From assembly GCA_038322705.1 (NCBI GenBank), contig JBBQGC010000016.1, positions 3,955 to 67,954 of the forward strand: 64,000 nt of DNA. The letters are read 5' to 3'. The notes beneath the pieces are model-generated. The model was not told where the DNA came from. It was given only the letters and a program-made list of their open reading frames with translations, and did no database searches. Origin of the DNA: Bryobacterales bacterium. Its GTDB lineage: Bacteria > Acidobacteriota > Terriglobia > Bryobacterales > Bryobacteraceae. Position numbers and translations under genes: made by a program. Below are positions 1-64,000 of the stretch, in pieces; the stretch's first letter is position 1, and the number at the start of each line of letters is the position of its first letter.

Positions 1-954
1 GTGACGAGCGTGCAGGATATGTCGGCGTCGCCCGAGATACTGCGCGCCTACCAGGAGCTGCGGCGTAACGATGAACTGACGGTCCGGATCTATGCACACC
101 AACCGTTGAGCACTTGGGCAAGATTCGCGGCGATCGGCGTGGAGGCGGGGCTGGGCGATCGCTGGCTGAAGATCGGAGGGCTGAAAGGATTTGCGGACGG
201 AAGCCTCGGGTCGACGACGGCGCTGTTGTTTGAACCGTATCTGGATGCGCCGGAGACGTCCGGTCTGGCGAACTCGGAGATGATACCCGAGACGAAGATG
301 CTCGAGAACATCACGCGTGCCGATGCGGCGGGGTTGCAGGTGGCCATACACGCAATTGGTGATAAGGCGAACCACCTGATTTTGGATATGTACGAACGTG
401 CCGCGCAGCGCAACGGGCCGCGCGACCGGCGGTTCCGGATCGAGCACGCGCAGCATCTGCGGGCGGACGACATTCGCCGTTTCGGAGCGAATCGGGTGGT
501 GGCGTCGATGCAGCCGTATCACGCGATCGATGATGGGCGGTGGGCCGAAAAGCGGATTGGACCGGAGCGGGCGCGAGGAACGTACGCCTTCCGATCGCTG
601 CTGGATGCGGGCGCTGTGCTGGCGTTTGGGTCGGACTGGTTCGTGGCTCCGATGGATCCGCTGCTCGGGATCTACGCTGCAGTAACCCGGCGTACGCTGG
701 ATGACAAGCGGCCTGTGGGTTGGGTACCGGAACAGAAGATCGGCGTGGAGGAGGCGTTGAGTGCGTACACGTCAGGTTCGGCGTACGCCAGTTTCGATGA
801 GAAGGTGAAGGGCCGGATCGAGGAGGGAAAGCTGGCTGACATAGCCGTGTTGTCGGCGGACATATTAAAGATCGATCCGGTGCGAATCCGGGAGACGAAG
901 GTTCAGATGACGATTGTTGGGGGGCGGGTTGTGTACGAGAGAGGCGTTCGCTAA
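1..954 (+). CDS. Amidohydrolase-family (Amidohydro_3-like) metal-dependent hydrolase, C-terminal 317 aa; 5' end outside window
   Basis: ORF is open at base 1, stop TAA at 952-954. Motifs [15 protein letters not shown] and GSDWFVAP resemble the metal-ligand segments of this superfamily. Confidence 0.75.
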
Positions 955-1118
955 CTCACTATCCGTCTGAAGCTTGAGACCCTTGCGGGCGCCGGGGAGG
1001 ATTGCTTCAGGGGTCTTTTAAATGAGGTTAGTCTCGCTTTGGTGGGAGTTGCCTCCCCGGCTTAATTCCAATTCTAGGATATGGAATTCAGAAACGCAAG
1101 GATTATTTTCTTTGAAAA

Positions 1119-2012
1119 TCAAGATTTGCGGACTTCGACTCCGGCCATCTGTTCTAAGACCTTGATAGTAGAGCAGAAATCTTCTTCTGAGAATCCCATG
1201 CTGGATGCGGCCTGGAAGATTTGCTGGGTCAATCCTGTTAACGGGAGGGGCACACCGATCCGCTTTCCAGAATCGAGAGCCATGCCGACGTCCTTATGCA
1301 TCCACTTGGTGGAGAAGAGCGGGGTGAAGTTCCTGTCGAGAATGTAAGGTGCCTTAAACGAGATCAGACCGGTTTTGGCTGCACTGTTGTTGAGAATATC
1401 GAGCATCAACTCGGGCGCGATGCCGGCCTTGGTGCTGAGAACGATGCCCTCGTTGAAGGCGAGCATGATGTTGGCGAGTACGAGGTTCTGTGTGAGCTTG
1501 GCTTGGAGGCCCATGCCCGGGCCGCCGCAATAGTAGAACATCTTACCCATGGCCTCGAAGTAAGGCTTGGTGCGCTCGAATGCGGTCTGGTCGCCGCCGA
1601 TCATGAAGGTGAGCGTGCCATTTTCGGCGCCGGGCTTCGAGCCGGTGCAGGGTGCATCCAGGAAGAAGGCGCCTTTCGCAGCGAACTGCTGGCCGATGGC
1701 GACGCTGGCCTCCGGCGAGATGGTGCTGCAATCGGCGACGACGGTTCCGTTTTTAGCGCCCTGGAGGAGTCCATTGTCGCCAACCGCGATCTGGCGCGAC
1801 ATTTCGGTGTCGCCGACGCAGTAAAAAACGCACTCAGAGGCGGTTGCAACTTCGTGCGGGGAGGCGCACGCGTGGGCCTTTCCGCCGCCGGCGAGCTGGC
1901 GGGCTTTGGAGGCGTCGTGGGACCAGAGCGCGACCTCGTGTCCTGCCTGAATCAGTTTTTGGGCCATGGGCATGCCCATGATGCCGAGACCGAGAAATCC
2001 GAGTTTTGCCAT
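1119..2012 (-). CDS. NAD(P)-dependent beta-hydroxyacid dehydrogenase (3-hydroxyisobutyrate / 6-phosphogluconate dehydrogenase-like)
   Basis: Track ORF is 1119..2147. The conserved protein starts MAKLGFLGLGIMGMPMA (GxGxxG Rossmann) at ATG 2012. The 45 upstream codons look non-coding and would collide with the next gene. Confidence 0.85.
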   Translation of the reverse strand: MAKLGFLGLGIMGMPMAQKLIQAGHEVALWSHDASKARQLAGGGKAHACASPHEVATASECVFYCVGDTEMSRQIAVGDNGLLQGAKNGTVVADCSTISPEASVAIGQQFAAKGAFFLDAPCTGSKPGAENGTLTFMIGGDQTAFERTKPYFEAMGKMFYYCGGPGMGLQAKLTQNLVLANIMLAFNEGIVLSTKAGIAPELMLDILNNSAAKTGLISFKAPYILDRNFTPLFSTKWMHKDVGMALDSGKRIGVPLPLTGLTQQIFQAASSMGFSEEDFCSTIKVLEQMAGVEVRKS

Positions 2013-2070
2013 CTGTCCTGCCAGTTTATCAACCGGACAGCGGCGGAAGGAAATGCGATGCTCGCCGGGT

Positions 2071-2310
2071 TCAGGGTCGCGGCTCGGATGAGTACTGTTG
2101 AGAGGCGAGGAGCTTGAGCAGCACGAGGTCGGAAGGCTGAAACGCAAGCACGGCGGTGTGACGGACCTCGTCGTCGCCGGGCATCACCCGCTCCCGGATG
2201 AGCGCGCGCAGGTATTCGAGCGGCACTCCCAACTCGCGGGCAACTTCAATCTCGGTGTAATGCGATTTGACCGGCTTGGAGGAGGGCATGGATTTTCGTG
2301 TCAATGTCAT
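2071..2310 (-). CDS. Small hypothetical protein (79 aa), possible helix-turn-helix
   Basis: ORF 2071..2361, ATG at 2310 gives MTLTRKSMPSS... The segment TEIEVARELGVPLEYLRALIRE looks HTH-like. No family recognised. Confidence 0.35.
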   Translation of the reverse strand: MTLTRKSMPSSKPVKSHYTEIEVARELGVPLEYLRALIRERVMPGDDEVRHTAVLAFQPSDLVLLKLLASQQYSSEPRP

Positions 2311-2415
2311 TGTACGGAGTGAGGCGGGGGAGGCCCAATCGGGCGTTGTTCTTAATTCCACGGCCGGTTAGCCTCAGTACCCGGAGAGCGTAGAATCAGG
2401 TCAGGAGATCAACCG

Positions 2416-3669
2416 ATGCCCGATACTAAGACCGGCCTTCGTCCACCGACGCAAGTGCTGACACGTGGTTTCGATCCGAAGCTATCCGTGGGATCCGCGC
2501 GGCCCGCAGTGTTCCGCAGCTCGACGTACGTTTTCTCGAGCCCGGAGGCGGCAGAGCGCGCGTTCGACCTGATGGCTGGCCGCGCAAAACCAGAGGACGG
2601 CGAGCAAGTCGACCTGGTGTATTCGAGATTCAATCATCCGAACGCGGAGATTCTGGAGGACCAGATCGTTCCGCTCGAACGCGGCGCCCGCTCGGCGCTG
2701 GTGTTCAATTCCGGGATGGCCGCGATCATGACAGCGATGATGACGTTCCTGCGGCCGGGTTCGACCATCATCTATACTGTCCCGATTTATGGGGGCACGC
2801 AACACCTGATTCAGGATTTCCTGTCGATCTGGGGCGTGAACGGAGTAGCAGTGCCGGCCGGGGCGGGCGCGGCGCTGGATGATGCGATCCGCTCGGTTGG
2901 GAATGCCGCGATCGTGCTGGTGGAGACGCCGGCGAATCCCACGCTGACGATGACGGATATCCGGCGCGTAGTGAATACGGTGCGGTCGCTCGCGGCAGTG
3001 AACGGCCACGGGCGTCCGCTGGTGATGATCGACAACACGCTGCATGGTCCGGCATTTCAGCATCCGCTGGAGATTGGCGCGGACGTGGTGCTGTACTCGG
3101 CGACGAAGTATTTGTCGGGCTTGAGCGATATGATCGGCGGCGTGGCGCTGGCAGCGGATCCGGAGATCGTGCGGGCGATGCGGCCCAAACGGAGCCTGTT
3201 CGGAAACATTTTGCAGCCCGACGAGTGCTGGATGCTGGACGGGCGGCTGTCGACCGTGTCGTTGCGGATGAATCGCGCGAGCAAGAACGCGCAGCATATT
3301 GCCGAGGCGTTGGCGAAGCATCCGAAGGTAGAGCGGATGATCTATCCGACGCTCTTCGCCGATCCGGAACAGATCGCGATCTTTGAGGCGCAATGCGATT
3401 TTCCGGGAGCGATGTTCTCGATGGAAATCCGCGGCGGCAAAGCGGGAGCGTTCGAGTTTCTGCGGCACTTGAAGATCGGGCGGAACGCGGTGTCTCTGGG
3501 TGGCGTTGAGACGCTGGTGTGCCATCCCAAGACGACGACGCATTCGGGATTTACGGAGCAGGAGTTCAGAGATGCGGGCGTGACCGACGGGCTGGTGCGG
3601 GCGTCGATTGGGATCGAGGACTGGCGCGATCTGCTGGCGGATTTCGAGCACGCGCTGGAGACCGTTTAG
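2416..3669 (+). CDS. Cys/Met-metabolism PLP-dependent enzyme (cystathionine gamma-synthase / methionine gamma-lyase family)
   Basis: 417 aa with the PLP-lysine segment YSATKYLSG and family-typical N- and C-termini. AGGAG lies 8 nt upstream of the ATG. Confidence 0.85.
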   Translation: MPDTKTGLRPPTQVLTRGFDPKLSVGSARPAVFRSSTYVFSSPEAAERAFDLMAGRAKPEDGEQVDLVYSRFNHPNAEILEDQIVPLERGARSALVFNSGMAAIMTAMMTFLRPGSTIIYTVPIYGGTQHLIQDFLSIWGVNGVAVPAGAGAALDDAIRSVGNAAIVLVETPANPTLTMTDIRRVVNTVRSLAAVNGHGRPLVMIDNTLHGPAFQHPLEIGADVVLYSATKYLSGLSDMIGGVALAADPEIVRAMRPKRSLFGNILQPDECWMLDGRLSTVSLRMNRASKNAQHIAEALAKHPKVERMIYPTLFADPEQIAIFEAQCDFPGAMFSMEIRGGKAGAFEFLRHLKIGRNAVSLGGVETLVCHPKTTTHSGFTEQEFRDAGVTDGLVRASIGIEDWRDLLADFEHALETV

Positions 3670-3730
3670 GCGCGCGCCCGCAGAAGTACGGTGATGAAGG
3701 AGGCGATCGAGCGAGGCTGGCGGTAGAATC

Positions 3731-3949
3731 TTGCTCATGGACGGGCGCATTATTGCCAGTGATCTGGAGACGATGAGCGGGACGCCGGTGTTCCGAGGCA
3801 CGCGCGTTCCGCTCCAGAACCTGATTGACTATCTTAAGGGTGGTTCCTCGATTGAGGAGTTCCTGGACGACTTTCCCACGGTGAGCAGAGAGGATGCGCT
3901 CGCGATCCTCGAGCAAGCAAAGGAACTCATCCTCGCTCAGGTCGCGTGA
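3731..3949 (+). CDS. DUF433-family small protein (antitoxin-like partner of DUF5615/PIN-like toxins)
   Basis: 72 aa. The core GTPVFRGTRVPLQNLIDYLKGGSSIEEFLDDFPTVSREDA is typical of DUF433. Confidence 0.75.
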   Translation: MLMDGRIIASDLETMSGTPVFRGTRVPLQNLIDYLKGGSSIEEFLDDFPTVSREDALAILEQAKELILAQVA

Positions 3950-3981
3950 GAGTTCTGCTCGACGAATGCCTGCCGCGCGCC
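3946..3981 (+). pseudogene. 12-codon remnant of a DUF5615 (PIN/Mut7-C-like) toxin gene, truncated at the 3' end of the convergent aldo/keto reductase
   Basis: GTG at 3946 overlaps the DUF433 stop (GTGA) and reads VRVLLDECLPRA, the canonical DUF5615 N-terminus. Beyond that the frame is simply antisense to the reductase. Confidence 0.55.
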
Positions 3982-4931
3982 TATTTTTCGCGAAAGCGCC
4001 GGATTTCCTCGATTTCGTCCTGGCTTAGGCGGAAATCGAGTGCGCCAATCACTCCTGAGGTCTGCTCGGCGGAACGCATGCCGACGATGGCGGCTGTGAC
4101 CGCGGGATGACGCAAGGTCCAGGCGATCGCGACCTCACCGGCGGTGCGGCCGTGGCGCGCGCCAATCTGTTTGCACAGCTCAGCGAGGCGTAGATTACGG
4201 CTGAGCGCGGGTTCCTGGAATGCAGCGGCGCGTTTGCGGAAGTCGTCTTCGGGGAACTTGGCGACGCGCTCGGGCGTCATGGCGCCGGTCAGGAGCCCGC
4301 TCTTCATCGGCGAATACACGATCACCCCGATACCATGCTGCTGGCAATAGGGCAGGATCTCGTCTTCGATCTCAGGCGAGATCATCGAGTATGGCGGCTG
4401 CACGGATGTGATGGGCGCAACGGCCCGGCATCGCTCCATCTGCGCGACATTGAAGTTGGACAGGCCGATCCACCGGACCTTACCCTGGCGTTGAAGCCCG
4501 GCCATCGCGGTCCAGCCCTCTTCGATATCTTCCTCGGGTTGCGGCCAGTGGATCTGATAGAGGTCGATCACATCCAGCTTTAAGCGGCGGAGCGAATTCT
4601 CGCACTCCTGGCGCACCGACCCGGCTTTGAGGCGTCCGCCGATCTGGCCTTTGTCATCCCACACGCGCTCGCACTTCGTAAAAACGTACGGGCGTTTCGA
4701 AGTTCCGGCCAGGGCGCGGGCGACAACCTCCTCGGAGTGGCCCAGGCCGTACACGGCGGCGGTGTCGATCCAGTTCACTCCGCGATCAAGCGCCGAGTGA
4801 ATGGCGGCGATGGATTCGTCGTCGTCCTGCGGACCCCAACCGAATTGCCAGCCGCCACCGCCCATGGCCCAGGCGCCGACGCCGATGGGCGTCAGATTCA
4901 TCCCACTGTTACCAAGCTGCTTCAGGTTCAT
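3981..4931 (-). CDS. Aldo/keto reductase
   Basis: MNLKQLGNSG... with GVNWIDTAAVYG and IGLSNF segments. Start set at ATG 4931 rather than the track start 4967. Confidence 0.9.
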   Translation of the reverse strand: MNLKQLGNSGMNLTPIGVGAWAMGGGGWQFGWGPQDDDESIAAIHSALDRGVNWIDTAAVYGLGHSEEVVARALAGTSKRPYVFTKCERVWDDKGQIGGRLKAGSVRQECENSLRRLKLDVIDLYQIHWPQPEEDIEEGWTAMAGLQRQGKVRWIGLSNFNVAQMERCRAVAPITSVQPPYSMISPEIEDEILPYCQQHGIGVIVYSPMKSGLLTGAMTPERVAKFPEDDFRKRAAAFQEPALSRNLRLAELCKQIGARHGRTAGEVAIAWTLRHPAVTAAIVGMRSAEQTSGVIGALDFRLSQDEIEEIRRFREK

Positions 4932-5209
4932 CGCCTTCTGGACGCCAGCCCTGGAACAATGTTCCAAGCTGGAGGTAGAACGTGCCGTTTCGGGACGTAG
5001 AAGATTCCATTTCGGCAGGGGCGGGCGGGATTAGCTGTTGAAACTTAAGGGCTTCAGAATTGGCATGAGGAGTGCTCCTAAAAAGAGCGTGAAGAAAACG
5101 CTGGTAGCTCGAGGAAATCAGGCTGCTCCGCTAACAAACCCGCAAATACTCACTTCAAAGTAAGAACCCAAGATACGACCCACCATAAATCCCTGCCCAG
5201 CCGGTTTCC

Positions 5210-5245
5210 TCGACGCGCCGCACTTCTGCGGCGCTCGACGTTTTT
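5210..5245 (+). terminator. Rho-independent terminator-like hairpin with no annotated plus-strand gene upstream
   Basis: Stem GCGCCGCA / TGCGGCGC with CTTC tetraloop, extended by a further 4 bp across one bulge, followed by CG-TTTTT. Confidence 0.5.
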
Positions 5246-5252
5246 AGGGGCA

Positions 5253-5521
5253 CTACATGACTCTACGTAGCAGGTTATTGTAAGCCTCGTGCGATCCTAT
5301 CCAAGCCCAGTAAAATCCTTCGGAATCGCGGTAGCCGATAACTCGATGCGATCGCCCGACGCGCCGGTCCACACATCTCCGACTTGCTTTAAGCCCAGCG
5401 AAGGATGGAATGGGTCGTTTCGGAACAGTTCATACTGCTTGTCGGCCAGGCGCTGCACTTCTAAGGGCAAACGCCCGTATAACTCCCAGAACCGAGGTGA
5501 TGCGAAGGATCGAAAGCTCAC
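5253..5521 (-). pseudogene. RelE/ParE-superfamily toxin interrupted by a 1-nt deletion (or assembly indel)
   Basis: The GTG-5521 frame reads ...FWELYGRLPLEVQRLADKQYELFRNDPFHPSLGLKQVGDVW and then turns to nonsense. The next frame continues RRVGRSHRVIGYRDSEGFYWAWIGSHEAYNNLL to a stop at 5253, which is the expected family C-terminus. The break is near 5366. Confidence 0.7.
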
Positions 5522-5536
5522 GATCGTTCGGATGTT

Positions 5537-5761
5537 TTAGGGCTTCTCAGGCCGACTTTGCTCAAATGGACGAAACCCGCCCGAGCGCGCCGCCTGTTTG
5601 AAAGTCTCAATCAACTCGATGCCTGGGCCACCCGGCGAGAAATCGCGTTCGATTTCGGCATCCCATTCCGCCTGCTCCTGATCGGCGAACCACGCGGCAA
5701 GCTCAGCCTGCTTGTCATTGGGGAGTTTTTGGATGGCGGCTTGGATCTCCGAAACGTCCAT
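5537..5761 (-). CDS. Antitoxin-like small acidic protein (addiction-module component) upstream of the broken toxin
   Basis: 74 aa, MDVSEIQAAIQKLPNDKQAELAAWFADQEQAEWD. It ends 15 nt before the toxin start on the same strand. Confidence 0.65.
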   Translation of the reverse strand: MDVSEIQAAIQKLPNDKQAELAAWFADQEQAEWDAEIERDFSPGGPGIELIETFKQAARSGGFRPFEQSRPEKP

Positions 5762-5801
5762 ATGCTTATGCTAACTCTCTCGCGTGGAGTGATGCTTAGT
5801 C

Positions 5802-7862
5802 TTACCAAACCCGGCAAACGGATTTGCGCACCATCGGCTGACCCGCCTTACACGAGAACGCTTCGGCGAACTCGGGCAGATTCGAAACCACTCCATTGAT
5901 CCGGTATTCGCCGGGGGAGTGCGGATCCACCATCGCCGTCGCGCGTTTGCTTTCCGGACGCTCGTCTTCGCAGGCCCATTGCGCCATGCCGACGAAGAAA
6001 CGCTGGTCGGGCGTGAGGTTATCCCTGGGCTCCAGGCGCTGGCCTTCGGTCGCATGCTTCCAGGCCATATAGGCCAGCAACGTTCCACCGATGTCGGCAA
6101 CGTCCTCGCCCAGCGTGAGGCGGCTGTTGATGCGAATGTCGTCGATCACCTTGTATTGGCCGTATTGCTCGACCACGCACTCGGAGCGCTTGGAGAACTG
6201 GGCCGCGTCCTGCTTGGTCCACCAATCGGTCAGATTCCCGCGCGCGTCGAACTGCCGGCCTTCATCGTCGAAGCCATGCGTCAATTCGTGGCCGATGGTT
6301 GACCCGGTATTGCCGTAGTTGGGCGCGTCATCGAGTTTCGGGTCGAACAGGGGCGGCTGCAGAACGCCGGCTGGGAAGTTAATGTCATTCATCTGCGCGT
6401 TGTAGTAGGCGTTCACGGTGGGCGGACTCATGCCCCACTCGCCACGATCGACGGGTTTGCCGATTTTCGCCAGGTCGCGGCGCGTCTCGAACCTGGCTGC
6501 GCGCTCGACGTTGGCTAGAAATGAACCGGGCTCTATTTCGAGCGAACTGTAATCGCGCCACTTATCGGGGTAGCCGATCTTGTTCACCATCGCGTGCAAC
6601 TTCTCGAGCGCGCGCTGCTTGGTGGCATCGCTCATCCACGTGATCTGGTGCAGATCGGTTTCCATGGCCCTCTCGATCTCGCGAGTCATGGTGAGCGCGC
6701 TCGCTTTGGTGCCGGCCTCGAACGTCTTGGAGACGAACACCTGGCCAAGCGCCTCGCCCAGGTCGCGATCGACATAGCGGACACAGCGCTTCCAGCGGGG
6801 TTGCATCTGTTTGACGCCGCGGAGGAAGGCTCCATAGAACTGGAAGTTGGCCTTCTCGAAACCGGAGGATAGATACGGCGCCGCCGCGTGTACCGCGTGC
6901 CAGCGAAGATAGGTCTTCCAGGCGGCGATATTACGCGAGCTCAGTTGCGCCTGCACCTGCTTGAAAAAGGCGGGCTCGGTGACGTTTAACTCCTTGGCAT
7001 CGGGGAGGCCGGAGTCCGTCAGGTAGCGATTCCAATCGAAGGCCGGAGTGAGGGCGGCCAACTGCGCCCGCGTCATCTTGTGAAACAGCTTGTAGGGATC
7101 GCGTTTCTCGACGCGGGTCAGCGATGCTTTGGCCAGCGCGGTCTCAATGTCCATCACGGTTTGGGCGCCCGCCTTGGCCGTGGTCCGGCTATCGCCCAGT
7201 AGTTCGAACATCTGCTCGACGTGTTCCAGATACTTGGCGCGGATCTCGATCGAACGCGGATCCGTCTTGGTGTAGTAATCGCGGTCGGGGAGGCCGAGAC
7301 CGCCACCGCTGAGGAACGCGATGACACGGGTGGAATCGCCGAAATCCTGATTGGAGCCGAAGCCGAACAGGAATCCATCGCCGCTGGTTTCGGCGTGGAA
7401 TTTGGCAAGCAATGGAGGGAGCCCGGCTGTGGATTTCAGGGCCGCGATTCCGTCCAGTTCCGCGCGCAGCGGACCAAGACCGGCCTTTTCGATGGCCGCC
7501 TCGTCGATGCACGAGCCGAAGTAGTCGCCGATTTTTTGTTGCGCGGTGGACCGCTGGCTGGAGGGTTTGGCTGCTTCTTCAAGAATGCCCCAGAGGAAGC
7601 GCTGGTTGTCGTCGGTCACCTTGGCGTAGACGCTCCAGCGGGCCTGGTCAGCGGGGATCGGGTTGTTCCTGATCCAGCCGCCGCAGGAGTAAAGATAGAA
7701 GTCGGAGCAGGGATCGACGGAGCGATCCATGGCGGCGGGATCCAGGCTTGGAGTGTATGGCAGGGTGGTGAGCGGACGTTCGGCCGTGGTGGGCGGAGCG
7801 GTCTGAGCGGCTAGCGGGACGACGGCAGCCAACAACCATAGGCTGAAGCGGGCATAAGGCAT
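5802..7862 (-). CDS. M13-family zinc metallopeptidase (PepO / endothelin-converting-enzyme-like), secreted
   Basis: HELTHGFDDEG (HExxH) and GEDVADIGG motifs. Signal peptide MPYARFSLWLLAAVVPLAAQ begins at ATG 7862 (track start was 7991). Confidence 0.9.
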   Translation of the reverse strand: MPYARFSLWLLAAVVPLAAQTAPPTTAERPLTTLPYTPSLDPAAMDRSVDPCSDFYLYSCGGWIRNNPIPADQARWSVYAKVTDDNQRFLWGILEEAAKPSSQRSTAQQKIGDYFGSCIDEAAIEKAGLGPLRAELDGIAALKSTAGLPPLLAKFHAETSGDGFLFGFGSNQDFGDSTRVIAFLSGGGLGLPDRDYYTKTDPRSIEIRAKYLEHVEQMFELLGDSRTTAKAGAQTVMDIETALAKASLTRVEKRDPYKLFHKMTRAQLAALTPAFDWNRYLTDSGLPDAKELNVTEPAFFKQVQAQLSSRNIAAWKTYLRWHAVHAAAPYLSSGFEKANFQFYGAFLRGVKQMQPRWKRCVRYVDRDLGEALGQVFVSKTFEAGTKASALTMTREIERAMETDLHQITWMSDATKQRALEKLHAMVNKIGYPDKWRDYSSLEIEPGSFLANVERAARFETRRDLAKIGKPVDRGEWGMSPPTVNAYYNAQMNDINFPAGVLQPPLFDPKLDDAPNYGNTGSTIGHELTHGFDDEGRQFDARGNLTDWWTKQDAAQFSKRSECVVEQYGQYKVIDDIRINSRLTLGEDVADIGGTLLAYMAWKHATEGQRLEPRDNLTPDQRFFVGMAQWACEDERPESKRATAMVDPHSPGEYRINGVVSNLPEFAEAFSCKAGQPMVRKSVCRVW

Positions 7863-8376
7863 GATGGTACAGATGCCCGAGCACGGAGTGCAGTTACTTG
7901 ATTTGGCGCTATTTCGGCAACTTACCGGCCGCGCGCGCGAGTCGCCCCGGTTGCGGACCAACCATAATTTCCACTCGGGTATGGAGGACAATCCGCACCG
8001 TTTCCTGAATGTGCTGATTCGAGGTACCTACATCGCGCCGCACCGGCATCTGGATCCGCCAAAAGCGGAATCGTTCCTGGTGCTGGAAGGCGAGATCGCG
8101 TTTTTCACCTTCGATGACGGGGGCGCGGCCGTTAGCCGGCATATTCTGGGCGGCGAAACCGTGGGAATCGATATCGCGCCGGGGATTTGGCACACGCTGG
8201 CGGTACTCAGCGATCACGCGGTTTGTTATGAGGTGAAGCCCGGGCCTTACTGCGCGGCCAACGATAAGGACTTTGCAGCGTGGGCGCCGCGGGAGGGCGA
8301 TCCTGCCGCGAAGGCTTATCTCGAGCGGTTGATCGCCATGCCGCCGCGGCGCACCATCTCCGTGGATACGCCGTAG
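7861..8376 (+). CDS. WbuC-family cupin-fold metalloprotein
   Basis: Segments PRLRTNHNFH and RGTYIAPHRHLDPPKAESFLVLEGEIAFFTFDD match the WbuC pattern. The start could instead be Met5 at 7873. Confidence 0.7.
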   Translation: MMVQMPEHGVQLLDLALFRQLTGRARESPRLRTNHNFHSGMEDNPHRFLNVLIRGTYIAPHRHLDPPKAESFLVLEGEIAFFTFDDGGAAVSRHILGGETVGIDIAPGIWHTLAVLSDHAVCYEVKPGPYCAANDKDFAAWAPREGDPAAKAYLERLIAMPPRRTISVDTP

Positions 8377-8602
8377 GCCGTGTGCGCGATCGCGGAGAAC
8401 AGATGCATGCGCACGGGTACTCGCCTGGCGACCGGGCGGGTCCTGTGGCTGATAATCCAATCTCGTCCATTAATTAATATCCATGCCGCCAAACCGAACC
8501 CTGTTCCCGCCGCCCAGGAGAGCTGTGGAAATCGCGCCGCTGCGCCACCATAGATCACGCCCATGATCAGACTTTGCCGGTCTCGGGAGCGGACACTTTC
8601 AT
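8316..8602 (-). pseudogene. Small membrane protein whose start is separated from its body by a 1-nt deletion (or assembly indel)
   Basis: On the minus strand, GAGGAGG plus 5 nt precedes ATG 8602, reading MKVSAPETGKV-stop. One extra A in the AAA run (plus-strand TTT 8573-8575) gives MKVSAPETGKSLIMGVIYGGAAARFPQLSWAAGTGFGLAAWIL..., joining ORF 8316..8774. Confidence 0.45.
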
Positions 8603-8747
8603 GAAACCTCCTCGCGCGAATTCGGAATAATCTGGATTCAAGATACGCGACCTGAATGCCGATGGGGTAAGTATGATCGAATGCGGGCCTAAGTCCCGTT
8701 GGCTGTGCTACACTCGACGGTTCCTCCTCCGCTCGAGCAGTAACCAC

Positions 8748-11700
8748 ATGAATTCCACTTTCATACACCAGCAATTCATTCGTGTCCTGATTTGCCTGGG
8801 CGCAATCAGCGGGATCGCCGCGGCCCAGCCGTCAATCGCCGTGCTCTCCGGCACCGAGAGTGGCACTGCATTCTACTCAACGAGCAACCTGGCGCCTGTA
8901 TTCTCGGTAAGCGGTTTACCGGCGGGCAGTTACCAGTTTTTACCCGAACCGGACGGATCGAAATATTATGTTGTAGCGGGCGCTCCGGGTTTAACCAAAC
9001 TCGATCGCAATTTGAGCAATCCCGTTCAGGTTCTCGGAAATCTAGGTAGTTCGCCGCGGAGCGTGACGATGAGCCCGGATGGGCGCCGGCTCTTCGCTAT
9101 CGCCGACAACCGGGCCTACTTCATCGACACAGGGACGGACAGCGTCATTGGGAGTTCTGTAAACCTCACCGGGAATCCGGTGGACGTCGCCTTCAGCCAT
9201 GATGGGCAAACCGCCTTCGTGTTGAGCGATGGCAGTTTCACGGCCTTCGTTATGCGAGTGGATCTATCCGGCAACGCAATCCCGGCGAGCATCAGCCTGC
9301 CGATCAGCGGAAGCCCGACTGGAATCGCCGTGGCGCCGAGCGGCTTGGTATACGTGAGCGCTCCGAATGCGGTGTTCGAGATCAATCCACGAACCATGGC
9401 CGTTACGCCGGGACCGAATCCTCTGAGCGCGGCCACGATTCCGGTCAACGGAACACCGGGTAAGCTGCAGTTTACGAGCGACTCCGCGATCGGCGTGGCG
9501 CTGAACCTTACTCCGGCGAGCGGACCGGTGATCCTGTTCTACTTGAATGCCGGGGTAGCGCAACCTTCCCGGAGCGCCTCCTTGCGCGGCACGTTGGACC
9601 AGTTGTTCGTGCCCTCGTCCAGCCGAATCTTCGCGCATTCGACGGAGAACGTGCTCTACGAATTCAACCCGTATGGCGGTTTAGATGTCAGCCCGGCGGT
9701 GTCAGGACTGCCCGCGGATGCACGCGTGATTTCGCTTGTGCCATCCAATGAATCGGATGCTGCGTCGCTGTTCCTGATTGCGGTATTGGGCGGATCAGCG
9801 TCGCTGTACAAGATCGATCTGGCGACGAATGCGGTGCTGGCGCGAGTGCCGCTATCCGATGCTGGAGCGAGCCAGGTGCTCGTGTTCGCATCGCCCAATC
9901 CGTCGACCGGGGGGCTGTATATGGACGGGATCGGGACGGCTCAGAACATCGCCCCAGGTGCCACCTCGTTGCCGCTCGTAGCGCGGGTGCTGGATATCAA
10001 TGGCGTGCCCGTATACAACTCGGCGGTGACGTTCACGTCGCTGTGCCCTGGGATTACTCTGAGTAGCAATCGCGCGGTTACCAACGCGATGGGCTTGGCC
10101 GAAGTGTATGCAACAGCGGGAACGAGTCCGGGAATCTATCGCGTGCAGGCGTCGATTCCTGGCGGCGCAGGAGGCGGAGTCGCTTACACGGTTTCGATTC
10201 CAGGCGCGGCGGTTGCGGGCGGCTGCTTCGACGCGAATACCGACTCAATTTCCATCGCAGGCGGAAACGGGCAGATTGTATCCGCGCAGCAGGTCAGCCA
10301 GCAATTGATGATGGTAGCGGTGAAGGACGCCGATGGACGGCCCATCGCGAACCAGCAGGTTACGTTCGCGGTCGTGCAAGGTTCAGGGACTTTGTTGTGT
10401 CCCACCATCGGCGATTTATTCCCGTATCTCCCCACGGGCTCCTGTGGGCGTACTGTGTTCGAAGGGATCGCGGTGATGACGGACGCGACGGGGCGGGCCG
10501 GAGTGAAATTTCTCTCTACTTCCGTAGATCAGGGGCAGTCGTTTACACAGGCAGTAGTGAACGCTTCGACCAACCAGGGCTTCGTGAACTTCGTGATGAC
10601 GACCGTGGCTGTGGCGCGGGCGAACGGCAACCTTGCTTCCCTTCCCGAGGTGGACCTGGTTAGCCCGCAACCCGAGAGCACTCCGCCGTTCACCGGAGTT
10701 AGCGTGATCCGGGGCTCTACCGGGCAGACCATCCCCGGAGCTCTTCGGTTCCGCATCGCCCCGGCGGACGGGCAGCAGCAGGGAATGCCGCTGGCGGGTG
10801 TCGCCGTCAATGTCTCGGGATCGGGGGATCCGAAAACGACTCCATCGGCGACCTGCGCCGGGGGCTCGGCTCTGTCGGATGCGACGGGTCTGGCGTCCTG
10901 TGATCTCGTTTTGGGACCCGTGGCCGGAACCGCTCCGCTGGTGGTGAACATCGGTGGCGCGATCTACTATTCGACGTTCGCGGTGGTGGTCACGCCGGGA
11001 GCGCCCTTCAACATCCGGGTGCTGCAAGGCGACAATCAATCGGGCACACCGGGCCAGGCGCTGGTGCTGAGAGCCCAGATTCTCGAGGCTAGCGGAAACG
11101 CCGCGCCGAATGTTCCCGTAACGTGGTCGATCCTGCAGGGGACGGGAACGCTGAGCGCGTCGTCACAGCAAAGTGAAACGCGTTTCGGAGATGTTCAAAG
11201 CACCTTGACGCTGGGCTTGAAGCCAGGACCGGTGGTCGTAGCATTAACCGCTGGATCCGGATCCACGGCAACGCAGGCGAGATTTTCGATCAACATAAAT
11301 CCGCCCCTCGGGACTGGGGCGGGTCTGGTCGCGAGCCTCACCGCTGTATCGGGAGGCGGGCAAGTAACCGCGCCAGGGCAGTCGTTTGCTTCCCCACTCA
11401 TGGTGCAGGTCAGTGACGCGAGCGGGCAGCCGGTTGCGGGCCTGGCGGTGTCATTCAATGTAGCGTCCGGATCGGCAACGCTCGGCTCGCCGGCGGCGAT
11501 CACCGACGCTCGCGGGAATGCCGGGACGACAGTGACCGCCGGTGCGGGGGGTGGCCCCATCCTGGTCACCGCGTCGGCCGGCAATCTATCGACGCAGTTC
11601 TCGTTGACGTCCCGCGGACCGTCGATCGCCATTGACGCCGGGGCATTTCGAAATGCGGCCAGTAACGTGTCGGGTCTCGCTCCGTGCGCCGTTGCGACCG

Positions 11701-12368
11701 TGTCCGGAACGGGCTTGGCCACGGGCATCGTGGGCACTGTTCAGAGCAACGCGCCCGACGGAACGCTTCCGCTCAGCTTTGCAGGGGTCAGTCTGACCGT
11801 GAATGGGATACGAGCCCCGATACTGGCGTTGTCGAACAACGGGCAGGGCTCGGAATCCGCTACGTTCCAGACGCCGTGCGAGGCGGCTTCCGGTGCCGCG
11901 ACGATTGTGGTGAGCGTCAATGCCGCAAGCACGACCATATCGAACGTCCCGGTGAGTGCCTTGCAGCCCGGCATTTTCGAGGTGGCCTACGATGGCCGGA
12001 GACAGGCCGCCTTAACGCGCTCGGCCGACGGGATCTCGATTGGACCAGGCAACCCCGCCCATCCTGGTGACCGGTTGGAAATGTTCGTCACGGGCATCGG
12101 CCAGACCGCGCCACCGATCATCACCGGGCGGCCTGGCACGGGAGGTCAGACGCTGAACCGTCAAGTGACGGTTCTGGTGAATAACACCGTAGTGCCGGTG
12201 ATCACGACGGAATATTTAGCTGGAACGGTCGGCGTATACTCGATCACTTTCGATCTGCCCGCAGGCCTCACGGGCCCATATCAGACGTTGAGCCTGTCTG
12301 TTACGGATCCGAGTGATCCTGCTGCGGCACCAGTGGCGGCGCAAGATTCGGCGATTCCGATCGGTTGA
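8748..12368 (+). CDS. Large secreted protein: beta-propeller-like N-terminal region, several Big_1 (invasin/intimin-type Ig-like) domains, Solibacter-type C-terminal domain
   Basis: Signal peptide MNSTFIHQQFIRVLICLGAISGIAAAQP. Repeated V(T/S)F...G.G.L...T(D/N)A.G.A motifs. C-terminus is LPLSFAGVSLTVNGIRAPILALS...QPGIF...GDRLEMFVTGIGQT...AGTVGVYSITFDLP. Confidence 0.8.
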   Translation: MNSTFIHQQFIRVLICLGAISGIAAAQPSIAVLSGTESGTAFYSTSNLAPVFSVSGLPAGSYQFLPEPDGSKYYVVAGAPGLTKLDRNLSNPVQVLGNLGSSPRSVTMSPDGRRLFAIADNRAYFIDTGTDSVIGSSVNLTGNPVDVAFSHDGQTAFVLSDGSFTAFVMRVDLSGNAIPASISLPISGSPTGIAVAPSGLVYVSAPNAVFEINPRTMAVTPGPNPLSAATIPVNGTPGKLQFTSDSAIGVALNLTPASGPVILFYLNAGVAQPSRSASLRGTLDQLFVPSSSRIFAHSTENVLYEFNPYGGLDVSPAVSGLPADARVISLVPSNESDAASLFLIAVLGGSASLYKIDLATNAVLARVPLSDAGASQVLVFASPNPSTGGLYMDGIGTAQNIAPGATSLPLVARVLDINGVPVYNSAVTFTSLCPGITLSSNRAVTNAMGLAEVYATAGTSPGIYRVQASIPGGAGGGVAYTVSIPGAAVAGGCFDANTDSISIAGGNGQIVSAQQVSQQLMMVAVKDADGRPIANQQVTFAVVQGSGTLLCPTIGDLFPYLPTGSCGRTVFEGIAVMTDATGRAGVKFLSTSVDQGQSFTQAVVNASTNQGFVNFVMTTVAVARANGNLASLPEVDLVSPQPESTPPFTGVSVIRGSTGQTIPGALRFRIAPADGQQQGMPLAGVAVNVSGSGDPKTTPSATCAGGSALSDATGLASCDLVLGPVAGTAPLVVNIGGAIYYSTFAVVVTPGAPFNIRVLQGDNQSGTPGQALVLRAQILEASGNAAPNVPVTWSILQGTGTLSASSQQSETRFGDVQSTLTLGLKPGPVVVALTAGSGSTATQARFSININPPLGTGAGLVASLTAVSGGGQVTAPGQSFASPLMVQVSDASGQPVAGLAVSFNVASGSATLGSPAAITDARGNAGTTVTAGAGGGPILVTASAGNLSTQFSLTSRGPSIAIDAGAFRNAASNVSGLAPCAVATVSGTGLATGIVGTVQSNAPDGTLPLSFAGVSLTVNGIRAPILALSNNGQGSESATFQTPCEAASGAATIVVSVNAASTTISNVPVSALQPGIFEVAYDGRRQAALTRSADGISIGPGNPAHPGDRLEMFVTGIGQTAPPIITGRPGTGGQTLNRQVTVLVNNTVVPVITTEYLAGTVGVYSITFDLPAGLTGPYQTLSLSVTDPSDPAAAPVAAQDSAIPIG

Positions 12369-13064
12369 TTAATCGACGAGCGTCTCCGTCTGGGCTTTCG
12401 CTTTGCGCACGGTGATCTCGCCCGTTCCGACCCGCAACTGCAAGCGGTGCGGCGGGGTGCCATCATCGGCCCGCTCCGGTCGGTTCGAGGAGCACCACTC
12501 GGAGTTCACGCCACCAAAGCGAGCCCGCGCATCAATTGCGTACCGTTCTGTCTCGGGAAGACTCAGTTCAATGTCGCCGAGCCGATTGCTCAGCACCATG
12601 CTGGCCCGGACGTCGTTGACTTTCAGCGCACCCGAGTCCTGACTTACCACCAGGCGCGTCTCGCGCGGAACGTGGATCCGGTATTTGAGTTGCACACTCG
12701 AGCGGCCCCCGAGCGGATGCAGCACGCTGTGCGAAGGAAACTCGGTGCGAATCACGACGTGATCGTTACCGACCTGGTGAGCGGTAACGAGCACCTGATC
12801 GAGACCCTCGGACACGCGTTCGATGTCGGACGGCGCGAATCGCTTCCGCGTCGATTTGGTCACCATGATCTCGATCTGCGGCTGATCCCAACCGGAGATC
12901 TCAACCAAGCCCGTCGAGTCCTTGACCTCTAACAGCCCGCCTGATGGAAAAATCGTCTGCTGGGTATCGACGACCTCAGCGGGCGCCATCACGACGTTGG
13001 TGCGGGCCAGAACGGTGGCTGCCGCGACGGTTGTAAGGATCAGAACAGTGGCTGAGCGTCCCAT
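12369..13064 (-). CDS. DUF4097-like beta-strand repeat protein (putative adhesin fold), secreted or membrane-anchored
   Basis: MGRSATVLILTTVAAATVLA leader at ATG 13064. Segments such as GDIELSLP, GGVNSE and GEITVRK are typical of DUF4097. Confidence 0.6.
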   Translation of the reverse strand: MGRSATVLILTTVAAATVLARTNVVMAPAEVVDTQQTIFPSGGLLEVKDSTGLVEISGWDQPQIEIMVTKSTRKRFAPSDIERVSEGLDQVLVTAHQVGNDHVVIRTEFPSHSVLHPLGGRSSVQLKYRIHVPRETRLVVSQDSGALKVNDVRASMVLSNRLGDIELSLPETERYAIDARARFGGVNSEWCSSNRPERADDGTPPHRLQLRVGTGEITVRKAKAQTETLVD

Positions 13065-13182
13065 GTAACTCGCCTCCAGTGCCCGTTGAGCAGGCAAGCC
13101 GGACGCCAATGCTCCTGCCCAGTGAAATCATCGGTTTGCGAGTTTGCGGCTGAGGCGCGGTGTGCGGATGTGGGACAACGGG

Positions 13183-14403
13183 TCACACGCGCGGCCCGGC
13201 CCCGAACACGCGGCCGGCGCGTACCCAGCGCGAAGCCCGCACGGCACTCAGTTGCGCCTCGGCTTGCTCCCACTTCGACTGAAGCTCCAGCGCCCAACGG
13301 GTCCTCTCGTCGAGCTCCGCATCTGAAGCATCGAGCAGTGCCACAGCGCGGCCGAGCTGTCCGCGAAAATTCTCGACCTCGGCCGACAGGCGGCGCTCGG
13401 TTTCGAGGGCCCACTCCGTCTTCGCATTGTTCTCGGCCTCGAGCTCGGCCAATCGCTCCGCGTAGTGCCGGCTATCGGCGGCGTAGGCGTCCTGCAACTC
13501 CACGATGCGCTGCTGCGCGGCTTTCCACTCCTGCTCGATGCCGAGCGCCCAGCGGTTCTGCTGCTCGAGATGATCCTTCTGGGCCGCTAGCGCAATCAGA
13601 AGTTCGCCGCGCTCGCCGCGAGTCTCCTCGAGCCAGCGCGCGTTCAATTCGAGCTCGGCCTGGAGTTTGGCGATGTGCTGCTCGCGCTCGCGCAGTACAT
13701 TGGCGGCGCGAGGCACATAAACGAAGGAAGGCAACCCGGCAAGAGGCGCATCCGAACAGACACCGATGAAGAAATGCGCCTGGCTCGCGTCACCACCGCT
13801 AGACTCGATCCGCCCGGACGCCGCCGAGAAGGTCTTTGCAGGATAAAAGACGAAAGCCTCCGAACGGTTTTGCAGCACGATGCGGACTGCGGGGAACGCC
13901 GTTTCCAATTCGCTCTGAAACTCTGCGGCGGTGAACTCGCGGACGTGGAACGGATTCTGCCCTTTCTCACCGCGCGACTCGGCGTAGTATTCGCGGTTGG
14001 GCGTGGAGACGAGCAGAACGCCGCCGGGGGCAAGCACCCGCCGCGCCTCGCGGATGAGGCCGGCCTGGTCTTCCAGATGTTCGATCACCTCGAAGGCGGT
14101 GACCAGGTCGAACGCTCCGTCCGCAAACGGGAGCGCGGTGGCTGAGGCGGCAGCGAGACGCAAGCGCGCGGCGGGATCCTGAGTGCGAGCATATTGGACA
14201 GCCTCCAATGAGATATCGACGCCGGTTACCGAACGCGCATCGCGGCTCAGGGCGGCAGCTCCGTAGCCCGACCCGCAACCGGCGTCCAGCACGCGCTTGC
14301 CGGGGGAAAAGAGCGCTGCAAAGGCGTAGCGGGCGACGTGCTCATTCCACAGGTCGGTCTCTACTTTGCCGGGGATAACCCGCTCGCCAGTGAACTCAAT
14401 CAT
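13183..14403 (-). CDS. Class I SAM-dependent methyltransferase fused to a ~190-aa C-terminal coiled coil (WbdD-like architecture)
   Basis: VLDAGCGSGYGAAAL (SAM motif I) and LLVSTPN. The C-terminal half is heptad-rich, with a recurring RWALE/EWALE motif four times. Start at ATG 14403. Confidence 0.8.
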   Translation of the reverse strand: MIEFTGERVIPGKVETDLWNEHVARYAFAALFSPGKRVLDAGCGSGYGAAALSRDARSVTGVDISLEAVQYARTQDPAARLRLAAASATALPFADGAFDLVTAFEVIEHLEDQAGLIREARRVLAPGGVLLVSTPNREYYAESRGEKGQNPFHVREFTAAEFQSELETAFPAVRIVLQNRSEAFVFYPAKTFSAASGRIESSGGDASQAHFFIGVCSDAPLAGLPSFVYVPRAANVLREREQHIAKLQAELELNARWLEETRGERGELLIALAAQKDHLEQQNRWALGIEQEWKAAQQRIVELQDAYAADSRHYAERLAELEAENNAKTEWALETERRLSAEVENFRGQLGRAVALLDASDAELDERTRWALELQSKWEQAEAQLSAVRASRWVRAGRVFGAGPRV

Positions 14404-14458
14404 TTGGACACCGCATACGCGCATTCAACTTGACTAGGCAATGCAACCCAGCCGGGAC

Positions 14459-14575
14459 GCGAGATCACTTGCTTGCGTGCGTGGCTCTGAAGCGGGCGCG
14501 AGATCACTTGCTTACGCGCGTGGCTCTGAAGCGACCGCGAGATCACTTGCTTGCGCGCGTAGCTCTGAAGCGACA
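14459..14575. repeat. Perfectly phased 3 x 39-bp tandem direct repeat in the Wzt-methyltransferase intergenic region
   Basis: Units at 14459-14497, 14498-14536 and 14537-14575: GCGAGATCACTTGCTTGCGTGCGTGGCTCTGAAGCGGGC and two copies that each differ from it at a few positions. Confidence 0.95.
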
Positions 14576-14598
14576 GAATTTTGAGCCAAACGGTCGAT

Positions 14599-15906
14599 TC
14601 AATCAATGGACACCGCCGCGGGCTGCGGATTTCCCAGACGCGCGTTCAACTCGACCCGGCACCGCAAATGGAGGTGTCCATAAATAGGCTCGGCGGTACG
14701 CATCATGTGCAGGGCGATGGCGTTGTCCACCCAATCGCAGATCGAGTACTGATCCAGCGTTCCGTCGGCGATCGCAGGTGAGAAAGAGAAGGTCGAGGCG
14801 TACAGGGCTGGTAACTCGAGGTGGAAATCGACCGTATAGACATCTCCGGCCAGCATCGGCGGAAGCTGGAATCCTTCGCGGCTCGTGTTGGTACCGGCGA
14901 AATCCATGCCGAGGTGGTTGCGCAGCATGAAGCCGACGATCGGCTGGCGCAATTCACGCTTGGCCCGCGCGCTGATGCGGACCACGATGCTGCTCTCGGG
15001 CTCGAGCGCGGGAACCGGCTGACCGGCGCCATCCAGAATCTCGATGCCGAGCAGTTCGGCGCGGCCATCGCCGAAACGGTTGTCCACATTCGGCAGGTGA
15101 GTAGCTACCTCGGGCGCCACGCCGGGGGCGGAGAGACGCGGCTCCTCGTCGGGTTGATGCGCGAGATACTCGGAGTCCTTGTGGGCCATGGCGGCGAGGT
15201 AGCGCGTCACCACGCGATCCACGTCGCCGATCTCTTTCATCTCGCCGTGGTCCAGCCAGAGGGCCCGATCGCCGAGCGCCTTCACGTCGCCGGTTGCGTG
15301 CGAGACGAACAGAATGGTCACGCCGCGGGCGCGAAGCTCATGAACCTTGCGCATGCAGCGCTGGCGGAAATAGATGTCGCCAACCGCGAGGGCCTCATCC
15401 ACCAGCAGAATCTCGGGGTCGACGTGAATCGCGACGGCGAAGGCCAGCCGCACGATCATGCCGCTCGAGTAGGTTTTGACGGGCTGGTGGATAAAATCGC
15501 CGATCTCGGCGAAGGCGGTGATCTCGCGATATTTCACGTCCATCTCTCGCGCCGAGAACCCGAGGATCGCGCCGTTCAGATAGACGTTGTCGCGGCCCGA
15601 GAACTCCGGGTTGAAGCCGGAACCCAACTCCAGGAGGGCCGAGACGCGGCCCTTCACCGAGATGGAGCCCGTGGTGGGCTGCATGATTCCCGCTACCAGT
15701 TGCAGCAGCGTGCTTTTGCCGCAACCGTTCTCGCCGACGATGCAGAACGTCTCACCGGGCCGCACTTCGAGCGAGATGTCGCGCAGGGCCCAGAAGTCGC
15801 GATGAAAGCGGCGGCGGTTGAAAGTGAGCAGCTCTTTCAGGCGGTCGCCGGGCGATTGATAGATCGAGTAGCTCTTGGAAACGCCGCTAAACTCGATGGC
15901 TGCCAC
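14599..15906 (-). CDS. ABC transporter ATP-binding protein, polysaccharide/O-antigen export type (Wzt/TagH-like) with C-terminal Wzt_C-like glycan-binding domain
   Basis: Walker A GENGCGKST, signature YSSGM, Walker B ILLVDEA. About 190 extra C-terminal residues form a beta-sandwich-like pattern (FGDGRAELLGIEILD...). Confidence 0.85.
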   Translation of the reverse strand: MAAIEFSGVSKSYSIYQSPGDRLKELLTFNRRRFHRDFWALRDISLEVRPGETFCIVGENGCGKSTLLQLVAGIMQPTTGSISVKGRVSALLELGSGFNPEFSGRDNVYLNGAILGFSAREMDVKYREITAFAEIGDFIHQPVKTYSSGMIVRLAFAVAIHVDPEILLVDEALAVGDIYFRQRCMRKVHELRARGVTILFVSHATGDVKALGDRALWLDHGEMKEIGDVDRVVTRYLAAMAHKDSEYLAHQPDEEPRLSAPGVAPEVATHLPNVDNRFGDGRAELLGIEILDGAGQPVPALEPESSIVVRISARAKRELRQPIVGFMLRNHLGMDFAGTNTSREGFQLPPMLAGDVYTVDFHLELPALYASTFSFSPAIADGTLDQYSICDWVDNAIALHMMRTAEPIYGHLHLRCRVELNARLGNPQPAAVSID

Positions 15907-15954
15907 AACTGCAAATCTAAAGGACGCCTCGAGGGGGTGTCAAATCACCGGCCC

Positions 15955-16098
15955 CTACGCGCGGTGGATCGGGCTGACGCGCTCTTCGAGCCGGTTGATC
16001 TCGCTCTTCAACAGATCAATCACGTCATCGAAGCGCCGGTTCATGTCGGCTCTCAAATCCTCCCAGCGCTTGTCGGAGGCATTGAATCGCGCCTCCAT
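15955..16098 (-). CDS. Possible 47-aa coiled-coil protein
   Basis: ATG 16098 reads MEARFNASDKRWEDLRADMNRRFDDVIDLLKSEINRLEERVSPIHRA, with GGAG 10 nt upstream. It is below the track length cutoff and no family was recognised. Confidence 0.3.
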   Translation of the reverse strand: MEARFNASDKRWEDLRADMNRRFDDVIDLLKSEINRLEERVSPIHRA

Positions 16099-16340
16099 GT
16101 AATTGCGACTCCGTCAGGCGGGACGAATTATGGAAAATCCCGATTACAACTGTGAGCGAGATGAGTAGCGCAGGCCCCCATCCCAAAACTACGGCATTCA
16201 TGTAATCCGTTGCGGCTCAACTGAACCAGACCGTACTTCCCGCCAGCCGGGTCTTGCTATATAATTCAGACAACCGGATATTGCGGTAACGGACTCCGCC
16301 CTGGCGGCGGATCCGGAAACCAGTCCAAGGGGTTCTACGA

Positions 16341-19300
16341 ATGAACTTGAAACGCTCCATATGCGCCACGTTGGCGTTTTTCATTATTTTTGGGACGTTC
16401 GCAGCTGCCCAAGCTGTTAACGGCACTCTCGTCGGCACCATCACCGATTCAACCGCGGCTTCGGTGCCGAATTCCAAAGTCACGGTTACGGAAACCAACA
16501 CCGGGGTCAGCCGCTCGGCGACGACGAACGAGAGCGGAAACTACTCGTTCCCGGATCTGCCACCTGGCACTTATATGGTCGCGGTCGAACAGACCGGATT
16601 CAAGAAGACCACCCGCAGCGGAGTCGACGTTCTGGTGAACACGTCCATTCGCGTCGATTTAACTCTTACGCCCGGCGCGGTCAGCGAATCCGTCGACGTC
16701 ACGGCCGAAGTTCCGATGCTGCAAACCGACCGGTCCGATACCGGGCGCAAGATCGAAACCAAAACCATCGAAGACCTTCCGATGGGTGGCAGCCATAATT
16801 TCCAAAGCTTGAGTATTCTGGTTCCGGGCGCCGCACGGCCCGAAGGCCAGCACTCGGCGTTCTTCAACCCGCAAGTCAGCCTGGCGACGCGCTTCAACGG
16901 ACAGTCCCGCCTGGCCAATAATCTTCAACTCGAAGGCGTCGACGACAACCAGCGCACGGGCTTGTTGCAGGTTTTGATTCCGCCCCAGGAAGCGATTCAA
17001 ACCGTCGATATTTCGACCAGCAACTTCGATGCGGAACTCGGCCGCGCTACCGGCGGAGCCATCAACGTCATTATCAAATCCGGCACCAACCAGTTTCACG
17101 GTTCGGCGTACGAATCGAACCGCGTCAGCGCGCTCGCCGCTCGCAACTGGTACGATCCTGCCCGGAGCCATTACACCTACAACTATTTCGGCGCTACCAT
17201 CGGCGGTCCGATCATCAAAAACAGAACGTTTTTCTTCGGCGACTATCTACGGATCGAGGATCACAGCGCCAATAACGACCGTTTGACCGTGCCGACCGCG
17301 GATCAGCGCACGGGCAACCTGAGCGCGTTTTCGCAGCCCATCTACGATCCGGCCACGGGAGATCCGGCTACAGGCGCGGGGCGCACTCCGTTTCCCGGCA
17401 ATATCATTCCGTTGAACCGCATCAACCCGATTTCAGCCAAGATCCTGAGTGTCATCCCGCAGCCCAACCTGGGCGCTCCGGGCGCGTTGACGCAGAACTA
17501 CTTTATCAATAGCCCGTTCTTCCGCAACACCGACCAGTACGATATCAAGGGCGATCACAACCAGAGCGAGAAGGACCGCTTCTCGGTTCGCTACAGCTAT
17601 TCCCGTCCGGTTACCACCGACGCATCGGTGTACGGCATTTACGGCGGTCCGCGCGGAGTCGGCGGGTCGGGTTTTGAGGGCACCGGCATTCAAGGTACGC
17701 ATAGCGGCGCAATCAACTACAACCGCCTTTTCTCGCCCACGCTGTTGACCGAGGCGCGTTTCGGCGTGAACCGCTATCGTAATGACGCACAGCAGTTCGG
17801 CTACGGCCAGAACACAGCCGACGCGCTCGGCGTCCCCGGTATTAACGGCATTCCGTGGACCAGCGGACCGCCGCAGATCGCGCTCGATAATTACGGCGAT
17901 CCGTTCATCGGCTTCTCGGCCAGTCTCCCCTGGATCCGCGCGGAAACCAACGTCCTGTTCACCAACACGTGGACCAAGATGAAGGGCAATCACACCATCA
18001 AGTTTGGCTTCGACATGCGCCGCATCCGCGACGATTTGCTTCAGACCCAGACCTATAACCCGCGCGGCAGAATCCACTTCGGCACATCGCAAACCTCGAT
18101 TCCCGGGGCCAACACGACGCAAGGGAATTCCTTCGCGAGCTTCCTTTTGGACGTTCCCTCCGACATCGGACGCGATTACCCCGTGCTGTTTCCGGCGTAT
18201 CGCGCCTGGGAGTACTTCGCCTACGTGGGCGACAAGTGGGTGGTGACGCCGAAGCTGACGGTCGATATCGGGCTGCGGTGGGAATACTATCCACCGGCCA
18301 CGCCAGCCCACGACGGCGGCTTCTCGCAATATGATCCGACCACGAACAGCTTGAGTATCGCGGGCATCGGCAACAACCCCATCGACCTCGGCTTGCAGCA
18401 TCACTACAAGGACTTCGCTCCCCGCCTGGGCATCGCTTATCGCTGGAACGAGAAGACCGTGTTCCGCACCGGCTTCGGCATCAGCTACGCGCCGTTCCCG
18501 GACAACACCTACGCCTACAACTATCCGATCAAGCAGAACAACTTCTTCGGAGCGAACTGCTCGTACTGCTCGGCCGTGCTCCCTAACGGCCAGCCGGCGA
18601 CGTTCCAGAACGGGTTCCCGCCGTTCACCGCCGTTCAGATTCCCACCAACGGAATCATCCCGAACGCGGACGTGAACCAGACTTACTTCTTCATCAACCC
18701 AAAGTTCCGCGAACCCTACGTCGAGTCGTGGAACTTCGCCATTCAGCGCGCGCTTCCCTGGAATATCGCCATGGAAGTCGCCTATGTTGGCAACCACGGC
18801 GTCGCACAGCCGGCGGTGTACAACCTCAATGCATCAACGACGCTGGGCGCAGATATCCAAGGCCAGCCGCTCTATCAGAAGTTTGGGAAGAAGGCGAGCG
18901 TCGAGGACCGCTTCATCGGGCTGAGTTCGATGTACAACGGCTTGCAAGTCAAGTTCGACAAGCGTTACTCCAACGGCTTCGCGATGACCACGGCTTACAC
19001 CTGGAGCAAAGCGATGGGCTATCAGTCCGAGGACAGCGGTCTCGATACCTACATCAACCCGCGGCGAAACTGGCGGCGGTTGAACTTCGACCGGACCCAC
19101 TATTTCGTTCAGAGCTACGTGTACGAACTCCCGTTCGGAAAGGGGAAGAAGTATCTTGACTCAGGACCGGCGGGCATGATCCTGGGCGGCTGGCAGGTGA
19201 ACGGCATCCTGTCGATTGCCAGCGGTACGCCGATGACGTTTGGCGGCACTTCGGCGATCTTGAAGGCGCCGGGAAATAACAACACGTTGAACTGGTTTGG

Positions 19301-19691
19301 ACCCGGTCCGATTCCAGTCACCAAGGGCAATGGGCGAAGCGCAACGTGGTTTACGCCCACCAAGTGCAACTTCGATCCGTCCAAGGGCTCTCTGGTCACC
19401 ACGCAGTGCTTCGCGCAGCCTGGGGCTGAGAACGGCGGATTGCCGGAATTCGGTAACCTCGGCTGGAACGTGCTTAGCGGCCCTGGCTTCTGGAATCTGG
19501 ATGCCTCGGTATTTCGCAGCTTCCAGTTCGCCGAGCGCTTCAAGCTGCAATTCCGGGCGGAAGGGTTCAGCGTCCTCAACACTCCTCAGTGGAATAACCC
19601 GAACACGGACATCAATAGTTCGAACTTCGGGTACATCACCGGAGCGGGCGGCGCGCGATCCATTCAGCTCGGCGCCAAGTTGACCTTCTGA
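16341..19691 (+). CDS. TonB-dependent outer-membrane receptor with CarboxypepD_reg-like N-terminal domain (acidobacterial type)
   Basis: Signal peptide, then GTLVGTITDSTAASVPNSKVTVTETNTGVSRSATTNESGNYSFPDLPPGTYMV. Plug and barrel follow, with terminal ...QLGAKLTF. Confidence 0.9.
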   Translation: MNLKRSICATLAFFIIFGTFAAAQAVNGTLVGTITDSTAASVPNSKVTVTETNTGVSRSATTNESGNYSFPDLPPGTYMVAVEQTGFKKTTRSGVDVLVNTSIRVDLTLTPGAVSESVDVTAEVPMLQTDRSDTGRKIETKTIEDLPMGGSHNFQSLSILVPGAARPEGQHSAFFNPQVSLATRFNGQSRLANNLQLEGVDDNQRTGLLQVLIPPQEAIQTVDISTSNFDAELGRATGGAINVIIKSGTNQFHGSAYESNRVSALAARNWYDPARSHYTYNYFGATIGGPIIKNRTFFFGDYLRIEDHSANNDRLTVPTADQRTGNLSAFSQPIYDPATGDPATGAGRTPFPGNIIPLNRINPISAKILSVIPQPNLGAPGALTQNYFINSPFFRNTDQYDIKGDHNQSEKDRFSVRYSYSRPVTTDASVYGIYGGPRGVGGSGFEGTGIQGTHSGAINYNRLFSPTLLTEARFGVNRYRNDAQQFGYGQNTADALGVPGINGIPWTSGPPQIALDNYGDPFIGFSASLPWIRAETNVLFTNTWTKMKGNHTIKFGFDMRRIRDDLLQTQTYNPRGRIHFGTSQTSIPGANTTQGNSFASFLLDVPSDIGRDYPVLFPAYRAWEYFAYVGDKWVVTPKLTVDIGLRWEYYPPATPAHDGGFSQYDPTTNSLSIAGIGNNPIDLGLQHHYKDFAPRLGIAYRWNEKTVFRTGFGISYAPFPDNTYAYNYPIKQNNFFGANCSYCSAVLPNGQPATFQNGFPPFTAVQIPTNGIIPNADVNQTYFFINPKFREPYVESWNFAIQRALPWNIAMEVAYVGNHGVAQPAVYNLNASTTLGADIQGQPLYQKFGKKASVEDRFIGLSSMYNGLQVKFDKRYSNGFAMTTAYTWSKAMGYQSEDSGLDTYINPRRNWRRLNFDRTHYFVQSYVYELPFGKGKKYLDSGPAGMILGGWQVNGILSIASGTPMTFGGTSAILKAPGNNNTLNWFGPGPIPVTKGNGRSATWFTPTKCNFDPSKGSLVTTQCFAQPGAENGGLPEFGNLGWNVLSGPGFWNLDASVFRSFQFAERFKLQFRAEGFSVLNTPQWNNPNTDINSSNFGYITGAGGARSIQLGAKLTF

Positions 19692-19695
19692 TTGG

Positions 19696-19739
19696 AACGC
19701 CCCCACGGCCATCGGCGGCAGTGGGGGCGTTTTGTTTTT
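19696..19739 (+). terminator. Rho-independent terminator after the TonB-dependent receptor
   Basis: AACGCCCCCAC - 14-nt loop - GTGGGGGCGTT followed by TTGTTTTT. Confidence 0.8.
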
Positions 19740-20502
19740 ACACCAGTAGGAACCCGCCGTTTACCTCGATCATCTGCCCTTGAATGAATGCAGCCTCCTT
19801 CGAGCATAGGAATACGATCACATCCGCCACTTCTTCGGACGTACCCAGGCGGCCGAGTGGCGTCGCTTTGCGCACGCCGTCGAGCATCTGATCGGTGGAG
19901 AACGTTCGGTGGTAATTGGTGTCGATGGTGCCAGGAGAGACGCCGTTGACGCGCACGCCGGCCGGGGCAAACTCCTTGGCCAAACCCTTATTCATCGCGC
20001 TCAGCGCAGCCTTCGCGCTCGAGTAAGCGATGGCGCCCAACCCGCCGCCATTGCGCGCAGCGACGGATGAAATGTTGACGATGTAGCCGCGGCCGCGCTC
20101 GACCATATGCGGCAGCACCGCCTTCGAGATGAGCATCGCGCTGTCGAGATTGAGCAGGAACACTTCGCGCCACAACTCCGCGGTGAACTCGAGGAATCGG
20201 GTGCGCTTCACCAGCGATCCTGCGTTATTCACCAGGATGTCGATCTTGCGTGCGCCGAGCCATTCGAGGAACGCGTTGACGCCGTCGCTGTGGCTCAAGT
20301 CGGCTTGACGGATTTCGCCATCCGAGCCGGCCTCGCGCACGCGGCGCAGTACAACTTCGGCGCCTTCCTTGCCACGGTGATATTGAATCAGCACGCGTGC
20401 GCCACGCTCAGCAAATTTCACCGCGGCTTCAGCGCCGATCCCATTGCTGGAACCGGTGACCAGCGCGGTCAGTCCATCGAATTCTTTTGGGTCGTTGTTC
20501 AT
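19738..20502 (-). CDS. SDR-family oxidoreductase
   Basis: TGSSNGIG cofactor motif and YSSAKAAL catalytic YxxxK. Confidence 0.9.
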   Translation of the reverse strand: MNNDPKEFDGLTALVTGSSNGIGAEAAVKFAERGARVLIQYHRGKEGAEVVLRRVREAGSDGEIRQADLSHSDGVNAFLEWLGARKIDILVNNAGSLVKRTRFLEFTAELWREVFLLNLDSAMLISKAVLPHMVERGRGYIVNISSVAARNGGGLGAIAYSSAKAALSAMNKGLAKEFAPAGVRVNGVSPGTIDTNYHRTFSTDQMLDGVRKATPLGRLGTSEEVADVIVFLCSKEAAFIQGQMIEVNGGFLLV

Positions 20503-20539
20503 GGTTTTAGAGTGCGTCGCGATTTCGCGCGGGACGTAA

Positions 20540-21985
20540 TTAGGCCACCGGTTGGCCGGCCGCGAGGGATAAGACGTTCGGCCCGCCCACGATCACATCG
20601 GTAGTGATGCGGCCGTTCTGGTCGAGCAGCACCGCGGACGGAGTGCCTTGAGCTCCGAATGCGCGTCCGATCGAAAAATTTTCATCCAACAGCACTGTGG
20701 ACCGGAAGCCTTGCGCGCGATTGGATTCCACAGTACCGGTTGAGATCACGACGAGCTCAGGCGCTTCCCTGCTCCGCCGCGACTCCCACTTCTTCAAATC
20801 GTCCAGCATCTGGCTGCAAAAGCCGCATCCGGGATTCCAAAAGAGCAGTAACACGGGCCTGCTGCGGAATGAGGCGAGCGGCACCATCGTTCCAGACAAA
20901 TCAGGCAGCGTGAAAGCAGGCGCGGGGTCGTTGCGCTTGGCGACGATGTTCACCAGGCCCGCGTTAATTGTGCGGGCGACCAGGCCGCGAATGGCATCGG
21001 CGCCCCCGGCGAGACTGGAAGCGATCTTGCCATCCCCCCCGATCAACACGGCAGTCGGCGTACCGGCGGCCTGATAGCTCTCCGAGATCTCACGCTCGCG
21101 CTGAAGCAGTACCAGATCGAGACCGTTCTGCCGGGCTTTCTTTCGATTGGCTTCGACGTCGCCGCGGCTGATCAGCACCGCGTAGAACTGGGCCTGGGCC
21201 TCACACTGCCACCGCGCGATATCGGGCAACAGGGCGTCGCAGGGCCCGCAGCCGGGGTCCGAGAAGAACAACATCACCGGGATGTCGTCCCGGCGCAGAT
21301 CGTTCAGCGTCATACTCTCGCCATCCAGCGATTCGGCGGTGAAGGGGGGCGCGGGTGTGCCCACTGGTAACCCCAAGGCGGCCGGGGCAGCAGCAGGTTG
21401 GGGCGCACCACCCGACGCAACTTGCTTTTCGATCGCTTCCAGCCGCAGCAGCACGCGCCCACCCTGTTTAATGAGCTGCAAGGTGGCCCACGTTTGGAGG
21501 GCAAATAGCGCCAGCATGCCTACTCCGAACATCAGGAGGACGGTTTCGCCGCGCGTGAAGGCGTCCATCCAACCGATTATACTTGGGCCGGGGCCACGGT
21601 ACGCCACCAGCAGAGCGATCGCGGCGAAGGCGATGTTGCGGGCCAGCGTGCTCCAGCCTGCCGGAGCGGAGTGGATCTGGCCGAAGCAGTGGCAATCCGG
21701 CGACTTACCACGCGCCAGGTTAAACGCAATGGCCACGCTAAAGATGCAAAGCAGTGCCAATACGCCCAGGGCAGCCCAATGCGCGGAAGAGGCGGCAAGC
21801 ATGGCGGCCGCGAGCACGATTTCGGCTATAGGAAGCAGTAAGCCGAAGGGGTTGGCCAGCGCCACGGGAAGCCCGAATCCGGCGAGTGCGCGGCGCGATC
21901 CCGGCAGGTCGGCCAGCTTGGCGAACCCGGCCACAAAGAAGATACAACTGAGGGCCAGGCGTGCCAGCAAAAGCACTGAATCCAT
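20540..21985 (-). CDS. Membrane thiol-disulfide oxidoreductase: MauE/DoxX-type membrane domain fused to two TlpA/MauD-like thioredoxin-fold domains
   Basis: N-terminus is MDSVLLLARLALSCIFFVAGFAKLADLPGSRRALAGFGLP plus further TM helices. Two redoxin modules follow, with FSDPGCGPCDALLP and FWNPGCGFCSQML. Confidence 0.75.
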   Translation of the reverse strand: MDSVLLLARLALSCIFFVAGFAKLADLPGSRRALAGFGLPVALANPFGLLLPIAEIVLAAAMLAASSAHWAALGVLALLCIFSVAIAFNLARGKSPDCHCFGQIHSAPAGWSTLARNIAFAAIALLVAYRGPGPSIIGWMDAFTRGETVLLMFGVGMLALFALQTWATLQLIKQGGRVLLRLEAIEKQVASGGAPQPAAAPAALGLPVGTPAPPFTAESLDGESMTLNDLRRDDIPVMLFFSDPGCGPCDALLPDIARWQCEAQAQFYAVLISRGDVEANRKKARQNGLDLVLLQREREISESYQAAGTPTAVLIGGDGKIASSLAGGADAIRGLVARTINAGLVNIVAKRNDPAPAFTLPDLSGTMVPLASFRSRPVLLLFWNPGCGFCSQMLDDLKKWESRRSREAPELVVISTGTVESNRAQGFRSTVLLDENFSIGRAFGAQGTPSAVLLDQNGRITTDVIVGGPNVLSLAAGQPVA

Positions 21986-22108
21986 ATGGGTCAGGATACA
22001 CGATTGACGCCCCGCACTTCACTCCGGAAATTTCGATCAGGAACGGGTTACTCCGGCTCGATTCGGGATGGAAACTTGCCCGTAAGTGTGTTAGTATCGG
22101 CCAAGCAT

Positions 22109-22654
22109 ATGCACGCTCCAGAGAAGAATCTCCAAGTGACTTCAGTCTTCGACACCTTCAGCAAGGCGATCGCGGCCCCTCTCGGGCGGCGAGGTCTCCT
22201 GAAGATGCTGGCTGCCTCTGTTGCAGCGGCATTTCTGCCCAAGAAGGCGGCTGCGGCCGTCTTTCCATGCGGGTCGCCGGTTAGCGTCGCGCTCACCGCA
22301 TCGAACCCGTTGTGCGATGCGACCCTAACGGCTACGTTGTGCGCGGGCCTTCTGGTCACCGTGCAGCAGAACCTGATTGCGCTGTGTCCCGGGACATGTC
22401 CCATCGGCGCGGTAGCGACGGCATGCGTCTGCAATAACGGAACCGTGACGGCGAACGCCAATGCGATTTGCGTCTGTACTGCCGGCACCACACCGTGCGG
22501 CAACGGTTGCTGTGCCGCGGGTTCGCTGTGCTGCGGCGGACAGTGTGTTCCATCCACTTGCGCCAATTGCGGCACGTGCGGAAACGTCTGCCCCGCGGGT
22601 TCGTGCTGCGTCAACGGACAATGCGCAACCTCAGGCGTTCAGGCTTGCTGCTAA
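22109..22654 (+). CDS. Twin-arginine-signal, cysteine-rich secreted protein (181 aa, 24 Cys)
   Basis: ATG 22109. Leader is ...PLGRRGLLKMLAASVAAAFLPKKAAAA. The mature part ends GCCAAGSLCCGGQCVPSTCANCGTCGNVCPAGSCCVNGQCATSGVQACC. The track N-terminal extension from 21986 would abut the divergent gene. Confidence 0.6.
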   Translation: MHAPEKNLQVTSVFDTFSKAIAAPLGRRGLLKMLAASVAAAFLPKKAAAAVFPCGSPVSVALTASNPLCDATLTATLCAGLLVTVQQNLIALCPGTCPIGAVATACVCNNGTVTANANAICVCTAGTTPCGNGCCAAGSLCCGGQCVPSTCANCGTCGNVCPAGSCCVNGQCATSGVQACC

Positions 22655-22687
22655 CGGCTCGGTAGTTCGCCCGGCAAGAAGCGGGCC

Positions 22688-23890
22688 TTGGGAAACTTGC
22701 GATGGTATCTGGGTGCTCCAGGAGTTCTGCTCCTGGCGTACGCTATTTCGTGGCTCACCCTCATCCGGACAGCTACCGTTGACACGGCCGCCGAGTCACG
22801 GCTGTGCCATGCCGGTATCTGCTCGACGGACACGGTTATCGACAGCGCGCGGCGGACACTGAGTCAACAGCCCGCTGCCGCGGCGAATCTGTTTGGGCGT
22901 GCCGCGATGCGCGAGGTCACGTCTCCCCATCGCTGGTGCGATCTCGGCGATTCCCTGCTGATCGCAAAACAGGTCGATGCCGCGCGGCGCTGCTACCGTC
23001 AGGCTGAGTCGCTCGGCCCTCTCATTCCCCCCGTCCTGCTTCGGGTGGCAGGCTTCTATCTTTACGAGAATGACCGCCAGCGCGCGCTCGCTTGCGTGTC
23101 GAAGATCCTGCATGAAGCCCCGATGTATTGGGAATCGATATTCGCGCAATACGGTCTATTCGGACAGGACTTCCTGCGCTACGGCATGCCGGAAGAGACC
23201 GGTCCCGCTGCGGCGTATCTCCGCTATGCAATACGTGCGCAAGACAGGGCGCGCGCGGCCGGTATCTGGACGTGGGTGAACGCTCACAAGCTGGACGACG
23301 ATACCCTGGCGAACGAATACGCCGTGTTCCTTTTGGATCACAGGCAGTATCGCGAGGCAGCGGACGCCTGGGCCCAACACGCCGGCAAGGGCAGCGAATA
23401 TCGCGCGTCCAACTGGATCTACAACGGAGGTTTCGAGTCTGAGCCGGGCGGGCGCCTCTTCGATTGGCGTGTGACGCCGGTGAAGAACGTCGAGGTTCAG
23501 ACCGATTACCGGCATCCGTTCGCGGGCAAGCGCGCGCTGCGAATCACGTTCGAACAGGCCAACAATGCGCTATACAGCGGGGTGGCACAGACGGCGGTTG
23601 CGGGTCCGGGCACGTGGCGGTTCGAAGCGCACATTCGTACTGAGGGCGTGCCGGACGATCAGGGTTTCGCGTTCCACCTCTTTGATAAGCTCGGGCCGCG
23701 GCGCCTGGATGTCCACACCAACTTCGTCAAGGGGCTGACGCCGTGGACGACGCTCGAGAAGACGTTCCGGCTCTCCGAACCCGTCACGCTGCTGGAGGCA
23801 ATGCTGGAGCGCGCGCCGTCTTTCTCGCCCGACGATCGGATGCGCGGGTCCGCTTGGATTGACGGCGTGATCCTGCGGCGGGTCGAGTGA
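22688..23890 (+). CDS. Membrane-anchored TPR-like protein with C-terminal beta-sandwich (carbohydrate-binding-module-like) domain
   Basis: TTG start and one N-terminal TM (GAPGVLLLAYAISWLTLI). The middle is helical-repeat. The C-terminus (NGGFESEP...FDWRV...GKRALRITF...AWIDGVIL) resembles CBM4/9-type modules. Confidence 0.6.
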   Translation: MGNLRWYLGAPGVLLLAYAISWLTLIRTATVDTAAESRLCHAGICSTDTVIDSARRTLSQQPAAAANLFGRAAMREVTSPHRWCDLGDSLLIAKQVDAARRCYRQAESLGPLIPPVLLRVAGFYLYENDRQRALACVSKILHEAPMYWESIFAQYGLFGQDFLRYGMPEETGPAAAYLRYAIRAQDRARAAGIWTWVNAHKLDDDTLANEYAVFLLDHRQYREAADAWAQHAGKGSEYRASNWIYNGGFESEPGGRLFDWRVTPVKNVEVQTDYRHPFAGKRALRITFEQANNALYSGVAQTAVAGPGTWRFEAHIRTEGVPDDQGFAFHLFDKLGPRRLDVHTNFVKGLTPWTTLEKTFRLSEPVTLLEAMLERAPSFSPDDRMRGSAWIDGVILRRVE

Positions 23891-25251
23891 CTGGCCAGCG
23901 GCTGTCGCTCGCCGCACTCGCGTTGCTGAGCGCTGCTCTGGCATACGGCGCGGCACGTTATGGAGCCACGGCTGCGCCGGACTGGCGTGTGTCGATGGCG
24001 TTGATCGGCGCGGCGGCGCTGCTGATCCCGCTGCTCGAGCGCGCCCCTGGCGGGCCACCCGCATTGGGCGCCTGGCTGAAGTGGCCGATGATCCTGTTTG
24101 TGGCGTACGCGCTATTCCAAATCACGCCACTGCCGGTGTTCTCGTTGAATCTGTTTTCGCCGCGCAAGGCGGAACTGTTGGCGGCGCTTGCGGATGTAGG
24201 ACAGCGGCATGGTTTCGCGCCGATGAGCGTCGTGCCGCCGCTGACGTTCGACTATTTTTTGCGAACGGTGACGTATGCCTGCGTGTTCCTGGTGGCGCGC
24301 GAAGCAGTATGGTGGAACAGCGCGCGCCCGTGGGTGGCTGCGGCGCCTATGATGGCCATCGGATTTGTCGAGGCGGGATACGGGCTGATCCGCTATGCAG
24401 CGGGCCTGGGCAAGGTGGCGCACGGCAGCTATGTGAACCGCAATCACTTTGCCGGCTTGCTCGAGATGGTGTTGCCGTTCTTCATCCTGTACGCGGCGTG
24501 GCTGGTACGCAAAGCTCGCCGCAGCGGGCGCTGGCCGGTGAAGCTGGCGCTCGCGCTATATGCGTTGGGCGCGGGTGCATGTGTGGTTTTCGCAGCGATC
24601 CTGTACTCGCTGTCGCGCATGGGATTCGCCGCCTCGCTCGCCGCTATGATCGCGGTGGCGTACCTGCAATTCCGGCGGCAAATGCCGCTGATTCTGCGGA
24701 TCGCGTTGCTCGCCGGATGCGCTGTCGCGTTTGTCGCGGGGCTGATTCTGCTTGCGCCGGCAGAGATGGCGGACCGCATGGCAAACGTCGCCGAGAATGG
24801 AGATGCGGCTCCCGCGTTGCGCCTTGCCACGTGGCTGGATACCCTGCATCTGATTCGCGACTATCCGCTGTTTGGCTGCGGCCTCGGCGGCTTTGCGAAC
24901 ACCTTTCTGCGATACCAGACGGTTTCGCCTGCGTGGAGCTATCCGCACGCGCACAACGATTACCTGCAGATGGTGGCGGAGATGGGGATACTCGGCTCGA
25001 TGCTGCCCGCCGCGTTGATGGCCGGGATCGTGATGAAGACGATCGGCGCGACATCGAAGCGATACGAGGCGCACGTGCGTTTTCTCGCGTTAGCCTGTGC
25101 AGGATCGCTGACCGCCATCCTGATTCACAGCTTCACCGATTTCAATACGCACATTCCGGCGAACGCGGTTGCGATGTCCTGGGTTGCCGGCATCGGGGTG
25201 GCACTCAGCGATTTTCCGCGGCGTGGAGCGCGCCCGAACCGTTTCGGATGA
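23887..25251 (+). CDS. O-antigen ligase / Wzy_C-family polytopic membrane protein
   Basis: About 12 TM segments. Wzy_C signature region is GCGLGGFANTF...YPHAHNDYLQMVAEMGILG. GTG start overlaps the upstream stop (GTGA). Confidence 0.8.
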   Translation: MTGQRLSLAALALLSAALAYGAARYGATAAPDWRVSMALIGAAALLIPLLERAPGGPPALGAWLKWPMILFVAYALFQITPLPVFSLNLFSPRKAELLAALADVGQRHGFAPMSVVPPLTFDYFLRTVTYACVFLVAREAVWWNSARPWVAAAPMMAIGFVEAGYGLIRYAAGLGKVAHGSYVNRNHFAGLLEMVLPFFILYAAWLVRKARRSGRWPVKLALALYALGAGACVVFAAILYSLSRMGFAASLAAMIAVAYLQFRRQMPLILRIALLAGCAVAFVAGLILLAPAEMADRMANVAENGDAAPALRLATWLDTLHLIRDYPLFGCGLGGFANTFLRYQTVSPAWSYPHAHNDYLQMVAEMGILGSMLPAALMAGIVMKTIGATSKRYEAHVRFLALACAGSLTAILIHSFTDFNTHIPANAVAMSWVAGIGVALSDFPRRGARPNRFG

Positions 25252-25275
25252 GTGAGGACGGGCAGACGCACCGCT

Positions 25276-25602
25276 TCACGCGGCGCTGCGCGGCTGAACC
25301 TCGCTCGCGATCTTAGTTTCCCACCGGTCGCGAGCGGTCTCGAGTTCGTAACGGCTCTGCATGTTCAACCAGTACTCGGGCGTGGTGTTGAAGTATCGAG
25401 CCAGGCGAAGAGCGGTCTCACCGGTGATAGAACGCTGGCCCGCTACGATGGCGTTAATCCTATTAGCGGGTACTCGAATGCTGGTGGCCAGTTGGTTCAT
25501 CGTGAGGCCCAGGTCCGCAATTGCCTCCTTCAATATCTCGCCTGGGTGGACCGGAGCGAGCCTCGCGGGGGTGTTACCGGTAATGCTTCGTGATTTCGAC
25601 AT
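25276..25602 (-). CDS. higA: HigA-family antitoxin (XRE-type HTH)
   Basis: VHPGEILKEAIADLGLTMNQLATSIRVPANRINAIVAGQRSITGETALRLARYFNTTPEYWLNMQ. Start at ATG 25602. Confidence 0.85.
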   Translation of the reverse strand: MSKSRSITGNTPARLAPVHPGEILKEAIADLGLTMNQLATSIRVPANRINAIVAGQRSITGETALRLARYFNTTPEYWLNMQSRYELETARDRWETKIASEVQPRSAA

Positions 25603-25855
25603 CGTAGGCGTGACCATCCTTCCAAATGAAACAGACCCGGAACTGGTCGTTGACTCGAATGCTGTGCTGGCCCTGGCGGTCGCCCGTAAGCGCTTCCAAC
25701 TGGTGGCCCCGAGGAGTGCGAAGGTCACTCAGTTTTTGGGCCGAATCTAAAGCAGTCAAGCGCCGTAATGCGACGACCTCGATGTTGGCCAAAGCCGCGA
25801 CGCGCTCGCGACGGAACACTCGTTCCGTATCACGCGATCGGAAGCTCCGGATCAC
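25574..25855 (-). CDS. higB: HigB-type (plasmid maintenance killer) toxin, RelE/ParE superfamily, intact
   Basis: 93 aa: MIRSFRSRDTERVFRRE...LEALTGDRQGQHSIRVNDQFRVCFIW. It overlaps higA by 29 nt, in toxin-first order. Confidence 0.85.
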   Translation of the reverse strand: MIRSFRSRDTERVFRRERVAALANIEVVALRRLTALDSAQKLSDLRTPRGHQLEALTGDRQGQHSIRVNDQFRVCFIWKDGHAYDVEITKHYR

Positions 25856-25863
25856 TAACCAAG

Positions 25864-25883
25864 CATACTACATACTACGTATG
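25864..25883. promoter_or_regulatory. Putative higBA operator: direct repeat CATACTA x2 overlapping the palindrome CATAC-TAC-GTATG
   Basis: Located 9-28 nt upstream of the higB start codon. The sequence is CATACTACATACTACGTATG. Confidence 0.35.
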
Positions 25884-25938
25884 GCGTACAGGCACAAGGA
25901 CTCACGCCCTGATCGGTGGTGATGAGCGCCCACCCGCG

Positions 25939-28900
25939 TTAAAAATCGAGCCGCAATGCTAGCTGGATATCCCGGTTCCCCGCCTTCGATTGGACGCGTC
26001 CAAAAGAGGAGCTCGTCGTTGTTACATTCGGGTTGCTCCAATTCGGGTGATTCAAGACGTTGAATGCCTCACCGCGCAGTTGGAAGCGCAGCCGCTCCGT
26101 GACTTGGAAGTTTTTGCGCACGGCGAAATTCGATATCTCGGCCCCTGGGCCGCGAATAACTCCTCTTCCCCCGTTTCCAAACGTGCCTGCAGCGGGTAGA
26201 ACAAATGCGGCTTTATTGAACCAAAAGTTCTGATCCCCGTTCGATATCGAGAACGCTCTATTCGAGATCGACGGGCTTCCAACCACGCTCCACGGTTGCG
26301 CTCCGTTGCCTGTCCCGATGCCAGCTTGATCGACGGTGCCTAAGACGGAAAGTGCAACACCGCTCTGGAATTGACTGATTCCCGAAATCTCCCATCCGCC
26401 CAAAGTCTTTCCCAGCAGGCTGTGATTGTTCTTGAGAAATGGAAGGTCGTAGATGTAATTCAACACCATGACATGAGTCCGGTCGAAGGTGGACGGACCA
26501 CGCGAGAGACTGGCGTCGTAGGGATCGAACAGCAGTTCGCTCTTTGTATCCGCGTTGGTGATGCTCTTCGAATAAGTGTAGGCGACGCCGAACGCGAGGC
26601 CCGAGCGGAAGCGGCGATTTAACTGCGTCTGAAGCCCGTGATAGTTCGCCTGAGCCGCTGCTTCGGCCAGGGTGATCGGACCATAGCCCTGATACGGGCG
26701 TAGCGCGTCGGCGTTGACGCCTGGGTTGGCTTGAACCGTCCCTGGCTGCAGCGCGTTGATGTTGCGCGCTCGCAGAAGATGATAGGCGGAGCGTCCCACG
26801 TAGGCGACATCGAGCGTCATGGCCCATGGCAATTGACGCTGCACCGTGAAGTTCCAATTCCACGCGATCGGAGCCTTGTTTACCGGGTCCTGCATGCTCA
26901 CCACCAACGGGTAGTTGTATCTGATACCACCCGATCCTGCCGGCGCGTCGGCGAGACCATTGGTGACCGCTTGAATGACTTGGAGAGGAGCGTTGCCGCC
27001 GAGTAGAGTGCTGTCATTGATCATCATGCGGTTGTGAAAAGCGCCAACACCGGCTCGAATCACTGTTTTGTCGTTGATGCTGTATGCCAACCCGACGCGC
27101 GGATCGAGGAGATTGTTGGTGCGGGCGAGTCCATCCGGGAGGTCGTGGAAGAGGTATTGCAGCGACTGGTCACCTGCGAGCGGAACGCGCCCGATTTCGG
27201 CCGGATTCCACGTTTTGCCGGGCAAGGTCATGCCGTTATACAGAGGTCCGCTGACGATAAAGCCGCCTTTGCGATCGACCACGGCAGCGTTCTTGGAATC
27301 GTAATATTGCGGGTTGAATGACGCAATGTTACCCCACAAACTGGACCACGGGGGCCAGTGCTCAAAGCGGAGACCGTAATCGAATTTCAAGCGCGCGTTG
27401 ATTTTCCAACCGTCTTGAAAGAATAACTCAGTGGCCGTTGCGCGATACGGTGTGTAGTCCTTTTTTCCAACTTCGCCGTATGTGTTGAACAGACCCAAGG
27501 CTGCGTTCGCGATCGCTACGCCGGTGGTCATCGCCGTTCCGGTATCGCTGAACGAGAATTGACCGTTGGGATTATTCGTGCCGCCCGGGAAAGCCGTTGA
27601 TGGAACTTCGTCGCGATCGTTTTCGCCGGACCGCTCGATGTAGATACCGGCTTTAAACGTATGGTTGCGCCAGATCTTAGTGACTGTGTCGGTCCACACG
27701 AAGATGGGGCCGCCCGAATAGGACGGGTAAGGTCCGCCGTCCACGGTGGTAAAGTTCGCGATCGTGATTGTCGGGATTTTGTTCGGCAGATCCTTCGTGC
27801 CCGGGAACAAGTACGGGTAGTTAATACCGTACTGGCTCCGGTCGTAGCGTCCATTCGGCGCAACATCGTTCCAATCGCGATCTTCGCTAGCGGTAAACGC
27901 TGCTTCGTTGATCAGGGTCGGACTGACGACGGTAGTCAGGCTTGCGACCAGGTGTAGTTAGGTCGATTTGTCTGCAATTGGACAAGATTGAAGGCGCCTC
28001 GAAACTGCTGTGTCTCGTGAAACTCGTATACCGTTGCACGGACCGAGAAGGTGTTCTTGTTATTGGGCCGGTAATCAATTTTGAACGTATCCTGACTCGT
28101 GTCACGCGGATCGGGACCCGTCGAGGTCCAGTTAGTAGCGCCGACAATGCTCAGGCCGGGCGTCGGGACGGGATAAGTGTTCAACAGCGCAACGCCATTC
28201 GGACTCAGGCGGCCCTTGGGAATGATGTTGCCGGGGAAAGGAGCGCCTGTTGCCGGATCGTTGATAACTCGGGTGCGGCCGAAGTAAATGTTAGCGGGAT
28301 TCAGTAGCTCGCTAAAATCGCCTTGACGCATGGCGAGTGAGGGAACCGTGGCGGTGCTGGTGGAATACTGATGCCACTTGATGAACTGAAGCGAGTGGAA
28401 GAAGAATAACTTGTTCCTATCGGCGTTGAATTTGCCGGGGATGAAGACGGGTCCGCCAATGGAGTAGCCGAATTCGTTGAAGCGGTAGGGCGTGGGTGAG
28501 GCCTGGCTGGCGATGCCCGATGCGTTGCGCGCCCAGGTGTTCGTGTTCAGGGCATCGTTCTTGAAGTACTCCCAAAGTCCACCGTGGAAGTCGTGTCCGC
28601 CGCTCTTGGTGATGTAGCGTATCTGGCCGCCCGACACGCGTCCGTATTCGGCGCTGCAGTCGGCGGTCAATACCTGGACCTCCTGGAGCGTATCGACATT
28701 GAGTGTTCCGAGAATCGCCCCATTGGCGCGGGTTCGCAGGGCAACGGCTCCGTCCACGGTGATTCCGTTCTCATCGGTGCGTCCGCCGTTGATGCTGAAG
28801 TTGCCATTGCCGAGGCCGTCCGGATCGAACGTGGCGATGCTCGATGAACTGTTCACGCCCGCCAGCAAGAGCGGCAGATACAGAGGATTGCGGCCGTTCA

Positions 28901-29335
28901 AGGTGAGATCCTCGATCTGCTTGGTTTCCACAACGCGTCCGACCTGCGCACTATCCGTTTGAAGCGGAGCCGCGGTGGCAACGATGTCGACGGATTCGGC
29001 GAGCGAGCCGACCACGAGTTCGATATTGACGGTCGCTGTGGAAGCGGCGTCGAGCTTCACGTTGGCTTCGGAGAATTTCTTGAAGCCCGGCGACTCGACC
29101 TCGACAGTGTAGATGCCAGTCACCAGATTCGGCGCCTGGTAAAAACCGCGCTCGTTCGTCTTGCTTTGAAAGGTTGCGCCGCTTGCTTCGTTTCTAATCT
29201 TCACGCAGCACCGACCACGGCTGCACTGCTCGGATCTTTTACGAACCCTGAAATCTGGCCTTGGTCCAGTTGGGCCAGCAAACAGCCGGCCAGCAGAAGC
29301 GTACCCAGAATGCTGAAACTGATCGATCGTTTCAT
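25939..29335 (-). pseudogene. TonB-dependent receptor (CarboxypepD_reg type) broken by two 1-nt deletions (or assembly indels)
   Basis: ATG 29335 reads MKRSISFSILGTLLLAGCLLAQLDQGQISGFVKDPSSAAVVGAA-stop. The next frame continues VKIRNEASGATFQSKTNERGFY... to 27936. A third frame continues SLTTVVSPTLINEAAF...YGINYPYLFPGTKDL... to 25939, ending ...LALRLDF. Confidence 0.8.
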
Positions 29336-29346
29336 AAGCGCTAACC

Positions 29347-30927
29347 TCACTGAATCGCGTTCGTGTTATCGGGACCGAACCGGCGGTGATCGGTGTTAAC
29401 CACGCCCGCGGTTCTGCCGGGCCAGAAAATCTGCTTTGCGCCCCAGCCGGCCAGACAAACGAGAATTCCTCCGATGATACCTGAAATGGCGGCCTTGCGT
29501 ATCCACGGACCGTACGCAGTCCCGGGCTCCACGGAGACCTTCGCGCCGGGGCGCATACATCCGAAAAACAGCAGAATTGTGCAAGCCACGGCATTCATCG
29601 TCATGAACCATTCCGTGACAAGCCGGATGGGGGTGAAGCGCGGAAGCACGTGGACGAAGTTGATGGTGACGATCGACCACAAGAAGACGAGATAGAAGAG
29701 TTGTCCTTTACCCAGCCAGCTTTCGGTGATAAAAGCCAATGGGCGGCGGAGGTGCAGGATCAGCAATAGGATCATCGCGAAGGCAATCGCGAGATAGACG
29801 AACTCGAACCAGCCGAGAAATCCGCGAGTGGGTAGGAAGTCTGCAGCGATGTGGATGCCGTATAACTGGGGCGTGAGATCCTTGACTTCCTTGACCCACT
29901 CACCGGGGCTTCGGCGAAAGTTCAGGTAGGTGAGAACGCACAGGACGAAGGTGACGCTGAAGACTTCGGTCCAACGGCGCAAAGGCGGCGCATCGTGAAC
30001 TGGCGGCGCTCTGTGGATGAGAAGGCCGATGCCGATTGCGAGGGCGATGCCGAGAAAAAAGCCCTGGGTCTGTTCCATGACGCTATGCCAGTTCGTGTCG
30101 AATCCGGTGGCCATCACCATGATCTTGACCGCGGTGCCAAGCGCAAATCCGATGCCGCCTAGCAGTCCCAGCGCCACGGTCGCAAATCCGATTCCGCCGA
30201 GGCCGTTACGCCAGCAGCACGCGAGAATGCCGAAGATCATGCCCAGGTATCCGGCCCAGCTATCGCCGCGTGGAGGATTCAGTTCCAGATGCAGCAATTC
30301 GATGAGCAGTAGATGTCCTACGCACCAGCCGGCGGACATGTAGAGGATCATCGACGCGCCGATGCCCCAATAGCGGCGGCGGACAGCAATTACAACGAGC
30401 ACAGCTACCCCGGCGAGGATCGCGCTCATCGCCTGGCCCGCGAGGAACGGAAACCACGCGGCATTGATTCCGCGATACCAGCTTCTGAGCGCGTCCTGCA
30501 GATACCAGGCACCGAAAACTGCGCAGAGCGGGAGGAATAATTTCGTCAGTTCATCGCGGCTTAAGTAGATGGGCAGCGCGACGCCTGTGCCGCCGGGTGC
30601 CGCCCAGATGAAGCCGATCAGAACGAGGGTCGCGAAACCGTAGAGGACGGTTGCCGGGTCGGACGAATGGGTTAGCGCGACATTCTTCATGTACGACATG
30701 CCGCCGCCGAACGCCAGCCCGATTGCGCCGAAGAAGGCGAAGTAATGGACGCGGCGCATCCAGTCGGGCCGTCCGCTGAGCATCGCGACGACCATGCCGC
30801 CCAACGCCCCCGCGAGCGCCGCTCCGTACTCGTGACCGAATTGGCCGCGAATCCCCCAACCGATGGAAACAGATAACCCCGTGAGCAGAACGAGCTGCCA
30901 CGGCAACCGTCGAATGCCGTTGAACAT
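29347..30927 (-). CDS. Uncharacterised polytopic membrane protein (~526 aa, about 14 predicted TM segments)
   Basis: MFNGIRRLPWQLVLLTGLSVSIGWGIRGQFGHEYGAALAG... is hydrophobic throughout. It ends 11 nt before the receptor start on the same strand. No family recognised. Confidence 0.65.
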   Translation of the reverse strand: MFNGIRRLPWQLVLLTGLSVSIGWGIRGQFGHEYGAALAGALGGMVVAMLSGRPDWMRRVHYFAFFGAIGLAFGGGMSYMKNVALTHSSDPATVLYGFATLVLIGFIWAAPGGTGVALPIYLSRDELTKLFLPLCAVFGAWYLQDALRSWYRGINAAWFPFLAGQAMSAILAGVAVLVVIAVRRRYWGIGASMILYMSAGWCVGHLLLIELLHLELNPPRGDSWAGYLGMIFGILACCWRNGLGGIGFATVALGLLGGIGFALGTAVKIMVMATGFDTNWHSVMEQTQGFFLGIALAIGIGLLIHRAPPVHDAPPLRRWTEVFSVTFVLCVLTYLNFRRSPGEWVKEVKDLTPQLYGIHIAADFLPTRGFLGWFEFVYLAIAFAMILLLILHLRRPLAFITESWLGKGQLFYLVFLWSIVTINFVHVLPRFTPIRLVTEWFMTMNAVACTILLFFGCMRPGAKVSVEPGTAYGPWIRKAAISGIIGGILVCLAGWGAKQIFWPGRTAGVVNTDHRRFGPDNTNAIQ

Positions 30928-31004
30928 GTGCGATCTGTCAGGATACCGCGCTCTTCCGGTGTGGATCAGGGCGCGCGCCAAGTGGGCGGAAGGGGACCGA
31001 CAAC

Positions 31005-31693
31005 CTATCGATCAGGAGGAGCTTTTTGTCCTTGCACTACAACCGCTTTGGCTCGCAAACCGGCAATCAGCGAGAGGACAGCAAAGGCGCTGATCCCGAA
31101 AGTGGCCGGTTCTGGAACCGTGGTTCCGAGAACGCTCAATTCATTTGCGAGGTTCAGTTGCGTAGGTCCCCATCCGCTGTTCCGGCCCGTATTGGTTCCC
31201 GCGATGGGTAACTGTATACCCGGATAACCGGAGGATGCCAATCTTCATCCGATGCCAGTGTGAACCGGATCCGCCGGGACCTCCGATAGCCAGTATTGCT
31301 GTCCAGCCTGCAATAGTGCATGGCTAATTGAGTTTACGGTCACAGTAGTCAAGGTTGTAGTGAGTGGACTCGGCACGCCAGGGGAATTGCCGCTATCCGT
31401 AAGGAGAGTTAATAACATTGGCGACCTTCCGGTGACCCCGGCGGGCGGAAAGTCCTCGTATTGTACGACCACGCTAACCTGGTAGAGCATGGCGCTGACC
31501 GGCGCCGTAAAAGCGTTTGCCTCCACCACCCCACCGCCCGCTCCGAAAACGAGAGCGGCGCCGGTGAGGACCGGAGGTTGCAGAAACAAATTACCCGAGG
31601 GAATTGTGTTCTCGAGTGTAATTACTCCAGCCGGTAGGGCGCAGGCGTGACAACAATTAAAACCAGCGCTCTCACACTTTTGGTGAACATCAT
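31005..31693 (-). pseudogene. PEP-CTERM sorting-signal protein carrying a frameshift after the signal peptide and an in-frame TGA
   Basis: GAGGAGG precedes ATGATG at 31693/31690, reading MMFTKSVRALVLIVV... in one frame. The body (ACALPAGVITLENT...) is in the adjacent frame. TGA at 31245-31247 is in frame with the tail ...VPEPATFGISAFAVLSLIAGLRAK. Confidence 0.7.
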
Positions 31694-31832
31694 GAGCCTC
31701 CTCGTGCACCCATTCGCGTCCAGAGAACGTTCCACTGTAGCATTGACTCAAGATGAAACCGCGGCATCCATTGGACACAAATGTGGCCAACGCGATGGTC
31801 GCGAACTAATGGAGGGCCTGCGGAAAACGTCC

Positions 31833-32525
31833 TCACGATTTGGCGAGTTCGATTCCGGCCGCGATTCCGTGTAGGGCCGTTGCGGGGTTGGCGGCGCGCG
31901 TTACTTCGCGTCCGATCACGACATAATTAGCGCCATTCGCAATGGCTTCGGCCGGCGTCGCGACGCGCTTCTGATCGCCCGCGGACGCCCCTGCGCTGCG
32001 CACGCCGGGAGTGACGAGAATCATTTTCGAGCCGGCTGTGGTGCGCACCCCGCGAACTTCGAGCGGACTGCAAACTATCCCATCCATGCCGCACTCGATC
32101 GCATTTCGAACGCGCAGAGCTACGAGTTCCTCGACTGCACAGGGATACCCGAGCTCGCGCAGATCGTCAGCGTCGAAGCTGGTGAGCACGGTGACGGCCA
32201 GCAGCTTCAGCTTCGATGCGCCGCGCCCTTCGAGAGCCGCACGCATCACGGCGTTGCTGCCATGGACCGTGAGGAACTCGACCCCGCTTGCCGCCACCTG
32301 CGCCACCGCGCGCCGGACCTGCTCGCCGATGTCGTAGAACTTCATATCGAGGAATACGCGTTTGCCTGTGCCGATCAGCTCGCGAACATATTCCATACCG
32401 GAGGCCGCGTACAGCTCCATACCGACCTTGTAGAAATCGGCAGCATCGCCGAGCGCGTGGACGAGGGCGCGCGCCAGGCCGGCTCCTTCGAAATCAAGAG
32501 CGATGATTACGGGCGGTCTGGTCAT
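31833..32525 (-). CDS. pyrF: Orotidine 5'-phosphate decarboxylase
   Basis: IIALDF and FLDMKFYDIGEQV motifs, 230 aa. The ATG overlaps the selD stop (ATGA). Confidence 0.92.
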   Translation of the reverse strand: MTRPPVIIALDFEGAGLARALVHALGDAADFYKVGMELYAASGMEYVRELIGTGKRVFLDMKFYDIGEQVRRAVAQVAASGVEFLTVHGSNAVMRAALEGRGASKLKLLAVTVLTSFDADDLRELGYPCAVEELVALRVRNAIECGMDGIVCSPLEVRGVRTTAGSKMILVTPGVRSAGASAGDQKRVATPAEAIANGANYVVIGREVTRAANPATALHGIAAGIELAKS

Positions 32526-33526
32526 AGTATGCGAATGGGTTTACCGGCGATGGCTGTTACTCGGCCTATTCGATACGCGGCGGAATACGATTGCTCGAGG
32601 CGCGCGGCATCAGCTTCGGGAAGGCTGATCAACAGCCCGCCCGATGTCTGGGGATCGTACAGCAGATCGTCACAAGTTCCCTCGACATCACACGACGCGA
32701 ACTCGCGATTGTTCTTGAGGCCCGCGGGAACTGCACCCGCGCGGGCGTACTCCACGGCACCGGGAAGAAAGCGTACGCGCGTGGCATCGATTTCGAGCGT
32801 GACATTGCTGGCGCGCGCCATCTCGCGAGCATGCCCGATCAAGCCGAAGCCGGTGACGTCGGTGCAGCCGTGCACTTCGCCCGCGAGCATCGCCTCGCCC
32901 GCGCCGCGGTTCAACAGCAGCATGGAATCGATAGCGGCCTGAACGTGAGCCGGATCGGCGATGCCGCGCTTGAGCGCAGTCGCGATAACGCCGGTGCCGA
33001 GCGGCTTGGTGAGCACGAGCGCGTCGCCCGGCTGCGCTCCAGCATTGGCTTTGATCCGGTCCGGATGAATCAGGCCGGTCACCGAGTAGCCGAACTTCAC
33101 CTCGGCATCGTTGACGCTATGTCCGCCCACGACAGCGCATCCGGCTTCGCGCATCTTCTCAGTGCCGCCCGCGAGAATCTCCGAGAGGTCGTCAAGATCG
33201 CCGTTCACGGGATAGCACAGCACGGACAGAGCGGTGAGCGGCCGTCCTCCCATCGCGTAGACGTCGCTCAAGGCATTGGCTGCTGCGATCGCGCCGAACG
33301 TCGCCGGGTCGTCGACAATGGGCGTGAAGAAGTCGATCGTTTGCACGAGCGCGCAATCGGGCGCGATTCGATACACTCCGGCGTCGTCGGCGGTATCGAA
33401 GCCGATCAGGAGATTCTCGTCGATCACGCGCGGGATGCGCGCCAGCACCTGGTCCAAAACCTTTGGACTGAGCTTGGACGCTCAACCCGCGGCTTTGACG
33501 TGCGCCGTCAGTTTCCGGGTGGACAC
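32522..33526 (-). CDS. selD: Selenide, water dikinase (selenophosphate synthetase), selenocysteine-containing form with in-frame UGA at 33482-33484
   Basis: The track ORF (32522..33457) lacks the catalytic N-terminal loop. The same frame upstream reads GTG-STRKLTAHVKAAG-TGA-ASKLSPKVLDQVL, matching the SelD ...LTxxxxxAG(C/U)GxK(I/L)SPKVL loop. The body has DDAGVY, FFTPIVDDP and SDVYAMGG. Confidence 0.8.
33446..33473 (-). promoter_or_regulatory. SECIS-like stem-loop immediately 3' of the selD UGA
   Basis: On the minus strand, the stem GUCCAAA-GGU-UUUGGAC begins 13 nt after the UGA (core 33452-33468), with imperfect lower-stem pairing. The apical AGGUU loop resembles the E. coli fdhF SECIS loop. 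Confidence 0.6.
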
Positions 33527-35427
33527 TAGAGTCTATTATTAGTCCACCAGCCCTCGACACGTTCGCGATACCGCGAGTACACGTAGGAACTGAGCACCAG
33601 CAGCGCGCCCAGGGCCACGAAGGCGATGGTTCGATAGAGACGCCCGAGCAGCCACACGTCGTAGAGATAGAGCTTCAGAATGACGATGCCGATCAGTGCG
33701 AGCCCGAGGAAGCGGTTGATCGTGGTGGCCGTGAGTACGCCTGCGCCAATGACAATGACGGCATAGGCCGCGAGCATGATCGAGATTGCGGCGGTGGTGA
33801 CGCTGACCACGTTTTGCGGGTCGGCGTGCTGAAGCGCCCACCTCTCGATTTCCAGGCCGAGTCCCCACAGCATGAGTGCGTGGCCGATGATGTAGACCGC
33901 AGCCGCTAGCCTGCCCGGCTGCATCCATTTCGCTGTGAGCCAGAACGCGATGGCGGAGGCCGTGAATGTGATCAGACGCGAGTCGGACGATTCACGATCG
34001 AATACGGCGAGGTGCATTAGTATCAGCGCAAGAATCGCGAGCGCCAGCCAGATTGCGCGAGCGTCCTTCCAACGTGAGGCGATCCATGCCAAGGCCGCGG
34101 CCTCGGTGGCCCACGCGATGGTGATCGCATACCCAGCAAGTTGGACCGGGATGGCCAGGGTGACGAACACGGCCGCGAGGCCCGTGGATAGAAGCGCCAT
34201 CTGGGGTGCCACGGTTAACAGGTGCCGGGCCGTGATCAGGTGTGCAGCAGCGAGACTCACGGCCAGCAGTCCCATAAAGGCGTGATGATGCGGGTTGAGG
34301 AGCAAGTATGCCGCGCCGAAGTAAATCGGACCGTTGGCGGCGACCACGGACACGGAGCCCGGTCGGATATTGACCAGCGCGAAGAAGAGCACGAATACGA
34401 GAGTGATCGCGACGAATACGGGGCCGTCGGGGCGAGCGGTCGCGTTCAGGGTCCACAATGCGTAACCCAGCCAGAAGCCGCCGAGCGCCCAGATGGGCCG
34501 GGTCACGACGCCCGCGGCGGCCAACACAAAGGAACAGAGTAGGAAGCCTGAGGGATTCTTCGTCCACAGAAACGCGAGCGCTATGGACGCGAGAAGTTGT
34601 GCGGCAATTCGAACCCCCGGCAGTTGGGCAACGCTGAACAGAGCGTAGGCGGCGGCGATGAATAGCGTTCCGAGCAATGATTCGTGCCGGTAGTTAGCAG
34701 TGGTGTACAGCAGTGCCGTAGCCACAATTGCGAAAATCTCGAGCGGTCGCCACCCGCGCGCACGAGCGAGCATCACGGCCGCGACATCCAGCAGGAGCGT
34801 GTAACCGTAGAGCACCCAGAGGGCGGGCGCGACGAGCACGGGCGTGAGATAGCCGCCGAAGAATCCGAGCGCGGCGACCGGCATCGCATCATACTGGATG
34901 GCCAACGCAGCGCCGAGGGCGGTGACGAAGGCCAGCGCCGCGAAGCCGATGATATCGGGGATCAAATGGTAGAACTGAGACGCGGCGTAGAACGACAGAT
35001 AGAGCAGCGCGATGCCGAGACCGGAGATGCCTTGCGCAAACAGACGTTGATTGCGCCGGTGCAGGAAGTCGCCGGCCCCGAGCGCAGCTAAGCCCGCGGT
35101 GATACCCAGGATGACGCGCGCAACCGGCCCGATCCATTCGTTCTCGACCGCGTACTTGAAAAAGAATCCCGCGCCGAATAGCAGCGTGATAACGCCGATC
35201 CGGTTGATCCAGGTCAGGCCCAGGCGGGTTTCGAGTCCCGGAGAGCGTTCGGCACGGTCGGGCTGCGGTTGCTGGCTGAATCGGGGCGCTTCGACGGGCG
35301 TAGGTTTCGCGATCGCTGGGTTTTCAGCAGACACAGGGTCGGCGGCCATTCCGAGCCGGCGCTCGATGGCTTCGACTCGCTCGCGGAGAGCGCGCAATTC
35401 ATCGCGCAGATCGCCGGTATCGTTCAC
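33526..35427 (-). CDS. DUF2339-family polytopic membrane protein
   Basis: N-terminal coiled segment LRDELRALRERVEAIERRLG. Then GLETRLGLTWINRIGVITLLFGAGFFFKYAVENEWIGP and about 17 further TM segments. The stop TAG overlaps the selD GTG. Confidence 0.8.
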   Translation of the reverse strand: MNDTGDLRDELRALRERVEAIERRLGMAADPVSAENPAIAKPTPVEAPRFSQQPQPDRAERSPGLETRLGLTWINRIGVITLLFGAGFFFKYAVENEWIGPVARVILGITAGLAALGAGDFLHRRNQRLFAQGISGLGIALLYLSFYAASQFYHLIPDIIGFAALAFVTALGAALAIQYDAMPVAALGFFGGYLTPVLVAPALWVLYGYTLLLDVAAVMLARARGWRPLEIFAIVATALLYTTANYRHESLLGTLFIAAAYALFSVAQLPGVRIAAQLLASIALAFLWTKNPSGFLLCSFVLAAAGVVTRPIWALGGFWLGYALWTLNATARPDGPVFVAITLVFVLFFALVNIRPGSVSVVAANGPIYFGAAYLLLNPHHHAFMGLLAVSLAAAHLITARHLLTVAPQMALLSTGLAAVFVTLAIPVQLAGYAITIAWATEAAALAWIASRWKDARAIWLALAILALILMHLAVFDRESSDSRLITFTASAIAFWLTAKWMQPGRLAAAVYIIGHALMLWGLGLEIERWALQHADPQNVVSVTTAAISIMLAAYAVIVIGAGVLTATTINRFLGLALIGIVILKLYLYDVWLLGRLYRTIAFVALGALLVLSSYVYSRYRERVEGWWTNNRL

Positions 35428-35518
35428 GCTCCCGATGATAACGCCAGTCGTGTATTGGACCAGCCATTCCAGAGTATTGGCAGTTTGTTCGCGGGCTTTG
35501 TATTAGGGACAATGAAGC

Positions 35519-35637
35519 ATGGTCACGGCGCGGTTTGTTTACGAATTCGACTCGGATACGGCAAAGGGTGCGTTCTTTTGACTTCAGCCCGGCGGCCGTC
35601 AAGAGCGGAAATCCGGGCCTACGAGGAACAGCGATGA
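35519..35637 (+). pseudogene. Degenerate BrnT (DUF497)-like toxin remnant
   Basis: One frame reads MVTARFVYEFDSDTAKGAFF-stop (compare the family N-terminus f.WD..KA..N). The adjacent frame ends CVLLTSARRPSRAEIRAYEEQR-stop (compare iRIISARkAt..E...Y). Only ~40 of ~90 expected codons remain. The stop overlaps the antitoxin ATG (ATGA). Confidence 0.4.
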
Positions 35638-35834
35638 AACCTGAGTATGATTTCACGAATGGTGAGCGGGGCAAGTTTTTTCGGCCAAACGCCGAGTTCC
35701 GCCTGCCCATTTATCTAGACGCCGACGTGCAGCGTTACCTGGCGGAGCAGGCAGCCCGAAAGGGAATCCCGCTCAATGAAATGATCAATGAACTACTGAG
35801 GCACGATATCGAGATCATCGAATCGGTGAGGTAG
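35634..35834 (+). CDS. BrnA-like antitoxin (66 aa)
   Basis: MKPEYDFTNGERGKFFRP... N-terminus and C-terminal ribbon-helix-helix-like AARKGIPLNEMINELLRHDIE. The track ORF start at 35535 is an upstream extension. Confidence 0.65.
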   Translation: MKPEYDFTNGERGKFFRPNAEFRLPIYLDADVQRYLAEQAARKGIPLNEMINELLRHDIEIIESVR

Positions 35835-35855
35835 CCGGGCGAAAGGTTGCCCTGC

Positions 35856-37094
<1,239 letters not shown>

Positions 37095-37134
37095 CCAACC
37101 TCCTGAATACTTTATTGTAACAGGCAGGCCGCTG

Positions 37135-38401
37135 TTAACTGCCCTGGCGCGAACCGAACGTGAAGATCAGTGCATCCGCAAATGATCCGCGCCAATTCAG
37201 ATCGCTATGATCCCCATTGAATTCCGAGTAGGCCATCTTGCAATTCCTGGCCCGCAGTACGTCCCGCATCCGCCGGTTCGAAGCGAGCATTGACGGCCTT
37301 CCTCCAGGTGTTCCAGTTTCCATAAGGCCAACCTCTAGAAAGTATCTCGTTTGGGCCGGTGCGGCGCGGGCGTACTGATCGATTAGCCATTGCCAATCCG
37401 CGCTGGCCTGCGGCTTCCACCAGAACGAGCCGGACTGCGAGATCACTCCTCCAAACACATCGGGATATTCAAGAGCGGCGAACGCTGCAGCAAGGCCCCC
37501 ATAGCTTGCGCCACCCACAGTGACGGGCTCGTCAGCAATCGGGTATTGTGCGCGCACCTCTGGGATCAACTCGGTCACCAGCATCTTTACGAACGCCGGA
37601 TTACACGTCAACTCCGATGTGCGGCGCCCTTGCGCATGGTTCAGCATGACCGCCAGCACCGGCCGGATCCTGCCCTCGTGAATCAAGTTATCGAGGGTTT
37701 CGGGCGCGCGCAGTTCCCGTGCATAGGATTCCCCATCGAACAGAATGAGTAACGGCAATCGCGCGTTCAAGCCCGCCGGCGTGTAGACCTTATAGGTTGT
37801 CTCATTGCCTAGCAGCTTGCTGTGAAACGGACGTTGTTCAACCGTGCCTTTTGGAACCGGCCGGCTGCTGCGATCAAGCCAAGTCTGGGGTGGAGCGCCG
37901 GGCAGGCTCAACTCCGACATCGGAACCGGGGCGTACTTTGCTGTATGTGGGTTTAGTGGATCGGCGATGACGGTCTTGAACCGACCCGCAAACTCGGCGG
38001 GTGGGACCGATTCCATCGGCCTCAGGTCATCGTTCGGTGAAAGGGAATAACGGAACCGGGCATCGTTCCTGTACCGGTAGGTGCGATACCACACGCGGGT
38101 CCCGGGCAGAAGCGTCATTTGGTTATCGGCAGGTGGGCCTTGCGCTCCGTCTCCAAGCACAACGACTGTCTTCGTCTCCGCGTCGCCCTGCCAGAGAAAG
38201 GTGACCAGCGATGAGTTCTTCTCCGCCGCAGATTCAATCAGAGGAGCGCCTGACCTTCGGGACATCCGACCAGAAGCGGGCCTCAGCCGCCGGATCCGCC
38301 TTCACGTGTTTAGCAAGCTCTCTTAAGCGCAGGCTCGCGGGCGGTTGGGCCAACCCCGATGCCATGCTGAACAGCAGGATTGCGAGGGAAATTTCCTTCA
38401 T
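37135..38401 (-). pseudogene. Enterochelin-esterase-like alpha/beta hydrolase whose signal peptide is out of frame with the body (1-nt insertion or assembly indel)
   Basis: ATG 38401 reads MKEISLAILLFSMASGLAQPPASL...EARFWSDVPKVRRSSD-stop. The body ORF (37135..38265) begins ...GAPLIESAAEKNSSLVTFLWQGD. Removing one base gives FWSDVPKVGAPLIE. The body has GGASYGG and esterase-type segments. Confidence 0.7.
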
Positions 38402-38432
38402 TTTAATAATTCAGACACCACGTTCATCTCCT

Positions 38433-38886
38433 ATGTTCCTGCGACGGGTATCGAAAAAAGCCGCCGAGGTCGCAGGCGGCCGTTTGCTTGTGTTCAATTC
38501 CGGGCATCCATATGAGAAATCATTGCACCCGCTGGCTACCTGGCTGTGTGGCGCAACGAATACGCGGGTCCATTATGCGTGGCGCAAGCTGACCGCGTAC
38601 TGCACTACCGACGAGTTCATTATCCGCGGCGATCGCTTTTCTGTTTGTCTGCCCTGGCGCCGTTCCTGATACTCTCTCCCGCTATGGCCGCGGCCGCACT
38701 GGCGTTTTCGCGACTCGGGCCGCTGCTTGCGGGAGCCTTGTTGCTGCATACGGGCGCATGTAGCGGCGACTTCGGTATGGTCGCGTCTGCGCTGCGCCAG
38801 GACTTCCGCTCGCTTGGTTCTACGATCACGATGCGGAGGGCAAGAGCTACTGCTACGGGCTGGCACGGAAGAAATGCAACATTTTA
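38433..38886 (+). pseudogene. Hypothetical membrane protein whose reading frame appears broken twice
   Basis: Three consecutive frames each carry protein-like sequence: ...HYAWRKLTAYCTTDEF..., then SLFCLSALAPFLILSPAMAAAALAFSRLGPLLAGALLLHTGACSGDFGMVASALRQ, then WFYDHDAEGKSYCYGLARKKCNIL-stop. Start is uncertain (ATG 38433, TTG 38484 or GTG 38490). Confidence 0.3.
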
Positions 38887-39070
38887 TGAATCGGCTGAGC
38901 TATTCGAGCGGGCACTTCCGCGTTCCCTAATGTAGGCGATTGCAGTGGTGGACCCGGCCGAGGAGGGGTTCTCCACAGCGGCGTACCAACCGGTTCCCCC
39001 GCTAGCATCGCCGGGCCGCACATGGACTCATCCCCCTGTGTTTTGGTCGCGTTAGGCTGACAATCTCCAC

Positions 39071-39114
39071 CCGGTCCGCCGCAATCTCACCAAGATCCGG
39101 CGGACCGGTTTTTT
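39071..39114 (+). terminator. Strong rho-independent terminator (plus orientation), abutting the xth stop codon
   Basis: CCGGTCCGCCG - 16-nt loop - CGGCGGACCGG followed by TTTTTT. Confidence 0.8.
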
Positions 39115-39117
39115 CGT

Positions 39118-39888
39118 TTACACATCGAACTCCGCCCAAGCTACCGTGTGATCCGACGCGCCCTCCGCCCGGCGCGGATCGAGATCGACACCCGCGGCCG
39201 TGCAACGTTCCGCCAGGGGCGCGGTGGCCATGATGTGATCGATCCTCCAACCCCAGTTGTGCTCGAACGCATTCCGGAAATAATCCCAGTAGGTGTATTG
39301 AAGCGTGTCCGGGTAAAGCTTCCGAAACACATCGACAAAACCCCAGGCTGCGGTTTGCTTGTAGGCGTTGCGGGCGTCGATGTGAAAGTCGACATCCATC
39401 ACGCGGCGGTCAGGATGATAGACGTCGATCGGTTCGGGAGCGACGTTCAGATCGCCGAGCCATACAGCGGGCTTCGCGGGATCCAGGTACGCGCGAAAGT
39501 AGTCGCGCAGGCGTTCGAACCACTCCAGCTTGAACGCATACTTCTCGGAGCCGACCTTGTAGCCTTGCGGGACGTACGTATTAATGATGGGAATTCCGCC
39601 GACGACGGTTTGGATGATCCGGACATCGTCGTTATCGGGACCGTGGTGCAGGCCGTGAACGACGCTCTCGGGCTTGGCGAGCGTTAACGTGGCAACGCCG
39701 TTATACCCCTTCATACCGCGCATCGATACGTGGTAGCCCGCCTCGCGGATTGCCTCGACTGGGAAATCCTTATCCGGAACCTTGGTCTCCTGAAGACAAA
39801 GAACATCCGGCCGGTTCTTTTCAACCCAACCCACCACCAGAGGGAGGCGCCGGCGAATGGAGTTGACATTGTATGTAGCGATCTTCAT
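39118..39888 (-). CDS. xth: Exodeoxyribonuclease III
   Basis: MKIATYNVNSIRRRLP..., LCLQETK and WRIDHIMAT. Start at ATG 39888. Confidence 0.92.
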   Translation of the reverse strand: MKIATYNVNSIRRRLPLVVGWVEKNRPDVLCLQETKVPDKDFPVEAIREAGYHVSMRGMKGYNGVATLTLAKPESVVHGLHHGPDNDDVRIIQTVVGGIPIINTYVPQGYKVGSEKYAFKLEWFERLRDYFRAYLDPAKPAVWLGDLNVAPEPIDVYHPDRRVMDVDFHIDARNAYKQTAAWGFVDVFRKLYPDTLQYTYWDYFRNAFEHNWGWRIDHIMATAPLAERCTAAGVDLDPRRAEGASDHTVAWAEFDV

Positions 39889-39911
39889 GCTTCCGCCCGG
39901 AGTATCGCACA

Positions 39912-40628
39912 ATGATGGGTATGGGATTTCTTGACGGCAAGTACGCGATCGTTACCGGCGGGACACGCGGAATCGGGAGGGCGATCGCCGAACGGTTGCT
40001 GGATGAGGGCGCCTCGGTTGCGATCTGCGGGCGTACTGCGAGCAGCACCCAGGCGGCGGTTCAGCAGTTGCGTGCGCACGGAAATGCAATCGGCATGTCC
40101 GCCGACGTCGCCGACCCGGCCAGTGTTGCGAACTTCTTCGAATTCACGACGCGGAATTTTCCCGGCCTCGACATCGCGATTCTGAACGCGGGAGTAGGTG
40201 TGTTCCGCAAGGCTGGCGATCTGACGATAGAAGAGTGGCGCAGCGTCGTCGAAACAAATCTCTCGGGAGTGTTTTATTGCTCGCACGAGTCGCTGCGGCT
40301 GATGAAGCAGCGCGGGGGCGGCTATATCATCAATATCAGCAGCCTCGCGGGCAAGAATCCCTTTAGTGGCGGCGCGGCGTACAACGCATCGAAGTTCGGG
40401 CTGAATGGCTTCAGCGAGGCGATGATGCTCGACCACCGCTACGACAATATCCGCGTGAGTTACATCATGCCGGGGAGTGTGGCCACGGAGTTCGGCGCGG
40501 GGGATAGCTCTGGCGATTGGAAGATTGCACCGGACGACATCGCGGAGATTGTCGCCGGGTTGCTGCACCTGCCCGAACGGACGCTGGTCAGCCGCGTGGA
40601 AGTGCGCCCGAGTAAGCCGAAGAAGTAG
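39912..40628 (+). CDS. SDR-family oxidoreductase
   Basis: VTGGTRGIGRAIA and YNASKFGL (YxxxK). Confidence 0.9.
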   Translation: MMGMGFLDGKYAIVTGGTRGIGRAIAERLLDEGASVAICGRTASSTQAAVQQLRAHGNAIGMSADVADPASVANFFEFTTRNFPGLDIAILNAGVGVFRKAGDLTIEEWRSVVETNLSGVFYCSHESLRLMKQRGGGYIINISSLAGKNPFSGGAAYNASKFGLNGFSEAMMLDHRYDNIRVSYIMPGSVATEFGAGDSSGDWKIAPDDIAEIVAGLLHLPERTLVSRVEVRPSKPKK

Positions 40629-40683
40629 GCCTGTTCCAAAACGGAGCATAGGCGAGGCGCGCGGGATTTTTTGCCGCCCCATT

Positions 40684-40700
40684 CTGGAACGTTCTTCCAG
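40684..40700. promoter_or_regulatory. Palindrome CTGGAA-N5-TTCCAG, candidate enhancer-binding-protein site
   Basis: Perfect 6-bp arms, about 130 bp upstream of the sigma-54 promoter. A second palindrome, TTTCGCT-N8-AGCGAAA, is at 40742-40763. Confidence 0.35.
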
Positions 40701-40826
40701 CGACGAAGGCGCAATAGGAAAGTTCCGCCGTCTACCGCGGCTTTCGCTGGCCCAAAAGCGAAACCTGAGATACGCTCGGGGTGGATTGCCTTGCCGATTT
40801 CATCGACTTAAGCCTCGAGGCCGCAT

Positions 40827-40841
40827 TGGCACGCCGCTTGC
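40827..40841 (+). promoter_or_regulatory. Sigma-54 (RpoN) -24/-12 promoter
   Basis: TGGCAC-GCCGC-TTGCT matches the TGGCAC-N5-TTGCW core exactly. It ends 35 nt upstream of the AAA+ ATG, with GGAGAGG between. Confidence 0.6.
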
Positions 40842-40875
40842 TCATTTACAAAGCGGAGAGGCGGGGCAAAACAAA

Positions 40876-42057
40876 ATGGTCAGGCTGAACGCGAAGCTGG
40901 ACCCCACGAAAGCGGGTCGGGATGCAGAGACGCTCGAAGGTAACCTCAAAAAGCTGATTGTCGGCCAGGACGAGGCGATCGAGCAGATCGTAAATATATA
41001 TCAGATGCATAACACCGGCATGAATGCACCTTGCCGCCCTGTGGGAACGTTCCTGTTCCTGGGCCCGACCGGGACCGGTAAAACCCGGATCGTCGAGGCC
41101 ACGGCGGAGTGTCTGGTGAAGAATCCGCGCGCAGTGATCAAAATTGACTGCGGCGAGTTCCAGCACAGCCACGAGATTGCGAAGCTAATCGGCTCGCCTC
41201 CGGGATATCTGGGCCACCGGGAAACGCACCCGCTGCTGAGTCAGGAAGTCCTGAACCAGTTTCATACGGACAAGTGCAAGGTCAGCTTCGTTCTGTTCGA
41301 TGAAATCGAGAAGGCGAGCGACGCGCTCTGGAATCTGTTGCTCGGCATCCTGGACAAGGCGACGCTGACGCTCGGCGACAATCGCAAGGTCGATTTTTCG
41401 CGCGCCCTCATCTTTATGACCAGTAACGTAGGCGCGGCGGAGATGAGCGCGATTCTGAATCCGAAGATGGGCTTCTGCACGCCCCAGCGCTCCGACGTGC
41501 AGGCTGGTTCGGTGTGCGAGAAAACCACTAAGAAGGTGTCGAATAGCGGACTCGAAGCGGCTCGGCGTAAGTTTCCGCCGGAATTTGTGAATCGCGCGGA
41601 CAAGATTGTCGTCTTCAAGCCGCTGGGGCAGACGCAGTTGCGGCGCGTGCTCGACATCGAGTTGAACATGGTGCAGCAGCGCGTCTTCGATTCCGCGGGC
41701 GTGAATGCGTTCGTTTTCTCGGCCACTGATGCGGCGAAGGATTTCCTGTTGCAGGAAGGCACGGACGTGAAATACGGAGCCCGGCCATTGAAGCGCATCA
41801 TTGAGAAGTTGCTGGTCCATCCAATGTCGAACCTGATTGCAACCGATCAGATTCGGGGCGGCGATATGCTTCGCGTCGATTTCGACTCGGCGGAAAGCAA
41901 ACTGGTCTTCTTAAAGGAAGCCGAGGGGATGCCGGCGCACTATATGCAGCAGATGACATCGGCTTCGCTAAATGCGTTGGCCGGAGCCGCGGGATTGGCG
42001 ATGCCCGAGGAAACCGCTCGAGGCGTCGCGCGGGGACGCGGCAATAAGAACAATTGA
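40876..42057 (+). CDS. Stand-alone AAA+ ATPase resembling the D2 module of ClpA/ClpB (AAA_2 plus ClpB_D2-small), 393 aa
   Basis: LIVGQDEAI, Walker A GPTGTGKT, PPGYLGH, Walker B FVLFDEIEKA, FRPEFVNR-like FPPEFVNR, and sensor GARPLKR. No N-domain, D1 or middle domain. The track start at 40477 is an extension. Confidence 0.8.
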   Translation: MVRLNAKLDPTKAGRDAETLEGNLKKLIVGQDEAIEQIVNIYQMHNTGMNAPCRPVGTFLFLGPTGTGKTRIVEATAECLVKNPRAVIKIDCGEFQHSHEIAKLIGSPPGYLGHRETHPLLSQEVLNQFHTDKCKVSFVLFDEIEKASDALWNLLLGILDKATLTLGDNRKVDFSRALIFMTSNVGAAEMSAILNPKMGFCTPQRSDVQAGSVCEKTTKKVSNSGLEAARRKFPPEFVNRADKIVVFKPLGQTQLRRVLDIELNMVQQRVFDSAGVNAFVFSATDAAKDFLLQEGTDVKYGARPLKRIIEKLLVHPMSNLIATDQIRGGDMLRVDFDSAESKLVFLKEAEGMPAHYMQQMTSASLNALAGAAGLAMPEETARGVARGRGNKNN

Positions 42058-42087
42058 TTCTCCAGTGAACGAAGTCCAACCTTGAGA

Positions 42088-42128
42088 GGGCCAGCCATGG
42101 CGAACAGTCCACGGCTGGCCCTTTTTTT
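42088..42128 (+). terminator. Rho-independent terminator after the AAA+ gene
   Basis: GGGCCAGCC - 16-nt loop - GGCTGGCCC followed by TTTTTTT. Confidence 0.85.
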
Positions 42129-42177
42129 CTTTGCATCGGCGCATTCCGAACCCTTGGGCGCGATATGCTGGTGACGA

Positions 42178-42654
42178 ATGCAAGGAAACCCGAAAGTCCT
42201 GGCCCACTTACAAGAAGCTCTGAAAGAGGAGCTGACGGCCATCAACCAATACTTTTTGCACGCTGAAATGTGCGAGAACTGGGGCTACAAGAGCCTCGGC
42301 AATTTCATTAAAAAGCAGTCCATTGACGAGATGAAGCACGCCGAGGAACTTATCGAACGGATTCTGTTCCTGGATGGCACGCCGAGCCTGACCGAGTTGA
42401 TGCAGCTCAACGTCGGGCAGAACGTGAAGGCTCAGCTCGAAAACGATCACAAGCTGGAAGTGAACGCGGTTGGAATGTATAACGCCGCCGTGAAGGTCGC
42501 CCGCGACGAAGGCGACAACGCCTCGCGTGAGCTATTTGAGCGCCTATTGAAGGACGAAGAAAGACACGCAGATTGGCTTGAGGCCCAACTGCACCAGATC
42601 AAAGAAGTGGGATACGAGCGGTATCTATCGCGTCAGATTCCGGACAAGCTGTAG
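42178..42654 (+). CDS. bfr: Bacterioferritin
   Basis: MQGNPKVLAHLQEALKEELTAINQYFLHAEMCENWGY and IDEMKHAEELIERILFLDG, 158 aa. Confidence 0.93.
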   Translation: MQGNPKVLAHLQEALKEELTAINQYFLHAEMCENWGYKSLGNFIKKQSIDEMKHAEELIERILFLDGTPSLTELMQLNVGQNVKAQLENDHKLEVNAVGMYNAAVKVARDEGDNASRELFERLLKDEERHADWLEAQLHQIKEVGYERYLSRQIPDKL

Positions 42655-43510
42655 CCGCCAAGGCCGCCAGGTCCTTCGCCACCCGGCGCGCTACGTCATC
42701 CCAGCGTTCCGGCGCCGGCTGGCGGTATAACCGCATAACCGGGTACCACGGAGAGTCGTCGCGGTTCTCCATCCAACGCCAGTCGGCGCGATGGGGTAGC
42801 AGCGTCCACACCGGCCGGTCCAAGGCTCCGGCCAGATGTGCCGTCATGCTGTCCACCGTGACGATCAGGTCCAATTGCAGCATGGCGGCAGCAGCGGCTG
42901 CGATCTGGGCTGTCGAGAGGTGCAGCGGGATCAGTTCGAATGTGCTCGCACGCCACTTGCCGGCTTCGGGCCCTTGCTGCAAACTGTAAAAACGCACGTT
43001 GGGGATGTCTCTCAGCGGCGCCAGCTCAGACAGGTTCATCGACCTCGAGGCATCCCATGCGCCGGAGGCCCAGATCAAGCCCACGTTAAGCGTCCGCCGG
43101 TCGTGGATTGGTGTGAAACGGGCCGTATCGACAGGGACAAACGGCGGGGAAATTGTTTTGAGGTGCGTGCGGAAGAGATACCGCAGTTCCATGCACTCGA
43201 CCTCTATTCCGCCACCTGTCGAGGCGAGTGTCACGCCGGGCATGCCTTCATACAACTCCCACAATTCCGGTTGCACGTCCAGGGATACCTCCGAGGCCAA
43301 CGGCACGACGAGCGGAAGGTAGCGAAGGAACTGAATGGAATCGCCCAACCCATGCTGGCAACGGATGATGACTGGCTGCCCCGTAACGGGCGTGCCGTCC
43401 CACAGCAGGTTGTCCGGCAGGCTGCGTCCACCGATTGCGCGGCGCGGAGCCTCGATCTCATCGGTAATCCGCCAGGCGGCTTCGAAAGCACCGGACCGCA
43501 TCGCTGCCAT
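42599..43510 (-). CDS. Glycosyltransferase family 9 (heptosyltransferase)-like protein
   Basis: IIRCQHGLGDSIQFLRYLP, GLIWASG and VTVDSMTAHLAGALDRPVWTLL are GT9-like. Start chosen at ATG 43510 so it does not overlap the divergent gene. The 3' end overlaps bfr by 56 nt. Confidence 0.6.
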   Translation of the reverse strand: MAAMRSGAFEAAWRITDEIEAPRRAIGGRSLPDNLLWDGTPVTGQPVIIRCQHGLGDSIQFLRYLPLVVPLASEVSLDVQPELWELYEGMPGVTLASTGGGIEVECMELRYLFRTHLKTISPPFVPVDTARFTPIHDRRTLNVGLIWASGAWDASRSMNLSELAPLRDIPNVRFYSLQQGPEAGKWRASTFELIPLHLSTAQIAAAAAAMLQLDLIVTVDSMTAHLAGALDRPVWTLLPHRADWRWMENRDDSPWYPVMRLYRQPAPERWDDVARRVAKDLAALAATACPESDAIDTARIPLL

Positions 43511-43585
43511 CCAGCGTTCCACCGCACCTGGCACGCCCTCAATGATACCCGCAGCCCCGCACTGGATGGTATGGTGGGGAGTTTG

Positions 43586-45157
43586 ATGTTCGATCACGCG
43601 CCCCTGTTTCTCGGTCACAGGAAGCTCGACGAGCGTAGGCGCTTCAAACTGGGGCTCGTAGTTAACCGCGGGCAGAACCCCGTTTGGGTGCGCGACATTG
43701 TCGAGTACCTGCTGGGCGTGCCCCAATTCGATATCTCGGTACGCGAGTCGAATGAACCGAAGCACGTGCCGCTCGCTCCTTCCTGGCTTGCCGATCGCCT
43801 GTACACGGCAAGCAGGCGCAAATACGATGCGTTCGCGGAAACCGAGGATGGCGCGGTGATCAATTCGCCGCCGGATACGGGTGAGCCGGTGGACGCCCTA
43901 TTTTGGTTAGCGAGTGCCCGGCCGCGGGGCACGTGTGCCGGGCTTGCGCGCTTTGGCGTGTTTACGCTCCAACTCGGCGACGAGACGACGGACCCGCCAT
44001 ACTGGCGCGAAGTGATCGAAGCCTCCCCGATCTCCGCGGCAGTGTTGTACTGGCATGCGACGTCGTTCGAACGAGGGCGCGCCGTGTACACCGCCGAAAC
44101 GGGTACGCAACAGGATTGGGCGTTTACGCGAAACGCGGAGGAGCCGCTGCAGGCGCTGCCTCGCATGCTGGCTATCACGGCCCTCGAGCTGATGTGCAGC
44201 GGCTCGGAGTGGATCGCGGGCGCCCTGGAGTTGCCCGAAGTGGAGCGCCCGCGCTCGCGTCAGGCGTCGTTTCCATCGGCGCTGGATACGCTGCGGTTCA
44301 TTGCCCGTCAGGCTACACGCAGCGCTTCGGTACGCGTGAACGGCCGCGGTAAACTCCGCCGATGGTTTCTGGCGCTTCGCCGGAATCCGTCTTTGTTCTA
44401 TAGCAACCTCGGCCGTTTCTCGCGGGATGGCCTGGAAGACATCCCACTTCGCGGAACCCATATGGCCGATCCATTCGTGATCGAGCATGGCAAACGCAAC
44501 TGGTTATTTTACGAATATGTCCCGCTGGGCGCTAGCAGAGGACGGCTGAGTTGCATGGAGTTGGACGCCGATGGCAAGCCAGGCAGCGCCCAAGTGGTGC
44601 TGAAGACCGATTATCATCTGTCCTATCCCTGCGTATTTAATGTTAATGGCGAGTACTTTATGATTCCGGAATCGTCGGCCAATCGCACCGTGCAGCTCTA
44701 CCGTGCGACTCGCTTTCCATTCGAGTTTCAGCTCGAGTCCATCTTGATTGATAGCATCTCTGCGGTCGATACAACACCGTTCCACTTGAACGGGCATTGG
44801 TACTTCTTCACAACCACTACTCAACCGTTCCTCGAGACATTTCTGTTCTGGTCCGACTCGCTGGACGGCGAATGGCGGCTACATCCGATCAGCCCGATCT
44901 CATCGTCGGCGCGGAATACACGTTCGGCTGGACATCTCTTCTATCACAACGGCCGCCTATTACGTCCCACGCAGGACTGTTCTGTCCGGTATGGATACGG
45001 GATGACAATTAACGAGATCACGCGGCTGTCTCCCACCGACTTTGAAGAGCACAAGGTGGATTTTATTCCGCCACGGTGGCGGCGCGGGTTGCTGGGCACT
45101 CATACTCTGAACAGCAACACACAATTCGAAGTCATCGACGGGATTCGTTACCAATAA
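43586..45157 (+). CDS. Two-domain protein: weak formyltransferase-like N-domain plus beta-propeller C-domain (family I recall being annotated as glucosamine inositolphosphorylceramide transferase-like)
   Basis: MFDHAPLFLGHRKLDERRRFKLGLVVN... then ADPFVIEHGKRNWLFYEYVP...YPCVFNVNGEYFMIPESS...HWYFFTTT...AGHLFYHNGRLLRPTQDCS. The first 250 codons of the track ORF are antisense to the GT9-like gene. Confidence 0.55.
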   Translation: MFDHAPLFLGHRKLDERRRFKLGLVVNRGQNPVWVRDIVEYLLGVPQFDISVRESNEPKHVPLAPSWLADRLYTASRRKYDAFAETEDGAVINSPPDTGEPVDALFWLASARPRGTCAGLARFGVFTLQLGDETTDPPYWREVIEASPISAAVLYWHATSFERGRAVYTAETGTQQDWAFTRNAEEPLQALPRMLAITALELMCSGSEWIAGALELPEVERPRSRQASFPSALDTLRFIARQATRSASVRVNGRGKLRRWFLALRRNPSLFYSNLGRFSRDGLEDIPLRGTHMADPFVIEHGKRNWLFYEYVPLGASRGRLSCMELDADGKPGSAQVVLKTDYHLSYPCVFNVNGEYFMIPESSANRTVQLYRATRFPFEFQLESILIDSISAVDTTPFHLNGHWYFFTTTTQPFLETFLFWSDSLDGEWRLHPISPISSSARNTRSAGHLFYHNGRLLRPTQDCSVRYGYGMTINEITRLSPTDFEEHKVDFIPPRWRRGLLGTHTLNSNTQFEVIDGIRYQ

Positions 45158-46194
45158 TGAGTTCTCAATTCCGCGCGACGACTCCGCTGGATGCCGGCGC
45201 GATATCCACGTTCATGCAACACGTATTCGGAATGAGTCCGGAGCATCCGGGTCTCAATCCGTGCCAGATGGACTGGAAGTATTGGCGGCCCCATCCGGAG
45301 TGGATCGGCGCGCGGGGGTACGTGATGGAGCGCGACGGTCAAATCGTGGCCCACGGGTCGGTTGTACCTCTGACTTGTCTCTGGGACGGTCAGCGCTTCA
45401 AACTGATTGATCTCATCGATTGGGCCGCTCACCCGGCGCATCCTGGCGCGGGAATTACGTTGCTCAAGCGCGTGGCAAAGTTGGTGGATGGTGTGTTCAT
45501 CGCCGGGGGAACCGATTCAGCGCAACGAGTGTTCGACAGTTTGGGGTTTCGACGTTTCGCGGACGCTAACAAATACGCCGTGCCTGTGCGGCCCCTCGCC
45601 CGATTGATGCGCGACAATGAGGCGATCTGGAAACGCGGAGCGAGACTCGTTCGCAATGTTGCATGGACCGTCGACACCTTGAACGCGGTGCCACCGGGTT
45701 GGTCCGCACGCGCGGTTGATCGGGCGGAAGTCACCCGCACGGTCTTCCCTCGACCCGCGCCCGAGCCCGACATGGCTGTGTTCGAGCGGACGCCCGAGTC
45801 CATCGCATTTCTCCTCGAGTGCCCCATCACGCCTTCGCGGTTCTATATTGCCGATCTGGGCGGAGTCACACGAGGGTACTTCATCCTGAACATCGCCCAG
45901 AATCAGTGCCGGATCGGCGATGCTTGGATGGATTCCGGGCGTGCGGCCGATTGGCGGGCTCTGTACTCCCTTGCACTGAACGAGGCGCGCCTTCAACAAG
46001 GCGTGACCGAGGTAGTGACCGTGGCTAACACCGGCGTGGCTCGGGAAGCACTCGCCGCGAACGGATTCAGGCCTCGCGGGATTACCTCCTTGAGAATGCT
46101 GCTTCCCGATCGCTGTCCGCCCGCGATTCGCTACCAACTAACCGATAACGACTCGGCGTATATGAACGACGGCAAAGACGTCTATTGGACGTGA
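45157..46194 (+). CDS. GNAT-superfamily acyltransferase (two tandem acyl-CoA N-acyltransferase-like halves)
   Basis: ATG overlaps the upstream stop (TAATG). DWAAHPAHPGAGITLLKRV is an acetyl-CoA-loop-like segment. 345 aa. Confidence 0.6.
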   Translation: MSSQFRATTPLDAGAISTFMQHVFGMSPEHPGLNPCQMDWKYWRPHPEWIGARGYVMERDGQIVAHGSVVPLTCLWDGQRFKLIDLIDWAAHPAHPGAGITLLKRVAKLVDGVFIAGGTDSAQRVFDSLGFRRFADANKYAVPVRPLARLMRDNEAIWKRGARLVRNVAWTVDTLNAVPPGWSARAVDRAEVTRTVFPRPAPEPDMAVFERTPESIAFLLECPITPSRFYIADLGGVTRGYFILNIAQNQCRIGDAWMDSGRAADWRALYSLALNEARLQQGVTEVVTVANTGVAREALAANGFRPRGITSLRMLLPDRCPPAIRYQLTDNDSAYMNDGKDVYWT

Positions 46195-46421
46195 TGTTCT
46201 CGTAAGTAGGCGTCAATAGCAGCATAGGAAGTCAGCTCCTCGTAATCATCGATATGAAGGTCAATCCCGAATTCCTCCGAGACCGCCGATAACAGAGTGA
46301 TGTGCGCCACCGAATCCCATGCCGGGACTTTGTCCGCGGTTGCGCCTTGGATCGCATCTGGCGCAAGATCGGGAAACACATTCGCAAAGCAGTTCGATAG
46401 CCGCTGTTCCATTGAATTCAT
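46182..46421 (-). CDS. Acyl carrier protein
   Basis: 79 aa. PAWDSVAHITLLSAVSEEFGI contains the DS phosphopantetheine-attachment motif. The ATG overlaps the FkbH-like stop (ATGA). Confidence 0.8.
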   Translation of the reverse strand: MNSMEQRLSNCFANVFPDLAPDAIQGATADKVPAWDSVAHITLLSAVSEEFGIDLHIDDYEELTSYAAIDAYLREHHVQ

Positions 46422-48178
46422 GACTGTACTTCGACAACCTCGTGAGGCAGATCGGGAAATTGGGACTCGAACTCATTTCGGGCGATCGTATACTGCGAGT
46501 CGAGCTGCGCAAAGAACTCCTGCAGCGGCCCGTTCCGGTTTGTCCGCGTAAATGCAAACTCTATCCAGTCAACCCCGGTGATATTGAACAAGCTTGCGAT
46601 CGTGCGATGCTCGATGTTGCGCGAAAATGCCCGGCAACTCATCACCCAATGACTGACCTTCAGGGTGTTGCCGTGCCGTTCTCCCAACACGGTTCCGATC
46701 TTTCCCAGCGGCCCGAACTTGTCCCGGTAAGATACTACCGCCAGTACGCTATTGTTCGCGGCCAGACATCGCTGCCACTCGCCTTCAGACATTCTCAGTC
46801 CATTCAGATTGAATTGGTTCGTTTTGTTAATCAATTCCAGAGGCCGCTTGTCGGCCGGGTCCTTTCGGTAGTCAATCGTGACAACGCCCCCCAAGCCGGC
46901 CAGGAAATCGGGAGAGGCGCCCGCCTCGCGAATTTCGCTCGAAGCGCGTATACTTGCAGCGCGTAGTGCGTCTTCCTCACCCAGCACCGGCTTGCCGAAC
47001 AGGTCGCGCAACTCAGTCAACAGACTCCAGAGCTTGACCGCATCCTTGCCTGGAAATCGCCGGCACGTGATCCCTGGTAAGGCTTGCGCTACTTCTTCCA
47101 GCTCCATTGGATTATCATCGACAAACACCACGCTGTCGGCCGCGATATTCCAGATGGATAATATTTCGGCCACCGCCTTTGACTTCGGTCCCCAACTCGC
47201 TCTGACCGGGAACAGCTTGTCCGGCTGAATCAGCAGGTCACTTCGCCCCAGCGCAGTTTCAACGACGGGTAACTCGTTTTTCGACGACACTCCAATCAAA
47301 ACTCCGCAATCCGCCAGATGACTCAACATCTGCTGATACAGTCCGTGTGTTTGCGAGTGGCTGTCCTGATGCCACGAAATTGCCTCCGGTCCGATCTCGC
47401 CCACGATGCCCGACCACAACGTATTGTCCAGGTCAGTGATCAGGGCTTTCTTCGGCGGACGGGGATACAGGACATCTGCAACACAGCCAGCTAGCGCGGC
47501 GGCGTGCGCGGTCGTGTACGGGAATCCAGCGAGCAACTCCATCTTGGCATCAAGCCGTCCCGCGGAGGGGCTCAACTGATTCAGATATTCACGATCCACC
47601 ACGCGAACACCATTCAACCGCGCCACACGAAGCAAAAAGGAATCCAGAGCGTGCTCCAATTCCAGTTCGAGCACGCTCGTTTGCGCCCGGATTGTGTGTC
47701 CGATGGGCGGAAGCGGTAGCGATGGAGCCGAGATCGCGACAGGCATCCGCTTGCCGAGCTTCTCGAGGCTCGACGTGAACCGCTCGAACCGGCCTTCGAC
47801 CATTCCGCCGATATCGCGCTGCGATGCGTGCGACCAGCCGCCGGCGCTTCGCAAGCCAAGCCGGGGGTCGACATCGCTCCATTCCATCACCACCGCGGCC
47901 GCGAGAGCATCGGAGTCCGCCGCACGCTCCAGATTACCCGCGAAGTCGCCATACAGGTCCGTCTCGATCTCAACATGATCGCCGGGAAATGTTTCGGCGA
48001 GAGTCGCATTTAGAAACGTGGCCAGGTGCATCGGCTGGAATCCACAAATCAGCGCATGTGCCTTTGCCTGCCCCTGCCCTTTCCTCTCCTTGATGCGCGC
48101 CAGCGCCTCGTTCAGTGTCACTATTTCAAGGTTGCCATGAAACCCGTGCGCCTGCGAATGGAGGAGAATAGTTGCCAT
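46418..48178 (-). CDS. HAD-IIIC / FkbH-like family protein
   Basis: LITDLDNTLWSGIVGE (DxDxT), VSSKN, VFVDDNP, and C-terminal VSHWVMSCRAFSRNIE. Start at ATG 48178. Confidence 0.8.
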   Translation of the reverse strand: MATILLHSQAHGFHGNLEIVTLNEALARIKERKGQGQAKAHALICGFQPMHLATFLNATLAETFPGDHVEIETDLYGDFAGNLERAADSDALAAAVVMEWSDVDPRLGLRSAGGWSHASQRDIGGMVEGRFERFTSSLEKLGKRMPVAISAPSLPLPPIGHTIRAQTSVLELELEHALDSFLLRVARLNGVRVVDREYLNQLSPSAGRLDAKMELLAGFPYTTAHAAALAGCVADVLYPRPPKKALITDLDNTLWSGIVGEIGPEAISWHQDSHSQTHGLYQQMLSHLADCGVLIGVSSKNELPVVETALGRSDLLIQPDKLFPVRASWGPKSKAVAEILSIWNIAADSVVFVDDNPMELEEVAQALPGITCRRFPGKDAVKLWSLLTELRDLFGKPVLGEEDALRAASIRASSEIREAGASPDFLAGLGGVVTIDYRKDPADKRPLELINKTNQFNLNGLRMSEGEWQRCLAANNSVLAVVSYRDKFGPLGKIGTVLGERHGNTLKVSHWVMSCRAFSRNIEHRTIASLFNITGVDWIEFAFTRTNRNGPLQEFFAQLDSQYTIARNEFESQFPDLPHEVVEVQS

Positions 48179-49589
48179 GAGCTGCAGGCCCTCGCTCTCC
48201 AAACTCCTGTTTTGGGCCGTCTCGCTCGCGGCCACACTGGGCTTTGCGGCCGCACCCGCCAGCAAATCGGCGAGCGAGTTCAACGTGCCCGTCACATACT
48301 ACAAGCTGCCGAACGGGCTGCGTGTCGCGCTTTCACCGGATCCGACCGCCCCCACTGTGGCCATCGCCGTCTACTACAAGATCGGCTTCCGCGTGGAACC
48401 TCGCGACCGCACCGGTTTCGCCCATCTCTTCGAACACATGATGTTCCAGGGTTCGCAAAACCTCGGCAAAATGGAATTCGTGAAGCTGGTCCAGGAAAAT
48501 GGCGGCATTCTCAACGGCTCCACCCGCTTCGATTTCACCAACTATTTCGAGGTCCTGCCGGCCAACAAAATGGAGACGGGATTGTGGGCCGAAGCGGACC
48601 GCATGCGCGGACTGGCGATCGCCGAAGAAAATCTGACCAATCAAAAAGGCGTCGTGAGCAATGAAGTAAAGGTGAACGTGTTGAACCAGCCCTACGGCGG
48701 TTTTCCGTGGCTCGACCTGCCCCAGTACGCAAATACGAACTGGCACAACGCCCACAATTTCTATGGCGACCTGAAGGAGATCGAAGCCGCCACGCTCGAC
48801 GACGTCAAGACATTCTTCAAGACTTACTACGCTCCGAACAATGCGGCGCTGGCAATTGTTGGAGATTTCAGAGTGCCCGAGGCCAAGGCCGCGGTCGAGA
48901 AATATTTCGCCGGAATCCCGGCAGGTCCCGCCATCAAGAGTGTCGATCTGTCGGAACCGCGCCAGGAGAGAGAGAAGAAGTTCACGAAAAAAGACCCACT
49001 GGCGCGCCGTCCTGCACTGGCGATTGCGTACCACATGCCTCAGCGGAACACGCCCGAATACTATGCAATGGGGCTCATCGATCAGATCCTGCTGCAAGGC
49101 AATGACAGCCTGCTATACCGCGAGTTGGTCAATAAGCGCGCATTGACGGGAGAGGTTTCGGGCGGCATCAATCTGCTCGGAAACATGTTCGACTACAACG
49201 GCCCGATGTTGTGGATCGCCTCGTTGTTTTTCGACGACCTTGCAAAAGCACCCGAGATCACCAGCGCCGTGGACCAGGCCGTCTCCGGGCTGCAGAATAA
49301 ACCGGTAGACCGTGCGACGCTCGATCGTGCCTTAACCAAGCTACGCTCGGGCTTCTACGATTCGCTCACGTCCATGGGTGGATTTGGCCGCGCCGATCTC
49401 CTTGCCAGCTTCGCGCTGTTCGATGATGACCCGGCGCGCATCAACACGCTCGAAAGCGAATTCAAGAAAGTCACGCCCGAGCTCATACAACGCACCGCTC
49501 GCGAATACCTGCGGGACACTGCCCGCACAATCGTGATCGTCGAGCCTGCCGCTCCCGCCGCCGGCCCTGCGATAGGAACTTCGAAATGA
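48177..49589 (+). CDS. M16-family (pitrilysin-like) zinc peptidase, catalytic subunit, secreted
   Basis: Signal peptide MSCRPSLSKLLFWAVSLAATLGFAAAP. Inverted zinc motif HLFEHMMFQGS (HxxEH). Confidence 0.9.
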   Translation: MSCRPSLSKLLFWAVSLAATLGFAAAPASKSASEFNVPVTYYKLPNGLRVALSPDPTAPTVAIAVYYKIGFRVEPRDRTGFAHLFEHMMFQGSQNLGKMEFVKLVQENGGILNGSTRFDFTNYFEVLPANKMETGLWAEADRMRGLAIAEENLTNQKGVVSNEVKVNVLNQPYGGFPWLDLPQYANTNWHNAHNFYGDLKEIEAATLDDVKTFFKTYYAPNNAALAIVGDFRVPEAKAAVEKYFAGIPAGPAIKSVDLSEPRQEREKKFTKKDPLARRPALAIAYHMPQRNTPEYYAMGLIDQILLQGNDSLLYRELVNKRALTGEVSGGINLLGNMFDYNGPMLWIASLFFDDLAKAPEITSAVDQAVSGLQNKPVDRATLDRALTKLRSGFYDSLTSMGGFGRADLLASFALFDDDPARINTLESEFKKVTPELIQRTAREYLRDTARTIVIVEPAAPAAGPAIGTSK

Positions 49590-50953
49590 GACTGCGTCTG
49601 TTTACTTCTGCGTTGCTCCTCCTGACCTGCGCCCCGGCACAGGACAAACAGAAGCCTCCTCAGGGCGGTCCGCCGAAGCCGTTCACGTTACCGCCCGCAC
49701 AGAACTTCATGCTCAAGAATGGGGCGAAGGTGACGTTGGTGCCGTACGGTTCGGTGCCGAAGGTCTCTGTCCGAATCGTGATCGCGGCCGGCAACGCGAA
49801 CGAGGCGGCGGACCAGATCTGGCTCGCCGATATGACCGGGCAACTGATGAAAGAAGGGACCACAACTCGTTCCGCGGTCGACATGGCCGAGCAGGCGGCC
49901 CGCATGGGCGGCAACGTCTCGGTCAACGTGGGACTGGATCAGACCACAATCGGCGGCGATGCTTTGTCCGAGTCCGCCGCGGATCTCGTCGCGTTGTTAG
50001 GCGACGTCGCTCAACATCCCGCGTTTCCAGCTAGCCAATTGGAGCGGGTGCGGAGTACGTTGTTACGCCAACTCGCCATTCAGCGTTCTACTCCGGGCGC
50101 TCAAGCCGACGCCGCGTTCAGGAAGTTGCTGTACGGGACTCATCCGTACGGGCGATATTTCCCGACAGAGGAGATGTTGAAGTCGTTCACTATCGAGGGT
50201 GTTCAACATTTCTATAAGTCGAACTTCGGAGCGGCGCGCGCACACATCTATGTCGCGGGACGTTTCGATCCCGCTATCAAGCAAACGGTGACCGCAGCGT
50301 TCGGCTCCTGGGAAGCTGGACCGGCGCCAGTCAACAACGTTCCGAAGACAGTAGCAGCGAAGCATGTCGAAGTGATCGACCGTCCGGGAGCCGCTCAATC
50401 GGTAATCCGTTTCGGACTGCCGGTACCGCCGCCAAATAATCCGGACTACATCGCAGTGGCAGTGACGAACTCGCTTCTGGGCGGCAGTTTCAGCTCGAGA
50501 ATCACTACCAATATTCGAGAGCAGAAGGGCTACACCTATTCCCCGCATAGCATCGTGGAGACCAGTTTTCACGACGTATTTTGGGTACAGGAAGCCGATG
50601 TGACGACAGCGGTGACCGGCCCGGCCCTGCAGGAAATCGTCAACGAGATAAAGCGCCTTCGCAAGGATCCACCGTCCGCGGATGAGTTGAAGGGAATTCA
50701 GAGCTTCATGGCCGGCATGTTCGTCATTGAAAACTCCTCCCGGCAAGGCGTACTCAACCAGCTTCGATTCGTAGACTCGCAGGGGTTGCCAGACGACTGG
50801 TTGCGCACCTACGTACCGACCGTGTTGAAGGTGACTCCGCAGCAGGTGCAGGGCATAACGGAAAAGTATCTCGACCCGGACAAGATGATATTGGTGGTTG
50901 TCGGCGATAAGTCAAAAATAGCCGATCAACTCTCTCCATTCATGACCAGGTAA
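49586..50953 (+). CDS. M16-family peptidase-like non-catalytic partner
   Basis: M16 fold-like sequence lacking HxxEH (WLADMTGQLMKEG in its place). The start overlaps the upstream stop (ATGA). Confidence 0.85.
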   Translation: MRLRLFTSALLLLTCAPAQDKQKPPQGGPPKPFTLPPAQNFMLKNGAKVTLVPYGSVPKVSVRIVIAAGNANEAADQIWLADMTGQLMKEGTTTRSAVDMAEQAARMGGNVSVNVGLDQTTIGGDALSESAADLVALLGDVAQHPAFPASQLERVRSTLLRQLAIQRSTPGAQADAAFRKLLYGTHPYGRYFPTEEMLKSFTIEGVQHFYKSNFGAARAHIYVAGRFDPAIKQTVTAAFGSWEAGPAPVNNVPKTVAAKHVEVIDRPGAAQSVIRFGLPVPPPNNPDYIAVAVTNSLLGGSFSSRITTNIREQKGYTYSPHSIVETSFHDVFWVQEADVTTAVTGPALQEIVNEIKRLRKDPPSADELKGIQSFMAGMFVIENSSRQGVLNQLRFVDSQGLPDDWLRTYVPTVLKVTPQQVQGITEKYLDPDKMILVVVGDKSKIADQLSPFMTR

Positions 50954-50959
50954 CCCTTT

Positions 50960-52443
50960 ATGGAAACAATAACTCGTCGCACAGCCATCGCCTCATTAGC
51001 CGGAGCATGCGCAGTCAATGCTGCCGGGAGCGAATGGACGAATCTCTTCGATGGCAAGACGCTGAACGGCTGGAGGGCCAGCGAGAACTCGAGCACGTGG
51101 AGTGTAAAGGACGGGTGTCTCGCATCCTCAGGCCCCCGCTCACACCTGTTCTATACCGGCGGTCCGGCTGGTGAGGCTCGATTCAAGAACTTCGAACTCG
51201 AAGCCGAGCTGCGATCGGCCTATCGCTGCAACTCGGGCATTTTCTTTCACACCGAGTGGCAGGAGACCGGCTTCCCTGCGAAGGGATTCGAAGTCCAGGT
51301 TGATAATACGGCGCTCGGCGAAGGCAGCTACATTGAGCGCAAGAAGACCGGATCGCTGTACGGCGTCCGTAATCAGTACAAGTCCCTGGCGCACGACGAC
51401 GAGTGGTTCCGCATCAACATCCTGGTGCGCAGTCCCAATGTGCAGGTGCGCGTGAACGGCACGCTGGTGGTCGACTATATCGAGCCCGTTCCGCCCCTGG
51501 TGGCTGACGAGGGTCGCGCGCGCGTGCTCAGCTCGGGCACATTTGCATTGCAAGGTCACGATCCGGGCTCGAAGGTGATGTTCCGCTCGGTCCGCGTTCG
51601 CACGCCACCCAACGATGCGCCTCCTCCCGCAACTCCGGCCGGCGCTACCGACGAGGTCGCGCGCGAACTGATCCGGTTGGGCGCGCACAACTATCCGGTC
51701 GTCGATTATCACTCCCATTTAAAGGGTGGGTTGACGCTGGAGCAGTTGCTCGAGCGGTCGCGCAACACAGGCATCTTCTACGGCGTCGCCATCAACTGTG
51801 GCAAAGGATTTCCGGTTCAGGATGAGGCCAGCGCGCGGAAATTCGTTGACAGCCAGCGCGGTGTTCCCGTCTTTACCGCGATGCAGGCAGAAGGGCGCGA
51901 ATGGACTCAGATGTTCGACCGCGCTACCGTCGGCTTATTCGATTACGTCTTTACTGACTCGATGACCTGGACCGACAACCGGGGCCGGCGCATGCGCACG
52001 TGGATGCCCGACGAGGTCGGAACAATTGCGGACCCACAGGAATTCATGGACACGCTCGTGGACCGCGCCGTCGGGATACTCGAGCGCGAGCCAATTGACA
52101 TCTACGCGAACCCGACGTTTCTTCCCGATGTGCTTGCTAAAGACTACGATCGCCTGTGGACCGATGAACGGATTACCCAGGTACTGAAAGCGGCAAAGAA
52201 GGGCGCGGTGGCGATCGAGTTGAATAATCGCTACCGTCTTCCGAGCGAGAAAATCGTCAAGATGGCCAGGCAGGAAGGCCTGAAATTCAGCTTCGGAACG
52301 AATAACACAGGCCCGCAGGATTTGGGGCGGTGCGAGTACGGGCTCAAGATGGTGAAGGCCGCTCAACTTCGCTGGCAGGACTTTTTCGTGCCTGGAGAAA
52401 AGGGCGAGCGCGCCATTGACCGCAAGCCAGGGATGCTGAAAGC

Positions 52444-52447
<4 letters not shown>
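50960..52447 (+). CDS. DUF1080 (3-keto-disaccharide-hydrolase-like lectin fold) fused to a metal-dependent phosphoesterase/amidohydrolase-like C-domain
   Basis: WTNLFDGKTLNGWR...FKNFELEAELR...NSGIFFH...GFEVQVDN...NGTLVVDY is DUF1080. The C-domain begins YPVVDYHSHLKGG. Confidence 0.7.
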
Positions 52448-55992
<3,545 letters not shown>

Positions 55993-56006
<14 letters not shown>

Positions 56007-56757
56007 ATCGGACTTGTATCGGCGACACCACTTCAACAGGATTTCCGTTCAGCAGAGTGGGCCGGTAGATCCATTGGCGAACTGCATCCACCGCGGCGCG
56101 CGTCAGTAAGGGATGGCCGCTGATGACTTGCAGATGTTGTACGGTACCATCCCGCGCAATGACTCCGAGTAACTCAACTGTTCCCGACACACGGGCTTGC
56201 CGCGCCAGCGCCGGATATACCGGAATCACCTTGGTAATTATCTTGGCTTCCTGAACGCCGCTACCAACCCTGATACGTTCAGCCGGTGGCGCAGCCGTCC
56301 GCACCGGCTCAGGCGCTGTTGCCTTGGCCACCGGAGGTGGAGGCGCGATCGAAGCGGCGCTCGGCAGTATGCCTGTACCCGCGGCCCGTCCGTCGTAAAT
56401 CGCCCCTGGGACATACGGTCCCGTGCTTACAGGCGATTGCGTAGGCGGGTCAAGAATAACGGGTGTCTGATCCGGAATGCGCTTGTACGCATAGAGCTTT
56501 GATGGATCGCGAAACTCGGGCCGCTGCGACGCCGGACGCGGCTGGGGCTTCGATAGCTCGGGCGGAGGAGGCGGAGCAGCCCTGCCTGCGGGAGGCAGCA
56601 CGTGGAGATCGCTGATGCGAAACAGCGGCAAACTGTCGGTGTAAATGAGTGGGATCAACATCGCCGTACTCAGCGCCAATAATTGACCACTGAGTCCAGC
56701 TACTACCGTCCAGGGCCGTTGAGTCCCAGAATTGAGAAGCAATGACTGTTCAAACAT
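55993..56757 (-). CDS. tonB: Energy transducer TonB
   Basis: N-terminal TM, Pro-rich linker (PPPPPELSKPQPRP), C-terminal YPALARQARVSGTVELLGVIARDGTV...RPTLLNGNPVEV. Confidence 0.85.
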
Positions 56758-56832
56758 GCCTCGATAGACACCGCATCAGCGAGCGGAGTTCCGGCGAGTC
56801 AAGTTGGAACTAAACAGCGATGTGCGGTGTCA

Positions 56833-57513
56833 CTACTTACGGCTCGAATACTTGTTCAACGCGCTGACAAACGCGGATGCCGTCGCTGGCACCGCCACAT
56901 TACCCTGCACAATGTCACGATTGCGGTACGCCTGGCCGTATAACTCAGTATTGGTTCCCGAGTCATCGCGCAATGTCGCTCCTGTCAGTGCCACACCGGC
57001 GAAAACGCCCCGTTGCCGGGACCAGGTTAATATCTCCGCATCCATTAGCGCGTCCATTTGCGCGCTCGAGTCGCGCCCCACCGGACCGGCCGCAACCGAT
57101 GCATCCGCCCCCACGGTGAACCGGCTCTTGAACAGCTTTCGCATTCCGGAGTTCATCACCAGCATCACGAGATCGGTCTCCGCGCCGCCGATCTGGAAGC
57201 CGAAACTGCCGCCCTCAACCCGCACGGCCCCTGGCGCCGACCATCCCACGCCGTTCGTTTTGCGGCACGAGATGAAACCGCGTCCATATTTACCGCCCAC
57301 GAAAAACGCGCCCTTCTTTAAGCTGGGCACGATGATCGCGCACTGCGCCTTGTTCAATAGTTCCTGGGGGATCGACTTGTCGCGGGTCGCCATGATCTCG
57401 TTCAACACATCGGCCGACGCCGCAAGCCGCTTATCCGAATCCCGCTCGCCCGATGTCGCGCCGGACACCGGAAACGCGACTGCGGCCAACACAATCAATT
57501 CAACAAATCGCAT
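56833..57513 (-). CDS. SYLF (DUF500/Ysc84-like) lipid-binding domain protein, secreted
   Basis: Signal MRFVELIVLAAVAFPVSG. AIIVPSLKKGAFFVGGKYGRGF and GGSFGFQIGGAETDLVMLVMN. Confidence 0.75.
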   Translation of the reverse strand: MRFVELIVLAAVAFPVSGATSGERDSDKRLAASADVLNEIMATRDKSIPQELLNKAQCAIIVPSLKKGAFFVGGKYGRGFISCRKTNGVGWSAPGAVRVEGGSFGFQIGGAETDLVMLVMNSGMRKLFKSRFTVGADASVAAGPVGRDSSAQMDALMDAEILTWSRQRGVFAGVALTGATLRDDSGTNTELYGQAYRNRDIVQGNVAVPATASAFVSALNKYSSRK

Positions 57514-57517
57514 CCGA

Positions 57518-58510
57518 TCAATCCACCTCCAGGACGGCTTTTCCCACCACTCGCCGCGCCGCAATATCTGACATCGCACGCGGCGCGTCGGGTAACTTGT
57601 AAACACACGTAACTGACGGCCTCACCCTCCCCGCCGAGTACAAGCGATCCACCGCGTTTTGTGTTTCACGCAAATACCACGGCCGGACATTCGCGTAGTC
57701 GCCCCAAAACACGCCCACCACTGACATGTTTTTCAACAACACGCGGTTCACCTGCACGCTCGGTATTCGCCCTCCAGCAAATCCGATCACCAACAGCCGC
57801 CCTTCCGGCGCGATACACTTCATCGACAGGTCGAAGATGTCGCCGCCCACGGGATCGTAGATCACATCGGCGCCGCGGCGCTCCGTCAATTCCTTCACGC
57901 GATCCACCCACGTGGGATCCGAATAGTCGATCGCTTCATCGGCCCCTTGCTCGCGCGCGAAAGCGAGCTTCCGGGCCTCTCCCGCGGTTGCAAGCACACG
58001 TGCTCCCATCGCCTTTCCAATCTGTATTGCCGACATGCCGACGCCGCTCGCAGCCGCGTGCACCAACAATGTCTCGCCTTCCTTCAACGCCGCCCGTTTT
58101 TCCAGTGCAAACCACGAGGTGTGATACACGATCGGGATCGCCGCACCCTCGCACCAGCTCATCTCCGGAGCCATCGCGAAAGTACGGAAGCTGTCGGCCA
58201 CGCTGTACTCCGCGTACGCACCGCCAGTCGTCATTGCCATGACGCGATCACCCGGGACGAAGGTCGTCACCTCAGTGCCCACGGCATCCACTACGCCCGA
58301 CACCTCGGCGCCGGGAGTGAACGGGAATCCGGGGCGCACCTGATACTTACCCTGAATCTGCAGCAGATCGAAAAAGTTCAGAGCCGCGGCATGATTCCGG
58401 ATTCGCACCTGATGGGGCCCGGGCTCCGGAACCTCACAGTCGCGGAACTTCATCCCCGAGGGATCGCACCAATCGTCTACCTGCCAAGCTTTCATTAGCA
58501 CTCTCACCAT
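57518..58510 (-). CDS. NADPH:quinone oxidoreductase / zeta-crystallin-like medium-chain dehydrogenase
   Basis: AAASGVGMSAIQIGKAMGARV nucleotide-binding loop and MDR fold. The start could be Met6 (58495). Confidence 0.85.
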   Translation of the reverse strand: MVRVLMKAWQVDDWCDPSGMKFRDCEVPEPGPHQVRIRNHAAALNFFDLLQIQGKYQVRPGFPFTPGAEVSGVVDAVGTEVTTFVPGDRVMAMTTGGAYAEYSVADSFRTFAMAPEMSWCEGAAIPIVYHTSWFALEKRAALKEGETLLVHAAASGVGMSAIQIGKAMGARVLATAGEARKLAFAREQGADEAIDYSDPTWVDRVKELTERRGADVIYDPVGGDIFDLSMKCIAPEGRLLVIGFAGGRIPSVQVNRVLLKNMSVVGVFWGDYANVRPWYLRETQNAVDRLYSAGRVRPSVTCVYKLPDAPRAMSDIAARRVVGKAVLEVD

Positions 58511-58586
58511 TGTCTACGAGGAATGGTTGGCCTGCCGGAGGATGCCCGCTACAATAGTCCAGTAAGGCAGCACATTCCCTCTGAGC

Positions 58587-61500
58587 ATGAACGAAATCCA
58601 AATCCGTCAACAGGCGCTATTCGACGCGCTCGACACCCGAATCCTTGTCCTCGATGGCGCCATGGGAACCATGGTCCAACAGCGCGATCTCACTGCGCAG
58701 GACTTCGGTGGACCCGCGCTCGAAGGCTGTAACGAGGTGCTGGTAGCGACGCGCCCGGACGTGATCCTCGACATTCACCGTGCCTATTTCGATGCGGGAG
58801 CCGATATGGTCGAGACCGACACCTTCGGCGGCACGCGCCTGGTGATGTCGGAATACGAGTTGCAAGATCGCTCCTATGAGTTGAACGTCACGGCAGCCAA
58901 ACTCGCAAGGCAGGCTGCGGCCGAGTTCTCAACGCCGGGACGGTTGCGCTTCGTCGCAGGCTCGATCGGCCCCACCACCAAGGCCATCACGGTCACCGGC
59001 GGAGTCACGTTCCCTGACTTGGTTGAGAATTTCTACCAGCAATCCAAAGCTCTCATTGAGGGCGGCGCGGATGTGTTGCTGGTGGAGACAAGCCAGGACA
59101 CACGCAATGTCAAAGCGGCACTGCTGGCGATCGGCCGTCTGCGCCAGGAACTCGGCCATCCGATTCCAACCATGGTTTCGGGCACGATCGAGCCGATGGG
59201 CACCATGCTGGCCGGCCAGACCGCCGACGCGCTGTACGCCTCCATCGCCCACGCCGACCTGCTATCGGTGGGGTTGAACTGCGCCACCGGTCCGGAATTT
59301 ATGACGGACCATCTCCGCACCCTGCACGAGATGGCGTCGACTCGTATATCCTGCTACCCCAATGCCGGGTTGCCGAACGACGAGGGTGTGTATCTCGAAA
59401 CGCCCCAGACACTCGCCGCGCAGTTGGATAAGTTTGCGGCGCATGGCTGGCTGAACATTGTCGGCGGCTGCTGCGGCACCACGCCCGCGCACATCCGAAA
59501 AATCGCCGAAATGGCCGGCGGTAAGGCGCCCCGCCCACGCCGCGACCCCGCGCCTCGCACCTATTTCTCCGGCATTGACTTGGTAGAAGCAGACGAATCG
59601 AACCGTCCCCTGATCGTGGGCGAGAGGACCAATGTCATCGGATCGCGCCTGTTTAAGAATCTGGTGACCGAAGAGAAGTGGGAAGAGGCGACTGAGATCG
59701 CGCGGTGGCAAATCCGCAACGGCGCGCATATCGTCGACGTCTGCCTGCAGTCGAGCGATCGCGAAGAGATGGCCGACATCGCGCCGTTCTACGAAAAGCT
59801 GATCCGCAAGATCAAGGCGCCGGTCATGATCGACACCACCGACCCCGCAGCGATCGAAAGCGCGCTCACGTATTGCCAGGGAAAGGCGATCATCAACTCG
59901 ATCAATCTCGAGGATGGTGAGGAGAAGTTTGAGCGCGTATGCCCGCTCGCCAAGGCTTATGGCGCGGCGCTTGTCGTCGGCACGATTGACGAAGATAAGC
60001 TGCAAGCCCAAGCCTTCACCCGCGAACGCAAACTCGCCGTGGCGGAGCGCTCCGTCCATCTGCTCACCACCAAATACGGCATCCCCGCCACCGATATCAT
60101 CATCGATCCGCTCGTGTTCCCCTGCGCGACAGGAGACGAAAACTACATCGGCGGCGCGGTAGAAACCATCGAAGCAATCCGCCTGATCAGGGAACGTGTC
60201 CCGCTCGTTAAGACGATTCTTGGAGTATCGAACATCTCCTTCGGCCTGCCTGCCGCGGCGCGTGAAGTTGTCAATTCCGTGTTCCTTTATTACACGACCA
60301 AAGCGGGGCTGGACCTCGCGATCGTCAACTCGCAGAAGCTGGAACGATTCGCCTCCATACCCGAAGACGAGCGGCGTTTGGCCGAGGGACTGCTCTTCAA
60401 CACGCCTCCCGCAGGCGATCCGTCGCTCGCCAATGCTTCCGAGGACTGGCGCGAGCAGACCAAGGAACAGCGTGCCGCGATCAACCAGGCGTGGATCGCA
60501 CTCACGGCCGAGCATTTCCGCAAAGCCGTGAAGAAGGAGGGCAACAAGGCGGCCGGCCTTCCTCTCGATCAGCGGCTGGCCAACTACATCATCGAGGGCA
60601 CCAAGGACGGGCTGGTTCGAGATCTCGATCTGAAGCGGGCCGAAGGTGTAGCGCCGCTCGACATCATCAACGGCCCGCTCATGACTGGAATGGCCGAGGT
60701 CGGGCGACTGTTCAATAACAACGAACTCATCGTCGCCGAAGTATTGCAGTCCGCCGAGGCCATGAAAGCCGCGGTCACTCATCTTGAACAGTTCATGGAG
60801 AAAGCCGACACCGCAGCGCGTGGCAAGGTGCTGCTCGCAACTGTGAAAGGCGACGTCCACGATATCGGCAAGAATCTGGTTGAAATCATCCTGTCAAATA
60901 ACGGCTACACAGTGATCAATCTCGGCATCAAAGTGCCGCCGGAGCTGTTGATCAAAGCCTACGATGAGCACAAGCCGGACGCCATCGGACTCTCGGGCCT
61001 GCTGGTGAAGAGCGCGCATCAAATGGTGACTACCGCGACCGATTTCCACGAGCACGGGTTGAAGGTTCCGCTGCTGGTGGGTGGCGCGGCGCTGTCTGAG
61101 AAATTCACGACGCTCAAGATCGCGCCCGCCTACGGGTCGCCCACGTTTTATTCGAAAGACGCGATGACCGGGCTCCGCCTGATGAACGAGATTATGGATC
61201 CGGCCACGCGCGACCGCGTTTTTGCCGAGCACACGCACACGACACCGGGCGCAGGATTCGAAGGACCCGAGAAGGGGCCGATCAACGAAAGCGAAGCGCG
61301 CAGTCCCAAGGTCCGCATCGATCTGCCCATTCCGGCGGCTCCGTATCTCGATCGCAAAGTGAGAACCGTGCCGCATCTGGCGGAGGTGTGGAGTTATATC
61401 AACCCGTACATGCTCTACGGCCGTCACATGGGCTTCAAGGGCAATTTCGAAAAGCTGCTTGCCGAACGCGACCCCAAGGCTCTGGAGCTGTTCCACATCG

Positions 61501-62141
61501 TCGAATCCGTGAAGCACTGGGCATCCGATTTCATCCAGGTGCGCGCGGTATGGCAGTTCTTCGAGGCCGAGCGCCATGGCAACTCCATCCATCTCTTCGA
61601 GCCAGGAGCATCGGCGCCGGTTCAGAGTTGGCCGTTTGCGAGACAATCCAAATCCGACGGCCTTTGCTTGAGCGATTACATACTCGATCCGGAGGACGGC
61701 CGCCGCGACCATCTTGCTCTGTTCGCCGTCACTGCGGGCGAAGGCATCCGCGCGCGCAGTGAAGAAGCGAAACGCGCGGGTGAATTCGTTAAGGCGCACG
61801 CGCTCCAGGCGCTCGCCATCGAAACCGCCGAGGGCTGCGCGGAGTGGCTGCACCGCCGCATTCGCGAGGACTGGGGCTTCCCCGACCCCCCCTCGATGAC
61901 CATGCAGGAGCGCTTCACATCGCGCTATCGCGGCAAGCGCTACAGCTTCGGTTATCCGGCTTGCGCGAATCTCGAATATCAGACTGGGCTTTTCAAACTG
62001 CTCCGGCCCGAAGACATCGGCATCGAACTGACCGACGGGTTTATGATGGACCCCGAGGCGAGTGTCAGCGCACTCGTGTTCCATCATCCCGACTGCGCCT
62101 ATTTCAGCGCGGGCGAAGAGCCTCTGCTCGCGACCGCGTGA
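58587..62141 (+). CDS. metH: Cobalamin-dependent methionine synthase
   Basis: 1184 aa with Hcy-binding, pterin-binding, B12-binding (GDVHDIGKN) and AdoMet-activation modules in order. Confidence 0.96.
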   Translation: MNEIQIRQQALFDALDTRILVLDGAMGTMVQQRDLTAQDFGGPALEGCNEVLVATRPDVILDIHRAYFDAGADMVETDTFGGTRLVMSEYELQDRSYELNVTAAKLARQAAAEFSTPGRLRFVAGSIGPTTKAITVTGGVTFPDLVENFYQQSKALIEGGADVLLVETSQDTRNVKAALLAIGRLRQELGHPIPTMVSGTIEPMGTMLAGQTADALYASIAHADLLSVGLNCATGPEFMTDHLRTLHEMASTRISCYPNAGLPNDEGVYLETPQTLAAQLDKFAAHGWLNIVGGCCGTTPAHIRKIAEMAGGKAPRPRRDPAPRTYFSGIDLVEADESNRPLIVGERTNVIGSRLFKNLVTEEKWEEATEIARWQIRNGAHIVDVCLQSSDREEMADIAPFYEKLIRKIKAPVMIDTTDPAAIESALTYCQGKAIINSINLEDGEEKFERVCPLAKAYGAALVVGTIDEDKLQAQAFTRERKLAVAERSVHLLTTKYGIPATDIIIDPLVFPCATGDENYIGGAVETIEAIRLIRERVPLVKTILGVSNISFGLPAAAREVVNSVFLYYTTKAGLDLAIVNSQKLERFASIPEDERRLAEGLLFNTPPAGDPSLANASEDWREQTKEQRAAINQAWIALTAEHFRKAVKKEGNKAAGLPLDQRLANYIIEGTKDGLVRDLDLKRAEGVAPLDIINGPLMTGMAEVGRLFNNNELIVAEVLQSAEAMKAAVTHLEQFMEKADTAARGKVLLATVKGDVHDIGKNLVEIILSNNGYTVINLGIKVPPELLIKAYDEHKPDAIGLSGLLVKSAHQMVTTATDFHEHGLKVPLLVGGAALSEKFTTLKIAPAYGSPTFYSKDAMTGLRLMNEIMDPATRDRVFAEHTHTTPGAGFEGPEKGPINESEARSPKVRIDLPIPAAPYLDRKVRTVPHLAEVWSYINPYMLYGRHMGFKGNFEKLLAERDPKALELFHIVESVKHWASDFIQVRAVWQFFEAERHGNSIHLFEPGASAPVQSWPFARQSKSDGLCLSDYILDPEDGRRDHLALFAVTAGEGIRARSEEAKRAGEFVKAHALQALAIETAEGCAEWLHRRIREDWGFPDPPSMTMQERFTSRYRGKRYSFGYPACANLEYQTGLFKLLRPEDIGIELTDGFMMDPEASVSALVFHHPDCAYFSAGEEPLLATA

Positions 62142-62153
62142 GCTGCGCGAGCC

Positions 62154-64000
62154 CTAAAACGTCAGCTTTAACGCGAGTTGCAACACGCGCCAGCTCTCGC
62201 CGTTCTGATTCGTCGTCGATGAGCTCGCCGTCGACAGAGTGACGCAGCACGCCTGGCCGAACACTCCGGAGGTAATCGCCGGGCTGCCTACGCTCGCGTC
62301 GCGCGGATTGCGGAAATTCGGATGGTTCAGCGCGTTGAACGCTTCAGCGCGAAACACCATCCGCATCCCTTCCGTGATCCGGAAGCCCTTCGTCAGCCCG
62401 GCATCCAGATTCCAGTAGCTCGGACCCTGGAAGATGTTCCGCCCCAGCCCCAGCTCGCCCGGCGCTGGGAACGTGAACGCGTCCGAGTTCTGGAAGAACA
62501 CCGGCCCGATCACGCCTTCCTTGGCCTGCAGTTTCGCCTCAGGCAACGCAACGCCCGGCTTCAGCGCTGCACGGGATTGCGCGCTGAAATTCGCGGTCAG
62601 CACGCCTGAACGCACTGAGAACGGCTCGCCCGATTGATACGTGTAGATACCATTCGTACTCCAACCGCCAATGAGTGCGTCCGTGAAACGGTTCGGGCTA
62701 CCAAACAGCTTCTTGCCGTGTCCAAAAGGCAGCTCGTAAATGCCCGTGATATTCAGCACGTGGCGCTGATCGAAATCGGAGCGCGCCCGCTCATTACGGT
62801 AATTGCGGGCATCGGCCGGAGTACGGGAGTTAGTAGTCGTCAAGGCGCCGCCCACGCTGGAGAGCACTGGATCGATTGACAGGTTATCGATTGACTTACT
62901 CAGCGTATAACTCGCATTCAACAGCAAGCCGGCCGCGTCGAAACGTTTCCGAAACGTCATTTGCGCAGCGTGATAATTCGAATCCCCGCCATTATCGATA
63001 ACGAGAATCTGTCCGAATTGTTGATTCCGCCGGAGGTGCGCGGCGAGAGTAGTCTGCTCGATCCTGCCCGCGAAATTACCCGCCGCGTTCTGATTCAGGT
63101 CGGTTTGTGTGGTCGCCGAATTCAGGAACGTCGAGTTAACGATTCCCTGCTGCAGAAGCGCGACCGGAGCTGCACCGGGACACGCCGTCCCGTTCGCGAG
63201 CGTTCCGTCCGGACGGCACCCGTTACCCAGGCGGAAGTTGTTCTGAAGCGCGAGAAACGATGGCAGAATCGGGGCGGCATCGATCTGATTGGCATCCCGG
63301 GACCGGTACAAACGGGTGCCGCGCCGCCCTACGTAACCGGCCGAAACAACATATCCCGCCGGCAGCTCATGTTGCACCGTGAAGTTCCACATGTGCACGG
63401 TGGGAAGACGCAGGTTCGGGTCAAACACGCGTGCCGCGGGCGCGTTGGAGAGCACCTGAGCGGGCGGCGTCAAAAAAGTGGACGGCTTCCCGGTCGGAGG
63501 TGACAGCTCATTGATGAATCCAGCCCCGAGCCGCACGTCGGCCACAGCCTGGCAACCGGGCGTGGTAACCAGCGCGCCGTTGGTTCCGCTGAACGACGAG
63601 CTGCACGTGAAGGTCTGGCCCGGTACTGCCGTGGCAACCGATGTAACCTGGAAGCTGTTCAGCGGATCGAAGGCCATACCGTAGCCCGTACGAATCACCG
63701 TGTGCGACGATTTGTCCGGCGACCAGGTAATTCCCACTCGCGGCGCGACGGCGCCCCAGTTGAAATTCTGAAACCAGCGGTCAGCGTGCACGAATGTGAC
63801 CGGCCCCTGGCTGCCGTCAATGTTCTTGTTCGGTACATATACCCGCCCTCCCGCTTCCGACGGCGGCGGGTTCACTTCCCAGCGCAATCCATAATGCAGA
63901 GTCAAGTTTCTGCGCAATTTCCACTCATCTTGAGCAAAGAAGTTATACTGTTTCGCGCGCTGGCCTTGAGCCCACAATGTCACGCTCTTCGGCCCCGAGC
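62154..64000 (-). CDS. TonB-dependent receptor, C-terminal barrel portion (5' end beyond window)
   Basis: Ends ...LQLALKLTF. Barrel repeats are similar to the other two receptors. The frame stays open to base 64000. Confidence 0.85.
   Translation of the reverse strand, partial: SGPKSVTLWAQGQRAKQYNFFAQDEWKLRRNLTLHYGLRWEVNPPPSEAGGRVYVPNKNIDGSQGPVTFVHADRWFQNFNWGAVAPRVGITWSPDKSSHTVIRTGYGMAFDPLNSFQVTSVATAVPGQTFTCSSSFSGTNGALVTTPGCQAVADVRLGAGFINELSPPTGKPSTFLTPPAQVLSNAPAARVFDPNLRLPTVHMWNFTVQHELPAGYVVSAGYVGRRGTRLYRSRDANQIDAAPILPSFLALQNNFRLGNGCRPDGTLANGTACPGAAPVALLQQGIVNSTFLNSATTQTDLNQNAAGNFAGRIEQTTLAAHLRRNQQFGQILVIDNGGDSNYHAAQMTFRKRFDAAGLLLNASYTLSKSIDNLSIDPVLSSVGGALTTTNSRTPADARNYRNERARSDFDQRHVLNITGIYELPFGHGKKLFGSPNRFTDALIGGWSTNGIYTYQSGEPFSVRSGVLTANFSAQSRAALKPGVALPEAKLQAKEGVIGPVFFQNSDAFTFPAPGELGLGRNIFQGPSYWNLDAGLTKGFRITEGMRMVFRAEAFNALNHPNFRNPRDASVGSPAITSGVFGQACCVTLSTASSSTTNQNGESWRVLQLALKLTF

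Follow-up and report, generated by a model that had tools for sequence, protein, structure and literature searches.

Gene organization of the locus

The window, a 64,000-nucleotide stretch of contig JBBQGC010000016.1 of a Bryobacterales bacterium, contains four genes (A to D) that are isolated between unrelated genes. Gene A (20540..21985, minus strand) encodes a predicted membrane disulfide-forming oxidoreductase of 481 amino acids, identified by Pfam and AF2 as a fusion of a MauE domain with two thioredoxin (Trx) domains. Gene B (22109..22654, plus strand) encodes a 181-amino-acid precursor with 24 cysteines that is predicted to be exported. It is followed by gene C (22688..23890, plus strand), a 400-amino-acid protein with a membrane anchor, and gene D (23887..25251, plus strand), a 454-amino-acid polytopic protein of the Wzy_C (O-antigen-ligase-like) type. 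The starts of A and B are 123 bp apart, 33 bp separate B from C, and C overlaps D by 4 bp. These coordinates and spacings, the 24 cysteines, and the CGPC and CGFC motifs of A had been reported in an initial annotation and all held on re-checking. The absence of mauB, also reported there, was confirmed for the surroundings of the four genes, where mauG, amicyanin, TTQ-related genes, and further glycan genes were not found either.

A and B diverge in the window instead of being cotranscribed, which counts against the explanation favored below. In the region between them (21986..22108, no strand assigned), TGTTAGTAT forms an extended −10-like element 11 nt upstream of the B ATG, and the counterpart in the closest relative (L001) is TGTTAAGAT, located 9 nt ahead of its ATG. 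No Shine-Dalgarno sequence was found in this region and a consensus promoter scan of it returned no match; the −10-like element suggests that a promoter may lie here. The longest open reading frame of B begins at 21986 and encodes 222 amino acids, and public gene calls use this longer form (P0001). The start at 22109 is supported by the homologue P0002 (180 amino acids), which starts at the equivalent position, by distant B homologues, which begin 3 to 19 residues ahead of the FD motif of the leader, and by the GC3 values of 0.51 upstream and 0.70 downstream of 22109.

A predicted MauE oxidase fused to tandem thioredoxin domains

Pfam assigned residues 1 to 129 of A to MauE (1.2e-25) and found two stretches for each thioredoxin family, including AhpC-TSA (5.3e-25), Redoxin (5e-19), and Thioredoxin_2, in agreement with the domain architecture first proposed. 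Homologues of A number more than 2,771, and the AF2 model has a mean pLDDT of 83.7. The MauE domain (21599..21985, minus strand) has four transmembrane (TM) helices (residues 2-24, 40-62, 64-90, and 110-129 in AF2); K23 lies in TM1 and E55 in TM2, and both are invariant in alignment A2 (where the query lacks M1 and residue numbers are one lower). The CXC active site, C98-H-C100 (21686..21694, minus strand), is in the TM3-TM4 loop, and the surrounding PDCHCFG shows no variation across 16 aligned homologues.

A March 2026 preprint by Gonzalez et al. describes MauE as a general DsbB-like disulfide generator with four helices, a periplasmic C-x-C-F-G site, a TM1 Lys, and a TM2 Glu, which replaces DsbB via its CXC motif; mutagenesis showed that CXC is needed for the replacement, and the conserved F-G comes next (bioRxiv 10.64898/2026.03.05.709764). 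Gene A carries all of these published features. According to the preprint, fusions to thioredoxin-superfamily domains, like the one in A, account for 8.2% of MauE entries and parallel the VKOR-Trx fusions (bioRxiv 10.64898/2026.03.05.709764). Because both the oxidase and the fusions are reported there, gene A alone is no longer unnamed, and the initial statement that no described system of this composition could be named is supported for the locus as a whole. The proteins tested in the preprint were stand-alone CGC-motif MauE from Calditrichota and Thermodesulfobacteriota, and the fusions are counted only as a class, with no mention of clients, neighborhoods, leaders, or Tat (bioRxiv 10.64898/2026.03.05.709764). 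A differs in its CHC motif, its two tandem thioredoxin domains, and the attached gene of a putative dedicated client.

A fifth TM helix (residues ∼149-167, from hydropathy) runs into a long helix (144-190; 144-189 in AF2; 21416..21556, minus strand), and this model would place the thioredoxin domains on the CXC-loop side of the membrane. Trx domain 1 (∼205-345; 20951..21373, minus strand) bears C246-G-P-C249 (21239-21250) and Trx domain 2 (∼350-481; 20543..20938, minus strand) bears C387-G-F-C390 (20816-20827). Both have the ResA/TlpA fold according to Pfam, AF2, and Foldseek, which matched domain 1 to ResA, TlpA/DsbE, and Etrx2 with TM-scores to target of up to 0.86. The unit that is repeated in relatives with three or four such domains is the CGFC domain (domain 2). 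Reducing thioredoxins have CGPC as their active site, and ResA and TlpA are themselves reductants, so domain 1 could act reductively or as an isomerase.

A 24-cysteine protein with a MauA-like leader

All 24 cysteines of B are C-terminal of residue 53. Its homologues are few but real, and their cysteines, which the initial annotation had proposed to compare, are conserved: all 24 are kept at 61% identity, the core pattern persists to ∼30% identity, and the number of cysteines is even in 14/14 family members. The mature protein has 131 amino acids, is nearly uncharged, lacks His, is nearly devoid of Asp/Glu, and is rich in Thr, Ser, Gly, Ala, and Asn; AF2 predicts it with a pLDDT of 76 to 86. 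The N-terminal domain (residues 51-125; 22259..22483, plus strand) is predicted to consist of a strand, a helix, and a beta-hairpin, conserves C54, C69, C93-P-x-x-C97-P, C106-x-C108, and C121-x-C123, and resembles no PDB structure at E<0.1. The C-terminal CC/CxxC-dense module (126-181; 22484..22651, plus strand), whose sequence string had been quoted exactly in the initial annotation, is distantly akin to the bacterial Stig1-like/MXAN_6577-like Cys-rich repeat. Residues 130 to 175 of the B profile, within the last ∼50 residues, align with repeats in hundreds of proteins that hit Pfam Stig1 (PF04885) and NCBIfam NF041328, some of which bear a B-type leader (P0153 and P0176). B differs from these proteins in its distinct N-terminal domain and in matching neither model itself.

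The B leader (residues 1-50; 22109..22258, plus strand) contains F14-D15 (22148-22153) and R27-R28-G-L-L-K (RR at 22187-22192), followed by a hydrophobic core, a P-K-K c-region, and an A-A-A cleavage motif; residues 26 to 50, correctly given at the outset, read GRRGLLKMLAASVAAAFLPKKAAAA. The only signal model to touch this leader was TIGR01409 (Tat signal), which aligned at the correct place (residues 26-43) with a score of 12.7 bits, below its cut-off of 16.7 bits. Tat usually carries folded proteins. Against a Tat route stand the score below the cut-off and the oxidation after export that B would require.

The leader pattern, FD-x11-RR-x-L-L-K with a basic c-region, is common to very diverse Cys-rich proteins, and the leader HMM detected B at E=6.5e-12. 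Six of the 14 B family members, including the four closest, have the basic c-region (PKK, PRK, or PKR). Cysteine counts are even in 41/48 leader-bearing proteins from genome loci (p=3e-7) and in 45/54 from metagenome loci, a pattern that all-disulfide proteins would be expected to show. The leader is also similar to the one on MauA, which is the classical client of MauE/MauD. The P. denitrificans MauA was matched by the leader HMM (E=7.6e-4 among 9,130 ORFs), and all four MauA/AauA precursors examined start with [RFV]-F-D upstream of RR, while the FD-to-RR spacing is at least 4 residues shorter in the B leader. The initial view of the client as unlike MauA holds outside the leader, where B and MauA share no sequence similarity.

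These data bear on whether the cysteines of B are paired. It could be proposed that the thioredoxin domains of A are reductive or isomerizing and keep B reduced, with B serving as a metallothionein-like periplasmic metal-binding or storage protein exported metal-loaded by Tat. The CGPC motif and ResA/TlpA-like fold would suit such a role, a Tat-type leader fits cofactor-loaded cargo, and an older report of MauE as a possible reductase is mentioned in the preprint (bioRxiv 10.64898/2026.03.05.709764). However, even cysteine counts throughout the B family and in about 85% of the leader-bearing proteins point to pairing rather than free thiolates, B offers no His and almost no Asp/Glu, an ordered fold is predicted for it, and the MauE CXC stands in for DsbB, an oxidase. 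We also know of no electron source for reduction by MauE. We consider this proposal very improbable.

A second proposal refines our main explanation and is not opposed to it, namely, that B and its leader relatives are bioactive cystine-knot peptides or proteins that are secreted to act as antimicrobials, inhibitors, or toxin-like agents and are tailored by A, with the leader as a maturation handle as in conotoxin/RiPP precursors. A single leader is indeed combined with hypervariable mature regions, leader-bearing genes occur as tandem paralogues (L007, L031, L051, and L080), and one partner (L047, 5048-5791) matches spider-toxin/conotoxin knottin families (Toxin_29, 7.5e-14). On the other hand, many partners are large (300 to 880 amino acids with up to 124 cysteines), suggesting structural or matrix proteins, no conserved immunity, transporter, or protease gene was found beside the pair, and the size and near absence of charge of B also weigh against it. 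We regard this refinement as rather doubtful.

Linkage of MauE-Trx and Cys-rich genes across phyla

A MauE-Trx gene was found less than 1 kb from a leader-bearing Cys-rich gene in 38/44 cases, compared with 20% expected (p=7e-21). The reverse search, from the leader into soil metagenomes, identified an adjacent MauE-Trx gene at 32 of the 37 testable loci, mostly on the same strand and 135 to 590 bp downstream. Paired loci belong to Chloroflexota, Acidobacteriota, Verrucomicrobiota, Actinomycetota, Rokubacteria, and Alphaproteobacteria. The closest relative, L001, keeps the A-B adjacency (A 64% and B 61% identical). The pairing noted in the initial annotation persists both at this nearest counterpart and, in both directions of search, as a class. 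A Cys-rich partner is present at 33/71 MauE-Trx loci; about half of the sampled MauE-Trx genes are unpaired, many of them adjoining an rsgA-like gene, which suggests that the enzyme class also has general substrates.

An alternative is that A is a housekeeping equivalent of DsbB plus DsbA for all exported proteins, so that B is one substrate of many and the adjacency is meaningless. The unpaired half of the loci is in line with this, as are the distant B homologues P0126, P0127, and P0277, which have no adjoining MauE gene and sit elsewhere in the genome, and the proposal of MauE as a generalist (bioRxiv 10.64898/2026.03.05.709764). The strength of the linkage in both directions, the mostly operon-like spacing on a single strand, and the sharing of one leader by unrelated mature domains in at least six phyla argue against it, and we judge it unlikely.

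A Wzy_C protein and its TPR/CBM partner

Gene C has a single N-terminal TM helix (22709-22765), as initially described, followed by a TPR region (∼22865-23392) and a CBM_4_9-like beta-sandwich (∼23411-23887). Scored alone, the latter two fall under the Pfam cut-offs (TPR_2, E=0.001; CBM_4_9, E=0.015), but among the six members of the C family CBM_4_9 was matched in five (best 1.6e-4) and TPR_2 in four (best 1.1e-10). C also weakly resembles PrsT. The Wzy_C assignment of D, made in the first reading of the sequence, passed the Pfam cut-off (2.8e-21); the domain (24583-25005) holds H-N-D-Y-L-Q...E-M-G, corresponding to the H-N-x-Y-L...E-x-G of polytopic Wzy_C enzymes, which include the O-antigen ligase WaaL and the protein O-oligosaccharyltransferases PglL, PilO, and TfpM. 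Unlike these enzymes, D has a TPR and CBM_4_9-like partner, sometimes fused to it, and is far below the cut-offs of RfaL and of the NCBIfam models TfpM (1.1e-5) and PEP_O_lig_1 (5.3e-13).

The four-gene neighborhood, which the initial annotation proposed to look for in other Acidobacteriota, recurs there: C/D homologues adjoin A/B homologues in L074, L042, and L032, with the gene order shuffled, and L024, L028, and L069 have part of the C/D set (C fragments in L024 and L069). In L074 and L032, a single fused gene has the D homologue N-terminal to the C homologue. C and D are best explained as a single functional unit in which a periplasmic TPR and carbohydrate-binding-like module serves a Wzy_C enzyme. 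Its Wzy_C protein may act in protein O-glycosylation; the acceptor of D could also be lipid A-core or polysaccharide, and other Acidobacteriota loci lie among exopolysaccharide genes.

C and D could instead be ordinary envelope-polysaccharide genes (an O-antigen/exopolysaccharide ligase or polymerase with its TPR/CBM partner), functionally unrelated to A and B. Wzy_C is mostly a family of glycan ligases and polymerases, the resemblances of C to PrsT and of D to PEP_O_lig_1 recall exosortase-type exopolysaccharide loci, and in L042 and L069 the module is bordered by exopolysaccharide genes. Yet C/D adjoin A/B in the window and at three further Acidobacteriota loci with shuffled order, and the window has no further glycan genes near these four, which lie isolated among unrelated genes. 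We take this possibility seriously, while holding it to be somewhat short of probable.

Proposed mechanism and closest known systems

The explanation that we favor, and consider reasonably probable, is a self-contained, dedicated oxidative-folding module with a Tat-exported, all-disulfide client, B, possibly glycosylated by D/C. By analogy with DsbB, the MauE domain of A would make a disulfide at its extracytoplasmic C98-H-C100 loop and pass electrons to quinone. The CGPC and CGFC domains, ResA/TlpA/MauD-like and held on the CXC side by the fifth TM helix and long helix, would accept this disulfide and introduce disulfides into substrates, and probably reshuffle them too. B, as the dedicated substrate, would be made with its twin-arginine leader and MauA-like FD-containing N-region, exported, most likely via Tat, cut after A-A-A, and oxidized to ∼12 disulfides, giving a compact, nearly uncharged protein. 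The C/D unit, which appears to travel with the A-B pair in Acidobacteriota, would most likely attach an undecaprenyl-linked glycan to B or couple B to a glycan of the envelope or of an exopolysaccharide.

The arrangement is like mauE-mauD-mauA of methylamine/aralkylamine dehydrogenase clusters, in which adjoining genes encode the MauE membrane protein, a thioredoxin protein of the TlpA kind, and a small multidisulfide client. The MauE/MauD-type logic on a Tat-exported Cys-rich client, suggested at the outset, is supported and is extended by the MauA-like leader with its FD motif and by the association of C and D with A and B in other Acidobacteriota. Unlike in mau, the MauE and MauD-like parts are fused, the thioredoxin domain is present twice, and A scores 71 bits with the MauD model TIGR02661, compared with a cut-off of 188.6 bits. 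VKOR-thioredoxin fusions and dedicated pairs of DsbA/DsbB paralogues such as DsbL/DsbI also join or pair a quinone-linked membrane oxidase with a thioredoxin-fold carrier, as proposed for A, and DsbL/DsbI are encoded beside a specific substrate, as A is beside B. In contrast to both, the membrane part here is MauE rather than VKOR or DsbB, the two to four thioredoxin domains are ResA/TlpA-like and not DsbA-like, and the clients are defined by a common leader.

Collectively, a MauE-thioredoxin fusion enzyme adjoins an exported 24-cysteine protein that is most likely its folding client, and this gene pair, apparently without earlier description, is found again and again across six or more bacterial phyla. 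Such pairs of an enzyme beside its likely client therefore offer natural substrates for the MauE disulfide pathway, whose demonstration dates only from 2026.

The four-gene locus and its flanks

The locus consists of gene A (20540-21985, minus strand, 481 aa), encoding a MauE-thioredoxin fusion; gene B (22109-22654, plus strand, 181 aa), encoding a 24-cysteine protein; gene C (22688-23890, plus strand, 400 aa), encoding a TPR/CBM-like protein; and gene D (23887-25251, plus strand, 454 aa), encoding a Wzy_C protein. Gaps of 123 bp and 33 bp separate A from B and B from C, respectively, and C and D overlap by 4 bp; the coordinates and spacings of the initial annotation agreed with our re-reading. 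The flanking genes in the window encode a TonB-dependent outer membrane protein (OMP), an SDR, HigBA, and a split TonB-dependent receptor, all unrelated to genes A to D. Pfam analysis of these flanking genes found no mau cluster (mauA, mauB, mauG) at the locus, and visual inspection of the larger ORFs in the window revealed no mau-like gene. A scan of the locus for consensus promoters and terminators gave no signal over background.

Gene A is followed after 37 bp by the SDR gene (19738-20502, minus strand), which has the same orientation and could be cotranscribed with it; the SDR gene was dropped as a member of the module because it was not found beside A homologues elsewhere. A type II toxin-antitoxin pair lies directly past gene D (25276-25855, minus strand), with a HigB-like toxin at 25574-25855 (minus strand; PF05015, 1.1e-14) and an HTH_3 antitoxin within 25276-25728 (minus strand). 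Farther on, a TonB-dependent-type OMP is apparently split into two ORFs (25939-27810 and 27936-29594, both minus strand), one of which holds OMP_b-brl_4 profile positions 1-199 together with Plug and CarboxypepD_reg and the other positions 253-838, which is likely the result of a frameshift, a pseudogene, or an assembly error.

Gene A encodes a MauE-thioredoxin fusion

MauE was demonstrated as a third type of bacterial disulfide generator only in 2026. Stand-alone MauE proteins substitute for DsbB in E. coli (bioRxiv 10.64898/2026.03.05.709764, March 2026); their CXC motif, which is followed by a conserved F-G, is needed for activity, a conserved Lys and Glu lie at a predicted quinone site, and fusions to thioredoxin-superfamily domains account for 8.2% of MauE entries. 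Residues 1-129 of A match Pfam MauE (PF07291) at 1.2e-25 (90.7 bits against a cutoff of 27). The active-site loop between TM3 and TM4 reads C98-H-C100-F-G, within a PDCHCFG motif that is invariant in an alignment of 16 homologues (A2), as are K23 (TM1) and E55 (TM2), the Lys and Glu of the proposed quinone site. Judged on its sequence, gene A thus carries each mark by which the preprint recognizes MauE (CXC-F-G, TM1 Lys, and TM2 Glu), and as a MauE-thioredoxin fusion it belongs to a kind already known.

Hydropathy and an AlphaFold2 model (mean pLDDT, 83.7) place a fifth transmembrane helix after the four MauE helices, followed by a long helix and two thioredoxin domains; an N terminus on the inside would put the CXC loop outside the membrane, together with both thioredoxin domains. 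The two thioredoxin-fold stretches match Pfam AhpC-TSA, Redoxin, and Thioredoxin_2, and Foldseek relates them to ResA, TlpA/DsbE, and Etrx2 (TM-score to target up to 0.86), with scores against ResA of 0.83-0.86 (E ~1e-9). Across the 16 aligned members there are two to four thioredoxin domains, the first with CGPC and the others with CGFC, and the G-T-P of the cis-Pro loop is invariant in both domains of A. More than 2771 matches below 1e-10 make this a large family. The top NCBIfam matches of A are MauD and ResA, both well under the equivalog or subfamily cutoffs (71.3 bits against 188.6 for MauD, TIGR02661), and by these scores the thioredoxin domains are MauD-like but gene A is not MauD. The absence of mauA and mauB stated in the initial annotation was borne out, and the locus is not a mau cluster.

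Gene B founds a small family with a conserved cysteine framework

The longest ORF for B starts at 21986 and encodes 222 aa, which is the form of the public gene call (P0001). The start at 22109 is favored because homologues begin at or near the same position, because GC3 rises there from 0.51 to 0.70, and because the longer form would abut the start codon of A. All 24 cysteines lie beyond residue 53; D70 is the only charged residue of the mature protein, 51% of which is Ser, Thr, Asn, Gly, and Ala.

B matched nothing in Pfam, NCBIfam (E≤0.1), or the PDB sequences. A word-indexed search recovered only B itself and one homologue, P0002, and its profile version recovered seven proteins; the wider family was reached only by an exhaustive profile search, which returned 221 proteins at E≤0.001. 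P0002 is 61% identical to B with 24/24 cysteines kept, and its 1.5-kb contig carries the same divergent MauE-Trx gene, 64% identical to A over the 228 residues present. About 12 of the 221 are full-length relatives of 160-200 aa with the N-terminal leader and the cysteine framework (C54, C69, C93-P-x-x-C97-P, C106-x-C108, C121-x-C123, and a C-terminal C-x-N-C-G-x-C-G...C-C-V-N-G-x-C module). The rest match only B residues ~130-175 and are multirepeat proteins that match Pfam Stig1 and the NCBIfam MXAN_6577-like family; B itself matches neither Stig1 (PF04885) nor NF041328 at E≤0.1, and the likeness of residues 130-175 to such repeats exists at the profile level only. The AlphaFold2 model of B (14 sequences) has pLDDT 76-86 in the mature region, where it predicts a strand, helix, and hairpin followed by small hairpins. 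No fold was assigned, since Foldseek returned no PDB match below E=0.1.

Several readings of B were weighed. A lipoprotein was rejected because a lipobox before C54 is absent, and a hevein-like chitin-binding protein was rejected because one Phe is the sole aromatic residue of the mature protein. A metallothionein-like protein was ranked low on cysteine parity: the cysteine count of the mature part is even in 14/14 family members. Mature B (22259-22651) and its three closest relatives (P0002, P0123, and P0124) lack His and carry only 0-2 charged residues over 120-132 aa; for a soluble exported protein, this composition is extreme. Near-zero charge, small residues, and dense cross-linking together suggest that B is a very stable secreted or envelope protein.

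A leader-bearing cysteine-rich gene recurs beside the MauE-Trx gene

We listed the cysteine-rich ORFs in 80 fetched genome loci that encode relatives of A. Many of these neighbors are cysteine-rich proteins of 100-880 aa with 12-124 Cys, whose mature regions are mutually unrelated and which have one N-terminal leader in common. An HMM of this leader found 53 matches among 6270 ORFs, nearly all with 7-20% Cys. In loci with a MauE-Trx gene, 38/44 leader-bearing cysteine-rich genes lie within 1 kb of it, compared with 20% expected from the available DNA (binomial p=7e-21). Counted by locus, 33/71 MauE-Trx loci are paired. They come from Chloroflexota, Acidobacteriota, Verrucomicrobiota (including Udaeobacter), Actinomycetota, Rokubacteria, and one alphaproteobacterium. 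The unpaired loci are often from Thermomicrobiales, where the gene adjoins an rsgA-like gene. No MauE gene was found within 5-8 kb of three B relatives (P0126, P0127, and P0277).

The reciprocal scan, from the leader pattern in metagenome contigs, found a MauE-Trx gene within 1 kb of 32/37 complete leader genes with enough flank, in a sample biased to the FDE[LF]T[KR]xLA leader subtype by the narrow alignment used; as a rule, the MauE-Trx gene follows the leader gene immediately, in the same orientation. Of the leader proteins, 41/48 in the genome loci (p=3e-7) and 45/54 in the metagenome loci have an even number of cysteines. This is the pattern expected of all-disulfide proteins and argues against a free-thiol metal binder.

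A leader-bearing partner of a MauE-Trx gene in a Dictyobacter sp. MAG (L047, 5048-5791) has about five knottin-like repeats and matches spider-toxin and conotoxin Pfam families above cutoff (Toxin_29, 51.9 bits). Another locus (L051, 4758-5836) has three tandem leader genes, two of 100 aa with 12 Cys and a shorter third with 6.

The leader resembles a Tat signal and the N terminus of MauA

The leader consensus is x-R-F-D-x-L-T-K-x-L-A-x3-S-R-R-x-x-L-K-x-L, and the version in B is F-D-T-F-S-K-A-I-A-A-P-L-G-R-R-G-L-L-K-M-L. By eye, the leader of B runs from G-R-R-G-L-L-K through a 12-residue uncharged core to P-K-K and A-A-A, and a basic c-region (PKK, PRK, or PKR) is present in B and its nearest relatives. 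A basic c-region is a Sec-avoidance feature of Tat signals. The only library model touching the leader is the Tat signal model TIGR01409, which aligns at the right position (B residues 26-43) with a score under its cutoff (12.7 against 16.7 bits). The leader fits a Tat signal in its RR-x-hydrophobic-hydrophobic-K motif, uncharged core, basic c-region, and A-x-A site, and B is likely exported by Tat.

The precursors of MauA and AauA, the light chains of methylamine and aralkylamine dehydrogenase, have a related N terminus. In all four examined, from annotated plasmids of four proteobacteria (L169, 3812-4378; L170, 2995-3516; L171, 2968-3519; L172, about 2995-3537), [RFV]-F-D precedes (T/S/G)-R-R by 13-24 residues. 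The precursors start with MLGNFRFDDMVEKLSRRVAGQTSRRSVIGKLG in P. denitrificans MauA, MRRFDRAAEYLARSAARGTSRRGFIGRLG in the N. aromaticivorans light chain, MSKFFDR...TGRRSFLAKAG in P. aeruginosa AauA, and MGVFDSWFERSARGVAQHSSRRSAMAKLG in the B. cenocepacia light chain. Against a 9130-ORF background, the leader HMM scored P. denitrificans MauA at E=7.6e-4 and the N. aromaticivorans protein at 0.023, and the other two were not significant. At the level of sequence, the likeness between the leaders of B and MauA appears real but modest, with the spacing off by four or more residues. We know of no discussion of this conserved MauA/AauA N-region.

In mau/aau clusters, mauE is followed immediately by mauD and then by the light-chain gene. 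The analogy to a MauE/MauD client drawn in the initial annotation is strengthened, since the leader of MauA, the classical client, is of the same kind as that of B; its statement that the client is unlike MauA holds outside the leader, where there is no similarity, but not for the leader itself. A megaplasmid of Thermomicrobium roseum (L173) encodes a MauA-like light-chain ORF (~4900-5315) that is without annotation in the PLSDB gene table. Directly downstream (5344-7134) is a 596-aa protein with a C-terminal MauE (CSCFG) and a large N-terminal nonthioredoxin domain, and a second light-chain gene is close by.

Genes C and D extend the pair in Acidobacteriota

Gene D matches Pfam Wzy_C (76.3 bits against 31.7) and is polytopic, with at least seven hydrophobic segments. 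It did not match the curated TfpM family of PglL/TfpM-type protein O-oligosaccharyltransferases (24.8 bits against 600), and the idea that D is such an enzyme comes from synteny only. Gene C encodes a TM-anchored protein with TPR repeats that ends in a CBM_4_9-like domain; the window copy scores under the Pfam cutoffs (TPR, 19.4 against 27 bits; CBM_4_9, 16.1 against 25.9 bits), and across the family TPR matches occur in 4/6 members and CBM_4_9 matches in 5/6. PDB sequence searches with C and D were uninformative.

Homologues of C and D lie beside A and B homologues in three more Acidobacteriota loci in shuffled order: B, an uncharacterized gene, a D-C fusion, and A in L074; D, B, and A, with C nearby on the opposite strand, in L042; and A, B, and a D-C fusion in L032. 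Partial cases are D with A (L028), a C fragment with A (L069), and fragments (L024). For the uncharacterized gene of L074 (944-1666, 240 aa), Pfam gave nothing and none of the fetched loci has a relative. That C and D work together is shown by their fusion in L074 and L032 and, in the window, by their 4-bp overlap; that they also recur with A and B suggests a shared process. A general exopolysaccharide role of C and D is a possible alternative: exopolysaccharide-type genes surround the MauE-Trx2 gene in two Acidobacteriota loci (L042, 15-1696 and 9238-9870; L069, 3328-4095), with Pfam matches to epimerase, Glycos_transf_4, a NusG paralogue, and CpsB/CapC. In the window, no glycan gene cluster is visible near genes A to D. 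A NusG-like ORF was also seen by eye in L064 (5076-5651).

A possible leader-directed route to disulfide-rich proteins

Functionally, the A/B arrangement parallels mauE/mauD/mauA as well as dedicated DsbA/DsbB pairs. Its sequence features and gene linkage are established directly, and the oxidase activity of MauE has been established by others on other family members; the remaining steps we infer. The leader would send B for export, probably via Tat, and may also tag it as a client. The MauE part of A would form a disulfide at the CXC loop and hand it on to the tethered thioredoxin domains, which would introduce about 12 disulfides into exported B and probably also rearrange them. D, with C, may attach a glycan.

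More broadly, and tentatively, we consider it possible rather than probable that the FD-x(11-18)-S-R-R leader, found on MauA and on hundreds of unrelated cysteine-rich proteins, serves as a handle for recognition and thereby links Tat export with a dedicated MauE-thioredoxin enzyme. It would then define a general leader-directed route to hypervariable cystine-knotted secreted proteins in soil bacteria of many phyla, with the product in Acidobacteriota subsequently O-glycosylated by the Wzy_C enzyme and its TPR/carbohydrate-binding partner. Full-text literature searches and the MauE preprint yielded no description of the A-B pair, of a leader-defined client class, of linkage between clients and MauE-Trx genes, or of the acidobacterial extension by Wzy_C and TPR/CBM proteins.

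If this reading is true, the leader pathway would be a bacterial counterpart of conotoxin-style precursor families. To our knowledge, essentially no natural MauE substrates other than MauA are known, and the conserved pair nominates hundreds of them, with 12-124 Cys each and each tied to an oxidase-carrier fusion. The common leader links these clients to MauA and raises the question of how Tat export and extensive disulfide formation combine. A single-gene oxidase and carrier tuned to knottin- or Stig1-like proteins could aid the production of disulfide-rich peptides. The pair is abundant in soil Chloroflexota, Verrucomicrobiota (Udaeobacter), and Acidobacteriota, which are poorly studied but dominant soil bacteria, and this abundance suggests an unrecognized class of secreted or envelope proteins.
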